This document shows positions 1-53,703 of a stretch of DNA of 53,703 nucleotides, piece by piece. Position numbers and translations under genes: made by a program. Position 1 is the first letter of the stretch; each line of letters begins with the position of its first letter. This DNA comes from an uncultured Eubacteriales bacterium (GTDB taxonomy: Bacteria > Bacillota > Clostridia > TANB77 > CAG-508), in the NCBI GenBank assembly GCA_963529075.1, contig CAURYI010000001.1, positions 1-53,703 on the forward strand. The letters run 5' to 3'. The notes under the pieces were generated by a model. That model was not told the DNA's origin, ran no database searches, and saw only the letters and a list, made by a program, of their open reading frames with translations.

Positions 1-1
1 A

Positions 2-3000
2 AATTTAAGCAAGACATTGAATGATTCAAATAATGCAAGTAGAAAGAGACCAGTTTCAATCAAATATGTATTAAAGAATAAAGAAACAGTAGTATCAGAA
101 AAAGTTGTAGCAGGAAATGAAACAACAGATGCAGACTGGACACACACATTCACAGGTCTAGCAAAATATGATAATCATAACGATGAAATCAAATACACAT
201 TAGAAGAAAAAGAAGCAAATGAAGGAGAATTAAAATTCTACACAAAGCAAGTAAACGGAGATTACAAAGCCGGATTTAATGTCGTAAATACATTCAAAGT
301 ACCGGACGAAAGAATCAATGTAAGAGTAAGCAAAATATGGAATGATGATTCAAATTCAAGAAGCAAGAGACCAACAAGCATTAAATATATAATCACTGAT
401 GGACAAAATACAGTAGAACAAATCGTAACAGGAGAAAGCAATACAAATACAAATTGGTCATACGAATTTAGCAATTTAGTAAAATATGAAGCAAACACTG
501 GAAACGAAATAAGTTACACTGTAAGAGAAGAAGAAGTAAATCTAGGAGATTTAAAATTCTATGAATCAACAATCAGTGGAGATTACAAAGCAGGAATCAA
601 TGTTACAAACAAATTTGTTGTACCAAATGACAAAGTAACACCAAGAGTAAAAATCATATGGGAAGACAATAATAACAATGGAAACAAGAGACCAAGCAAT
701 GTAAAAATAATTGTAAAAGATAAAGAAGGCAAAGTTGTAAAAGAAGGAAATGTTACAGGAAATCCAACAGATGAAGAATGGAATAAAGTATTTGAAAACG
801 TACCAAAATACGACAAAGATGGAAATCCAATTCCATATACAGTAGAAGAGAAACCAAATAGCCCAGATGATTTCAAATTCTATAAAATAACCGTAACAGG
901 GGATATAGACAAAGGATATGAAGTAACAAATAAATTCGAAGTACCAGACGAAAAAGTAACAGTAAAAGTTAAAAAAGTATGGGAAGACAATAATAATACA
1001 GCAAGCAAGAGACCAGCAGCAATCAAAGTACAATTAAAGAATAATGCAGCAATAGTAAGAGAAGAAAGAGTTACAGGATCAGGAAGTGAGTGGAAATACA
1101 CATTTGAAAATGTATCAAAATACAATGGATATGGAGATGTTATCAATTATTCAATAGAAGAAATCGAAGATAAAACAGAAGATTTAAAATTCTATGAAAA
1201 GAAGATAACAGGAGATAAGGACAGCGAATATGTAATAACAAACAAATTCAAGGTACCGGATGAAAAGATTGATATAAATGTAAATAAAACTTGGGAAGAT
1301 AATAATAATTCAGCAAACAAGAGACCAACATCAATTAAGTACATCTTAAAAGGTGGAGCTGCAGAAGTAGAAGAATTAGTAAGTGGAAACAGAACAACTG
1401 ATGCAAATTGGTCATATAAATTCAAGAATGTGAATAAATATGATAATAATGCGAACGAGATCCAATACACATTAGAAGAACAAGAAGTAAATGACAATGA
1501 CTTAAAATTCTATACAAAGAAAGTAAGTGGAGAACAAACAAACGGATTCGCAGTAGTAAATAAATTCATAGTACCAAATGAAAAAGTTACAGTAAAAGTA
1601 AGTAAAACATGGGATGATAACAATAACACAGCAAACAAGAGACCATCTTCAATCAAATATGAAGTATTGAATGGAAATAACCAAATAGTTGCAAGCAAAG
1701 TACAAAGCGGAAACAAAAATACAGCAGATGGATGGAGCCATAACTTCGAATTAGACAAATATGATGCTTTAGGAAACGAAGAAGTGTACAATGTACAAGA
1801 AGTAGAAGTAAATCAAAATGACTTTAAGTTCTACAGAGCAACAGTAAGTGGAAATTACAAGAGTGGATTCACGGTAACAAACAAATTTGAAGTACCAAAT
1901 GAAGAAGTAACACCAAAAATCTCAGTAGAGTGGAAAGATAATTCAAACCAAAACAATAAGAGACCAACAAGTGTTAAGATACAAGTAAAAGATGAAGAAG
2001 GAAAAATTGTAAAAGAAAGCCCAGTAACAGGATTAATAACAGAAGAAAGTTGGAAGAAGATATTTGAAAATGTACCAAAGTACAACAAAAACGGAGATCC
2101 AATCAATTACACAATAACAGAAGAACCAAATAATCCAAACGACTTAGAATTCTATACAACAACAACATCAGGAAATATTACAAATGGATTTAAAGTATTA
2201 AATACATATGCAGTACCAGGAACAACTATTAACTTAAAAGCCAACAAGAAGTGGGTTGACGGACATAATGCAAAGAATAAGAGACCAAAATCAATTAAAA
2301 TAGAGGTAAGAAATAATAATGAAGTAATTGCAGACAAAGAAGTCAAAGGTGATAGAACAACGGATGCAAATTGGGAAGTAGAATTCAAAAACTTACCAAA
2401 ATACAATCCAACAACAGGAACAGAAAATGTATATACAGTAACAGAATCAGAAGTAAATCCAGGAGAATTAATGTATTACACATCAGCTGTAAATGGAAAC
2501 ACAATTACAAATACAATAAAACCATTAACAGAAGGTAAGATAGAAGATTCAAAAGTAGAAAAAGAATCAACATTAGCGAAGATAACAAAAGTAGACGAAA
2601 TAGTACCATATACAATAACTTACAAAGGTAAGATCAAAGAATATATGGGAGATGCAGTAGTAAAAATAGTTGATGAATTACCATTCAAATTGGACTTAAG
2701 TAAATCAAACATCATGGACGGAAGTTATGATGATGAAAGCAAAACAATTACATGGACAGAAAATTTACACAACATAGACACACATAATAATGGTGACAAA
2801 GAAGTAGAAATCAAGAAAGAAATTAAATTAGTATATAAAGACTTCAAGATTTCAGAAGATAATCTAAAAGTAACAAACAAAGTTAGAACTGAGATAAGTT
2901 TAAAAGAATTAAATAAGAAGATAACAGAAAATAATACAAAAGAAATACCAGCAGAAATAAGTTCAAAGGTAACAGTAAAATATGTGTTAAAATCAAATAG

Positions 3001-3976
3001 AAGTATGAAATTGAAGGAAGATAAAGTTATCACAGGCCACGTAGGCGATGCATATCAAACAACAATTCCAAACGATATAGATCAAAACGCTTATGAATTC
3101 GTAGAGGTAGAAGGAAATGAAAATGGAAAGATATCTCAAGAAGAAAAAGTAGTAACATATTTATACAAGAAGAAATTCGGAAAAGTAGTAGTAAGTTATG
3201 TAGAGAAATCAACAGGAATGAAATTACAAAATGACGAAGTAATAAATGGAAATATCAATGAGCCATATAATACAGAAGCAAAAGATATTGAGTATTATAA
3301 TTTAGTATCAACTGAAAAATCTGAAAACATTAAGCCAGTAATAACAGAAGAAGAACAAAAAATCACATATTATTATGAGAAGAAAGTTTTCAATATTGAA
3401 ATCGATAAAGAGCTAAAAGAAGCAACAATAGATGGAGAAAAGAGAACATTCAGAAATGGAAAATTCACAAAATTAGATATCCCAGTAAAGAAGATATTAA
3501 ATAGTGAAGTAAAAGTAAGATATTCAATCAATGTAAAAAATACTGGAGAAATCAAAGGAAGCATAGTAGTTCAAGAAAATATTCCAAAATACTTTACAAT
3601 GAACCCTTCAGAGAATCCAGATTGGAGAATCGAACATGGTAAAATTGTAAGCAAAAAAATAGAACTAAATCCAGGAGAAAGCAAAGAATTAAGTATCACA
3701 TTAAAGTGGACAAATTCAAAAGACAATTTTGGAACATTAGTAAATAAAGCAGGAATAGAAAAAACAGAGAACAATGCAGGATTCGAAGAAACAGACACCG
3801 AAGAAGAAAAGAAAGGAAAGAAACAACAAGCCACTCTAGTATTAGTACCAAAGACAGGGTTGGATATAAACAAACTATTACAAATGACAGGTGTTGGAAT
3901 CACATTAACAGCTTTAGTAGCAGCAATGGGATATACAGTATCAAGAAAAGTAAGAGATGAATATATCAATAATTAA
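2..3976 (+). CDS. Cell-wall-anchored surface adhesin, 5'-truncated by the window edge: 8 Cna-B-type repeats, 2 MucBP-like modules, LPXTG-type sorting signal
   Basis: The frame is open from nt 2, and the TTG at 17 lies inside a repeat. There are eight ~105-aa repeats with the Cna-B signature (VxKxWxDxxNxxxKRPxSIK...KY...YTxxE...KFY). Two modules resemble MucBP (VTVKYVLKS...YLYKKK and VVVSYVEKS...YYYEKK). The C-terminus reads LVPKTG, then a hydrophobic helix, then an RKVRDE tail. Confidence 0.85.
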   Translation, partial: NLSKTLNDSNNASRKRPVSIKYVLKNKETVVSEKVVAGNETTDADWTHTFTGLAKYDNHNDEIKYTLEEKEANEGELKFYTKQVNGDYKAGFNVVNTFKVPDERINVRVSKIWNDDSNSRSKRPTSIKYIITDGQNTVEQIVTGESNTNTNWSYEFSNLVKYEANTGNEISYTVREEEVNLGDLKFYESTISGDYKAGINVTNKFVVPNDKVTPRVKIIWEDNNNNGNKRPSNVKIIVKDKEGKVVKEGNVTGNPTDEEWNKVFENVPKYDKDGNPIPYTVEEKPNSPDDFKFYKITVTGDIDKGYEVTNKFEVPDEKVTVKVKKVWEDNNNTASKRPAAIKVQLKNNAAIVREERVTGSGSEWKYTFENVSKYNGYGDVINYSIEEIEDKTEDLKFYEKKITGDKDSEYVITNKFKVPDEKIDINVNKTWEDNNNSANKRPTSIKYILKGGAAEVEELVSGNRTTDANWSYKFKNVNKYDNNANEIQYTLEEQEVNDNDLKFYTKKVSGEQTNGFAVVNKFIVPNEKVTVKVSKTWDDNNNTANKRPSSIKYEVLNGNNQIVASKVQSGNKNTADGWSHNFELDKYDALGNEEVYNVQEVEVNQNDFKFYRATVSGNYKSGFTVTNKFEVPNEEVTPKISVEWKDNSNQNNKRPTSVKIQVKDEEGKIVKESPVTGLITEESWKKIFENVPKYNKNGDPINYTITEEPNNPNDLEFYTTTTSGNITNGFKVLNTYAVPGTTINLKANKKWVDGHNAKNKRPKSIKIEVRNNNEVIADKEVKGDRTTDANWEVEFKNLPKYNPTTGTENVYTVTESEVNPGELMYYTSAVNGNTITNTIKPLTEGKIEDSKVEKESTLAKITKVDEIVPYTITYKGKIKEYMGDAVVKIVDELPFKLDLSKSNIMDGSYDDESKTITWTENLHNIDTHNNGDKEVEIKKEIKLVYKDFKISEDNLKVTNKVRTEISLKELNKKITENNTKEIPAEISSKVTVKYVLKSNRSMKLKEDKVITGHVGDAYQTTIPNDIDQNAYEFVEVEGNENGKISQEEKVVTYLYKKKFGKVVVSYVEKSTGMKLQNDEVINGNINEPYNTEAKDIEYYNLVSTEKSENIKPVITEEEQKITYYYEKKVFNIEIDKELKEATIDGEKRTFRNGKFTKLDIPVKKILNSEVKVRYSINVKNTGEIKGSIVVQENIPKYFTMNPSENPDWRIEHGKIVSKKIELNPGESKELSITLKWTNSKDNFGTLVNKAGIEKTENNAGFEETDTEEEKKGKKQQATLVLVPKTGLDINKLLQMTGVGITLTALVAAMGYTVSRKVRDEYINN

Positions 3977-3990
3977 TTTATACCAAAATA

Positions 3991-4020
3991 AAAAAGGCTT
4001 CATGGTGTGAAGTCTTTTTT
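3991..4020 (+). terminator. Rho-independent terminator after the adhesin gene
   Basis: 9-bp stem AAGGCTTCA/TGAAGTCTT with a 5-nt loop, followed by a T6 run. Confidence 0.75.
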
Positions 4021-4124
4021 ACTATATAATTAAAAAATAAAAGTATTAAACACAAATTGTTGTAAAATATGATAGAATAAAAAATATAATAAATCATATC
4101 ATTTATTATAAAGGAGGAAATAAA

Positions 4125-5141
4125 ATGTTAAATGTAGGAATAATATATGGAGGGCAATCAACAGAACATGATATATCAATATTATCTTCCAAATACGTTA
4201 TAGATAACATTGATAAAAATAAATATAATGTAACAGAGATATATATTGATAAAAAAGGAAATTGGAAAGATAATACTAGTAAAAAAGATATTATAAATAC
4301 TGTAGAATTTTTAAAACAATTTAACGTAATATTTCCTGTTTTACATGGATTATATGGAGAAGATGGAAGCTTACAAGGTATGCTAGAGTTAATTGGTATT
4401 CCATATGTAGGGTGTGGAGTATTATCATCAGCAATATGCATGGATAAAGTATATGCAAAAATAATATTTGATAGATGCAAAATTAAAAATGCAAAATCAA
4501 TATTTATAAAATATATTTCAAATAACAAATATATGTATTTTGATAAGGAGTTTAATGAAAGAATAGTAACTAATGATGATTTAAAATCTATAATAAATAC
4601 AGAGTTAAAATATCCAATATTTGTAAAACCATCAAATTCTGGATCTTCTATAGGAATTCAAAAAGTACATGAATATAATAAGTTGAAAGAAGCAATAGAA
4701 AACGCCGCAAAATATGATTCTAAAATATTAATTGAAGAAGGCATCATAGGTAAAGAAGTAGAAGTTGCAGTATTAGGTAATCCAGAATTAGGAATGGAAG
4801 TGTCAAATGTTGGAGAAATATCTCCCATAGAAGAGTTTTATTCATATAGCTCAAAATATGAAAACTCAACAAATCAAACCAATGTGCCAGCAGATTTAAT
4901 AAAAGAACAATCAGAAAAAATAAAAAAAATAGCAAAACAATTATTTATGGCCATAGATGGTAATGGGCTATCACGTATAGATTTTTTTGTAGAAGATAAT
5001 ACTGGAGAAATATACATTAATGAAATAAATACTTTACCAGGGTTAACTAATATTAGTATGTATCCAATCTTGATGGAACAGTTTGGATATAGTAAAACAG
5101 AACTAATAAATAAATTGCTACACCTAGCAAAAGCAAAATAG
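4125..5141 (+). CDS. ddl: D-alanine--D-alanine ligase
   Basis: 338 aa. N-terminal IIYGGQSTEHDIS motif and an ATP-grasp-type body (YPIFVKPSNSGSSIG, EINTLPG). AAGGAGG RBS upstream. Confidence 0.9.
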   Translation: MLNVGIIYGGQSTEHDISILSSKYVIDNIDKNKYNVTEIYIDKKGNWKDNTSKKDIINTVEFLKQFNVIFPVLHGLYGEDGSLQGMLELIGIPYVGCGVLSSAICMDKVYAKIIFDRCKIKNAKSIFIKYISNNKYMYFDKEFNERIVTNDDLKSIINTELKYPIFVKPSNSGSSIGIQKVHEYNKLKEAIENAAKYDSKILIEEGIIGKEVEVAVLGNPELGMEVSNVGEISPIEEFYSYSSKYENSTNQTNVPADLIKEQSEKIKKIAKQLFMAIDGNGLSRIDFFVEDNTGEIYINEINTLPGLTNISMYPILMEQFGYSKTELINKLLHLAKAK

Positions 5142-5165
5142 AAGACCAGCAATCGCTGGTCTTTT
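5142..5165. terminator. Bidirectional terminator between ddl and the convergent orphan gene
   Basis: AAGACCAGC-AATC-GCTGGTCTT hairpin flanked by A and T runs. Confidence 0.75.
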
Positions 5166-5167
5166 AT

Positions 5168-5650
5168 TTATATCATACTTAAAAATTGATCGGCAGAAAT
5201 GTCCGATTTTGTATCCCCAATAGGAATTTGTGCCTCATCCAGTTTCAAATTGTATAAAATAGTATACTTTGAACATGGATTTTTCAATAAGATATTCCTA
5301 ATATGTCTTTTTTGATCTTTATCTAAATTATGTGGCAAATATACCACATAATTAGACGTTTTTGAACCATAACGCGCAATGTTGAGAAAGAGCACATTGC
5401 CCATATCAGAAAGATAATAAGCAAGGAACCCTATGCTATTCAATTTGCATAGTTTCCTGTATGCTACATCGCTACGAAAAGGTTCAGTAGTTTTAAAAAA
5501 CTCAACAATAGTAGAAATATGGTTATTTGCCATTCTCTCTAAAATTGTAGATGGGTTAGCGTCTCCGATATCAAAACGCAATCCTTGAGTGTTCTGGCTA
5601 CCGACGAGATACGTACTCCCCATAATGAGAGTAATTAAGTTGTTATTCAT
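5168..5650 (-). CDS. Hypothetical protein (160 aa), compositional outlier
   Basis: Clean ORF with an AGGAGG RBS (CCTCCT on the + strand at 5657-5662). Sampled lines are 38-40% GC, against about 15-30% in the neighbours. I recognise no motif. Confidence 0.6.
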   Translation of the reverse strand: MNNNLITLIMGSTYLVGSQNTQGLRFDIGDANPSTILERMANNHISTIVEFFKTTEPFRSDVAYRKLCKLNSIGFLAYYLSDMGNVLFLNIARYGSKTSNYVVYLPHNLDKDQKRHIRNILLKNPCSKYTILYNLKLDEAQIPIGDTKSDISADQFLSMI

Positions 5651-5824
5651 GATGTCCTCCTAACATCAAAACAAAATCAAGTAATCACGTAAGATTCTTA
5701 ATTCAACAATAAGTTACATAATAATTATAACATAAAGATAAAAAATGAGCAATCAATATAAAAGAAAAGACAAAGATTATTGAATGTGCTAAAATAAATT
5801 TAATAAGTTTTGTAGGAGAAAATA

Positions 5825-6454
5825 ATGCAAAATTGGAAAAAGTACTATGATAAAACTAAAAAAGAAAAACCCAGAAATAACGTAAAAGGATTTATAGAAA
5901 ATATAAAAATAGAGCCAACAAATGCAATCGATTTAGGATGTGGCTCAGGAAATGATACAATTTATTTAATACAAAATAATTGGAGTGTATTAGGTATAGA
6001 TAAAGAAAATGTTGAAGAAATAATAAGAGAAAGACTATCACAAGATAAGCAAAAATATTTTCAATTTAAAAAACAAAAATTAGAAGATTTAAAAATCCCA
6101 AATACAGATTTAATAATAGCTAATTTTAGTTTATCATTTTGTAAAAAAGAATATTTCAAATTAATGTGGCAGAAAATTGTAGAATCAATTAATTTAAATG
6201 GATATTTTGTAGGAACAATATTAGGAATCAATGATTCATGGAATAAAGAATGTAGAGACATGAGTTTTTTTGACAAAGAAGATGTTAAAAGATTATTTAA
6301 TAAATTTAAGATCATACGATTTGAAGAAATAGAAAATGATAAACCAACAGCATTAGGAGAAGAAAAACATTGGCATTTTTATAGTATAATAGCTCAAAAG
6401 GAGTACAAAAATGAATATAGGCGAAATTTTAAAAATATCAGAAAATTATATTAA
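5825..6454 (+). CDS. Class I SAM-dependent methyltransferase
   Basis: SAM-binding motif I DLGCGSGNDTIYL. 209 aa. AGGAGA RBS. Confidence 0.75.
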   Translation: MQNWKKYYDKTKKEKPRNNVKGFIENIKIEPTNAIDLGCGSGNDTIYLIQNNWSVLGIDKENVEEIIRERLSQDKQKYFQFKKQKLEDLKIPNTDLIIANFSLSFCKKEYFKLMWQKIVESINLNGYFVGTILGINDSWNKECRDMSFFDKEDVKRLFNKFKIIRFEEIENDKPTALGEEKHWHFYSIIAQKEYKNEYRRNFKNIRKLY

Positions 6455-7064
6455 AGACAATTTTATTAAAGAAAGTACAGGACATGATTGGTGGCATATC
6501 AAAAGAGTTCATGACTTAGCAATAAAAATTAATGAAACAGAGCATCAAAATGAATTTGTAATAAAAATGATTGCATTATTCCATGATGTATTTGACGAAA
6601 AATTTTCAGAAGGTAATGTGGTAGAAAATTTAATAGAATTAATGAAAAAATTAAATATTTACAATGACATTGAACAAGATGAATTAGAAAATATATTAAA
6701 TTCAATTAACAACTTAGGATATAAAGGTGGATTTAATACAGTAGAAATTTCAGAAGAAGGAAAAATAGTACAAGATGCAGACAGAATAGATAGTATAGGA
6801 GCAATAGGGATTGCAAGATGTTTTGCATTTGGTGGAAAAAAAGGCAATACAATATACAATCCAGAAGTTGGAATTATTGAAGTAAATACATACGAAGAGT
6901 ACAGGAACAAAGAAAGACATTCAATAAATCATTTTTATGAAAAATTATTAAAAATAAAGGACACAATAAATACAGAAACAGCAAAGATGATAGCGATCGA
7001 AAGAACAAAATACATGGAAGAATTCTTAGAAGAATTTTATAAAGAATGGGAAGGTCAAGCCTAA
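6411..7064 (+). CDS. HD-domain phosphohydrolase (YedJ-like)
   Basis: WWHIKRVHDLA, LFHDV and DADRIDSIGAIGIARCFAFGG motifs. AAGGAG RBS. Overlaps the upstream gene by 44 nt. Confidence 0.8.
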   Translation: MNIGEILKISENYIKDNFIKESTGHDWWHIKRVHDLAIKINETEHQNEFVIKMIALFHDVFDEKFSEGNVVENLIELMKKLNIYNDIEQDELENILNSINNLGYKGGFNTVEISEEGKIVQDADRIDSIGAIGIARCFAFGGKKGNTIYNPEVGIIEVNTYEEYRNKERHSINHFYEKLLKIKDTINTETAKMIAIERTKYMEEFLEEFYKEWEGQA

Positions 7065-7088
7065 TAAGACTTAAGGGGAAGTTTTAGA

Positions 7089-7673
7089 ATGGATTCATAC
7101 AAGACATTAAAATTTATTTTAAAGCCTATATTTAAAATATTATATAGACCAACAATAATAAATAAAGAAAAAATTCCAGCCGAAAAAGCATTTATATTCG
7201 CAGGAAATCATAAAAACGCTCTGGACCCAGCATTAGTAGCGTTATCAACAAAAAGAACAGTAAGATTTTTAGCAAAAAAAGAACTATTAGAAGGAAAAAC
7301 AAAACTATTTTTCAAAGCCATTAAAGCGATACCAGTTGATAGAAAACATACGAGCGTGAGTGCAGTTGATACAGCAATAAAAATATTAAAAGACAATGGA
7401 GTAATAAGTTTATTTCCAGAAGGAACACGCAATAAAACAAATAAAATTTTATTACCATTTAAATTTGGAGCAGTATCAATGGCGAAAAAAACAAAATCAC
7501 CAATAGTACCATTTGCAATAACTGGGGATTACAAACTATTTAGAAAAGGAATTAAAATAGAGTTTGGAGAACCAATCGATATAAGTAAAATGGAATTACA
7601 AGAAGCCAACGAATATTTAATGCAAAAAGTTGAAGAATTAATAAAAAAGAACATAAATGGAGTAAAACAATGA
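7089..7673 (+). CDS. plsC: 1-acyl-sn-glycerol-3-phosphate acyltransferase
   Basis: HX4D motif (NHKNALDP) and FPEGTR motif. 194 aa. Confidence 0.8.
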   Translation: MDSYKTLKFILKPIFKILYRPTIINKEKIPAEKAFIFAGNHKNALDPALVALSTKRTVRFLAKKELLEGKTKLFFKAIKAIPVDRKHTSVSAVDTAIKILKDNGVISLFPEGTRNKTNKILLPFKFGAVSMAKKTKSPIVPFAITGDYKLFRKGIKIEFGEPIDISKMELQEANEYLMQKVEELIKKNINGVKQ

Positions 7674-8540
7674 GACATGTTTTTATAGTAAATAAATTTT
7701 CACTAAATAAAAAATTGGATACAATATCTGAAAGAATAAAAGAAGTTTGCCAAGAATTGAAAATAGATTACGTAATAGAAACTATAACAAAAGACAACTT
7801 AATGAAAGACGTTTTAAAAAAATATTTAAATAGCAAAAATATAATCATCGCAGTACGGAGGAGATGGAACTGTAAACAGGATTTTAAACAACATAATGGG
7901 CAGTAAAAACTACTTAGGAGTTATACCAGTTGGTACCGGAAACGATTTTTATAAATCAATATTAAAACAAAATACCGAAATGTACGAAAAAATAGATGTC
8001 GCTCAAATAAATGATAAATATTTTATAAATATTGCATGTTTTGGAATTGATGCAGACGTTGGAAATAATACTAAAATAATAAAAAACAAATTAATTCCAA
8101 TCAAACAAAGATATAATGCAAGTCTGATATATACCTTTTTTAAATACAAAAACAAAGAAGCAGAATTCACCAGCAAAGAAGAAAAAAAGCAAGGAAAATT
8201 TACAACAATAGTCATAGCAAATGGAATGTACTATGGTGGAGGATTTCAAATCGCACCAAACAGTAAATATAACGATGGATTATTGGACATTTATTATGCC
8301 AAAGACATGAAAAAATATAAATTACCAGGCCTTATCATAAAAATAAAAAAAGGCACACATGAACAATCAAAAAGCATAAATAAATTTCAAACAACAGAAA
8401 TAACGATAAAATTAAAAGAAGAAACAGTATGCAACATAGATGGAGATGAAATCACAGACACAAATTTTAAAATTAAATTACTTCCACAAGCAATAACTTT
8501 ATATAATAATCAGGAATTAATAAAAAAAGTTTTAGAATAA
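7670..8540 (+). pseudogene. DagK/YegS-family lipid kinase disrupted by a +1 frameshift
   Basis: ORFs 7670-7906 and 7896-8540 are the two halves of one kinase. Skipping C7856 restores ...IIIAV-GGDGTVNRILNNIMGSKNYLGVIPVGTGNDF, the canonical GGDGT/GTGNDF motifs. Confidence 0.8.
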
Positions 8541-8719
8541 AATAATAAATTTGTTGCTAAAATAAAGGATAATAAGGAGATTATTAGACTTAACTAAGTA
8601 AATGGTATTTATAAGGTTGAAAATAATAAATTAGTAAAGTTAATTGCACCTGAAGGTAGAAAAAAGTAGAAATTAGAGATAAAATTGAATTATAAAAAAT
8701 TGAAAGTGAGGAATTAGCT

Positions 8720-9172
8720 ATGAATAAAATATTATCATTTATTATAAATGATAAAAATGAATTTTTGTCGCTTTTAGGAAGTGATAAAGATCCACAATTT
8801 AAAAGATCTTTTTGGTATGTTGTTACTGGAGGATGTGAAGATGAAGATTCATACTTAAAAGAAACTGTAAAGAGAGAAATAAAAGAAGAAACCAACTTAG
8901 ATGTATTAGAATCTACATATTTAAATTGGATATTTAAATATAAATCCTTAGGAAATGATTGTATAGAATATGTTTTTATTTCTAGAGTTAATGATACTGA
9001 TACTGATATTATTTTGAATGAAGAAAGCATAGAGTATAAATGGTGTTCATTAGAGGAATTTGTTAATTTAATTCAATGGTATGGAGATAAAGTTTTACTA
9101 AATAAAGTGTTAGAAAAAGCCATAAATAATAAAATTTATTTTAAAAATGAAAGAATAGAAGAATTCAATTAA
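8720..9172 (+). CDS. NUDIX hydrolase
   Basis: Nudix box GGCEDEDSYLKETVKREIKEETNL. 150 aa. Confidence 0.8.
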   Translation: MNKILSFIINDKNEFLSLLGSDKDPQFKRSFWYVVTGGCEDEDSYLKETVKREIKEETNLDVLESTYLNWIFKYKSLGNDCIEYVFISRVNDTDTDIILNEESIEYKWCSLEEFVNLIQWYGDKVLLNKVLEKAINNKIYFKNERIEEFN

Positions 9173-9295
9173 TTATGTTCAATTATATTAAAAATTTATG
9201 ATTATCGATATATATATTCTAAAATGATATAAAAATAGAGTGAATAAGTATTTATAAACTTATCCACTACAAAAGTTGACAAAGAATAAATAAAA

Positions 9296-9335
9296 AAAGC
9301 ACTATTTTCTAAATTGTTTAGAAAATAGTACTTTG
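9296..9335. terminator. Bidirectional terminator (NUDIX gene / tRNA operon)
   Basis: Perfect inverted repeat GCACTATTTTCTAAA-TTG-TTTAGAAAATAGTAC flanked by A and T runs. Confidence 0.7.
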
Positions 9336-9389
9336 TAATTGTTTGGCTATTCTTAAATTCTATTGAATTTTATTAAAACAGCCATTTGA

Positions 9390-9465
9390 TGGTCGAGGCG
9401 ACAGGGATCGAACCTGCGACCTCATGGTCCCAAACCACGCGCGCTACCAACTGCGCTACGCCTCG
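9390..9465 (-). tRNA. tRNA-Pro (anticodon UGG), CCA encoded
   Basis: 76-nt cloverleaf folded by hand. Acceptor CGAGGCG/CGCCTCG, anticodon loop UUUGGGA, T-loop GGTTCGATCC. Confidence 0.9.
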
Positions 9466-9480
9466 AAGTTAGTTTAAAAA

Positions 9481-9557
9481 TGGTGAGCCAGGAGGGATTC
9501 GAACCCCCGACCTACGGCTTAGAAGGCCGTTGCTCTATCCAACTGAGCTACTGACCC
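9481..9557 (-). tRNA. tRNA-Arg (anticodon UCU), CCA encoded
   Basis: 77 nt. Anticodon stem ACGGC/GCCGT with loop CUUCUAA. T-loop GGTTCGAATCC. D-loop contains GG. Confidence 0.9.
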
Positions 9558-9574
9558 ATTTGACTAACAATATA

Positions 9575-9603
9575 AGTATACTCACTTATGTGAAAAAAGT
9601 CAA
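9575..9603 (-). promoter_or_regulatory. Promoter of the tRNA-Arg/tRNA-Pro operon
   Basis: The minus strand reads TTGACT-17 nt-TATACT, ending about 17 nt upstream of the tRNA-Arg 5' end. Confidence 0.65.
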
Positions 9604-9699
9604 CTATTTTATTAAAATATTATAAAAAAATGGATTTGACAATAAGATACCATAATGGTAAATTTATAAAGAATACATAAATTGGAGGAAATTTATTTA

Positions 9700-11094
9700 A
9701 TGCAAGATACAAATGATAAAATGAATGAATTAATGGATGCATTTAATAAAAAGTTAAAAACTAGAAGAATATTATTAATGTCTAAATATACAGATATCAC
9801 AGAAGCACCAATCAGCGTACAGGATGAAATATATACAATACAGACATTATTAAATATATTAGAAGTATCAGAATCGGATTATACAACGGAAAAAGTAAAA
9901 TCTTCAAATGAAATAGAAATAAATGTTACATTAATAGAAGAATATGAAAATAATCTGAAAAAATTTGATATTTTTAAAGAAATGAACTCATCAGACGTTT
10001 CAAAAAAAGATGAAAGCGAATATATCAAAAAAGAACAAGAAAAAATCAATAAAATACCCGTAAATCAATACACAATAAGAAAACAATTAATAAAAGAAAA
10101 ATATACAAACATCGAAAATGCACCACAAAGTATAATTGATGAATATAAAAATCTAGAAATTTTAATAAAGATGATTAATGAATCTAATAATGATGGGATT
10201 GAAAAAGAAGAAGCAGAAGATCAAACTAAAATTGATGTAAAAAATATAAAAATTTATAATTCAATATTGAAAATCAATAAAACATTACAAATTATAAATT
10301 CAAGACATTTACAACCACCAAAAAAAGTGATTGATGAAGCAATTGATAAAAAAATAGATGAACAAATAAATTCAATTCCAAATGATAGAGAAGAATTAAA
10401 AAGAAAAATCAGAGAAAATGAATTAAGAATAGATGCAATAACAAAATCATCAAAAATGATTTCGGATATAGATCAAACAATAAATATAAACACTGAAATT
10501 AAAAATTCAGTAAATTCAGAAGTAAAAGTAGAACAAAACATTAACATATCAGAACCACAAATTAAAGTAGAAAACACATCAGCTCCAATAGTTGAAGAAA
10601 TAAAAATCGAAAAAACAATAGAACCATTAGATGAGCAAGTTATTGATATCATTGATGCTGAACATGATGAAACAAATATAATAGAGCAAATATACCAAGC
10701 ACATTTAAAAATAGAAAATAAGCCGGACAAAGATGGTATAATTGTAGCAAAATCAGTACCTGTTGAGAAAAAAGAAGTTAAATTAGATGAAAAAGAAACT
10801 AAAGTAGAAGAAAAGAAATCACAAACACCTGAAAAAGTAGTAATGGCAGTACAAACCTTAATAAAAGGACAAGAAAAAACTTTAATTTCACCAGAATACA
10901 TTAAACAAAATGAAAAATCAGAAATATTCAAAAAAGTAGAAAAAGATATTAAAGAAGAGAAAGTATCAGTAAATCCAGTAAAGACAATAACAAAAAAAGA
11001 TTTAGAAGCAATATATGGACAAAGAAAAAATGAACCAGGATTTTATGAAGCAATTGATATAGTTAATGAAGCACTAGAAAAAGATAAAAAATAA
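9700..11094 (+). CDS. Hypothetical K/E/I/N-rich protein (464 aa)
   Basis: ATG at 9700 is preceded by GGAGGA at an ideal distance, so it is preferred over the track's TTG at 9682. Internal duplication: KYTDITEAPISVQDEIYTIQTLLNILE versus KYTNIENAPQSIIDEYKNLEILIKMINE. Confidence 0.6.
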   Translation: MQDTNDKMNELMDAFNKKLKTRRILLMSKYTDITEAPISVQDEIYTIQTLLNILEVSESDYTTEKVKSSNEIEINVTLIEEYENNLKKFDIFKEMNSSDVSKKDESEYIKKEQEKINKIPVNQYTIRKQLIKEKYTNIENAPQSIIDEYKNLEILIKMINESNNDGIEKEEAEDQTKIDVKNIKIYNSILKINKTLQIINSRHLQPPKKVIDEAIDKKIDEQINSIPNDREELKRKIRENELRIDAITKSSKMISDIDQTININTEIKNSVNSEVKVEQNINISEPQIKVENTSAPIVEEIKIEKTIEPLDEQVIDIIDAEHDETNIIEQIYQAHLKIENKPDKDGIIVAKSVPVEKKEVKLDEKETKVEEKKSQTPEKVVMAVQTLIKGQEKTLISPEYIKQNEKSEIFKKVEKDIKEEKVSVNPVKTITKKDLEAIYGQRKNEPGFYEAIDIVNEALEKDKK

Positions 11095-11111
11095 AACAAA
11101 AGAGGGTTAAT

Positions 11112-11582
11112 ATGAAATTAGCTTATAGACAAGCATGTAGTGAAGTAATTGAAGTCCTAAAACATACAGATTATTCAATAATAAACAATATTCCAATTAC
11201 ATTTATTAAATTTTTAAAAGTAAATTCAGATATGTATTATAAATCAAATATTGATTTTACATCAGAAGATTGGGCAAGCCAAATAAAGCCAGAAACAGGG
11301 TATTTATTATCAATAATGTATAGGGATTATGCAATAAATATGAGAGAAAGAGCCATATTAATGGGTTTGGAAGAAATAAACAAACAAGACATCATGGACA
11401 GAAAAGCTCAATTTGCAAAAAAAGAAGAAGAAAGCAAAACACAAAAATTTACTTCAAATGAAACATTATCAAAAAGAGAACCAATGGACCTAGCACTAAT
11501 AGATAAAGTTCCGTGGTACAAAAAACTCTATAAAAAAATATTCAAATTATTCAAAAACAAAGAAGATAGACATGCATTTTAA
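11112..11582 (+). CDS. Hypothetical protein (156 aa)
   Basis: GAGGG RBS. Lies 17 nt after the preceding gene and is followed by a strong terminator. Confidence 0.6.
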   Translation: MKLAYRQACSEVIEVLKHTDYSIINNIPITFIKFLKVNSDMYYKSNIDFTSEDWASQIKPETGYLLSIMYRDYAINMRERAILMGLEEINKQDIMDRKAQFAKKEEESKTQKFTSNETLSKREPMDLALIDKVPWYKKLYKKIFKLFKNKEDRHAF

Positions 11583-11584
11583 TA

Positions 11585-11611
11585 AAAATCCGGGAGATTC
11601 CCGGATTTTTT
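11585..11611 (+). terminator. Rho-independent terminator
   Basis: AAAATCCGGGA-GAT-TCCCGGATTTT followed by a T run. Confidence 0.85.
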
Positions 11612-11623
11612 AAAATTCAAGTA

Positions 11624-11652
11624 TTGACTTTTTAATAAAAAAAGATTAAAAT
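11624..11652 (+). promoter_or_regulatory. Promoter of tRNA-Leu
   Basis: TTGACT-17 nt-TAAAAT, ending 13 nt upstream of the tRNA 5' end. Confidence 0.65.
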
Positions 11653-11665
11653 TAAAAACATAAAT

Positions 11666-11749
11666 GCGGATGTGGCGGAATTGGTATACGCGCTGGTCTT
11701 AGGAACCAGTGCCAACGGCGTGGGGGTTCGAGTCCCTTCATCCGCACCA
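11666..11749 (+). tRNA. tRNA-Leu (anticodon UAG), long variable arm, CCA encoded
   Basis: 84 nt. Acceptor GCGGATG/CATCCGC. Anticodon stem CTGGT/ACCAG with loop CUUAGGA. Class II variable arm. Confidence 0.9.
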
Positions 11750-12158
11750 AATAAGTATCTGTTCGAATTTTTTGGAACAGACAATATGAAAATCAATCAG
11801 TAATGGTTGATTTTTTTTATGCAAAAAAAGTCGTACAATTTTTAAAGAAAATGAAATTTTTTGAAATGAAGGTAATTAAAGAAGATTTGTGATTTGAGAG
11901 AAACTGAAAGAAAAGACTTTAATTTATATATTAGTTTTCAAATGTTGTATTAATTTTATCAATAGTATTATAAGAAAAATTGATAAAATTAATATCACAT
12001 AGACTGAAAAACATAAATTAATTATAGAAAATATTACTTTTCTAGTTTTTAATTATTTTAACGGAGTTACATAATAGACAAGTCATATGATTTATGTTAC
12101 AATATATATGTATACATATTGTATATGTTCCAAAATAATTTGTGGCGGAGGAAACAAA

Positions 12159-12683
12159 ATGGGAAAAGTAACCAAATTTATTGTCGCGTGGGCTATTATA
12201 GCAACAATTGTATTCTGTGCATGGTCGACTGTGCGGATTGTAAAATTTGTGCAGTTTGATATGAATTGCACTCAATACATCAAGAGAGCAGCAGATGCTA
12301 ATACGGTTGAGCTTGCAAAGGAAGAACTTGCTAAAGCGATTTCTTATGCAGAGAAAAACAACTTGACAGAAGGTGTTGTGTCTATATTTCTACATCAGCC
12401 TGAAAATGATGTAGGATACTGGTACAAGAATATGACTCAGTCGTATTCAGAACTTGACAAGTTATCGGGAAATGCAACTTCTCTTGAAAAATCAAATGTT
12501 CTTATGAGGTTAAGAGAAGCATTAACTGACAATAATGAGTCAGGAGTTTCTGTCACGATTCCTGACGGAATAAGTATTTACCCTAAAAATATTGTATATT
12601 TTTGGTGGGGAATGCTTTCTTTTGTATTTTGTTTATGTTTCTGGTGTATTGCAATTATAGCTTGGTGGTTTAATTGGAACTAA
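12159..12683 (+). CDS. Hypothetical membrane protein (174 aa; N- and C-terminal TM helices), compositional outlier
   Basis: ATG at 12159 follows a GGAGGA RBS. The track's 12087 start has no RBS. TM segments are FIVAWAIIATIVFCAW and FWWGMLSFVFCLCFWCIAIIAWWF. Sampled GC is about 37%. Confidence 0.65.
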   Translation: MGKVTKFIVAWAIIATIVFCAWSTVRIVKFVQFDMNCTQYIKRAADANTVELAKEELAKAISYAEKNNLTEGVVSIFLHQPENDVGYWYKNMTQSYSELDKLSGNATSLEKSNVLMRLREALTDNNESGVSVTIPDGISIYPKNIVYFWWGMLSFVFCLCFWCIAIIAWWFNWN

Positions 12684-12684
12684 T

Positions 12685-12732
12685 AGGAGACAGAATTGTC
12701 TCCTACCCCCTGTGAAAGCAGGGGGATTTTTT
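12685..12732 (+). terminator. Tandem hairpin terminator
   Basis: AGGAGACA-GAAT-TGTCTCCT is directly followed by CCCCCTG-TGAAAG-CAGGGGG and then ATTTTTT. Confidence 0.8.
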
Positions 12733-12949
12733 GTATTATCTTATTGAATTTTGTTTAAATAATGCTTTAATAAAGAAAAACAATTGATTTTTATAGGAAT
12801 TGCCAATAGAGCCAGCAAGCTGTAAATTTTTAAATTGTTGGTACCACATAAAAGTTCTTCGGAACTCTTTTTTTTGCCATCATTACTAAAAATAAATCAT
12901 TGTAAATAAAAAATAATTATGAGATAATATGAGCATAGGAGAACAAAAG

Positions 12950-13786
12950 ATGTTATTAGAGAGTTTTATAGCAATGTATGGAATTTCTTTTTTTGCGACA
13001 AAGGCAATATATACAAAATTAGATAAATCAAAAGAAATCCATGAAGAAGCTTTAAATCAAGGTTTATATCACATAACTAGTGAGGAAAATTGTGATAAGA
13101 TATTAGAAAGTGGCCATATAAAGCCAAGTAATATAATATCATCATTAGGCAGAAGGAAAACATTTTTTTTTGCAGGAACACCGAATTTTGATTCTCTATC
13201 TCAAAATGTAAGTATAACTCAATACGAATTTAATGCAATAAAAGTTAAACTAACAGAAGAGCAGCTAAAACATTATAAAGTAAGAAAATATATAGATAAT
13301 GCAGTAATATATGACGGGCAATGCAATTTAGATGATAAGCAAGTAGAAAAAGTAAAATTGGTTTTAGATATTGATAAAAATGGAAAAGTTTTTTCTAGAG
13401 AAAAAGGAAAAGACGAAGATTACCATCCAAGCAAAGAGCTTTTGGAAAAAATAAATTTATCTAAAACAGGAAGATTTAAAAATTCAATAATTCAAGTAGG
13501 AAAATATTTGGGGTCAATTGCAACAGGTATGTTAGAAATGGGAAAAGATGCAATCAATAATGTTTTTCCAAGAAAAGAAGAAGCAAAATTATTAGCAGAA
13601 AAAAATCTTGAAATAGAAAAAAGTGAAAAAGAAAAATATTTGGAATCATTAAGAATGCCAGAAACAATAATTAGAGAAAGTGAAAGAGCTGGAATAGAAT
13701 ATGCAAAAACAAAAGAAGAAAAAAATAATGACAAAGACCAAATAAGAGAAGTTAACTTGTTGGGAGATGTATATGAAAAAAATTAG
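12950..13786 (+). CDS. Hypothetical protein with a hydrophobic N-terminus and a LYHITS...ILESGHIKPS motif
   Basis: ATG at 12950 is preceded by AGGAGA, whereas 12929 lacks an RBS. The 3' end overlaps the next gene by 14 nt. Confidence 0.6.
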   Translation: MLLESFIAMYGISFFATKAIYTKLDKSKEIHEEALNQGLYHITSEENCDKILESGHIKPSNIISSLGRRKTFFFAGTPNFDSLSQNVSITQYEFNAIKVKLTEEQLKHYKVRKYIDNAVIYDGQCNLDDKQVEKVKLVLDIDKNGKVFSREKGKDEDYHPSKELLEKINLSKTGRFKNSIIQVGKYLGSIATGMLEMGKDAINNVFPRKEEAKLLAEKNLEIEKSEKEKYLESLRMPETIIRESERAGIEYAKTKEEKNNDKDQIREVNLLGDVYEKN

Positions 13787-14261
13787 CAAAATATTAATAT
13801 TAGGAGGGTCTGGTTCTGGAAAGACTACATTGGCAGACAAATTAAAAAAAATATTCGAATTGCCAATTATAAATCTAGATAATATAAATTATAAAAAAGA
13901 CTGGATTTCAAGGGATAAAAAAGAAAGAGATAATATCATTCAAAGAAAAATAAATGAAGATGAATGGATTATGGAAGGTGTATATAAATCAACCTTAAAG
14001 CAAAGGGCAGATGTTGCTGATTTAATTATATTTTTAGAACATCCTACATATTATTTGATATTTCGAATAATAAAAAGATACATATGTAATTTGGAAAAAG
14101 AAAAGAAAGAATTAGATGGATGTAAAGAGAGATTAAATTGGAATTTTATAAAATATACATTGCTTTTTAATTCAAAGAAAAAAAGTATATATGAAATACT
14201 TAATAAAGTTGAAAATATAGATAACAAATTAATTATATTCAAAAATGGTAGAATTTCTTAA
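13773..14261 (+). CDS. Small P-loop NTPase (adenylate-kinase-fold, topology-modulation-protein-like)
   Basis: N-terminal Walker A ILILGGSGSGKTTLA. About 162 aa. GGGAGA RBS 5 nt before the ATG at 13773. Confidence 0.65.
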   Translation: MKKISKILILGGSGSGKTTLADKLKKIFELPIINLDNINYKKDWISRDKKERDNIIQRKINEDEWIMEGVYKSTLKQRADVADLIIFLEHPTYYLIFRIIKRYICNLEKEKKELDGCKERLNWNFIKYTLLFNSKKKSIYEILNKVENIDNKLIIFKNGRIS

Positions 14262-14349
14262 AGAAAAGAATAAATAAAAATTACTTTAATTGATTTAAGA
14301 AATAAAAAAGATAATTGTAACTTAATATCAATATCGGAGGAAATAAATT

Positions 14350-15150
14350 ATGAATTATCAGGAATTAGAAATCAAGATATTAAATATCGATAAAGAACAA
14401 ATTAAAAAGAAATTATTAGAAATAGGAGCAGAATTTAAAAAAAGTCGAATACAAAAAATATACACATATGACTGTTATAGCCCAATTCTAATGTATAAAT
14501 TAGCGATTGGTGATTATAAAATAACTAATTCAAAAAATTCTTTACAAAAACTAATAAACATTATTTCTTATATCAAGCCAACATTTACTCAAGAAGAAAA
14601 AATATATTTTAAAGAAAAATTAGGATTTGATGAAATAGATAAATATATAGAAACTAATATAAATAATATTGATATTTCAAAACTAGAAGATGAAAAGTTA
14701 CTTAAGATCATTGAAGATACAGGCAATAGATTCTTCAAATGGATTAGATTAAGGCAAGATGGTGAGAAAGTAGAAATAACAATAAAATACATATATAGCA
14801 ATAAAGCAAATTATCAAATAGATGATGTCAAAGAGGTAGAAATTAACACAAACAATTTTGAAGTAGCAAATAAACTCATTGAAGAAATGGGATATTATAG
14901 AAAAAAACTAGCAGAGAAGAAAAGAGATACTTATTCATATAGAGGCATGGATATAGAAATAGATGAATGGCCACTTTTAGAACCATATATCGAAATAGAA
15001 GGACCCAGTGCTGAAGAAATATATGAACTAGCAAAATTGCTAGGGTATTCAAAAGAACAAACAAGAGTAATGAACACAGAAGATGTATATCTTGAAAAAG
15101 GCATAGACTTATCAAAATATGAAGAAATGACATTTAATATACAAAAATAA
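14350..15150 (+). CDS. CYTH-domain (triphosphate tunnel metalloenzyme / CyaB-like) protein with a large internal insertion
   Basis: N-terminal ELEIKIL strand, then WIRLRQDGEKVEITIK, then MDIEIDEWPLLEPYIEIEG (acidic CYTH strands). About 80 extra residues lie between strands 2 and 3. Confidence 0.6.
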   Translation: MNYQELEIKILNIDKEQIKKKLLEIGAEFKKSRIQKIYTYDCYSPILMYKLAIGDYKITNSKNSLQKLINIISYIKPTFTQEEKIYFKEKLGFDEIDKYIETNINNIDISKLEDEKLLKIIEDTGNRFFKWIRLRQDGEKVEITIKYIYSNKANYQIDDVKEVEINTNNFEVANKLIEEMGYYRKKLAEKKRDTYSYRGMDIEIDEWPLLEPYIEIEGPSAEEIYELAKLLGYSKEQTRVMNTEDVYLEKGIDLSKYEEMTFNIQK

Positions 15151-15176
15151 AAAAGCGATGCAAATGCATCGCTTTT
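15151..15176. terminator. Bidirectional terminator (CYTH gene / tRNA-Thr)
   Basis: AAAAGCGATGCA-AA-TGCATCGCTTTT. Confidence 0.8.
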
Positions 15177-15180
15177 GAAA

Positions 15181-15256
15181 TGGAGCCAATAGGCAGAATC
15201 AAACTGCCGACCTACGGGTTACGAATCCGTTGCTCTATCGACTGAGCTATATTGGC
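15181..15256 (-). tRNA. tRNA-Thr (anticodon CGU), CCA encoded
   Basis: 76 nt. Acceptor GCCAATA/TATTGGC. Anticodon loop UUCGUAA. T-stem GGCAG/CTGCC. D-loop and T-loop are unusual (see findings). Confidence 0.8.
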
Positions 15257-15285
15257 AAAACTAAAATAATTATATAACAAAAAAT

Positions 15286-15327
15286 AAAAACAATCCACAA
15301 ATTGTTCTAAAAATGTGGATTGTTTTT
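15286..15327. terminator. Terminator downstream of the aminopeptidase (pseudo)gene
   Basis: AAAAACAATCCACA...TGTGGATTGTTTTT inverted repeat. Confidence 0.65.
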
Positions 15328-15351
15328 AAAAATATAGCTAAATATAAATTT

Positions 15352-16743
15352 TTAATTATTGAAGAAAGCTAAATAGCCTCTATAAGCAGTATAAATATCA
15401 TATTTACTAGTCAATTCATAAGGAGAATGCATTGATAAAACTGGAACGCCACAATCAATAACATCGACACCACGATTAGCTAAAATATAAGCAATAGTAC
15501 CGCCACCACCAACATCAACTTTACCAAGTTCGGTAATTTGGAACTTAATGTTGTTGTTATTAAATAAAGTTCTAATTTCAGAAACAAACTCAGCATTAGC
15601 ATCAGAAGCATTGTATTTTCCACCAGAACCAGTATATTTATTTAAACTCATACCATGTCCCATAAAAGCACCATTATTCATATCAGAAACTTCAGAATAA
15701 AGAGGATCAACACCCGCATCAACATCAGCAGAAAGCATCTTTGAGTTACAGAAAACTTTATCAAGTAAGTTAGGACGATTAATACCTAACTTATTCAAAA
15801 GTTCAGCAACAAAAGTAGCAAAAACATTTGATTCCATACCAGTATTACCCATACTACCAATCTCTTCTTTATCAGAAAATAGGCAAACAGCAGTCCTTTT
15901 AGGATTATTAACATTTAGAATAGCTCTTAAAGAAGTATAAACACAAACTTTATCATCCTGACCATAACCAGCAACCATTGATTCATCAAAACCAGAGCTT
16001 CTAGCCTTAAAAGCAGGAACAATTTCAAGTTCACTACTAATAAAATCTTCTTCAGTAATACCATATTTTTTATTTAAAATTCTTAAAATGTTTAATTTAA
16101 CTGCATCTTTTTCTTCTTCACCATCATCCTTAACCGCAGGAATATTTCCAATAGACAAATCCAGTTTTTCCCCAGGAATAGCTTCAGACAATTTTTTAGA
16201 AGATTGATCCTTAGCAAGATGAGGAAGTAAATCAGTAATAACAAAAACAGGGTCAGAATCATCTTCACCAATTTTAACTGTAATTTTCTCACCAGACTTA
16301 GTAAATATAACTCCATGAATGGCAAGAGGAATAGTAGTCCACTGATATTTCTTAATACCACCATAATAATGAGTATTCAAAAAAGCCATATTGCCAGCTT
16401 GATATAAAGGATTTGGCTTTAAATCAAGTCTAGGAGAATCAGCGTGAGCACCGATAATATTGATACCATTTTACATAGAATCCTCACCAATAACAGCTAA
16501 AAATAAGTTTTTACATCTATTAACAAAATAAACTTTATCACCGATTTTAAGTTCAGTTTTTGAAGAAATGTCAACAAAACCATTTTCTTGAGCGATTTTT
16601 AGGGAAGTCTCCACAATCTCTCTTTCTGTTTTTGAATGATTCAAAAAATGCATATATTCATCAGCAAACTTAAAAATATTGCTTTTATCATCATCAGAAA
16701 TATTAATCCAACCAGATTTATTTTCATATAATAAATTATCCAT
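15352..16743 (-). pseudogene. M18-family aminopeptidase interrupted by a single in-frame TAA
   Basis: ORFs 16471-16743 and 15352-16389 are in the same frame. Reading through the stop at 16471-16473 gives ...GEDSM*NGINIIGAHADSPRLDLKPNPLYQAGNMAFLNTHYYGG..., a continuous M18 sequence. Confidence 0.8.
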
Positions 16744-16808
16744 AATATCATCCTTTCTTTTGTGCGATTTAATAAAGTTATATCATAAGAAATTCAAAAA
16801 ATAAAGAT

Positions 16809-16837
16809 TTGCTTTATTAATTAATTTTTTGTATAAT
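16809..16837 (+). promoter_or_regulatory. Promoter of the VanW-like gene
   Basis: TTGCTT-17 nt-TATAAT. The track's ATG at 16839 sits 2 nt after the -10 box, so it cannot be the start codon. Confidence 0.55.
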
Positions 16838-16865
16838 TATGACGATAAAAAGAGAGGGAATTTGC

Positions 16866-18515
16866 ATGAGTAAGAAAAACCAAAAGAGAAAGGTTAAAAT
16901 AGAAAAACTTAACGAAGAAGATGCAAAAGTTTTTGAAAGAGCAGAGAAAATAGTAAAAATGTATAATAAAAAGAGAAACACTGCAATACTAGCAGCAATA
17001 ACAATACTAGCTGTTTTAGCAGCAATTGTAATCGTATTTTCTACAATATTCGCAATAATGAATTTCAATAACACAAAAATTATAAAAGGTGTATCAATTT
17101 TAGGCGAAGATGTATCAAATTTATCAAAAGCTGAAGCAATAAATAAGATAAATCAAAAAATATCTGAAAGAATTACAACAGATATAGTATTAAAACATAA
17201 TGAAGAAACATATAGTTTCTTACCAGAACAAATAGAGCTAAAATTCAATGTAGAAGAAGCAGTTGAAAAAGCCCATGAATTAGGAAGAAATGGGGATATA
17301 TTTACAAACAACTTTACTATATTAACAACAGATAGAAATAAAAAAGATTTCAATGTAAATGTAACAATAAATCAAGACAAGTTACAGGAATTAATGAACG
17401 AAATAAATGAAAAGTTTGCAGACGGAATAAAGCAACCAACTTACAGCGTAGACGGAAATACATTAACAATAACAGCTGGAACAACTGGAGCAATTGCAGA
17501 CGTTAACAAATTAGCCAATTTAATAGTAGAAAAGGAAAAAGCAAATGAATTTTCTACAGATTCAATTGAAATACCAACAACACAAAAAGAACCAGATGCA
17601 ATTGACATAGACAAAGTACACAATGAAATCTATAAAAGCCCAGTAGATGCAACATTTACAAGAAATCCATACAAAATAACATCATCTGAAACAGGATTGG
17701 ATTTTGCAATAAGCGTCGATGAAGCAAAAGAAATGCTAAAAGAAAACAAATCAGAATATAAGATAAAATTAAAAACTCTATACCCATCAGTAACAACTGA
17801 CTCAATTACAGCAGAAGCATTTCCAGACTTAATAGCATCATTTAGTACAAGTTTTGCATCAAGTAATGCTAATAGAGCAACGAATGTAATATTAGCAACA
17901 GCCAGATTTAATGGAAAAGTAATAATGCCAGGTGAAAAACTATCATTCAACTCAACAGTTGGTAAAAGAACGCCTGCTAGAGGATATAAAGAAGCCGCAG
18001 TATATGTAAATGGTGAAACATCAACAGACTATGGCGGAGGAATATGCCAAGTATCAAGTACACTATATAATGCAACATTAAGAGCAAATTTAGGAATTAG
18101 TGACAGAAGTAATCACATGTTCACAGTCGGATATGTACCAATTGGAACAGATGCAACAGTATCATGGGGAGCACCGGATTTTGTATTTAAAAACACAAGA
18201 AACTATCCAATCAAAATCGTAGCCACATCATCAGGAAGAATAGTAAATTTCAAAATTTATGGACTAAAAGAAGATGCTGATTATGATATTGAAGTAAAAT
18301 CAACAAAGACAGGAACAATACCATTTAAAACAACATATACAACAGATCCAACATTACCAAAAGGAACAGAAAAAATAATACAAAAAGGATCAAATGGATC
18401 AACTTCAATAACTTATAAAATCTATAAGAAAAACGGCGCAACCATTAAGACAGAAGTGTTATCACGTGACAGTTACAATCCACACAATCAAATAATTGCA
18501 CGCGGAACAAAATGA
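16866..18515 (+). CDS. VanW/YoaR-family protein with N-terminal TM anchor and C-terminal G5-like domain
   Basis: ATG at 16866 follows a GAGAGGGA RBS. TM segment is AILAAITILAVLAAIVIVFSTIFAI. VanW core GGGICQVSSTLYNA. C-terminal TEKIIQKGSNGSTSITYKIYKKNG...ARGTK. Confidence 0.8.
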   Translation: MSKKNQKRKVKIEKLNEEDAKVFERAEKIVKMYNKKRNTAILAAITILAVLAAIVIVFSTIFAIMNFNNTKIIKGVSILGEDVSNLSKAEAINKINQKISERITTDIVLKHNEETYSFLPEQIELKFNVEEAVEKAHELGRNGDIFTNNFTILTTDRNKKDFNVNVTINQDKLQELMNEINEKFADGIKQPTYSVDGNTLTITAGTTGAIADVNKLANLIVEKEKANEFSTDSIEIPTTQKEPDAIDIDKVHNEIYKSPVDATFTRNPYKITSSETGLDFAISVDEAKEMLKENKSEYKIKLKTLYPSVTTDSITAEAFPDLIASFSTSFASSNANRATNVILATARFNGKVIMPGEKLSFNSTVGKRTPARGYKEAAVYVNGETSTDYGGGICQVSSTLYNATLRANLGISDRSNHMFTVGYVPIGTDATVSWGAPDFVFKNTRNYPIKIVATSSGRIVNFKIYGLKEDADYDIEVKSTKTGTIPFKTTYTTDPTLPKGTEKIIQKGSNGSTSITYKIYKKNGATIKTEVLSRDSYNPHNQIIARGTK

Positions 18516-18534
18516 AAATATTAAAATAATAACA

Positions 18535-18570
18535 AAAACCAGTAAAATTATAACAATTTTACTGGTTTTT
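18535..18570 (+). terminator. Rho-independent terminator
   Basis: 11-bp stem CCAGTAAAATT/AATTTTACTGG flanked by A4 and T5. Confidence 0.8.
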
Positions 18571-18754
18571 AATTGTTTTATAGATCATACAAAAAGTTAT
18601 TAATATATAGCTAAGTAAGAGTAAGATATAATATAAAAAAGCAAATGAGTAAAAAACATTTTTTATATTTAATAATATATTCAACAGAAATCAATATTAA
18701 AAATGATAATAATATTATTAAAAAATAAAGAATTGTAAAATGAAACTGAATTTA

Positions 18755-18783
18755 TTGATACCTACTATACAGTTTGATAAAAT
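18755..18783 (+). promoter_or_regulatory. pyrBI promoter (extended -10)
   Basis: TTGATA-17 nt-TAAAAT, with TGA immediately upstream of the -10 box. Confidence 0.55.
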
Positions 18784-18804
18784 GACAACAAAAGGAGGTC
18801 AATT

Positions 18805-19719
18805 ATGAAACATTTAATAGATATAAAAGATGTATCAGTAGAAGAAATTGAAGAGATGATTAAAGTTGCAAAAGATATCATTAAATCACCAAGTAAATAT
18901 GAAAATAAATGCAATCACAAAAAACTAGCAACACTATTTTTTGAACCCAGTACCAGGACAAGATTAAGCTTTGAGGCAGCAATGCTTGAACTAGGGGGAA
19001 ATATTTTAGGATTTTCATCAGCATCAACCAGCTCTGCAGCAAAAGGAGAAAGCGTATCAGACACTATACAAGTTGTAGGATGTTATGCAGATATTATAGC
19101 AATAAGACATCCAAAAGAAGGAGCACCACTCGTCGCATCGCTAAAATCAAAAATTCCAATAATAAATGCAGGTGATGGAGGACATAATCATCCAACACAA
19201 ACTTTAACAGATTTACTAACAATATCATATAAGAAAAACAGATTAAGCAATTTAACAATTGGTTTATGCGGTGACTTAAAATTTGGAAGAACTGTTCATT
19301 CTCTAATCAGCGCACTTTCAAGATATACCGGCATAAAATTCATTTTAATTTCTCCAGAGGAACTAAAAATTCCAAATTACATTAAAGAAGATATTTTAGA
19401 AAAAAATAACACACAATATATTGAAACAAATGATATCGAAGAATTTATGGAAGAATTAGACGTACTATATATGACTAGAGTTCAAAAAGAAAGATTTTTT
19501 AATGAAGAAGACTATGTAAGATTAAAAGACTACTATATTTTAAATAATAAAAAATTAGAAAAAGCAAAATCAAATTTATGTATCATGCATCCACTTCCAA
19601 GAGTAAATGAAATATCTACAGAAGTAGACAATGATCCAAGAGCATGTTATTTTGACCAGGCCCTATATGGTAAGTATATAAGAATGGCATTAATCATGAA
19701 GATGCTAGGAATTAAATAA
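18805..19719 (+). CDS. pyrB: Aspartate carbamoyltransferase catalytic subunit
   Basis: [17 protein letters not shown] and HPLPR motifs. 304 aa. Confidence 0.92.
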
Positions 19720-19735
19720 TAAATAGGAGAAATAA

Positions 19736-20155
19736 ATGAATATTGATAGTATAGAAAATGGAATTGTAATAGATCACATACAAGCAAAAAAAAGTTTTGA
19801 AATATATAATGCATTAAAATTAGGAACTTTAGAATGTTCTGTCGCAATAATAACAAATGCAAAAAGTAAAAAAATGGGTAAAAAAGATATAATAAAAATT
19901 GATAAAAACATTGACCTTGACTTAAACGTATTAGGGTATATAGATCCAAATATGACAATAAATATAATAAAAAACAATATTATACATGAAAAATATCACG
20001 TAAATTTACCTTCAGAAATCATAAACATTGAAAAATGTAAAAATCCAAGATGCATAACATCAATTGAGCAAGATCTTGATCAAGTGTTTATATTAAAAGA
20101 TAAAAATAAAAAAATCTATGGTTGTAAATACTGCGAAACTATTAAAGAAGATTAA
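19736..20155 (+). CDS. pyrI: Aspartate carbamoyltransferase regulatory subunit
   Basis: 139 aa, immediately after pyrB. C-terminal Zn cluster CKNPRCIT...CKYCE. Confidence 0.85.
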   Translation: MNIDSIENGIVIDHIQAKKSFEIYNALKLGTLECSVAIITNAKSKKMGKKDIIKIDKNIDLDLNVLGYIDPNMTINIIKNNIIHEKYHVNLPSEIINIEKCKNPRCITSIEQDLDQVFILKDKNKKIYGCKYCETIKED

Positions 20156-20260
20156 ATATATTAAAAAAGAATACCCTAGTGATAGTTACATAGTAGTACA
20201 TGAAAGAAAACGTAACAATTAAAAATATTCAATACATTCTATATTAAGGAAGGATAGCAA

Positions 20261-22048
20261 ATGGGAATACTAGACTTTATAAGTCAAATATTTAAAAGGA
20301 AAGAAAAACAAGCTCTACCAAAGCCAGAGGAGGCTAATAAAATTTTTAAAGAATTACAAAAATTTGGTAAAGAAATAGAAACGGAATTAAATATTGATGA
20401 ATTAATAATAAATTCAGAAAATATTAAACAATTGCCAAGATTGAAAACAAGATTTTCTAGAGAGCAAATAATTAATATAGCAACAAGATTTTATGAAAGT
20501 TTAGGAATTAAAGAAGATATTAATATTGACACGACAGTAAAACATGGGGATATTAATTATTTAGTTCAAGCAGTAAACAGAGTTTCACAAAGATTTTCAA
20601 AAATTGAAACAAGTGATGAATATAGTAAAGTTATACCAAAATGCATGGAAAAAATATTCGAAAATTATTTGAAAAGTTTATCAGATGATGAATGTATAGA
20701 GTTAAAAATAAATAAAGAACAGATAAAACATGATGTTATATTGAGAAATATTACTGAAACTCTTAAACTAAAAAAAGATTTAATAAACCCAAATTCAATA
20801 AATATAAAGCATATTTTGGGTAAATTTTATGCAACAAAATTTGATGAAATATGCAATAGAAATCAATTAAATAAAGATGGTCAAATTAGATTACTATTAC
20901 AAACTATAAGAGATATTAAATCAAATCAGAAAAAAATATTGGAATCTGATAAAAGTAATATAATGCAATTAAGGTCTCTAGAAAGTGGAGTGATTCAAGA
21001 CACAAAAAATAAAATTAATCAATTTGTCTTAAATAATAAAATTGAAAAAATAATGAACCAAATAGAAATGAATCAAAATATAATAGAAAATATAATGGGA
21101 CAAGAACTTTATATAAATTTAAAAACAGAAATACCATTTATATTATTGATTCCAGATCAAATTAAAGAGAAGGCAACATTAATCATGGAATCAAATAATT
21201 TAGAAACAAATAATAAGCAAAAATTGTTTAGCCAAGGTTTGGAGACAGCAAGAAGTTTGTCAGAACTTTCAAAAGGCCAAAATCCAATAATAGTTCCAAT
21301 CCTTTCAAGTGATAAAAATGATCAATATTGGCAGCAATTATCAGCAGAATGTTTTGAAAAAGATAGAAATTTTAATGCAAAAATGTTAGAAACAATAGAG
21401 AAATCTAAAGAAATTATAAAACAGAAGAAAAACATAGAGTTAAATGAGAAAATATTTTTAAACGGATACTCTTCATCAGGAGTTTTTGCACAAAGGTTTT
21501 CTTTAATTAATCCTGAAATAATAGATACTGCGTGTATTGGTGGAGCCAGTGGAAGTATACCAGTTCCAGATACTAGATTAGATTATCCATTAGGAGTAAA
21601 AAATTATGAAGAATTATTTAATAAGCCATTTAATATAGAAGCATATAAAAATATAAATTTTGAATATTATGTGGGAAGTTTAGAAAGTTATGTGAAATCG
21701 AATAGAAACGGAATAATTGCACCAATGCATGATATGAGTTATTTTGATATAAGTGTACCAACAGAAATAGGAAAACAGCAACGTAAGTTGTTTGGATATG
21801 AAATGTTTGAAAGAGCACAAAAAACAATTGAAACTTTAAAAGAACAAGGCGTAAAAATAAATCATAACATATTATATAATTGCATTCATAATGATAAAGA
21901 AGCAGAAAAATATAATAAAGAAAATCTAGGAGTCCCAATAGTAACAGGAGTAAGAGAAGAAAGAGATAAAATAATAAAAACAACAATAAGAGAGATAAAT
22001 GAAAGACAAGAAAATAAAGAAAAAGAAGAAAAAAACATTCCAAATTAA
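20261..22048 (+). CDS. Hypothetical 595-aa protein; C-terminal third resembles an alpha/beta hydrolase
   Basis: Good RBS (AAGGAAGG). Nucleophile-elbow-like segment IFLNGYSSSGVFAQRF. The N-terminal ~350 aa is helical and low in complexity. Confidence 0.55.
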   Translation: MGILDFISQIFKRKEKQALPKPEEANKIFKELQKFGKEIETELNIDELIINSENIKQLPRLKTRFSREQIINIATRFYESLGIKEDINIDTTVKHGDINYLVQAVNRVSQRFSKIETSDEYSKVIPKCMEKIFENYLKSLSDDECIELKINKEQIKHDVILRNITETLKLKKDLINPNSINIKHILGKFYATKFDEICNRNQLNKDGQIRLLLQTIRDIKSNQKKILESDKSNIMQLRSLESGVIQDTKNKINQFVLNNKIEKIMNQIEMNQNIIENIMGQELYINLKTEIPFILLIPDQIKEKATLIMESNNLETNNKQKLFSQGLETARSLSELSKGQNPIIVPILSSDKNDQYWQQLSAECFEKDRNFNAKMLETIEKSKEIIKQKKNIELNEKIFLNGYSSSGVFAQRFSLINPEIIDTACIGGASGSIPVPDTRLDYPLGVKNYEELFNKPFNIEAYKNINFEYYVGSLESYVKSNRNGIIAPMHDMSYFDISVPTEIGKQQRKLFGYEMFERAQKTIETLKEQGVKINHNILYNCIHNDKEAEKYNKENLGVPIVTGVREERDKIIKTTIREINERQENKEKEEKNIPN

Positions 22049-22062
22049 ATGGAATGTTTTTT
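22034..22062 (+). terminator. Rho-independent terminator (stop codon in the loop)
   Basis: AACATTCC-AAATTAAAT-GGAATGTT followed by T6. Confidence 0.65.
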
Positions 22063-22214
22063 ATGTTAGCTATAAAATTATATATAAAATATAAAAAACA
22101 TCTTACATGTGTATTTTATGTAAAAAAATATTTAATTTGTTGAAAAGAAAAGCACTAATATGATATATTTTTGATGATAATTTACATATACACATTAAAG
22201 TGGAGGACGTTCTT

Positions 22215-23177
22215 TTGATAAAAGTATGCAATGTAACAAAAAAATACAATAAAAATGATATAATAAAATCAATAAATTTTGAAGTCAAAGAAAATGAAAT
22301 CGTTGGATTTTTAGGTCCCAATGGAGCCGGAAAAACAACGACAATGAATATGATAACAGGATACATTGAACCAACAGAAGGGGAAATATACATAAATGGG
22401 TATGATATCCAAAAGCAAGCAAAGCAAGCAAAACAGCAAATTGGATATATGTCAGAACATTCTGCATTATATCCAGATTTTACTGTAAAAGAATTTATTA
22501 CATATTTAGCAGAATTAAAAAAGGTAGCTAAAAAAGACAAATCAATTGAAGTGGATAAAGTTATAAACCAAACAGGATTATCATCAGTAGAAAATAAATT
22601 AATTGCAAATCTTTCAAGAGGATATAAACAAAGAGTAAGCTTAGCGGGAGCTTTAATAGGAAATCCAAAGGTTTTAGTGTTAGATGAACCAACAGTTGGA
22701 TTAGATCCAAAGCAAATCGCAGATATACGAAAATTAATTAAATCATTAGGAAAAAAGCATACTATATTAATGAGCACACACATATTACCAGAAGTAAGTT
22801 CAATATGTTCAAGAATAATTATATTAAATAAGGGTGAGATAATAGCAGAAGATACACCGGAAAATATTGAAAATATGGCATTAACAAAAAATAGTGTATT
22901 AGTAACAGTTGAAGATCCAAATAATAAAATTGAGAAGATAAAATCAAAATTACAATCAATAAAAGAAATTAAGAAAATAAAAGTAAATGAAGACAGTACA
23001 ATATTATATGAGATAATAGCAGAAGATAATGATACAGATATAAGAAAACAAATATTTGAACTATTTCCAAAAGAGGATATAACAATATTTGAATTAAGAA
23101 AAAGTGAAACAACATTAGAAGACGCATTCTTAAAATTAATAAGCAAAAAAGGAAAAAAATCTGGAGGAAACAAATAA
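22215..23177 (+). CDS. ABC transporter ATP-binding protein (ABC-2 / GldA-like)
   Basis: Walker A GPNGAGKTT, signature LSRGYKQR, Walker B VLVLDEPT. The TTG at 22215 lies 7 nt after GGAGGA, giving a typical MIKVCNVTKKY N-terminus. Confidence 0.88.
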   Translation: MIKVCNVTKKYNKNDIIKSINFEVKENEIVGFLGPNGAGKTTTMNMITGYIEPTEGEIYINGYDIQKQAKQAKQQIGYMSEHSALYPDFTVKEFITYLAELKKVAKKDKSIEVDKVINQTGLSSVENKLIANLSRGYKQRVSLAGALIGNPKVLVLDEPTVGLDPKQIADIRKLIKSLGKKHTILMSTHILPEVSSICSRIIILNKGEIIAEDTPENIENMALTKNSVLVTVEDPNNKIEKIKSKLQSIKEIKKIKVNEDSTILYEIIAEDNDTDIRKQIFELFPKEDITIFELRKSETTLEDAFLKLISKKGKKSGGNK

Positions 23178-23860
23178 TGTTAGCAATTATAAAAAAAGAG
23201 CTAAAATCATATTTTTTATCACCAATAGGGTGGATATACATTGGCATGTTCTTAACATTTTGTTCATTATTCTTTTTTACAGACATATTCAGATATAAGA
23301 GCTCAGCGTTTTCAGATTTGTTTGGAATAACAGTATCAGTTCTATCAGTATTAATACCAATACTAACGATGAGAACATTTGCAGAAGAAAGAAAAAATAA
23401 AACAGATCAAATACTATTAACAGCACCAATAAGTGTAAGAGAAATAGTTTTAGGAAAATTCATAGGAGCATCAATAGTAGTAATAATTTCAGCTTTATCA
23501 ACATTTGTATATTACTTTATATTAATGCATTTTGGAAAACCGGAGTTTATTACGACAATAAATGTTTTAATTGGGTACATATTATTATCATTAGTTCACA
23601 TTTCAATTGGATTATTCTGCTCAAGCTTAACAGAAAATCAAATTATTGCAGCAGTTATATCAGTAGGGGCATTAACAGCATTTGGAACATTGCCCAAAAT
23701 AATAATAGCATTAAAAGATTATTCACCATTAGATGCATTCTTTAATTCATTCTACAATGGGATTAGTAGCTTAAAAGATTACGTTTTACTAATCAGTTAT
23801 ATAATAATGTTTTTAATGTTCACAATGATATCAATACAAAGACGCAAAAATATAAAATAG
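23177..23860 (+). CDS. ABC-2-type transporter permease (GldF-like)
   Basis: TAATG stop/start overlap with the ATPase gene. 227 aa with about six hydrophobic helices. Confidence 0.75.
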   Translation: MLAIIKKELKSYFLSPIGWIYIGMFLTFCSLFFFTDIFRYKSSAFSDLFGITVSVLSVLIPILTMRTFAEERKNKTDQILLTAPISVREIVLGKFIGASIVVIISALSTFVYYFILMHFGKPEFITTINVLIGYILLSLVHISIGLFCSSLTENQIIAAVISVGALTAFGTLPKIIIALKDYSPLDAFFNSFYNGISSLKDYVLLISYIIMFLMFTMISIQRRKNIK

Positions 23861-23868
23861 GAGGAATA

Positions 23869-25329
23869 ATGAAAAAAATAACATCATTAATCAAAAATAA
23901 ATGGCTAATGAAAACATTATCAATAATAATTCTTATTATATTTATAATTGTAGCGTTTATTATTGTAAATAAAGTGGCTATAAAGTCCAACCCAAAAATA
24001 ATGGATTTAACAAAAGGAAAGCTATATACTTTATCAGAAGAGAGTAAAGAAATAATAAAAAAAATAGAACAAAATGTAACAATATATTTAATAGGATATG
24101 ATGAGACATCAACAGAATATATTTTAGGGAAACAATATGAAGAGCTAAACGATAAGATAACATGCGTAATGGTTAATTCAAAACAAAGACCAGATTTAGC
24201 TATAAGATTTGGAGCAACAGCTAACGGAAGAATAGTAGCAATAGAAGGTCCAGATAAAAAATATAAAGTCATATCATCAATTGAAATGATTACAACAGAT
24301 AATGAAGAAAATAAATCATATGATTTAACAGAAGAGAAGTTAACAAACGCCATACAATCAGTAACAGTAAATTATAGACCAAAAATATATTTTACAACAG
24401 GATCAAAAGAATATGGTATTGAAGATGGTGAATTATTAGAATTGTTTGGACAATTTATAATAAATGATATAAATGAAGCAATGGAAATTAATTTGCAAGA
24501 TAAAAAATTACCAGAAGACTGTGAGTTATTAGTAATTTCAAACCCAGTCAAAGATTTTAGTGATGTAGAAACTGAAAGAATTCTAAAATACATAAAAAAA
24601 GGTGGAAACATCATGTGGATGCAAAATCCAACTTTGTTAAATAGTAAAGAAGATGGCAAAAAAGATAATATAAATAAAGTATTAGATGAATATGGAATAA
24701 GATTTGGCACTGGGATAGTGTGTGAAACAAATTCAAACCAATTGATTGGAGGAAATCCAACAATGTTTTCAGCAATGCTAGTATATCATCCAATTGTAAA
24801 AGACATTTATAGCAGTGGAAAAGTATATTTCTTTGGAGCAACAAGAATTGAAAATAAATCAGATGAAGAATTAAAGAAATTAAATGTTGATGTTAAAGTT
24901 TTAGCGAAAACAACAAATGAAGCATATTATAAGATAACCACAGATATAAATGTAATAAACGATGAAACAGAAAAAGGAACATTTAATTTAGCCGAAATAA
25001 TAGAAAAAGATGTTGGAAATAATAAAAAGTCGAAATTAGTCGTAATTGGAACGGCAAACTTTGTGTCAGGATTACAATTAAAAATAAAAGGACAAGAAAG
25101 TACAACACCAATCGCACAATTATATAACAGAGAAATGGCATTAAGATCAATATCTTATTTAACAAACAGACACACACAAGTAACAATAAGAAAAAACAAT
25201 GGTACTGTAACATTTTCAGCACCTGCAGGCTTTGAGAAAGGTGCAGTAGCAATAATAATTTTAATATTGCCAATATCAATGATATTGGCAGGAATGATAA
25301 TTCCAACCATCAGAAGAAAAAGAAAATAA
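23869..25329 (+). CDS. GldG-like ABC-transporter auxiliary protein (TM anchors at both ends)
   Basis: 486 aa. N-terminal TM LSIIILIIFIIVAFIIV and C-terminal TM AVAIIILILPISMILAGMIIP followed by RRKRK. The gene order ATPase-permease-GldG is characteristic. Confidence 0.6.
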   Translation: MKKITSLIKNKWLMKTLSIIILIIFIIVAFIIVNKVAIKSNPKIMDLTKGKLYTLSEESKEIIKKIEQNVTIYLIGYDETSTEYILGKQYEELNDKITCVMVNSKQRPDLAIRFGATANGRIVAIEGPDKKYKVISSIEMITTDNEENKSYDLTEEKLTNAIQSVTVNYRPKIYFTTGSKEYGIEDGELLELFGQFIINDINEAMEINLQDKKLPEDCELLVISNPVKDFSDVETERILKYIKKGGNIMWMQNPTLLNSKEDGKKDNINKVLDEYGIRFGTGIVCETNSNQLIGGNPTMFSAMLVYHPIVKDIYSSGKVYFFGATRIENKSDEELKKLNVDVKVLAKTTNEAYYKITTDINVINDETEKGTFNLAEIIEKDVGNNKKSKLVVIGTANFVSGLQLKIKGQESTTPIAQLYNREMALRSISYLTNRHTQVTIRKNNGTVTFSAPAGFEKGAVAIIILILPISMILAGMIIPTIRRKRK

Positions 25330-25340
25330 GGTGATAACTA

Positions 25341-26480
25341 ATGAAAAAAAATAAACAAAAAGTAATTAGGGCCATATTAATTATAGTAGGAATTGCAGCA
25401 GTTATAGGACTTGGACTATATGTTGGAGATGAAAAAGCTAGGTATTGGATAGACAAAAACATATTAGGAACAAGTGTAGAAGAAGAAGATTTGCCAAAGA
25501 TAGAATATGAGCAGGATAAAAACATAAAAGTAATTGCATATCAAGACTATGTTGCAACAATTTTAGAAAACCAACTTAAAATATATAATAAAAATGGAAA
25601 GCTTGAAACCGAAATTGCAATAAACGTAACAAACCCAATCTTTGCAACAAATAAAAAATATTTGTTAATAGGGGATACTGAAAAAAACAATTTGTATATG
25701 ATATATAAAAACACTCTTCAGTGGGAAAAGAAATTAGATGATGAAATAACAAGTCTTACAATAACCGAGAATGGTGCTGTGGGAGTGGTTTTAACAAACA
25801 AAACATATAAATCGATAATTTCAGTATACAATATAACAGGGACAGAAGTATTTAAAATATATCTGTCAACAACACATGCAAATAAAATGGCAATATCAAA
25901 CGATATGAAGTTTATGAGTTTTATAGAAGTTAATTTCAGTGGAACAACAACAGAATCAAAAGTTAAAACAGTAGATGTTTCAAAAGTAAAAAAATCTGAG
26001 TCCGATGCAATATCATATACATATTCACCAAATAATGACGAAGTAATAGTAAATATTAAGTATTATAAAGGAAAATTGATAGTATTGACGGACAATGGCG
26101 TATACTTATATTACAATGGCAATAAAAATGAAATTTATAAATTTAATGATAGGACCAAATTTGCGGACATCAACTTAGATGGTAAAATATGCATTGTAGA
26201 AGAAAGTCCAAAATCAATAATGAATAATGATTTTGAAATAAAGATAATAGATCCAGAAACAAAAAAAGAAAATATAAATCAATTAAAATCAACAATAAAA
26301 AACATCAATTGTTATGGAGATGCAATAATAGCAGAAACCGGAAATGAAGCAAAAATAATAAATAAACTAGGGTGGCTATCAAAAACATTTAAGACATCAA
26401 GAAATATAAAACAAATTAGTTTAGCACAAAATGTAGTAGCAATTATATACAAAAGTAAAATTGAAATATTATCAATATAG
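25341..26480 (+). CDS. Membrane-anchored hypothetical protein with a beta-rich ectodomain
   Basis: N-terminal TM AILIIVGIAAVIGLGLYV. 379 aa. Lies 11 nt after the GldG-like gene. Confidence 0.55.
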   Translation: MKKNKQKVIRAILIIVGIAAVIGLGLYVGDEKARYWIDKNILGTSVEEEDLPKIEYEQDKNIKVIAYQDYVATILENQLKIYNKNGKLETEIAINVTNPIFATNKKYLLIGDTEKNNLYMIYKNTLQWEKKLDDEITSLTITENGAVGVVLTNKTYKSIISVYNITGTEVFKIYLSTTHANKMAISNDMKFMSFIEVNFSGTTTESKVKTVDVSKVKKSESDAISYTYSPNNDEVIVNIKYYKGKLIVLTDNGVYLYYNGNKNEIYKFNDRTKFADINLDGKICIVEESPKSIMNNDFEIKIIDPETKKENINQLKSTIKNINCYGDAIIAETGNEAKIINKLGWLSKTFKTSRNIKQISLAQNVVAIIYKSKIEILSI

Positions 26481-26492
26481 GAGGATAAAAAT

Positions 26493-27149
26493 ATGATTGT
26501 AGACCTTATAATAATCGGGATACTAGCAGTTTCAATACTGATAGGTGTAAAAATAGGATTAATAAAAAGTTTAATAAACTTAGCAGCAATCTTTTTATCA
26601 ATAATAATAGCAATGGCACTATGTAGACCGGTTGCAACATTTTTGATGAACAATACTAAAATTGATGAAACGATTCAATCTACAATAGTAAAAACAATAA
26701 TTGGTGAAGAGAAAGCAAAAACAGAGCAAGAAGATAAATCAAAGAATGAAATTCAAAAATATATAGAACAAGCAGGAGATACTATTGATAATGCAAAAAG
26801 AACAATGGTAACTCAGACCGCACAAGAATTAACAAAACAAATAATGATAGGAATATCTTTTGTTGGACTATATCTGTCATCAGCTGTCATCATCTTTATA
26901 ATAAAGCAATTATCAAATCTATTGACATCATTGCCAGTTATAAAACAATTTGATAAAATTGGAGGCGGAATAATTGGAGCAATAAATGCAATCATAATTG
27001 TATATATTGCACTAGGTATAGTTAAAGTAGTTGGAGTTACAGTAAAAAATCCAACATTAATTAAAGAAGTAAATAATTCAATTATTACTAAAATAATATT
27101 TGACAAAAATCCAGTTGAAAGTATAATTACATCAATTAGTAAAAAATAA
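26493..27149 (+). CDS. cvpA: CvpA-family membrane protein
   Basis: MIVDLIIIGILAVSILIGVKIGLIKSLINL N-terminus. Four TM segments. 218 aa. Confidence 0.7.
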   Translation: MIVDLIIIGILAVSILIGVKIGLIKSLINLAAIFLSIIIAMALCRPVATFLMNNTKIDETIQSTIVKTIIGEEKAKTEQEDKSKNEIQKYIEQAGDTIDNAKRTMVTQTAQELTKQIMIGISFVGLYLSSAVIIFIIKQLSNLLTSLPVIKQFDKIGGGIIGAINAIIIVYIALGIVKVVGVTVKNPTLIKEVNNSIITKIIFDKNPVESIITSISKK

Positions 27150-27175
27150 TTTCTATAACAAGGTGGAAATATTAA

Positions 27176-28597
27176 ATGAAAGATAAGAGAAAAAATAGAT
27201 CATCTGAAAAAGAATATGATGAAATCGAGATATATGTAAGAGATAACGAAAATACTAAATCTATGAAGAAAACAAAAAAGAAGTCCAAACGAGACAAAAA
27301 AGAAGATAAAAAGAAAAATAAGCATAAAAAACATACACTAAGAAAAATTTTATTAGCAATATTAGCAATAATTATAGTTGCAGGAATTGTTTTCTTTATA
27401 CATGTTCAAAAGAATGGTGGAGGATTAAAGGGAATTGTAACAACCGTAATTGGAAGTAGTGCAGAAAAAGAAAAAGAACTACAAGATATCTACATGTTAG
27501 TAATGGGTAAAAGCGAAAACATGACAGATACAATAATGGTTGTAAAATATTCAGCTAAAAATCAATCAGCATCAATGTTATCAATACCAAGAGACACTTT
27601 TACAGGAAACAATGAAAGTAAAGCAAGTGCTTTTGATAAAATTAACTCTAAGTATATAAATGGTGGAGCACAAGAAACATTAAAAGCAGTAAATGATTTA
27701 ACAGGATTAAACATCAAATATTATTTAATAGTTGATACAAAAGCCTTAAGAGATTTAGTTGATGCAATAGGAGGAGTAGAATTTGATGTTCCAATCGATA
27801 TGGATTATGATGATGTAACACAATCACTACATATACATGTAAAAAAAGGAATGCAATTATTAAATGGTGAACAAGCAGAAGGTGTAGTAAGATTTAGACA
27901 CAATAATAATTACACATCATATCCAGCATCATATGGTGATAATGACTTGGGAAGAATGAGAACACAAAGAGAGTTCTTAAAAATATTATTAAAACAATTA
28001 ATGAAACCAACCAATATTACAAAAATAAATAATTTATTAAAGATTGCACAAGAAGAAGTAGAAACCAACATCGATTGGAATACTGCAAAAGGATATGTAC
28101 CATCACTATTTGGATTTGATACAAACAACTTGGTAACAAATGCATTACCGGGAGAACCAAAATATGCAAATGGAGTAGCCGTATTTATAGCAAGTCAATC
28201 AAAAACAAAAGAGTTAATAAATAAAATGTTCTTACAAGTTGTAGATAACACAGAAAAGACAGAAGATGGCACTGACACATCTACTAATTCAACATCAACA
28301 ACAACTACAACATCTATAACATTAAAACCAAAATCAAGTATTTCATTACAATTAATAAATGGAACTGGTTCTAAAAAGAAATTTGAAGCAGCAAAAACTC
28401 AATTGAAAAATCAAGGGTATAAAATTCAAAGCGAAGCAATAACAACACCTATTGACAAAACAATCATAATAAATCGTAAAGAATTAAATAAAGAAGATGT
28501 AGAAGCAGTGAAATCTTTATTAGGAACAGGAAAAATTACTGAAGGCAAAAAAAGCGAAAAAAATAATATAACAATAATAATTGGAAAAGATTATTAA
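27176..28597 (+). CDS. LytR-CpsA-Psr (LCP) family protein with a LytR_C-like tail
   Basis: Basic N-terminus followed by a TM segment. Motifs DTIMVVKY, LSIPRDT and RFRH. A Ser/Thr-rich linker precedes a C-terminal ~90-aa domain. Confidence 0.8.
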   Translation: MKDKRKNRSSEKEYDEIEIYVRDNENTKSMKKTKKKSKRDKKEDKKKNKHKKHTLRKILLAILAIIIVAGIVFFIHVQKNGGGLKGIVTTVIGSSAEKEKELQDIYMLVMGKSENMTDTIMVVKYSAKNQSASMLSIPRDTFTGNNESKASAFDKINSKYINGGAQETLKAVNDLTGLNIKYYLIVDTKALRDLVDAIGGVEFDVPIDMDYDDVTQSLHIHVKKGMQLLNGEQAEGVVRFRHNNNYTSYPASYGDNDLGRMRTQREFLKILLKQLMKPTNITKINNLLKIAQEEVETNIDWNTAKGYVPSLFGFDTNNLVTNALPGEPKYANGVAVFIASQSKTKELINKMFLQVVDNTEKTEDGTDTSTNSTSTTTTTSITLKPKSSISLQLINGTGSKKKFEAAKTQLKNQGYKIQSEAITTPIDKTIIINRKELNKEDVEAVKSLLGTGKITEGKKSEKNNITIIIGKDY

Positions 28598-28650
28598 TCT
28601 TTGTAAATAAATGTAAAATTTATGCATACAACAATAATTGAATAAATATT

Positions 28651-28683
28651 AAAAATAAGCTATCATCAAGATAGCTTATTTTT
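28651..28683. terminator. Bidirectional terminator (LCP gene / carboxypeptidase gene)
   Basis: AAAAATAAGCTATC-ATCAA-GATAGCTTATTTTT. Confidence 0.75.
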
Positions 28684-30033
28684 AATATTGCGTTTTCTTC
28701 TAAAATTAGCCCTTTTCTTTTTTATTTGTCTCATTTTAATAAAATATAAGATAAATATCACAACTGTTGAACCAATAATAATTAAAATAATATTTGAAAA
28801 AGTTGAAGATTCAACATCACTATCAGCAATCAAATCTACAGAATATTTAGCACCATCAACATTACATTCTAAATATCCAACAACATCGCCTTTTTTTATT
28901 GGAGCCAATACTTTTTTCATAACAATATTTCTATTTACATCTATTATATAATCCTGTTTTACTAATATATATAAATCCTCTTTTGCAATTAATTTTAAAT
29001 CCCTTGTTTTTGGAGTCCCATTAATTATTTTAGAAGTGGAAACCAAACTACCTTTATTTACAATTGTTTGATAATTGTATTTATTGAACCCAAATTCAAA
29101 CAAACGCATACAATCATGTTCTCTTGAAGAATTAATGTTTTTAATACTTTCAGACCCTAAAATTACAGCAATTAGATTTCGATTATCCTTTGTAGCAGAA
29201 GCAATTATACAATACCCAGCTGCATCAGTATAACCAGTTTTAAGACCAGTAGCATATTTATAAAATCCATAAGAATTCTTATTAATCAGATAATTAGTAT
29301 TATCAAAGACTCTCGGTTCAGAATATTGTTTAGAATATTCTGATGTAGGAGCCAATGAATAATGAGCTTTTTTAGTAATATTATTTAATTCAGGAAATTT
29401 TAAAGCATAACTACCAATTAAGCATAAATCATGGGCAGTAGAATAATGATTTTCATTATGAACCCCATTTGGATTGACAAAATGAGTTTTAGTACAACCA
29501 AGTTCTACAGCTTTTGAGTTCATCATATTTGAAAAAGTTTGAACATCCTGATCAAATTTCTTTTTAGCAGCGTCAGAACTAGACATATCATATTGATTAG
29601 AGCATCCGTTAGCGATGTATTGAGCTAAAATATAAGCCGCATCATTAGCAGATGGAATCATAAGCAAATTAAGTAATTGTTCAACAGTAAGTTCCTCATT
29701 TGGAACCAGTAACCCAGTAGAATATGTTCTAGGAATTTCATGAATTGAATAATAACTAGCCTTAACAATATCAGTTAATTTGCAGTGTTCCATAGCAAGT
29801 ATAGCAGTCATTGCTTTTGTTGTGCTAGCAGGAAACAATTTTTCATATGCATTTTTTGTATAAAGCAGTTTATTAGTATTAACATCATATAATACAGCAG
29901 CTTTAGCATAAACCGTAGAGGCATCAGAATTAATTGAGGTATTTGAAGTACCATGACTAAATACTGCAAAATTAGAAATAAATAATAATAAAATTAAAAA
30001 AAATGAAATCTTCTTTTTCAAAATAATCTCCAT
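28666..30033 (-). CDS. D-alanyl-D-alanine carboxypeptidase (PBP5/DacB type, S11)
   Basis: SxxK (ASTTKAMTA), SxN (PSANDAA) and KTG (LKTGYT) motifs. Signal peptide and C-terminal TM anchor. The start is either ATG at 30033 or TTG at 30021; the latter has a GGAGA RBS. Confidence 0.85.
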   Translation of the reverse strand: MEIILKKKISFFLILLLFISNFAVFSHGTSNTSINSDASTVYAKAAVLYDVNTNKLLYTKNAYEKLFPASTTKAMTAILAMEHCKLTDIVKASYYSIHEIPRTYSTGLLVPNEELTVEQLLNLLMIPSANDAAYILAQYIANGCSNQYDMSSSDAAKKKFDQDVQTFSNMMNSKAVELGCTKTHFVNPNGVHNENHYSTAHDLCLIGSYALKFPELNNITKKAHYSLAPTSEYSKQYSEPRVFDNTNYLINKNSYGFYKYATGLKTGYTDAAGYCIIASATKDNRNLIAVILGSESIKNINSSREHDCMRLFEFGFNKYNYQTIVNKGSLVSTSKIINGTPKTRDLKLIAKEDLYILVKQDYIIDVNRNIVMKKVLAPIKKGDVVGYLECNVDGAKYSVDLIADSDVESSTFSNIILIIIGSTVVIFILYFIKMRQIKKKRANFRRKRNIKNKLS

Positions 30034-30095
30034 CAATAAAACTTTCAATATCATATCAATTATATATTAATAAATCAAAAAATTAAAGGAGGAGC

Positions 30096-30764
30096 ATGGA
30101 TAAAGTAAAATCATTAATTGAGAAATTAAATATCAAACAGAGAATAGGAATCGCTGTAGCAGCATTATTAATAGTAGTTTTAGCTTTTATTTGGCTATAT
30201 AACATATATGGAAACGATTCTCCTAAAAATGAAAATAAAAAACAAACAGAAGGCAACAATGAAGTGGAGTTTAAGTTTGGATTAAAAGAAAAAGAAAATA
30301 AAACTATAATGGTAGATATTTCAGGAGAAGTTGTAACTCCAGGAGTTGTAAAGCTTACAGAAGGAGCAAGAATAATAGATGCGATAACAGCAGCCGGAGG
30401 AAAGACGGAAGATGCCGATTTATCAAAAGTAAATTTAGCTTATATACTAGAGGATGGTGTTCAATTATATATTCCAAGGTATAACGAAAAATTAGAGAAA
30501 GATATATTGCAAACTGAACCAGGAGTCGGAATTGTGCAAGAAGGAATAAATATAACTTCTAAAAAGGACACAAAAGTAAATATTAATACAGCCAACAAAG
30601 AAAAATTAACAACTCTGCCAGGCATAGGGCCCGGAACAGCAGATAAAATAATCGAACATAGGAGCAAAAATGGTAAATTTAAGACAACTGATGAAGTTAA
30701 GAAAATTCCAGGTATAGGAGAAAATAAATTCAAATCACTAAAAGATAAGATAACAATAAAATAA
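30096..30764 (+). CDS. comEA: ComEA-family DNA-binding protein (TM + SLBB + tandem helix-hairpin-helix)
   Basis: C-terminal NINTANKEKLTTLPGIGPGTADKIIEHR...KIPGIGENKFKSL. Confidence 0.8.
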   Translation: MDKVKSLIEKLNIKQRIGIAVAALLIVVLAFIWLYNIYGNDSPKNENKKQTEGNNEVEFKFGLKEKENKTIMVDISGEVVTPGVVKLTEGARIIDAITAAGGKTEDADLSKVNLAYILEDGVQLYIPRYNEKLEKDILQTEPGVGIVQEGINITSKKDTKVNINTANKEKLTTLPGIGPGTADKIIEHRSKNGKFKTTDEVKKIPGIGENKFKSLKDKITIK

Positions 30765-30857
30765 TAATGAAATATAATATTAAAATAAAATATCTTGAAA
30801 AAGAATGAATATAATTGTAAAATGTCAAAAGAATACATAAGAAAGGAGACAAAAGGT

Positions 30858-31577
30858 ATGAATTTACTAAAAAAAGGAATCGCTGAGTGTTTAGGAACAT
30901 TAGTATTAGTTTTCATTGCATGTGGTGTAGGAGCTTTATTTGGTGGAGCTAATTTAGTAGCAACAGCATTAGCATTTGGTCTATCAGTTGTTGCAATGGC
31001 ATATGCTATTGGAAAAATATCAGGATGCCATATAAACCCAGCAGTTTCTGTAGCAATGTTAATTAATAAAAGAATCACATTAAAAGAGTTTATTGTATAC
31101 ATTGTATCTCAATTCATTGGTGCAATTTTAGGTGCAGCTTTATTATATGCAATATTTAAACAATTTACTTTCAAAGGTTCAGAAATAATTAATGTTACAG
31201 GATTAGGAACAAACACATTTGGTGTTGTAGATGGTTCTGGAATTACTTTATTAGGTGCAATAATACTTGAAACAGTTCTAACATTCATTTTCTGTTATAC
31301 AGTATTAGGAGCAACTTCTGAAGAAAAAAATTCATCTGTAGCAGGATTAGTTATTGGTTTTGCATTAACAGTAGTTCATTTATTAGGAATTACTTTTACA
31401 GGAACATCAGTAAACCCAGCTAGATCATTCGGTCCAGCATTAGTAACAGCTATATCAGGAAATGGAACAGATGCATTAGCACAATCATGGTTATTCATCG
31501 TAGCCCCAATCCTAGGAGCAGTTATTGCAGGATTAGTATTTAAATTCTTAAATACAGTAAAAGAGGGAAAGAAATAA
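30858..31577 (+). CDS. MIP-family channel (aquaporin/glycerol facilitator)
   Basis: Two NPA boxes (HINPAVS and SVNPARS). ATG at 30858 follows an AAGGAGA RBS, so the track's 30795 start is rejected. Confidence 0.88.
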   Translation: MNLLKKGIAECLGTLVLVFIACGVGALFGGANLVATALAFGLSVVAMAYAIGKISGCHINPAVSVAMLINKRITLKEFIVYIVSQFIGAILGAALLYAIFKQFTFKGSEIINVTGLGTNTFGVVDGSGITLLGAIILETVLTFIFCYTVLGATSEEKNSSVAGLVIGFALTVVHLLGITFTGTSVNPARSFGPALVTAISGNGTDALAQSWLFIVAPILGAVIAGLVFKFLNTVKEGKK

Positions 31578-31708
31578 ATATAAAATAAATTTAAATTTAT
31601 AACAAAAAAGACAATAAAAATAGGATAGACTAAATATTCTAAATATTGTCTTTTTATTTTTTTTGTAGTATAATTTTTTTGAAAATTTAGAAAAAAGGAG
31701 GATAAATA

Positions 31709-32170
31709 ATGTACGGATATGGATACGGATACCCATCAAGCTATGCAGCAGCAGGAGCATTTGTAATGGGAACAATAATCTTAACAGTTATTATGTCTAT
31801 AATTGGAATAATATGTGTAGTATTAACATTGATCGGTCTTTGGAAAACATTTGAAAAATTAGGCTTACCAGGATGGGAAGGTTTACTTATTGGACACAAC
31901 TTAGTATGTTTATTTGAAAAAGCTGATATTCCAAAACAATATGTATTTTTCTATTACATTCCATATGTAGGATGGTTAGGAGCAAATATATACATGGGAA
32001 TTCAATTAATGAAGAAATTCGGAAAAGGACCTGGAATGGGTGTAGTTTTAGGATTATTCCCACCAATCGGATTTATGATTACAGGTTTCTCTAAAAACTA
32101 TGTATATCAAGGTGCAAAAGTAGAAGCAGAAGCAAAAGTTGAAACAACTACTACAGAAACAAATAAATAA
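31709..32170 (+). CDS. Small integral membrane protein (DUF5684-like)
   Basis: AAGGAGGA RBS. Four hydrophobic segments. GLPGWEGLLIGHNLVCLF motif. Confidence 0.55.
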   Translation: MYGYGYGYPSSYAAAGAFVMGTIILTVIMSIIGIICVVLTLIGLWKTFEKLGLPGWEGLLIGHNLVCLFEKADIPKQYVFFYYIPYVGWLGANIYMGIQLMKKFGKGPGMGVVLGLFPPIGFMITGFSKNYVYQGAKVEAEAKVETTTTETNK

Positions 32171-32174
32171 TAAA

Positions 32175-32209
32175 AAAAGAAGAATAATTTTAGAATTATT
32201 CTTTTTTTT
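32175..32209. terminator. Bidirectional terminator (membrane protein gene / dfx)
   Basis: GAATAATT-TTAG-AATTATTC core, extended by flanking A and T runs. Confidence 0.7.
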
Positions 32210-32224
32210 CTTTTTTAATTTTAA

Positions 32225-32599
32225 TTAGTTAACTTCTGTCATCCAAAGACCATGTTTATTACAATAAGCATAAACTTTTGATCCAGGTATATGGCAGAAT
32301 GATGCTGTAGCAACTTCACCAGGTTTTAAGTAAATAACTTTTTCTCTCTTTCCTGGAACAGAAATTGAAATCCATTCAATATAGTGATCATCTTCCATAA
32401 CGTGATTAACAGTTACATTAACTTTATCACCATCAACTATAACTTCTGGTTTGTGTTTTTCAACAGCTGCATCAACTGTGTTAGGAACACAATCAACCAT
32501 TAATTCACCACAACAAGTGATTGAATCACCTTTTCCTTTTAATACTCTAATTACTGCACCACAAACTGGGCATTTTTTAATAATATATTCTTCGTTCAT
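32225..32599 (-). CDS. dfx: Desulfoferrodoxin (2Fe superoxide reductase)
   Basis: 124 aa starting at MNEEYIIKKCPVCG. N-terminal desulforedoxin-type CxxC...CC site and C-terminal SOR site (HVMEDDHYIEW...YCNKHGLW). AAGGAGGA RBS at 32603-32610. Confidence 0.85.
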   Translation of the reverse strand: MNEEYIIKKCPVCGAVIRVLKGKGDSITCCGELMVDCVPNTVDAAVEKHKPEVIVDGDKVNVTVNHVMEDDHYIEWISISVPGKREKVIYLKPGEVATASFCHIPGSKVYAYCNKHGLWMTEVN

Positions 32600-32695
32600 A
32601 TAATCCTCCTTAATAATGTAGATAATATCTACTATAAAATTATAACAGAAAATTAATAAGAACTCAAACAAAAGTAAAAAAATATTTAATAAGTA

Positions 32696-32724
32696 TTGAC
32701 ATAATTTAAAAAAGTATGTATAAT
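32696..32724 (+). promoter_or_regulatory. Consensus sigma-A promoter of initiator tRNA
   Basis: TTGACA-17 nt-TATAAT, ending 18 nt upstream of the tRNA 5' end. Confidence 0.75.
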
Positions 32725-32742
32725 GATTAAAGTTTAATACAT

Positions 32743-32818
<76 letters not shown>

Positions 32819-32823
32819 GATTT

Positions 32824-32855
32824 ATCAAGGAATTCAAAGTTCCTTGATTTTTTTA
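32824..32855 (+). terminator. Terminator after tRNA-fMet
   Basis: ATCAAGGAA-TTCAAAG-TTCCTTGAT followed by T7. Confidence 0.8.
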
Positions 32856-32921
32856 TTTGCTTAAAAAAGCAACGAAAAAGTGGCGAAAGTTTTTGAAATT
32901 AAATAAATTTAGCAATAAAAG

Positions 32922-32996
32922 CAACGGAACAAAATATTAAAAAATCACGGAATAAATATTAAAAATATCACGGGTTAGACTTGATAAAAATCACGG
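32922..32996 (+). repeat. Four direct repeats AAAA(G/T)CA(A/C)CGG(A/G) phased at exactly 23 nt
   Basis: The (C/T)(A/C)ACGG cores start at 32922, 32945, 32968 and 32991. The last lies in the spacer of the downstream promoter. Confidence 0.7.
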
Positions 32997-33009
32997 AATA
33001 GTGTAAAAT
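32981..33009 (+). promoter_or_regulatory. Promoter of the DUF4143-type ATPase gene
   Basis: TTGATA-17 nt-TAAAAT. Confidence 0.5.
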
Positions 33010-33044
33010 ATATATAGAATCAAAAGTTAAAGAGGTAGTCATTA

Positions 33045-34325
33045 ATGAAAATAGAGAATTATAAAAAGAGAATTGCTGATGATAAGATAGAACGCTATTT
33101 AAAATTATTTGGTGCTATTAGCATTGAAGGTCCAAAGTATTGTGGTAAAACTTGGGCTGGAAGATATCATTCTAATAGTGAAATTCTTTTGCATAAAACT
33201 ACAGGAGAACAGTCAAATAATGTTGAACTGGCAAAAATGTCACCGTCCATTGTTTTAGAAGGTGAAAAACCAAGACTAATTGATGAATGGCAAGAAGCAA
33301 CAAATTTATGGGATGAAATTAGAATTGATGTTGATAAAACTGGATTGAAGGGACAATATATTCTAACAGGTTCATCTACTCCAAATAGAGAGGGAATAGC
33401 ACATAGTGGTGCAGGAAGATATGGAAAGATTCATTTAAGAACGATGAGTTTATACGAATCAGGAGATTCTACAGGAAATATATCATTAGAAGATTTATGT
33501 AATAATAAATTTAAAGGAAAAGCAACGGGAGAAGTAGATTTAAGAAATTTAGCAATGCTAATAATTAGAGGTGGCTGGCCTGCAAATTTAAAGTATTCTG
33601 CTAAAGATGCAAGCGAAGCAATAGAAGAGTATATAAATCTAATAATTAATGATGACTTATACAGATTAGATGGTGTAAATAGAGATAAGCATAAAGTAAG
33701 GTTATTACTTAAATCATTAGCAAGAAACGAAAGTACAACAGTTTCAAATATGACACTGAAAAAAGATATTAATGAAAGAGACCATGAAGATATAGACATA
33801 GATACATTAGCATCATATTTAAATGCATTAGATAAATTATTTTTACTGGATAATGACGAACCATTTTCAACTAATGTACGATCATCTGTAAGAGTTAAAA
33901 AATCAGAAAAAAGACATTTTGCGGATCCTTCTATTGCATGCTCGCTATTAAATATTAGAGAAGAAAATAAGCTTATAAATGATTTAGAAACATTTGGGTT
34001 TTTATTTGAGGCAATGGTAGAAAGAGATTTAAAAGTATATGCTGATAGCTTTAATGCAAAATGTTATCATTATCAAGATTATCAAGATAAAGAAATCGAT
34101 AGTGTTATAGAATTAAAAAATGGAGAATGGTGTGCATTTGAAATTAAACTTGGAGCGAATCAAATTGACAAAGCAGCTAATGATTTACTAAATTTAAAGA
34201 AACAAATTGAGGATGAAGATGGAAAAGTACCATCAGTTTTATGTGTGATTTGTGGATTAACAAATGCTGCATATCAAAGACCAGATGGAGTGTATGTAGT
34301 GCCAATTACTGCATTGAAACAATAA
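33045..34325 (+). CDS. AAA-type ATPase (AAA_14 + DUF4143-like architecture)
   Basis: Walker A GPKYCGKT near the N-terminus. 426 aa. The N-terminal pattern KRIADDKIERYLKLFGAISIEGPK is typical of this family. Confidence 0.7.
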   Translation: MKIENYKKRIADDKIERYLKLFGAISIEGPKYCGKTWAGRYHSNSEILLHKTTGEQSNNVELAKMSPSIVLEGEKPRLIDEWQEATNLWDEIRIDVDKTGLKGQYILTGSSTPNREGIAHSGAGRYGKIHLRTMSLYESGDSTGNISLEDLCNNKFKGKATGEVDLRNLAMLIIRGGWPANLKYSAKDASEAIEEYINLIINDDLYRLDGVNRDKHKVRLLLKSLARNESTTVSNMTLKKDINERDHEDIDIDTLASYLNALDKLFLLDNDEPFSTNVRSSVRVKKSEKRHFADPSIACSLLNIREENKLINDLETFGFLFEAMVERDLKVYADSFNAKCYHYQDYQDKEIDSVIELKNGEWCAFEIKLGANQIDKAANDLLNLKKQIEDEDGKVPSVLCVICGLTNAAYQRPDGVYVVPITALKQ

Positions 34326-34610
34326 AATATTATTTTAAAAATGGCATGGATTATTCTCTGCCATTTTCATGGTAACTATCTGGTATACCATCTGACAACC
34401 ACGGGTATATCAAAAATAATTGAACTGTAAAATACACCAATAATCCATTTATTCCCATCAAAAAAATGGCGAAAGTTTCAAAATAGAAAATAAGGGGTAG
34501 TATTGCAAAATAAAATATATTAAAATAAAACAAGTAAATGCTTAGAGTAGTATAACAATTTACACTATTTAAAAACAAAAGAAAATATTAGGCAAAAAGA
34601 ACGAATGTAC

Positions 34611-34656
34611 GCTCATAACCCAAAGGTCGCAGGTTCGAGTCTTGCCCCCGCAACCA
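34611..34656 (+). repeat. Orphan copy of the tRNA-fMet 3' half (anticodon loop to CCA); att-like direct repeat
   Basis: GCTCATAACCCAAAGGTCGCAGGTTCGAGTCTTGCCCCCGCAACCA matches 32773-32818 at 45 of 46 positions. Confidence 0.85.
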
Positions 34657-34746
34657 TGTAATCAAGGTTAATCCTTGATTTTTTTTATTTTAATTTAATA
34701 AAATGGAGAAACCCAGTGCATCAAAGTCCGATGCGCTGGGTTATTT

Positions 34747-35181
34747 TTAAATCTTAGTGATCCTTACGGTATTTCTACCATGCTCCTGATTTAAGTTATC
34801 GGGAATCATGATAGAGATCATGGCAGGCTCATCAGGGAGCCTGAGAGAAATGATCTCTGAAGTTTCAGGTTCGTCAGGATCAAACATCACCGCAACATCA
34901 ACCATTGGTCTTTCTTCATCATCCTCATCCCATGCAGGTCTTATGCTAATATATAGCGCAATGAAGTCCTGATTCGAATCAAACGAGAAGCATAGGTTGA
35001 TGCTTCCACCAACTTGATCCGGGTAGATAACTAGGTCCGATGTTTTGTTTGCAGGATCAGCAAAGACATTAACAAGCAAACAATTTTCTGAATCCTCAAC
35101 AATTGGTAACGATACACCTGTATCATCACCGTTTTTTGGGTAGGCTAAAAAACTAGCCTTCCGGTTACCTAAGAAATACAT
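34747..35181 (-). CDS. Hypothetical acidic protein (144 aa), compositional outlier
   Basis: AGGAGG RBS (CCTCCT at 35188-35193). A sampled line is about 43% GC. I recognise no motif. Confidence 0.6.
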   Translation of the reverse strand: MYFLGNRKASFLAYPKNGDDTGVSLPIVEDSENCLLVNVFADPANKTSDLVIYPDQVGGSINLCFSFDSNQDFIALYISIRPAWDEDDEERPMVDVAVMFDPDEPETSEIISLRLPDEPAMISIMIPDNLNQEHGRNTVRITKI

Positions 35182-35281
35182 AAATACCTCCTTAAAATTT
35201 GATAATTAATATTATATAACAAAATATATAAAAAATCAACTAAAAAGTTTAAAACATATAAACGTACAAACTAAATAAATG

Positions 35282-35333
35282 TTGACTTATAAAACAAAAA
35301 GTGATAAAATTTGAAAACGATTATCATTTTCAA
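35282..35333 (+). promoter_or_regulatory. Promoter (TTGACT-17-TAAAAT, TGn-extended) plus 23-bp palindromic Fur-family-type operator
   Basis: The -35 box is at 35282-35287 and the -10 box at 35305-35310. The palindrome TTGAAAACGATTATCATTTTCAA at 35311-35333 has 10 of 11 arm positions complementary and covers the predicted +1 site. Confidence 0.65.
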
Positions 35334-35353
35334 ATAATGCGCGGAGGAATAAA

Positions 35354-35752
35354 ATGAATAAGTATAATACAAAACAACAAGAGCTAATTTTAAATTATTT
35401 AAAACAAAATCATGAAAAAGACCTATCTGCACAAATGATAGTTAACTACATAATAAAAAAAAATAAACAGTGTAGCCAAACTACCGTATATAGGCAATTA
35501 AAAAGATTAGTAGAAGAAGGTGTTGTAGACAAGTACTATATCGATAGCAATTCTGTAAGTAGTTATTACAAATATATTAAAGACGACAAATGTAAAGAAC
35601 ATATCCACTTTAAGTGTGAAAAATGTGGAAAAACAATGCATTTAGAAAACAATGACTTAGAGAAAATCGAAACAGCATTAGAAAAAGAATATAAAGTAAA
35701 ATTAGATCCAAGCAAAACTGTTTTGTACGGGAAATGCAATGGATGTATTTAA
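35354..35752 (+). CDS. Fur-family metalloregulator (Fur/Zur/PerR subtype unresolved)
   Basis: 132 aa. Winged-helix segment TTVYRQLKRLVEEGVV. Structural Zn site HIHFKCEKCG...GKCNGC. Confidence 0.85.
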   Translation: MNKYNTKQQELILNYLKQNHEKDLSAQMIVNYIIKKNKQCSQTTVYRQLKRLVEEGVVDKYYIDSNSVSSYYKYIKDDKCKEHIHFKCEKCGKTMHLENNDLEKIETALEKEYKVKLDPSKTVLYGKCNGCI

Positions 35753-35773
35753 TAAAAAAAGGGAGAAAGAAAA

Positions 35774-36718
35774 ATGAGAGTATCTTTTTTAGGAAAAGGT
35801 GGAAGTGGTAAAACAACATTATCAACTTCATTTATAAAATTTTTAGAAAATAGGGATGAAAAAGTATTAGCAATAGATGCCGATATAAATGTGCATCTAG
35901 GACAAAGTTTAAATATGGAAACTAAATATTTAGGAGATGATTTTGAAGAAATTTCAAAATATTTAGAAAGAAATAATAAAATAATTATAGGAACAACACC
36001 ACCAACAAAGGATAGCACATTTATTAAACCATCACTTGATGATGAATTTTTTAAGAAATTTGCAACATTTAAAAATGAAAAATTAGCATTATTAACAGTT
36101 GGAACATATACTGATAAAAATGTAGGATATGCATGCTATCACAGTCAATTAGGAAGTGCAGTTTTAATATATAATAGATTATTGGACAATGAACAGTTGA
36201 CAGTAATAACTGACTCAACAGCAGGAGTTGATAGTGTTGGAACAAGTATGTTCTGCGTTTCAGACATTAATGTTTTTGTTGTAGAACCAACAAAGAAAAG
36301 CATTGATGTATATAAAGATTTTGTAGAAATAACAAAAAAATATAAAATAAATAATTATGTAATAGGAAATAAGGTTAGAAATCAAGATGATATAGAATTT
36401 ATCAAGTCACAAATAGATGAAAAGAATATTTTAGGTTTTGTTGCAGATTCAGAATATCTAAGAAAATATGAACAAGGAAATGAAGAAGAATTTAATAACT
36501 TTGTTTTAAATAATAATGAAATAAATGAAAAGATATTTGAGCTATTAAAATCAACAAAAAAAGACTGGAATAATTATTATGAAATTCAAAAACAGGTATA
36601 TAAAGATGATTGTGGTGAGTGGTATAGCCAATTTTATAATAAAGATTTAACAGAATACATTGATCCAGAATTCAATTATGAGGAAGTGATAAGATGTTTA
36701 AATTTACACCAAAATTAA
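35774..36718 (+). CDS. CooC/MinD-type (SIMIBI) P-loop ATPase with a ~100-aa C-terminal extension
   Basis: Deviant Walker A FLGKGGSGKTTLS. AIDADIN segment. GYACYHSQLG sits where CooC carries its CxC metal motif. Confidence 0.75.
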   Translation: MRVSFLGKGGSGKTTLSTSFIKFLENRDEKVLAIDADINVHLGQSLNMETKYLGDDFEEISKYLERNNKIIIGTTPPTKDSTFIKPSLDDEFFKKFATFKNEKLALLTVGTYTDKNVGYACYHSQLGSAVLIYNRLLDNEQLTVITDSTAGVDSVGTSMFCVSDINVFVVEPTKKSIDVYKDFVEITKKYKINNYVIGNKVRNQDDIEFIKSQIDEKNILGFVADSEYLRKYEQGNEEEFNNFVLNNNEINEKIFELLKSTKKDWNNYYEIQKQVYKDDCGEWYSQFYNKDLTEYIDPEFNYEEVIRCLNLHQN

Positions 36719-38139
36719 ATCAAGAGACAAGGGATATAATTGAAAACAAAGAAAAATTAAAAGAATTAGCTAATTGCTATGGATCACCATTAAATATATT
36801 GTTTCCAAATGTAATGGATAAGAATATAAGTAATTTCAAAGAGACACTAAAGAAACATCACCTTTCTGGAAAAATATATTATGCACATAAATGCAACAAA
36901 TCCAATTCGTTTTTAAAGCAAGCATTACAAAACCAAATAAATGTAGATGTAGCTTCATTGGAAGAATTAAAATCAGCACTATCAAATGGGTTTACAGGAG
37001 ATAAAATCGAAGCAACAGGCCCTAAAAATGATGATTTTATTATTTTGGGAATAAGACATAACATTATTTTTAACGTTGATAATTTAGAAGAAATAAAGAA
37101 GATTAATTATTTCAAAGAAAAGATTCAAACAAAAAATAAAATAAGAATTTTATTAAGGTTAAACGGATTCAAGTCAGAAGAAACTAAAATTTTAAACAGA
37201 AATAGCAGATTTGGTACACCAAAAAGCCAAGTAAATAAATTGATAGAATATGCGCAAGAAAACGATAAAAATCTAGAAATAATAGGAATATCATTTCATT
37301 TAGACACAGTAAATGTAAAAGAAAAAATATTAGCAATAGAAAATTGTATTGAAATATTTGAAGAAATGTTTGAAAAAGGCCTAAATCCTTATGTTTTAGA
37401 TATTGGAGGCGGATTTAAAGTAAATTATATAGAAAGCCAAGAAGAATGGGATAACAGCATAAGTGAATTAAAGGAAGCAATATTATCGGGAAATAATGAT
37501 TTAACATGGAATAATACATCTTTTGGATTAAGAGTTGAAAAAGGAGTATTAAGAGGAATTTTAAATATTCATGATTATTACAATGAGATAACCGGAAACC
37601 AATTATTAGATGAAATATTGTCAAGTCGATTAACTAAATTTCAAAACAGAGAAATAGGTGAGATATTGAGTGAAAATATGATTGAACTATATATAGAGCC
37701 AGGTTGTAGTCTTTTAGATGGAGCAGGGATAAACATAGCAAAAGTGAATTTTGTAAAAGAAAATGAAAACGGAGATTATTTAGTTGGATTAGATATGAAA
37801 AGATCTGATTTATTAATTGGAGAACAAGAAATGTTTGTTGATCCAATATTAATAAGTGATTCAAAAGAAGAAAGTAATGGAAAGGGAGTATTCTTTATAG
37901 GAAATCTTTGTATGGAAAATGATATCATTTTTAAAAGAAAAATATTTACTGAAAAAATACCACAAAGCGGGGATTTAGTAGTTTTTGTAAATACTGCAGG
38001 ATATTTTATGGATTTTGAGCAGTCGCACACAATAAAACAAAAAATTGCCACAAAAATAATAGTAACTTTTGAAAATAAAAAAATAAATTTATATATGGAT
38101 GAACATTATGAACCATTGAAATGTTCAAAGGAGGAATAA
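36694..38139 (+). CDS. Fold-type-III PLP enzyme of the Orn/DAP/Arg decarboxylase family (LysA/SbnH-like)
   Basis: YAHKCNKS (PLP Lys), GISFHLDT, LDIGGGF, EPGCSLL, GNLCMENDI and NTAGYFMDF motifs. GAGGAAG RBS. Confidence 0.8.
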   Translation: MFKFTPKLNQETRDIIENKEKLKELANCYGSPLNILFPNVMDKNISNFKETLKKHHLSGKIYYAHKCNKSNSFLKQALQNQINVDVASLEELKSALSNGFTGDKIEATGPKNDDFIILGIRHNIIFNVDNLEEIKKINYFKEKIQTKNKIRILLRLNGFKSEETKILNRNSRFGTPKSQVNKLIEYAQENDKNLEIIGISFHLDTVNVKEKILAIENCIEIFEEMFEKGLNPYVLDIGGGFKVNYIESQEEWDNSISELKEAILSGNNDLTWNNTSFGLRVEKGVLRGILNIHDYYNEITGNQLLDEILSSRLTKFQNREIGEILSENMIELYIEPGCSLLDGAGINIAKVNFVKENENGDYLVGLDMKRSDLLIGEQEMFVDPILISDSKEESNGKGVFFIGNLCMENDIIFKRKIFTEKIPQSGDLVVFVNTAGYFMDFEQSHTIKQKIATKIIVTFENKKINLYMDEHYEPLKCSKEE

Positions 38140-38144
38140 ATTAA

Positions 38145-39473
38145 GTGTTATATAAGAGTATCACAGAATTAATAGGAAACACACCATTAATTGAAATAAG
38201 CAAAAAAATAACAAAATTAAAAAACATCAATGTATATGCTAAATGCGAATTATATAATCCATTTGGTTCACTAAAAGACAGAGCAGGATACGCAATGCTT
38301 AAAGATGAGATTCACAAATTAAAAGAAAATAATATGACAGTAATCGAGTCATCAAGTGGAAATACAGCCAAAGCATTACAAATTATATGCAGTATGAATG
38401 GAATTCCATTTAAAACTGTTACTAACAGAATAAAAATACCAGAAACAAAGGAAATTTTGAAAGTAGCTGGTGCAGAAATAGAAGAATTACCAGGACTATC
38501 AGAATGTCCAGATCCAACAGATCCAAATGACCCAGTTGCATATATTGAAAGAATTGTATCTGAAAATCCTAATACGTACTATCACACAAATCAATATACG
38601 AACTTAAAAAATCCTAAAGTACACTATGAACATACAGGTAAAGAAATATATGATGATCTTGGAAAAGTAGATTATTTTTTTGGAACTCTGGGGACAACTG
38701 GATCTTCAAGAGGAACAATTGAGTATCTATTAGAAAAAAATAAAAATTTAAAAAAGATTGGGATAATTGCAGAAAAAGGAGACACAATTCCAGGAATAAG
38801 AAATAAAGACGAAATGTACGAAGTAGGAATATTTAATAAATCATTATATGATGAAATAGTATTAGTTAATTCCGATGAAGCCATTGAAGAAATGCTAGTC
38901 CTTAATAGAAAATGTGGAATTTTAGGAGGACCTACCAGTGGAGCAGCATTTAAAGGAACATTAAAATATTTGAGAGAAATAGATGACAAGTTAAAAGAAC
39001 CAGCAAATGCAGTGTTTATAGCATGTGACAGAATGGAATGGTACATGTCATATATTAAGAAAAGAAGACCAGAAATATTTGATTCAGAAATAAAGAGAGA
39101 AACGATTCGAACATTAACAGAAGAAGATATGAAATATGCTAAAACAATAGATGTTAATAATGCAGAAGAATGGATTGAAAAAAACAAGCCAATCATAATT
39201 GACTTAAGGGGAAATTTAGCTTATAAAAATGGACACATAGCAAATGCTATCAATATTACAGATATCTTTTTTGAAGATTTAGTAGATAATGGTACGCCAT
39301 TTTCAAAAGAAAACTCAGTACTATTAGTATGTAGTATAGGGGATAAGTCAAAGAAATTTAGTAGTTTATTGAATAAAAAAGGAATGAATGTATACAGCTT
39401 AGAAAATGGAATGACAGCTTGGAGAGAAAATTCACTTCCAGTAAAAAGGAGTCTTAGAGAAGGAATAATATAA
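38145..39473 (+). CDS. Fold-type-II PLP enzyme (CysK/CysM/SbnA-like) fused to a C-terminal rhodanese domain
   Basis: TPLIEI, NPFGSLKDRAGY (PLP Lys), SSGNTAKAL, GTLGTTGSSRG and GGPTSGAAF motifs. These are followed by IIIDLRGNLAYKNGHIANAINI...LLVCSIGDKSKKFS...MTAW. GTG start after AAGGAGGA. Confidence 0.8.
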   Translation: MLYKSITELIGNTPLIEISKKITKLKNINVYAKCELYNPFGSLKDRAGYAMLKDEIHKLKENNMTVIESSSGNTAKALQIICSMNGIPFKTVTNRIKIPETKEILKVAGAEIEELPGLSECPDPTDPNDPVAYIERIVSENPNTYYHTNQYTNLKNPKVHYEHTGKEIYDDLGKVDYFFGTLGTTGSSRGTIEYLLEKNKNLKKIGIIAEKGDTIPGIRNKDEMYEVGIFNKSLYDEIVLVNSDEAIEEMLVLNRKCGILGGPTSGAAFKGTLKYLREIDDKLKEPANAVFIACDRMEWYMSYIKKRRPEIFDSEIKRETIRTLTEEDMKYAKTIDVNNAEEWIEKNKPIIIDLRGNLAYKNGHIANAINITDIFFEDLVDNGTPFSKENSVLLVCSIGDKSKKFSSLLNKKGMNVYSLENGMTAWRENSLPVKRSLREGII

Positions 39474-40729
39474 TGAAGACAAATGATTTCAAAATCAATG
39501 CAAATAATATAAGCACAGAAAAAATAAGACAAATGGAAGAATTACGAAAAGATTTTCCAATATTAAATTCGAATATTGTTTATTTAGATAGTGCAGCAAC
39601 ATCACAAAAGCCACAACAAGTCATAGATGAAATTAATAAATATTATTTAGAATATTGTTCAAATATAGGCAGAGGGAATTATGATTGGGCAAGAAAAGCA
39701 AATAAAAAAGTAGAAGAAACAAGAAAAAAAGTTGCAAAATTTATTAATGCTAAAGAAAATGAAATAATATTTACGTCAGGAGCAACTGACAGTTCAAATT
39801 TAATTGCATATTCATACATGTTAAATAATTTACAAAACAATGATGAAATAATGATTTGTAAAGAAGATCATAAATCAACAATTCTTCCTTGGATGAATTT
39901 GATAAATATATTAAATAAATTCAAAATTAATATAATTGAAAAAGAAATATTGATAGATACTGAAGGAGATTACATAGAAGATAATTTAATCTCTAAAATA
40001 AATGAAAAAACAAAAATAGTGGTCTTAAGCCATATTCACAATGTATATGGTTTAGAAATGGAAATAGAAGAAATTGTACCCAGAATTAGAATGAAAAATC
40101 CAAATTCTAAAATAGTATTGGATTGTAGCCAAAGCGTAGGACATATCAATATAGATGTAAAAAAACTTGATGTAGATTTTGTGTATTTTTCAGGTCACAA
40201 AATGTTTGCAGAAACTGGAATTGGAGTATGCTATATTAAAAGTGAACATATAAAAGAAATGAAAGCTATTAAAGTAGGCGGTGGGCAAGCAAAAGAAGGA
40301 AAACTGAAAAACAAAGCTTCAGAAATACTAGAAGCAGGAACACAAAATATATCGGGCATAATTTCACTAGGAGCAGCAATTGATTATATAAATAAAATAG
40401 GGATTGAAGAGATAGAAAAATATATACTATACTTAACTAGATATTTATATGAACAGTTAAAATCAATCCCTAATATAGAATTTTCAAAAGGTATAGATAA
40501 ATATTCTTGCGTAGTAGGATATGGAATTGTAACATTTAAAATAGAAGGAATAGATAGTTCTGAATTAGGCGAAATTTTAAGTGATTATGGAATATATGTG
40601 AGAACTGGAGATTTTTGCAAAAGTGGCAAATCAGATGATTCGATAAGAGCTAGTTTACATGTATATAATAACAAAGAGGATATTGATAAATTAATAAATA
40701 TTATAAGATATATTTTGTCAGATCTATAA
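39473..40729 (+). CDS. SufS-like (class V, group II) cysteine desulfurase
   Basis: LDSAATSQKP, TSGATDSSNL, DCSQSVGH, FSGHKMF (PLP Lys), EAGTQNISG and RTGDFCKSG (catalytic Cys loop) motifs. The start codon overlaps the upstream stop codon. Confidence 0.85.
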   Translation: MKTNDFKINANNISTEKIRQMEELRKDFPILNSNIVYLDSAATSQKPQQVIDEINKYYLEYCSNIGRGNYDWARKANKKVEETRKKVAKFINAKENEIIFTSGATDSSNLIAYSYMLNNLQNNDEIMICKEDHKSTILPWMNLINILNKFKINIIEKEILIDTEGDYIEDNLISKINEKTKIVVLSHIHNVYGLEMEIEEIVPRIRMKNPNSKIVLDCSQSVGHINIDVKKLDVDFVYFSGHKMFAETGIGVCYIKSEHIKEMKAIKVGGGQAKEGKLKNKASEILEAGTQNISGIISLGAAIDYINKIGIEEIEKYILYLTRYLYEQLKSIPNIEFSKGIDKYSCVVGYGIVTFKIEGIDSSELGEILSDYGIYVRTGDFCKSGKSDDSIRASLHVYNNKEDIDKLINIIRYILSDL

Positions 40730-40871
40730 AAAATAAGTTCCTAGAATCTAAGTGTTCCAGAAATTTATTGGTTTTTGTATGAAATGTGAATTCTAAATGA
40801 TTATTAAATAAAAAAGATTGACCATTAAACTTTAATTGTATACAATTTAAATGTAAGCAAAAACACAATAA

Positions 40872-41174
40872 ATTACAATGATGGTAATGTTGGAGGTTTA
40901 AAATGAAAATGTTAAAAATTTAGGAGAAAAAATATACCTAGATTCAGGAACATTAACACCGCTTTTGAAAAAGTTAGAACATTAAGGATATTTAAAACGC
41001 GAAAAAGCAAAATAAGACGAAAGAAATTTATTAATAACTCTAACACCAGAAGGTAAAGCGTTAAGGGAAAAAGCAAAACACATACCAATTGAAATGATGA
41101 ATTGCATAAACTTACCATTTGACGAATTAATAAAATTAAAAAATACATTAAATAAAATTATTGGAGAAGAATGA
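40872..41174 (+). pseudogene. Decayed OhrR/MarR-family regulator
   Basis: The frame ending at the TGA at 41172-41174 reads [69 protein letters not shown]...LNKIIGEE. In-frame TAAs are at 40899, 40983 and 41013, with more further upstream. Confidence 0.75.
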
Positions 41175-41725
41175 TGAATATATATGATTATAAAGTAGAA
41201 AAGCCAAATGGAGAATATTTAAATTTAAAGGATTTAGAAGGAAAAGTAATATTAATAGTAAACACGGCAACAGGCTGTGGTTTTACACCACAATATAAAG
41301 AATTAGAAGAAATGTATGAAAAATTTCATGATAAAGGTTTGGAAATAATTGACATACCATGTAATCAATTTGCAGGACAAACACCTGGAACAGATGAAGA
41401 AATACATGAATTTTGCGTATTAAAATATAATACAAAGTTTGAACAAATGAAGAAAACAGACGTAAATGGAGAAAATGCAATTGAGCTATTCAAATATTTA
41501 AAAAGCCAAAAAGGATTTGAAGGATTCGGAAATGGGCCAAAAGCATTAGCAATCTCAGTAATGCTAAAATCAATTGACAAAGATTATAAAAATAATCCAG
41601 AAATCAAATGGAATTTTACAAAATTTTTAGTAGACAGAACAGGAACAGTTGTAGAAAGATTTGAACCAACACATAATATGAAAGATGTAATGAAAAAAGT
41701 AGAAAAATTGATAGAAGGTGAATAA
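41171..41725 (+). CDS. Glutathione peroxidase-family thiol peroxidase
   Basis: NTATGCGFTPQY and WNFTKFLVDR motifs. 184 aa. The start may be the second ATG at 41174. Confidence 0.88.
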   Translation: MMNIYDYKVEKPNGEYLNLKDLEGKVILIVNTATGCGFTPQYKELEEMYEKFHDKGLEIIDIPCNQFAGQTPGTDEEIHEFCVLKYNTKFEQMKKTDVNGENAIELFKYLKSQKGFEGFGNGPKALAISVMLKSIDKDYKNNPEIKWNFTKFLVDRTGTVVERFEPTHNMKDVMKKVEKLIEGE

Positions 41726-42622
41726 ATGGAACAATTCGATATAATTATAATAGGTGCAGGAACAGCGGGAATGACAGCAGGAATATATGCAGCAAGAGCA
41801 AATAAGAAAACATTAATTTTAGAAGGTAAAAACTATGGTGGGCAAATAATAAATACGCCAGATATTGAGAATTTTCCAGCATTAAACCATATTTCAGGAA
41901 TTGAATATGCAACTAATTTATATAATCAAGTAAAAGACTTAGGCGTAAGTTATAAGAGGGAAGAGGTTCAAAATATAACTGAAGATAGAGTAGTTACAAC
42001 AAACAAAAATCAATACCAAGCAAAAGCAGTTATAATCGCAACAGGAACACAAAACAGAAAGCTTGGTTTAGAAGGAGAAGATAATTTAGTAGGTAGAGGT
42101 ATCTCGTATTGTGCAACATGTGATGGAAGATTCTATAAAGGTAAAAATGTGGCCGTTATAGGTGGTGGAAATACTGCAATTGAAGATGCAATTTATCTAT
42201 CAGATTTAGCAGATAAGGTATATTTAATCCATAGGAGAGAAGGTTTTAGGGCAGATCAAAAAGCTATAGAAATATTGAAATCAAAAGAAAATGTGGAATT
42301 TATTTTAAATAATAAACCACATAAACTAATTGCAGAAAACAAACTTACAGGATTAGAAATAATAAATAACGAAAATGAGATAACCAAGATTGATATTTCA
42401 GGAATATTTATTGCAATTGGACAAATACCAAATACAGAAATATTTAAAAATTTCATAGATTTAAATGAATCAGGTTATATAAAATCAAAAGATGGAGTGC
42501 ATACAAATATGGATAAGATATATGTAGCAGGAGATGTCAGAGAAAAAGAATTAAGACAATTAATAACAGCAGCTTCTGATGGAGCAATTGCGGCAAACAC
42601 AGCAATAACAGAGATTCAATAA
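41726..42622 (+). CDS. trxB: Thioredoxin-disulfide reductase
   Basis: GAGTAG FAD motif, redox CATCDG, GGGNTA NADPH motif. 298 aa. Confidence 0.9.
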   Translation: MEQFDIIIIGAGTAGMTAGIYAARANKKTLILEGKNYGGQIINTPDIENFPALNHISGIEYATNLYNQVKDLGVSYKREEVQNITEDRVVTTNKNQYQAKAVIIATGTQNRKLGLEGEDNLVGRGISYCATCDGRFYKGKNVAVIGGGNTAIEDAIYLSDLADKVYLIHRREGFRADQKAIEILKSKENVEFILNNKPHKLIAENKLTGLEIINNENEITKIDISGIFIAIGQIPNTEIFKNFIDLNESGYIKSKDGVHTNMDKIYVAGDVREKELRQLITAASDGAIAANTAITEIQ

Positions 42623-42625
42623 ATA

Positions 42626-42663
42626 AAAAACATTTTGTATTAAAAAAGTACAAAATGTTTTTT
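42626..42663 (+). terminator. Rho-independent terminator
   Basis: CATTTTGTA...TACAAAATG stem flanked by A5 and T6. Confidence 0.75.
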
Positions 42664-42766
42664 GCTTTTATATAAGCAAGTGTTTTGAAGAAAAATACTG
42701 AAAAAAGCTATAAAAAAGGTTATGAAAATTCTTGAAGAAAACATATACCTATGATATAAAAATATC

Positions 42767-44659
42767 ATGGGAAAGAAAATGATAATAACAGAAAAGCCAT
42801 CAGTAGCAATGGAATTTGCAAAAGTAATATCAAAGAATTTTACAAGAAGAGATGGGTATTTAGAATCAGAAGAATGGATAATAAGCTGGTGTGTAGGACA
42901 TTTAGTAACAATGAGCTATCCAGAAAAATATAATGAACAATTAAAATATTGGAGAATAGAAACATTACCATTCATACCAAAAGATTGGAAATATGAAATA
43001 ATTCCACAAGTAGAAAGACAATTCAATATAATTAAATCATTAATGACAAGGGAAGATATCGAAGAAATATACAATGCAGGTGACTCAGGAAGAGAAGGAG
43101 AATACATTCAAAGGCTTGTATTAATGATGGTAAAGCCAGACCCGAAAATTAAAATAAAAAGAATATGGATAGATTCACAAACAGAGGATGAAATAAGGAG
43201 AGGAATATCGGAAGCAAAAGATGCAAGTGAATATGATAGCCTTTCAGATAGCGCATACCTAAGAGCCAAAGAAGATTACTTAATAGGAATTAATTTTTCG
43301 AGAATGTTAACACTGATGTACGGACAAAAATTATCAAATATGTTAAATGAAGAAAGAGCAAGTATATCAATAGGAAGAGTAATGACTTGTGTATTAGGAA
43401 TGGTAGTTAATAAAGAAAGAGAAATAAGAAATTTTGTAAAAACACCATATTTTAAAATTCAAGCAATCTTAAAGGATTTTCAAGCTGAGTGGAAAGTGTC
43501 AGAATCATCAAGATATTTCGAAAGCCCAAAATTGTATAACGATACAGGATTTAAACAAGAAGATGAAGCTAAAAAATTGATTTTAGAATTACAAGGTAAG
43601 GAAGCCGTAATTGAAGAAATAAAAAAATCCAAAGCAAAAGAAGCTGCACCACTATTATTTAATCTAGCAGAACTACAAAATGAATGCAGTAAGAAGTTTA
43701 AGATATCACCTGATAAAACTTTGGAAATAGCCCAAAATTTATATGAAAAGAAATTGGTAACATATCCAAGAACTGATGCCAGAGTTTTATCAACAGCAAT
43801 TGCTAAAGTAATATCAAAGAATTTAAATAATTTGGTTAAAAACTATAAAGATGAAGAAATACAATCTATTTTAAAGGAAATGTCTGATAATAAATATGTT
43901 GGTAAATTAGAAAAAACAAAATATGTAAATGACAAAAAAATAACTGATCACTATGCCATAATTCCTACTGGACAAGGATTTGAAAATTATGAAAAATTAT
44001 CGGAATTAGAACAGCAAATATTAAAATTAATAACGAAAAGATTTTTAGCTATATTCTATCCACCAGCAGAATTCAATAAATTAAATATTGTAATAGATAT
44101 TGATAAAGAAAAATTTACATCAAGTGATAAAATCTGTATAGCCCAAGGATATCAAAAAATATTAAAAAGCAAAGAGCTTGATGAAGAAGATAAGCAATTA
44201 CCTAAGATAAACTATAAAAAAGGTGATAAATTAGAAGTTGAAAACTATGAAATAAAAAATAGTGAAACAACACCACCAACAAGATATAATTCAGGAACAA
44301 TTATATTAGCGATGGAAAATGCAGGAAAACTAATAGAAGATGAAAAGCTTAGGGAACAAATAAAAGGCGCTGGAATAGGAACAAGTGCAACAAGAGCAGA
44401 AATTATAAAGAAGTTAGAAAAAATAGGTTATATAAATATAAATAACAAAACCCAAATAGTAACTCCAACTCAAAAAGGTGAAGCAATATTTGACATTGTT
44501 AGAATGTCAATGCAGAATATATTGAATCCGAAATTAACTGCAAGCTGGGAAAAAGGATTGGATTTAGTTGCAAAAAAAGAGATCAAACCAGAAGAATTTA
44601 TGCAAAAATTAGAAAAGTACATAAAAGAAAAATTTAATAGATTAATCACAATGATATAA
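42767..44659 (+). CDS. topB: DNA topoisomerase III (type IA)
   Basis: Toprim N-terminus MIITEKPSVA. Active-site Tyr motif LVTYPRTDARVL. GIGTSATRAEII motif. The start may be the ATG at 42779. Confidence 0.85.
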   Translation: MGKKMIITEKPSVAMEFAKVISKNFTRRDGYLESEEWIISWCVGHLVTMSYPEKYNEQLKYWRIETLPFIPKDWKYEIIPQVERQFNIIKSLMTREDIEEIYNAGDSGREGEYIQRLVLMMVKPDPKIKIKRIWIDSQTEDEIRRGISEAKDASEYDSLSDSAYLRAKEDYLIGINFSRMLTLMYGQKLSNMLNEERASISIGRVMTCVLGMVVNKEREIRNFVKTPYFKIQAILKDFQAEWKVSESSRYFESPKLYNDTGFKQEDEAKKLILELQGKEAVIEEIKKSKAKEAAPLLFNLAELQNECSKKFKISPDKTLEIAQNLYEKKLVTYPRTDARVLSTAIAKVISKNLNNLVKNYKDEEIQSILKEMSDNKYVGKLEKTKYVNDKKITDHYAIIPTGQGFENYEKLSELEQQILKLITKRFLAIFYPPAEFNKLNIVIDIDKEKFTSSDKICIAQGYQKILKSKELDEEDKQLPKINYKKGDKLEVENYEIKNSETTPPTRYNSGTIILAMENAGKLIEDEKLREQIKGAGIGTSATRAEIIKKLEKIGYININNKTQIVTPTQKGEAIFDIVRMSMQNILNPKLTASWEKGLDLVAKKEIKPEEFMQKLEKYIKEKFNRLITMI

Positions 44660-44757
44660 ATGCTTGTAACTCAATAATATTAACAAAAATAGTTAAAAGT
44701 ACAGTAGCGAATTTGCAAAAAAAACAATAATGTAGTATAATGGAGCAAGAGCCAAAA

Positions 44758-45948
44758 ATGGAGGTAATTAATATTTTAAGAGTTAAGAAATTAGCTGTTG
44801 GTCTAAGAAAATCAATTAAATTAGCTTCAATAGCCATATTAGCAGCTGTTGTCATATTAAGTATTTTACAAATTGCATATAGTCAAACATACGAAGTAAG
44901 TCTTAATGGCAAAGTTATAGGTTATACAAGAGATAAAGTTGTTTTGCAAAAAAGAATTAATGATTATATTAATACTGGAAATGGTGATGATGTAGCATTT
45001 GTTGAAGTAGATACATTACCAACATATAAAGCTGTATTATTAAAAAGAAATATCAAAACAAATGACGAAGAAATTTTAAATAAAGTTGTAGAATCAGGAA
45101 TTGCATATTATAAATATTATGCAATAGCAGTAGATAATCAAGAAAAAGCTTATCTAAAAACATTTGGAGAAGCCGAAAAAGTTATACAAGAATTAAAAAA
45201 TAAGAAAAGTACAAATGCTGATTCTCTAGGAATAGTCGAAAAATATGCTAAAAAGCAAGTTGCTGAAAAAGAAATAGAGACACAAGTTTCACAATCAGAA
45301 ACAAAGGTTGCAGATTCCACAACAACAAGTGATGTTCCAGTAGATAGCGATGGAGATAGTGATGAACTACCGGATGTGAAAGAATTAACAGAAGTTAAGT
45401 TAGCATCTGTTGATGACAGTATAAATCAATTATATGTTCAAGCAAAATCAACATCAAGATCAGCAAAAAATGCAAGAACATCAAGTGCAGGTTCAACATC
45501 ATCAACATATGAACAACGTGCAAAAATAGTTGATAATTCACAAACAGGTGTAAAAACAGACCTAGGTGTAACTTTAATTAAGCCAATATCTTCAGGATAT
45601 ACAATTACATCAAGATTCGGATGGAGATCAAGAGATAATCACCCTGGATTGGACGTTGCTGCACCAAAAGGAACAGCAATTAAAGCTGCAGCAGGCGGTA
45701 CCGTAATATTTGCAGGTTCGGGTTCACCATATGGTGGATATGGAAATATTGTTGTAATTCAATCAAACTCATCAACAGCAATTAGATATGCTCACTGTAG
45801 TAAAATTTATGTAAGAAAAGGTGAAGTTGTTGAACAAGGGCAAGTAATTGCAGCTGTTGGTTCGACAGGTATTTCAACAGGTAACCACTTACACTTTGAG
45901 ATAAGATATAATGGTAAAAAAATAGACCCACAAAAATATGTATATTAA
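44758..45948 (+). CDS. Membrane-anchored M23 (LytM-type) peptidase
   Basis: HPGLDVAAPKGT and GNHLHFEI Zn motifs. TM segment LASIAILAAVVILSIL. The track's ATG at 44740 overlaps a TTGCAA-17-TATAAT promoter (44713-44741), so 44758 is preferred, though the start remains uncertain. Confidence 0.8.
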   Translation: MEVINILRVKKLAVGLRKSIKLASIAILAAVVILSILQIAYSQTYEVSLNGKVIGYTRDKVVLQKRINDYINTGNGDDVAFVEVDTLPTYKAVLLKRNIKTNDEEILNKVVESGIAYYKYYAIAVDNQEKAYLKTFGEAEKVIQELKNKKSTNADSLGIVEKYAKKQVAEKEIETQVSQSETKVADSTTTSDVPVDSDGDSDELPDVKELTEVKLASVDDSINQLYVQAKSTSRSAKNARTSSAGSTSSTYEQRAKIVDNSQTGVKTDLGVTLIKPISSGYTITSRFGWRSRDNHPGLDVAAPKGTAIKAAAGGTVIFAGSGSPYGGYGNIVVIQSNSSTAIRYAHCSKIYVRKGEVVEQGQVIAAVGSTGISTGNHLHFEIRYNGKKIDPQKYVY

Positions 45949-45960
45949 TAAAATAAACTA

Positions 45961-45989
45961 TTGACATCATTTTGTAAAAATGTTATACT
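45961..45989 (+). promoter_or_regulatory. rpoBC promoter (extended -10)
   Basis: TTGACA-17 nt-TATACT, with TGT immediately upstream of the -10 box. Confidence 0.65.
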
Positions 45990-46078
45990 ACAATAAGTAT
46001 TTTTATACGGAAAAAAGAAATCTAGAGGGCTAATAGATGTTAAATTTCGTAATGATGAGAAGTTTATAAATTTAAAAA

Positions 46079-46116
46079 GAGGTAATACCAAATAGCGATT
46101 TGGTTTACCTTTTTTT
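46079..46116 (+). terminator. Intrinsic terminator/attenuator inside the rpoB leader
   Basis: AGGTAATACCAAAT-AGCG-ATTTGGTTTACCT (13 bp with one bulge) followed by T7. It lies about 195 nt upstream of the rpoB start. Confidence 0.7.
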
Positions 46117-46310
46117 GCCGTGTATGATTTTATAGCCATTTTTTCTGTATTGAATGATTATAAATTGAGAAGAATTACTTAGGGAAATATTGCTTTTTTA
46201 TATAAAAGAGGGGCAGATTTTAGACTAAAAAATAATATTAAACTAAGATTAAGAAGAACTTAATTAATAATAAAAATCTTTCTGCTTAAAAAATAAGAGG
46301 AGGTACACCT

Positions 46311-49300
46311 TTGTTAGAGTTAAAGGATGTAAAACACGAAAAAACTACTAGAAAATCTTTTTCAAAAATCGACAATTTTATTGAAATGCCAAACTTAGTA
46401 AAAGTGCAAAAAGATTCATATAATTGGTTTTTGAAAGAAGGCCTTGGTGAAGTATTAAAAGAAGTATCACCAATAACAGATTTTACAGAAAATCTTGTAT
46501 TAGATTTTATTGATTACCACATGGATGAAAAATCAAAATACACAGTAGAAGAAGCAAAAGAGAGAGATGCAACATATTCAAAAAAATTGCATGTAAAAGT
46601 AAGATTATTTAATCGTGAATCAGGAGAAATCAAGGAACAAGAAATATATCTTGGAGATTTCCCAATAATGACAGACACAGGAACATTCGTAATTAACGGA
46701 GCTGAGAGAGTTGTAGTAAGCCAGTTAGTTCGTTCACCAAGCTGTTATTATGCAAGTACTTTTGATAACAAAAAAGGAAAAAATCTATTATCATCAACAG
46801 TAATGCCGTTAAGAGGAGCATGGTTAGAATATGAATCAGACAATAATGACATTACATATGTAAGAGTTGATAGAACAAGAAAATTACCTATAACTACATT
46901 AATTAGAGCATTAGGTATAGAACAAGATAGCCAAATTTTAGAGATATTTGGTGAAGAAAATCTATTAAAGCTAACATTAGAAAAAGATGTAACAAAAACT
47001 CAAGAAGAAGCCTTAATTGAAATTTATAAAAAATTAAGACCTGGCGAATTGCCAACAATTGAAGCAGCTAAAACATTATTTGATAGATTATTCTTCGATC
47101 CAAAGAGATATGATTTAGCTAAAGTTGGAAGACATAAATTCAATATGAAATTAAGCCTTGCAACAAGAATCACAAACCAAGAAGCATTCGAAGATATTAT
47201 GGATTTACAAACAGGCGAAGTACTTGTTGAAAAAGGACAAATTATATCAGCAGAAATTGCAAAACAAATTCAAAATTCTGGAATCAATACAGTTGCAGTA
47301 AAAGTAAAAGATAACAAAGTAATAATTATAGGTAACGGAACAGTTGATATTCATAATTTTGTAGAAGATAGTGATTTAGGAGATTTAAAATTTAAAGAGT
47401 ATGTAAATTATTCATTATTAAAATCAATAATTGAAAATACTGATAAAGATAAACTATATGAAGCATTAAAAGAAAATTATGATGAATTATTACCTAGACA
47501 CATAACAAATGAAGATATATTTGCATCAATAAGCTATTTCCTAAATTTAGACCATAAATTAGGAAAAATCGATGATATCGATCATTTAGGAAACAGAAGA
47601 GTTAGATGTGTAGGAGAATTGTTACAAAATCAATTTAGAATTGGTTTAGCAAGACTTGAAAGAGTTGTAAGAGAAAGAATGACAGTTCAAGACTTAGACT
47701 CAATCACACCACAAGCCTTAATTAATACAAAACCAATTTCATCAGCAATTAGGGAATTCTTCGGAAGTTCACAATTATCACAATTCATGGATCAAACAAA
47801 TCCATTATCAGAATTAGCACATAAGAGAAGAATTTCAGCATTAGGACCAGGTGGTTTAACAAGAGAAAGAGCAGGATTTGAAGTACGTGATATTCACTAT
47901 ACACACTACGGAAGACTATGCCCAATTGAATCACCAGAAGGACCAAACATTGGATTAATTTCAGCATTATCAATTTTTGCAAGAATTAATGAATACGGAT
48001 TTGTTGAAGCACCATATAGAAAAATTGATCATAAAACAGGAAAAATAACAGATCAAGTAGATTATTTATCAGCAGATCAAGAAGATAAATACATTATGGC
48101 ACAAGCGACAGAGCCAATTGGAAAAGATGGAAGATTTGTTAATAAAGTAATAAAAGTTAGAAAAGTAACAGAATACCAACAAGTACCGGCAGAAATGGTA
48201 GACTATATTGAAGTATCTCCACAAGAAATAGCTTCAATTGCAGCAACAATGATACCATTCATGGAGCATGATGATGTTAAGAGAACATTAATGGGTTCAA
48301 ACATGCAAAGACAAGCTGTCCCATTATTAAAAACTGAAGCACCAATAGTTGCAACAGGTATGGAATATAGAGCAGCAGTTGACTCAGGTATTACAATTTT
48401 AGCTAAAAACAAAGGTATTGTTGAGAAAGTAACAGCTGAAAAAATTGATATCAGAAATGAACATGGTGACCTTGATACATATAAATTGTTGAAATTCAAG
48501 AGAACAAACGGTGGAACATGTTTCAATCAAAGACCAATTGTACAAGTTGGTGAGAGAGTTGAAGCCGGTGAAACAATTGCAGACGGACCATCAACAAATA
48601 ATGGTGAAATGTCATTAGGTAAAAATGCATTAATTGCTATTGCAACATGGGAAGGTTATAACTTTGAGGACGCCGTATTAATCAGTGAAAGATTAGTTAA
48701 AGAAGACGTATTCACATCAATTCACATTGAGGAATACAACTGCGAATGTAGAGATACAAAATTAGGACCAGAAGAAATAACAAGAGATATTCCAAATTTA
48801 GGAGAAGATACATTAAAAGACCTAGACGAAAGTGGAATAATCAGAATTGGTGCAGAAGTAAGACCTGGAGATATTCTTGTAGGAAAAGTAACACCAAAAG
48901 GTGAAACTGAATTAACTGCAGAAGAAAGATTATTAAGAGCCATCTTTGGTGAAAAGACTAGAGAAGTAAGAGACGCATCATTAAAAGTGCCACATGGTGA
49001 AGCTGGAACAATAGTAGATGTTAAAATTTTTACAAGAGATAATTCAGATGAATTAGGACCTGGTGTAAATCAAATAGTCAGAGTATATATCGCAACAAAG
49101 AGAAAGATTTCAGTTGGTGATAAAATGTCTGGGCGTCACGGAAACAAAGGTGTTGTATCAAGAATAATGAGAGAAGAAGATATGCCATTCTTACCAGATG
49201 GTACACCAGTTGACATCTTATTAAATCCAATGGGTATTCCATCTCGTATGAACTTAGGACAGGTATTAGAAGTACACTTAGGTATGGCAGCTAGAGCATT

Positions 49301-50069
49301 GGGATGGAAAGTAGAAACACCAGTATTTGACGGTGCAAGCTTCGAGCAAATTGGAGATATGCTAGAACAAGCAGGATTAAGAAGAGATGGTAAAACAGTA
49401 TTATACGATGGTAGAACTGGAGATCCATTTGAACATGAAGTCACAGTAGGTGTAATGTACATGTTAAAACTACACCACTTAGTAGATGATAAAATCCATG
49501 CTCGTTCAACAGGACCATACTCATTAGTAACACAACAACCTCTAGGAGGTAAAGCACAATTCGGTGGTCAAAGATTTGGTGAAATGGAAGTTTGGGCACT
49601 TGAAGCATATGGTGCTGCATATACATTACAAGAAATGATTACAACAAAATCAGATGATATTGTTGGACGTGTAAAAACATATGAAGCAATTGTAAAAGGT
49701 GAAAACATACCAAAACCAGGAATCCCAGAAGGATTTAAAGTACTTGTAAAAGAATTGCAAGCATTAGGATTAGATATTAAGCTATATACTAATAAAGGAA
49801 ATGAAATTGAGTTAAAAGAAGATATTGAAGATGGAATTGATTTCAATTCAATAACAGATTCAAAAAACAATAACAATATTTCTTCACAAGATGAAAAAGA
49901 ATTATCAGAAGGATTTTCAACAGTTGATGTAGAGTCAGAATATACTGATAATGAGGAATCAAGCGATGAATTGTTTGACGATTTAACAGCTGATTTTGAA
50001 GATAACTTATTATCAGATGATGGAGACGGATACGAAGAAGAAGACGAAGGCTTTGATGATAATATGTAA
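46311..50069 (+). CDS. rpoB: DNA-directed RNA polymerase beta subunit
   Basis: 1252 aa. TTG start 9 nt after AGGAGG. Conserved blocks include [24 protein letters not shown] and [18 protein letters not shown]. Confidence 0.97.
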
Positions 50070-50181
50070 GACTAAAATTAAATAGTTTGAAAAGATTAAG
50101 CTCAAGCAGATATTGATTGTACAGCGGTGTAAAAAGAGCTTAATCCCAGTAAAACACCAAATAATTATAGGGGGCTATTTA

Positions 50182-53100
50182 GTGGAAGAGTTAGAAAACT
50201 TAAGTCAAATTAAGATAGATTTAGCATCTGATGAAGATATCAGAATGTGGTCAAGGGGCGAAGTAAAAAAGCCAGAAACTATTAACTATAGAACATTAAA
50301 ACCAGAAAAAGATGGTCTATTCTGCGAAAGAATATTTGGACCAGTAAAAGATTGGGAATGTCATTGTGGAAAATATAAGAAAATAAGATTTAAAGGTATA
50401 GTCTGCGATAGATGTGGTGTTGAAGTAACAAAATCAAAAGTAAGACGTGAAAGAATGGGGCATATTGAATTAGCAGCTCCAGTAGCACATATTTGGTACT
50501 TCAAAGGAATACCAAACAGAATAGCATTGGTATTGGATATTTCACCAAAAGACGTAGAAAAAGTAGTTTACTTTGCATCATATGTTGTAACAGAAAAAGG
50601 CGACACAGGATTAACAAAATGTCAAGTTTTAAATGAGAGAGAATACCATGAAGCTGTTGAAAAATACGGGTTTGGTTCATTTAAAGCAGAAATGGGAGCC
50701 GAAGCACTTCAAAAATTATTAAGAGAAGTTGATGTAGATGAATTAACAGACAAAATTAAAAAAGAAATTACAAATTCAAGTGAACAAAAGAAAGCTAGAT
50801 TAATCAAGAGATTGGATACAATTGATTCGTTCAGAAATTCTAGAAACAAACCAGAATGGATGGTAATGAATGCAATACCAGTAATACCACCTGATTTAAG
50901 ACCAATGGTACAATTGGATGGTGGACGATTTGCAACATCTGACTTAAACGATTTATATAGAAGAGTAATTAACAGAAATAACAGATTAAAAAGATTAATT
51001 GAATTAGGAGCTCCAGAAATCATTTTAAGAAATGAAAAAAGAATGCTTCAAGAATCAGTTGATGCTTTAATTGATAACAGTAGAAGAGGAAAACCAGTAA
51101 CTGGAGCTGGTGGAAGAGCATTAAAATCATTATCAGATATGTTAAAAGGAAAACAAGGTAGATTCCGTCAAAACTTATTAGGTAAGAGAGTTGACTATTC
51201 TGGACGTTCAGTTATCGTTGTAGGTCCAGAGTTAAAGATTTACCAATGTGGTGTTCCAAAAGAAATGGCAGTAGAATTATTCAAACCATTTGTAATGAGA
51301 GAATTATGCCAAAGAGGATTAGCAAATAATATCAGAAGTGCAAAAAGAATGGTAGAAAGATTGGATCCATCAGTATGGGAAGTATTAGAAGATGTAATTC
51401 ATGATCATCCAGTATTACTAAACCGTGCTCCAACACTACATAGATTGGGTATTCAAGCATTTGAACCAGTATTAGTAGAAGGTAGAGCAATCAAGCTACA
51501 TCCATTAGTATGTAGTGCATTTAACGCCGATTTCGACGGTGATCAAATGGCTATTCACTTACCATTATCACCAGAAGCACAAGCTGAATCAAGATATTTA
51601 ATGTTATCAACAAACAACTTATTAAAACCAACAGATGGTGCGCCAATTACACAACCATCACAAGATATGATCTTAGGAGCATACTATTTAACTTTAGATG
51701 TTGATCTTGAAGAAGGAGATACAGAAGAAGTTATAAAAAACAAAGGTGTGTTAGGTGCTGGAAAATATTTCTCTTCAACAGATGAAGCAGAAATGGCATT
51801 CTTAAATGGAGATTTAGGTGTACACGCTAAGATTCATGTAAGAATTGCAAAATATGATGAAAACGGAAATGAATTAAGACACGGAATCATCGAAACAACA
51901 ATAGGAAAAATTATATATAATAAAGGAATTCCACAAGATTTAGGATTTGTAGATAGAACAAAGCCAGAAAACGAATTCGAATTAGAAGTTAATTTCACAA
52001 CAGCTAAAAAACAATTAAAGAAAATAATTGATAAATGTATTGAAATTCACGGATTAGATAGAACGGCAGAATTACTAGATTATATTAAATCAACAGGTTA
52101 TAAATATTGTACAACTGCAGGTATTACAGTATCTATGTACGACGTTAGTGTTCCAGAAGAAAAACCAGGATTACTAAAAGAAGGACAAGATGAAGTTGAT
52201 GTTATAGGAAAACAATATGCACGTGGTTTAATAACAGACAAAGAACGTTATACAAACGTAATTAAAGTTTGGGAAAGAATTACAGACGAAGTTGCAAAAG
52301 TAATGATTAGTAAATTCGATAAATTAAATCCAATTTACATGATGTCAGACTCAGGAGCTCGTGGTAACTTATCACAATTACGTCAGGTAGCAGGTATGCG
52401 TGGATTGATGGCAAGTACAACAGGTAAAACAGTTGAAATTCCAATCAAATCATCATTCTATGAAGGTCTAGACTCATTAGAATACTTCATCGCTGCTCAC
52501 GGAACACGTAAAGGATTCTCAGATACAGCTCTAAGAACAGCCGATTCAGGATACTTAACAAGAAGACTTGTAGATGTTTCACAAGATATTATCGTAAGAG
52601 AACATGATTGTGGAACAACAGAAGGACTTGAAGTATATGCAATCATGAATGGAAATCAAGTAATTGAATCATTAGAAGAAAGAATTATAGGAAGATATCC
52701 ATTAAATGATATAAAACATCCAGAAACAGGAGAAGTTCTAGCTTCAAAAGAATCAAAAATTACTGATAAACAAGCAAAAGCAATTGTTGCAGCTGGAATC
52801 GAAAGAGTAACAGTAAGATCAGTATTAAACTGTAAAACACAACATGGTATCTGTGAAAGATGTTATGGTATGAGCATGTCAACAAGAGGAGACCTACAAA
52901 TAGGCGAACCAATAGGAACAATTGCAGCTCAATCAATCGGTGAACCTGGTACACAGCTTACAATGAGAACAATTCACTCAGGTGGTGTTGCAGGTGGCGC
53001 AGATATTACACAAGGTCTTCCTAGAGTTGAGGAGCTATTTGAAGCTCGCAAACCAAAGGGACTAGCTGTTATAACAGAGATTTCAGGTGTGGTATCAATT

Positions 53101-53703
53101 ACAGAAATTAAGAAAAAGAAACAAGTAACAGTAACAAGTAAAGATGACAGTAGATCATATTCAATCCCATTCGGACTAAAATTGAAAGTAGAAGAAGGAC
53201 AAGAAGTTGAAAAAGGTGATCCGATCACAGAAGGTTCAATCAATCCAAATGAAATACTTGAAATTAAAGGAGCCGAAGGAGTTCACGAATATATCGTACA
53301 AGAAATCCAAAAGGTATATAGAAGCCAAGGTGTTGATATTAATGACAAACACATTGAAGTTATTGCAAGACAAATGTTAAGAAAAGTAAAAATCGAAGAT
53401 CCAGGTGATAGTGATATTATTCCAGGAATGCAAATAGATGTTAATGAATTAAATGAAATTAATGAGAAATTAGCAGCAGAAGGAAAACAAATAACAACAG
53501 GAAAGAGAATTTTATTAGGTATTACAAAAGCATCACTTGCAACAGACAGCTTCTTATCAGCAGCATCATTCCAAGAAACAACAAGAGTATTAACAGATGC
53601 AGCAATTAAAGGTAAGTCAGATTACTTAATAGGATTAAAAGAAAATGTTATAATTGGTAAATTAATACCAGCTGGAACCGGTATGGATAAATACCAAGAA
53701 ACA
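50182..53703 (+). CDS. rpoC: DNA-directed RNA polymerase beta' subunit (3'-truncated by the window edge)
   Basis: GTG at 50182 lies 7 nt after AGGGGG. Conserved blocks include [29 protein letters not shown], the Zn finger CHCGKYK...[15 protein letters not shown] and KLIPAGTGM. The frame is open to the last base. It is absent from the ORF track only because no stop codon falls in the window. Confidence 0.97.

Follow-up and report, generated by a model that had tools for sequence, protein, structure and literature searches.

Three PLP enzymes, namely a LysA-like decarboxylase, a CysM-like PALP domain fused to a rhodanese, and a SufS-type cysteine desulfurase, constitute an uncharacterised cassette that is conserved across phyla, from Streptomyces to ultra-small bacteria, and that probably serves, under zinc scarcity, to make a small metal-binding molecule. 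In the 53,703-nucleotide stretch of DNA from an uncultured Eubacteriales bacterium analysed here (the window), the cassette follows the genes of a Fur-family regulator and a CooC-like ATPase, and the five genes form a single operator-gated operon. Judged from sequence, the context of this operon is most likely metal starvation, zinc foremost. Our overall reading, to which we give about an even chance, is that a Zur-type repressor controls a pathway to a sulfur- and nitrogen-containing metal ligand, with a metallochaperone acting alongside.

The five genes lie on one strand in a tightly coupled block (35354-40729), every element of which is found in the window sequence at the coordinates of Table 1. 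The ATPase and decarboxylase genes overlap by 25 nt (36694-36718), a 5-nt gap follows the decarboxylase gene, and a TAATG stop/start overlap at 39473 leads into the desulfurase gene, just as the initial annotation had described this co-directional unit. All five starts have a purine-rich ribosome-binding site in front of them, nothing resembling a terminator was found within the block, and its GC content (25-30%) is the same as that of its surroundings. The promoter, too, had been described correctly. Taken together, promoter-like sites are no more frequent in this AT-rich window than expected (45 found, 47 expected), and we give weight to this one because it occupies the sole intergenic gap 5' of the operon and abuts a palindrome. 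This palindrome, initially reported as 23 bp long, is indeed present but extends to 27 bp in a 13-1-13 arrangement; the window has a single copy of its 23-bp core, versus 0.02 expected by chance. It can be resolved into two 7-1-7 Fur-family boxes that overlap and have Zur-box-type arms (TGAAAA/TTTTCA), and its 21-bp layout recurs in a Streptomyces locus (L018, at 2814). Pfam returned the domains predicted beforehand (FUR, CbiA/AAA_31, Orn_Arg_deC_N, PALP plus Rhodanese, Aminotran_5), and the translations contain all the landmarks listed with them: YAHKCN, LDIGGGF, EPGCSL, GNLCMEND, SLKDR, SSGNTA, GTLGTTGS, LLVCSIGDKS, SGHKM, RTGDFC and GKGGSGKTT. A divergent small acidic ORF has, in pairwise comparison, weakly but significantly similar counterparts at the same relative position of two related loci (L003, E 3e-05; L006, E 2e-04) and is a possible accessory gene of the operon. 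Redox genes are found nearby as well, with a desulfoferrodoxin gene upstream and glutathione peroxidase and thioredoxin reductase genes (gpx/trxB) immediately downstream; a decayed MarR/OhrR-type gene separates the operon from the latter two, which have their own promoter-like site.

Table 1. Features of the operon and its upstream region in the window.
Feature	Position	Strand	Evidence or remark
Small acidic ORF, 144 aa, divergent	34747..35181	-	no Pfam match
Sigma-70-type promoter TTGACT-17-TAAAAT, extended -10 TG	35282..35310	+	10/12 consensus matches
Operator, 13-1-13 palindrome ATTTGAAAACGAT-T-ATCATTTTCAAAT, one mismatch	35309..35335	.	overlaps -10 element and transcription start
Fur-family regulator, 132 aa, first operon gene	35354..35752	+	Pfam FUR, E 1.9e-18
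CooC/MinD-type P-loop ATPase, 314 aa, Cys121-x-His123	35774..36718	+	Pfam CbiA, AAA_31
LysA-like fold-type-III PLP decarboxylase, 481 aa, ~70-aa insertion	36694..38139	+	Pfam Orn_Arg_deC_N
CysM-like PALP plus single-domain rhodanese, 442 aa, GTG start	38145..39473	+	Pfam PALP plus Rhodanese
Group-II (SufS-type) cysteine desulfurase, 418 aa	39473..40729	+	Pfam Aminotran_5, E 1.7e-102

A survey with each species represented by a single genome returned 80 loci, in all of which (80/80) the LysA-like gene adjoins the PALP-rhodanese fusion gene; in 79/80 it ends at most 120 nt upstream of the latter on the same strand. A cysteine desulfurase is encoded in 76/80 loci and the ATPase in 14/80. The gene-neighbourhood comparison suggested with the initial annotation thus bears out the association of the three enzymes in several phyla, the carriers being Actinomycetota (Streptomyces, Nocardia), Clostridia, Patescibacteria, Micavibrio, a cyanobacterium and others. 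Fur-family genes are found with the cassette in L002, L003, L005, L006, L008, L031 and L058, and further neighbours across the loci include znuA, znuB, znuC, zur, COG0523 CobW GTPases, a ribosomal protein S14 paralogue, His-rich proteins, and SBP_bac_5 (Nik/Opp-type) ABC importers. For instance, a patescibacterial locus (L008) carries on one strand the genes for the ATPase, decarboxylase, fusion, SufS, Fur, ZnuA, ZnuC and ZnuB, while in the cultured Alkaliphilus metalliredigens ZnuC, ZnuB and ZnuA are followed by ATPase, decarboxylase, fusion and desulfurase, and these by CbiM, CbiQ and CbiO. In Streptomyces L018, a Zur box, an SBP5 importer and the cassette succeed each other on one strand, and the alphaproteobacterial L069 possesses an extra ABC permease whose His-rich loop is very long. 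Such metal-gene neighbours, along with the Zur-type boxes of related loci, support the link to metals proposed initially. In most other lineages a methyltransferase of one of two unrelated families belongs to the cassette; it is absent from the window, whose product may differ from that of the methyltransferase-bearing lineages.

That the window merely holds ordinary housekeeping lysA, cysK/cysM and sufS genes side by side, a possibility that the initial annotation had raised against its own proposal, is scarcely credible. Each protein does keep all catalytic residues of its own family, but the NCBIfam equivalog cut-offs are missed by far: the decarboxylase scores 132 bits against TIGR01048 (lysA; cut-off 297.9), the fusion 167 bits against the CysM equivalog (394) and 164 bits against TIGR03945 (SbnA; 350), and the desulfurase 355.9 bits against TIGR01979 (sufS; 475.1). 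Furthermore, the three genes occur together in Streptomyces, Nocardia, Patescibacteria, Micavibrio and a cyanobacterium, the operon encodes a dedicated repressor, and neither sufBCD nor sufU or sufE was found near it in the window, as had been remarked before. Given the low scores and the co-conservation across phyla, the operon enzymes are, as far as sequences tell, dedicated paralogues rather than housekeeping copies, and the cross-phylum synteny of decarboxylase, fusion and desulfurase effectively refutes the housekeeping reading. The family profile of the decarboxylase aligns with both LysA domains, and K66, H202, GGG238-240, E335-P-G, C406 and Y437 are invariant in the family. The 'RPsLY' segment of LysA is replaced, however, with D383-P384 conserved in its place, which again speaks against a housekeeping lysA; by this comparison the enzyme lacks the LysA pocket for a distal carboxylate. 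In the desulfurase, the PLP lysine (K243) and the persulfide-forming cysteine (C382, in RTGDFC) belong to a set of residues (H133, D217, Q220, H242-K243, C382, R392) invariant in 17 cassette-linked proteins; a non-orthologous NifS/IscS-type enzyme replaces SufS in the cyanobacterium and in Micavibrio (L029 and L058).

The fusion protein combines a PLP lysine (K44), an arginine in an 'IPGIR' loop (R219), a cysteine in a disordered loop (C121) and a rhodanese cysteine (C396). K44, C396, D353 and R355 are invariant in 30 fusion sequences, each at most about 50% identical to the query, and a sister subfamily at about 30% identity likewise shows no variation at C121, R219 and C396. The best solved sequence relatives of the PALP domain are CysM enzymes, with which it shares a 'CDR..Y.S' motif and the 'IPGIR' loop; the latter aligns with E. 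coli CysM, Arg219 being equivalent to CysM Arg210. Unlike CysM, the fusion family has an extra loop of ~30 residues that bears the invariant cysteine, is always paired with a decarboxylase and does not meet the CysM equivalog cut-offs. CysO of the mycobacterial CysM-CysO pair is a precedent for sulfur delivered on a carrier protein, although there as a thiocarboxylate, whereas the putative carrier here would be the persulfide of the fused rhodanese. In the AlphaFold2 model (pLDDT 90.4; loop 118-120 below 50) the top Foldseek matches are structures of aspergillomarasmine A (AMA) synthetase (8H4H, 8H4Q), covered over both domains, and the family profile matches the AMA synthetase chain with E 6e-51, the sequence alignment ending before the rhodanese cysteine loop. 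AMA synthase (Aspergillus) and Fda4 (Fusarium poae) likewise consist of a PALP domain followed by a rhodanese-like domain, and these PLP enzymes condense O-phosphoserine with amino acids (PMC12751119). AMA binds Ni2+ and Co2+ as well as Zn2+, the last at 0.2 nM (PMC8319579); such a sub-nanomolar Zn2+ chelator fits the metal context of the window operon. The two enzymes differ from the window protein in being fungal and about 21% identical to it, and in forming C-N bonds with Asp or Ala with no desulfurase required (PMC12751119), which counts against a sulfur scheme; nor is a decarboxylase, an ATPase or Fur-family control described for them in PMC12751119 or PMC8319579, and the invariant rhodanese and loop cysteines are noted on the bacterial side. 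Because the two-domain architecture of the fusion matches these C-N-forming enzymes, the sulfur installation proposed initially stands as one of two live chemistries (C-S), to which C-N bond formation has to be added. A PALP domain joining O-phosphoserine with cysteine-derived sulfur would futilely make cysteine from cysteine, so at least one substrate must be another.

The Fur-like protein has CxxC...CxxC structural cysteines and a C80-x2-H83-x-H85 cluster, and, as the first gene of the operon behind the operator, its gene is expected to be autoregulated. It reaches no equivalog cut-off of the NCBIfam Fur, Zur and PerR models, of which PerR and Fur score it about equally and all far under their cut-offs, and in the PDB it matches Fur, PerR and Zur about equally weakly; by these comparisons its own sequence does not assign it to the Zur, Fur, PerR or Nur class. 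Operator and related-locus neighbours suggest that it is probably zinc-sensing. In the nearest relatives, L003 and L005, an exact Streptomyces Zur box (TGAAAATGATTTTCA) lies 5' of the Fur-like gene at a position orthologous to the window operator, and the L002 box has one mismatch. Among 64 high-GC loci, 47 Zur boxes with up to three mismatches were found versus 1.2 for permuted palindromes, and 18 versus 0.1 with up to two; this enrichment, ~40-fold in actinomycete loci, is concentrated just 5' of the decarboxylase gene and just 3' of the desulfurase gene. What counts against zinc is that the two window boxes depart from the Zur box TGAAAATnATTTTCA at 2 and 3 positions, the S. coelicolor consensus (quoted in PMC2823685), and that other cassette lineages use a TGCAAAT-n-ATTTGCA box. 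The initial annotation had left the signal as metal or peroxide; metal holds and is refined to the Zur type, and peroxide becomes improbable.

A peroxide- or thiol-stress operon, in which a PerR-like repressor would govern a protective low-molecular-weight thiol allied with the neighbouring redox genes, is highly improbable. Those genes and the near parity of the PerR and Fur models would suit it, but the redox genes are conserved in no related locus, whereas zinc and other metal genes are; gpx/trxB have their own promoter-like site beyond the decayed MarR/OhrR-type gene, and the operator resembles the Zur box and not the PerR box, TTATAATnATTATAA. We also find it quite unlikely that the pathway is of the same kind but serves nickel or cobalt under a Nur-like regulator. 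The window operator has TGAAAA/TTTTCA and not TGCAAA arms, the exact Zur consensus occurs in the closest relatives, and classic zinc-regulon genes neighbour the actinomycete cassettes, even though TGCAAAT-n-ATTTGCA fits what we take to be the Nur consensus and boxes of the TGCAA-N5-TTGCA class precede the cassette in L006, L007, L031 and L061. In favour of nickel or cobalt, a box of this type also lies 5' of both the cassette and cbiM in A. metalliredigens, where cbiMQO follows the cassette; the closest solved relative of the ATPase is the nickel-insertion factor CooC1, NikA-type SBP_bac_5 importers occur in Streptomyces loci, and AMA-type ligands bind Ni2+ and Co2+ too (PMC8319579).

The ATPase of the operon is a probable metallochaperone. 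It has a MinD-type P-loop like CooC, its best solved relative is CooC1 (3kje, E 9e-16), all of 15 diverse members share G118, C121 and H123, and one paralogue has a His-rich tail at its end. We take its Cys-x-His to be the counterpart of the metal-binding Cys-x-Cys in CooC. Like the COG0523 zinc metallochaperones, it stands behind Zur-type boxes, for instance 17 nt 3' of one in the Streptomyces locus L081, and beside Fur-family genes, but it is not a G3E GTPase; from CooC it differs by CxH in place of CxC and by having no CO dehydrogenase gene nearby, and from both by a C-terminal extension of ~70 residues. It also occurs away from decarboxylase and desulfurase, in Fur-ATPase pairs without the cassette and in Fur-ATPase-PALP/rhodanese trios, and a part in biosynthesis is not required. 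The CooC/MinD assignment made at the outset is upheld.

The pairing of the ATPase with Fur-family genes without decarboxylase or desulfurase would also suit a zinc-sparing back-up, which we consider unlikely. If SufU, Mec and MoeZ are zinc-dependent, as we take them to be, the desulfurase and the rhodanese-CysM fusion would under zinc starvation replace SufU or the MoeZ/CysO/Mec system as a zinc-independent route of sulfur trafficking or cysteine formation, not of ligand synthesis, while the CooC-like ATPase would, in the manner of COG0523 proteins, distribute the little available metal among client enzymes. It is typical of Zur regulons to include zinc-independent paralogues, and the cassette has an S14 paralogue and COG0523 genes among its neighbours; the PALP domain resembles CysM, down to the loop that CysM uses for bulky sulfur donors, the window operon has no transporter, and the cassette is found in genome-reduced Patescibacteria, where core functions are expected. 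Such a back-up leaves without a role, however, both the decarboxylase, adjacent in 80/80 loci, and the recurrent methyltransferases, and Streptomyces genomes presumably possess zinc-independent CysK routes anyway. Moreover, the same Zur box precedes Nik/Opp-type importers in several Streptomyces loci, and the best structural match of the fusion is a chelator synthase, both of which favour a ligand.

The pairing of a cysteine-synthase-like PLP enzyme with a LysA-like decarboxylase recalls the Zur-regulated aes pathway to [S,S]-EDDS in Amycolatopsis japonicum and SbnA/SbnH of staphyloferrin B, which we take to use O-phosphoserine, to be regulated by metal starvation and to yield amino-carboxylate metal ligands. 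The window cassette differs by adding a cysteine desulfurase and a fused rhodanese, and no SbnB-type dehydrogenase or IucA/IucC synthetase was found in the window or among the recurrent neighbours scanned; the initial annotation had observed as much for the block itself. It could name no characterised system of this composition, and no matching pathway emerged here: NCBIfam has no specific model for the cassette proteins, their public names are generic, and a full-text literature search found no description of the cassette. [S,S]-EDDS is a precedent for a pathway discovered via Zur boxes.

In our model, when metal is sufficient, the Fur-family protein would bind the 27-bp palindrome, which overlaps the -10 element and the transcription start, and repress all five genes; when metal is scarce, the CooC-like ATPase and the three-enzyme cassette would be expressed, the ATPase probably handling a metal ion as a dimer. 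The desulfurase would take cysteine sulfur as a persulfide on Cys382 and hand it to the fused rhodanese at Cys396, from where the mobile Cys121 loop might relay it further. The CysM-like domain, with Arg219 in the place of CysM Arg210, would turn O-phosphoserine into aminoacrylate, which would capture either the relayed sulfur or, as in AMA synthase chemistry, an amino-acid amine, and the decarboxylase would strip a carboxyl group from a substrate with a non-carboxylate far end. No exporter or dedicated importer was found in or next to the window operon, which we count against a secreted metallophore in this organism. We would expect the product to be a small ligand that offers both nitrogen and sulfur donors, for example an aminothiol, a thioether-amine, or a marasmine- or EDDS-like molecule. 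It would bind zinc, possibly nickel or cobalt, and might act either as a metallophore for scavenging or, inside the cell, as a ligand for metal trafficking.

Five open reading frames on one strand encode, in order, a Fur-like protein, a CooC-like ATPase, a LysA-like decarboxylase, a fusion of PALP and rhodanese domains and a SufS-like cysteine desulfurase. A 21-nt gap separates the first two, the second and third overlap by 25 nt, 5 nt lie between the third and fourth, and the fourth and fifth share one base in a TAATG stop/start overlap; a purine-rich ribosome-binding site stands ahead of every start, and no terminator-like site was found inside the operon. This layout, including the promoter, is the one first described; all motifs quoted in the initial annotation were found in the translations, and the Pfam searches it had called for returned the predicted domains (FUR, CbiA/AAA_31, Orn_Arg_deC_N, PALP plus Rhodanese, and Aminotran_5). 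Since promoter-like hexamer pairs are not commoner in the window than in shuffled sequence (45 versus 47), the promoter, TTGACT-17-TAAAAT with a TG extension, counts by its position only. The palindrome reported to follow it was borne out and is longer in its full form, a 13-1-13 repeat with one mismatch that abuts the promoter and whose 23-bp core exists as a single copy in the window (chance expectation 0.02). No riboswitch was found ahead of the operon, as an Rfam scan of the window yielded tRNAs only. The first gene encodes a Fur-family repressor (Pfam FUR, E 1.9e-18) that scores alike, and poorly, against all Fur, PerR and Zur models and structures, and its type is not assignable by these means.

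Coordinates of the operon, its surroundings in the window, and features of related loci in other genomes (L numbers)
Feature	Sequence	Position	Strand	Remark
Giant surface protein, C-terminal part	window	17-3976	+	ORF exits the 5' end of the window
Six consecutive ORFs (~156-464 aa)	window	9682-15150		no Pfam match recorded
Small acidic ORF, 144 aa	window	34747-35181	-	divergent from operon; no Pfam match
Promoter	window	35282-35310		
Palindrome	window	35309-35335		
Operon, five ORFs	window	35354-40729	+	
Decayed MarR/OhrR-type regulator remnant	window	40884-41174	+	between operon and glutathione peroxidase gene
Glutathione peroxidase	window	41171-41725		
Thioredoxin reductase	window	41726-42622		follows glutathione peroxidase
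ORF similar to the small acidic ORF	L003	6477-7079		
ORF similar to the small acidic ORF	L006	7224-7652		
TGCAAAT-n-ATTTGCA site	L006	7196		
TGCAAAT-n-ATTTGCA site	L007	7406		
TGCAAAT-n-ATTTGCA sites	L031	7526, 7560		
TGCAAAT-n-ATTTGCA site	L061	7566		
TGCAAAT-n-ATTTGCA sites	L085	8948, 14171		
TGCAAAT-n-ATTTGCA site	L087	8983		
Sister-fusion module	L088	5703-8491		
Sister-fusion module	L089	6100-8575		
Sister-fusion module	L090	5528-8437		
Fur-family, CooC-like ATPase and small protein	L086	8597-10429		stand-alone module
Fur-family, CooC-like ATPase and small protein	L087	8526-10479		stand-alone module
YibE/F-like membrane protein	L008	13531-14670		
YibE/F-like membrane protein	L087	17055-18185		
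YibE/F-like membrane protein	L090	4368-5540		directly adjoins Fur-family gene
Flavin amine oxidase and methyltransferase, divergent from decarboxylase-fusion pair	L052	6239-8414	-	Micavibrio
Second ATPase copy	L069	7439-8467		ends in HHHHHH
FtsX-type permease	L069	13868-15202		beside cassette
100-aa protein of HGDHTDY-type repeats	L057	13595-13897		in six Streptomyces loci
Protein with His-rich tail	L058	5153-6238		Micavibrio; beside cassette

The enzymes of the operon had been suspected to be dedicated rather than housekeeping copies, and both their family scores and their co-conservation in related loci agree with this. Against the curated models of NCBIfam release 20, the decarboxylase reached 132 with TIGR01048 (lysA; cut-off 297.9), the PALP domain 167.3, 146.5 and 164 with the cysM, cysK and SbnA models (cut-offs 394.2, 351 and 350), and the desulfurase 355.9 with TIGR01979 (sufS; cut-off 475.1); none of the five proteins has a dedicated NCBIfam model, and their public names are generic. 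A first homologue search brought up nothing beyond copies at least 98% identical, all of a single common species, and it took an exhaustive search of 1.84 billion representative proteins to reach other lineages, where a family of full-length PALP-rhodanese fusions at 37-52% identity was uncovered. Thirty of these were aligned, the alignment was used to scan one genome per species, and the best 80 loci were kept, which come from Streptomyces, Actinoplanes, Nocardia, Clostridia-type metagenome-assembled genomes (MAGs), four Patescibacteria and two Micavibrio as well as a cyanobacterium, a Bdellovibrionota MAG and other alphaproteobacteria. The neighbourhood comparison proposed at the outset revealed a LysA-like gene adjoining the fusion gene in all 80 best loci (in 79 of them upstream on the same strand, ending at a distance of at most 120 nt), a cysteine desulfurase gene in 76 and a CooC-like ATPase in 14, namely 13 non-actinomycete loci and one Streptomyces locus. 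Housekeeping lysA, cysK and sufS standing side by side by chance is thus extremely improbable, as the scores fall far under the cut-offs and the synteny of the three-gene cassette (decarboxylase, fusion, desulfurase) holds across lineages and even phyla.

The cyanobacterium and one Micavibrio carry a NifS/IscS-type enzyme in place of the SufS-type one, a non-orthologous replacement which indicates that the desulfurase activity itself is required by the cassette. Furthermore, in most lineages other than that of the window a methyltransferase is added, and because it stems from two unrelated families, this points to convergent recruitment. The window contains no methyltransferase of either family, its sole methyltransferase being a TehB-like gene 30 kb from the operon. 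One Micavibrio locus (L052) is devoid of a desulfurase and instead displays a flavin amine oxidase and a methyltransferase divergent from the decarboxylase-fusion pair, an arrangement recalling the route to diaminopropionate by the Fusarium poae PLP enzyme Fda4 and the FAD oxidase Fda3 (PMC12751119). A plasmid collection gave two Streptomyces matches, and the stretch fetched for the better one bears no annotation.

That the block is metal-linked, as initially suggested, is reinforced by the genomic context of these loci. The DNase-footprint consensus of Streptomyces coelicolor Zur is a 7-1-7 repeat, TGAAAATGATTTTCA (PMC2823685). It occurs exactly, 60-70 nt before the Fur-like gene and at a position equivalent to the window operator, in L003 and L005, the closest relatives of the window, and with one mismatch ahead of the Fur-like gene in the related locus L002. 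The window operator itself reads as two overlapping 7-1-7 boxes shifted by 6 nt, one showing 2 and the other 3 mismatches to TGAAAATnATTTTCA, a consensus that is actinobacterial and not clostridial; the same 21-bp overlapping layout recurs in the Streptomyces locus L018. Among 64 high-GC loci, the Zur box was encountered 47 times at up to 3 mismatches and 18 times at up to 2, compared with means of 1.2 and 0.1 for 104 permuted palindromes, an approximately 40-fold enrichment, and the boxes concentrate directly upstream of the decarboxylase gene and directly downstream of the desulfurase gene. Recurrent actinomycete neighbours comprise COG0523 CobW GTPases (12 loci), ZnuB-type permeases (10), SBP_bac_5 importers of the Nik/Opp type (9), ZnuA (8), a ribosomal protein S14 paralogue (8), zur itself (7) and a His-rich small protein (6). 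For instance, in L018 a Zur box, importer genes and the cassette follow one another on a single strand, and in the Patescibacteria locus L008 the genes for ATPase, decarboxylase, fusion, SufS and Fur are succeeded by those for ZnuA, ZnuC and ZnuB. In Micavibrio a Fur-family gene comes directly after the fusion gene, one alphaproteobacterium combines the cassette with an ABC permease bearing a very long His-rich loop, and in the cultured clostridium Alkaliphilus metalliredigens QYMF a four-gene cassette lies between ZnuC, ZnuB, ZnuA and CbiM, CbiQ, CbiO. The canonical zinc-regulon genes (znuABC, COG0523, ribosomal paralogues) are confined to the related loci, with none in the window, which also lacks a metal transporter. 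Very His-rich sequences adjoin the cassette in L057, L058 and L069; the alphaproteobacterial permease, which is of the FtsX type (L069), owes its character to a loop of some 60 residues with many His, Asp and Glu. Altogether, we consider it highly probable that the operon responds to metal starvation under the control of a Fur-family protein, with zinc as the likeliest signal.

Nickel or cobalt might be served instead of zinc. Such a reading draws on the likeness of the ATPase to CooC and on a second operator class, TGCAAAT-n-ATTTGCA, in which each half-site departs from the Zur box at a single base. Several Clostridia and Patescibacteria have a site of this class ahead of either the cassette or the ATPase gene; it lies before the cassette in L006, L007, L031 and L061 as well as in A. 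metalliredigens, where it also precedes cbiM of cbiMQO. As this class presumably fits the nickel-regulator (Nur) consensus TTGCAA-N5-TTGCAA, the signal may be nickel or cobalt in the lineages that carry it. For the window, however, both its own operator and its nearest relatives speak against these metals, making the alternative distinctly improbable. Even less probable is a PerR-type thiol-stress operon, which would be suggested solely by the local neighbours desulfoferrodoxin, gpx and trxB; these are not conserved elsewhere, so that PerR control of the operon is unlikely.

The metagenomic scaffold to which the window belongs is 78 kb long and comes from an AT-rich 'Clostridiales bacterium', an organism encountered very often in public metagenomes. 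On this full scaffold the giant surface protein measures 5530 aa; it carries MucBP and Cna_B repeats, which suggests a host- or mucus-associated organism. Of the MarR/OhrR-type remnant downstream of the operon, the C-terminal two-thirds are readable, with in-frame stop codons inside. The small acidic ORF upstream is weakly but significantly similar to ORFs that occupy the same relative position in L003 and L006, with which it shares the N-terminal motif [SF]xxxY[PK]xxxD[DE]xG[VLT][SD]LP, and may represent a sixth component of the system.

The PALP domain of the fusion is closest by sequence to CysM and exhibits the PLP lysine K44, S70-S-G-N-T and the glycine-rich phosphate loop GTTGS as in CysK/CysM, together with the 'CDR..Y.S' motif and the CysM-specific 'IPGIR' loop, whose R219 corresponds to R210 of E. 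coli CysM; R219 is compatible with the use of O-phosphoserine. K44, the rhodanese C396 and D353/R355 are invariant in the 30 aligned fusions. An AlphaFold2 model was confident (pLDDT 90.4, pTM 0.83), with the exception of loop 118-120 beside the invariant Cys121. When the model was compared with the PDB by Foldseek, the fungal aspergillomarasmine A (AMA) synthetase, 8H4H and 8H4Q, took ranks 1-4 (E 1e-29), with about 465 aligned columns over both domains and ahead of all CysK, CysM and CBS entries. The family profile likewise matched the AMA synthetase chain, named 'Rhodanese domain-containing protein' by its depositors, at E 6e-51, in an alignment that stops short of the rhodanese catalytic loop. 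A PALP domain followed by a rhodanese domain in one chain is thus common to the window fusion and AMA synthase/Fda4. AMA synthase joins O-phosphoserine to L-aspartate and is the only enzyme named for making toxin A and AMA from these precursors, within a cluster of two genes (PMC12751119). AMA binds Zn2+ with a Kd of 0.2 nM, and Ni2+ and Co2+ are the sole other metals bound (PMC8319579), the very metals implied by the genomic contexts of the related loci.

In the decarboxylase, the LysA catalytic set is complete and invariant (K66, H202, G238-240, E335-P-G, C406, Y437), and the family profile aligns with both LysA domains, apart from an insertion of about 70 residues. The R-P-x-L-Y segment of LysA, which binds the distal carboxylate of diaminopimelate, is replaced and contains a conserved D383-P384 instead; diaminopimelate or lanthionine are therefore unlikely substrates, and one ending in an amine or other non-acidic group appears more likely. 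The desulfurase has an invariant PLP lysine K243, catalytic C382, acid/base H133 and substrate-binding R392, and the cysteine, lysine and histidine are equally invariant across SufS-type and NifS/IscS-type cassette enzymes. Its cysteine motif is RTGDFC, while the usual SufS-type motif is of the HHC form. No SufE, SufU or SufBCD gene was found near the operon in the window, and SufBCD-linked Fe-S assembly was rejected on this ground. The ATPase shows the deviant Walker A of the MinD type (GKGGSGKT) and is CooC-like, with CooC1 (E 9e-16) as the nearest relative of known structure. Whereas CooC binds metal through a Cys-x-Cys at the dimer interface, the window protein presents Cys121-x-His123, which we take to be the counterpart. 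G118, C121 and H123 are invariant, and one paralogue ends in HHHHHH; judged from sequence, the Cys-x-His and the His-rich tail would be hallmarks of a metallochaperone. Neither the window nor the related loci contain CO dehydrogenase or acetyl-CoA synthase genes.

The ATPase family also occurs in Fur-ATPase pairs without PLP genes. Moreover, a sister PALP-rhodanese subfamily (proteins of about 480-520 aa at about 30% identity that keep C121, R219 and C396 invariant) is common in Patescibacteria, and in all three contexts inspected its gene lies directly 3' of, and overlaps, a CbiA-type ATPase gene, with a Fur-family gene also present in two and no decarboxylase or desulfurase gene in any. This translational coupling makes the fusion protein the foremost candidate for a client of the ATPase. 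Because such modules exist without the latter enzymes, the Fur-family regulator, CooC-like ATPase and PALP-rhodanese protein are the oldest and tightest association, and the window operon is an expanded version with two tailoring enzymes added. Given that AMA synthase is the sole enzyme named for its product and the AMA cluster has two genes, a one-enzyme chelator synthase beside a metal-handling ATPase would, by analogy, constitute a coherent minimal system. The small proteins of the stand-alone modules in L086 and L087 (130-142 aa) are mutually homologous (E 1e-16), with an 'NCC' cysteine pair and a C-terminal cysteine, and are not related to the small ORF of the window. A YibE/F-like membrane protein, a candidate metal or ligand transporter, recurs near Fur/ATPase modules.

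From the operon and its operator, the conserved cassette, the catalytic residues, the metal-regulon context and the structural kinship to a chelator synthase, we arrive at an evenly balanced judgement on whether the operon serves the biosynthesis of a ligand in metal starvation. If so, the Fur-like protein would repress the operon in a metal-dependent way, persulfide would pass from desulfurase Cys382 to rhodanese Cys396 and perhaps on to Cys121, the electrophile would be an aminoacrylate derived from O-phosphoserine, the decarboxylase step would yield an amine, and the product would be an N- and S-donor ligand for zinc (or nickel/cobalt), with the ATPase acting as a metallochaperone. Cysteine sulfur and serine carbon would merely remake cysteine, so that another acceptor or nucleophile, a persulfide or thioether product, or C-N bonds with sulfur entering elsewhere would be called for; the fungal relatives of the PALP domain, AMA synthase/Fda4, form C-N bonds. 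A zinc-sparing back-up route for sulfur or cysteine, accompanied by a zinc-allocating chaperone, would explain the missing transporter in the window but leaves the ever-present decarboxylase and the methyltransferases unexplained, and we regard it as unlikely. Known metallophore pathways (sbn, cnt/opine, aes) offer no match: the partners of the sbn and cnt pathways, and those of suf, are lacking in the window as noted initially, and neither there nor among the scanned recurrent neighbours is there an SbnB-type dehydrogenase, IucA/IucC, a CntL nicotianamine-synthase-like protein or CntM, leading us to reject sbn- and cnt-type pathways. Methionine, thiamine, coenzyme A and lanthionine-peptidoglycan bypasses each leave at least one conserved gene without a role. 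Returning to ligand biosynthesis, a broader version is more tentative, possible though rather doubtful: a very widespread but hitherto unrecognised system, built on a Fur-controlled pair of a CooC-like Cys-x-His metallochaperone and a bacterial counterpart of AMA synthase, might extend from Streptomyces to Patescibacteria, with desulfurase and decarboxylase in the window leading to a sulfur-containing zincophore or zinc-trafficking thiol. If true, the ligand would form a chemically new class among those that bacteria make for metals, and the chaperone a new family within the zinc regulon.

The initial view that no characterised system has this composition was upheld, as no description of the cassette was found in full-text literature searches, NCBIfam release 20 or public protein names, nor is it mentioned in a review of the Zur regulon, in a paper from 2025 about genome mining guided by regulons or in a 2026 Streptomyces paper. 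The enzyme families and the general idea of a Zur-controlled small-molecule pathway are already known; new are the proposed desulfurase-rhodanese sulfur relay attached to an AMA-synthase-like enzyme, the CooC-like Cys-x-His ATPase within a probable Zur-type regulon and the phyletic spread reaching genome-minimal Patescibacteria. The fusion is a bacterial relative of the synthase for AMA, a zinc chelator under study against metallo-beta-lactamases, and the identity of the cassette's product could reveal new metal-ligand chemistry and provide new biocatalysts for aminopolycarboxylate or aminothiol chelators. The question lends itself to direct testing, since some carriers of the cassette are in culture and genetically tractable; cultured carriers include A. 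metalliredigens QYMF (CP000724.1, about 1,737,211-1,742,189), Streptomyces scabiei ATCC 49173, S. viridochromogenes NRRL 3413 and Micavibrio aeruginosavorus. The cassette is common: many Streptomyces, Actinoplanes and Nocardia carry it, as do host-associated Clostridia, predatory Micavibrio and genome-minimal Patescibacteria, the last of which retain very few biosynthetic genes. Bacterial acquisition and allocation of zinc in starvation are central to host-microbe competition ("nutritional immunity") and soil ecology, and to our knowledge few zinc-specific small-molecule systems have been described; the system could also establish a second NTPase chaperone family of the zinc regulon, next to COG0523.
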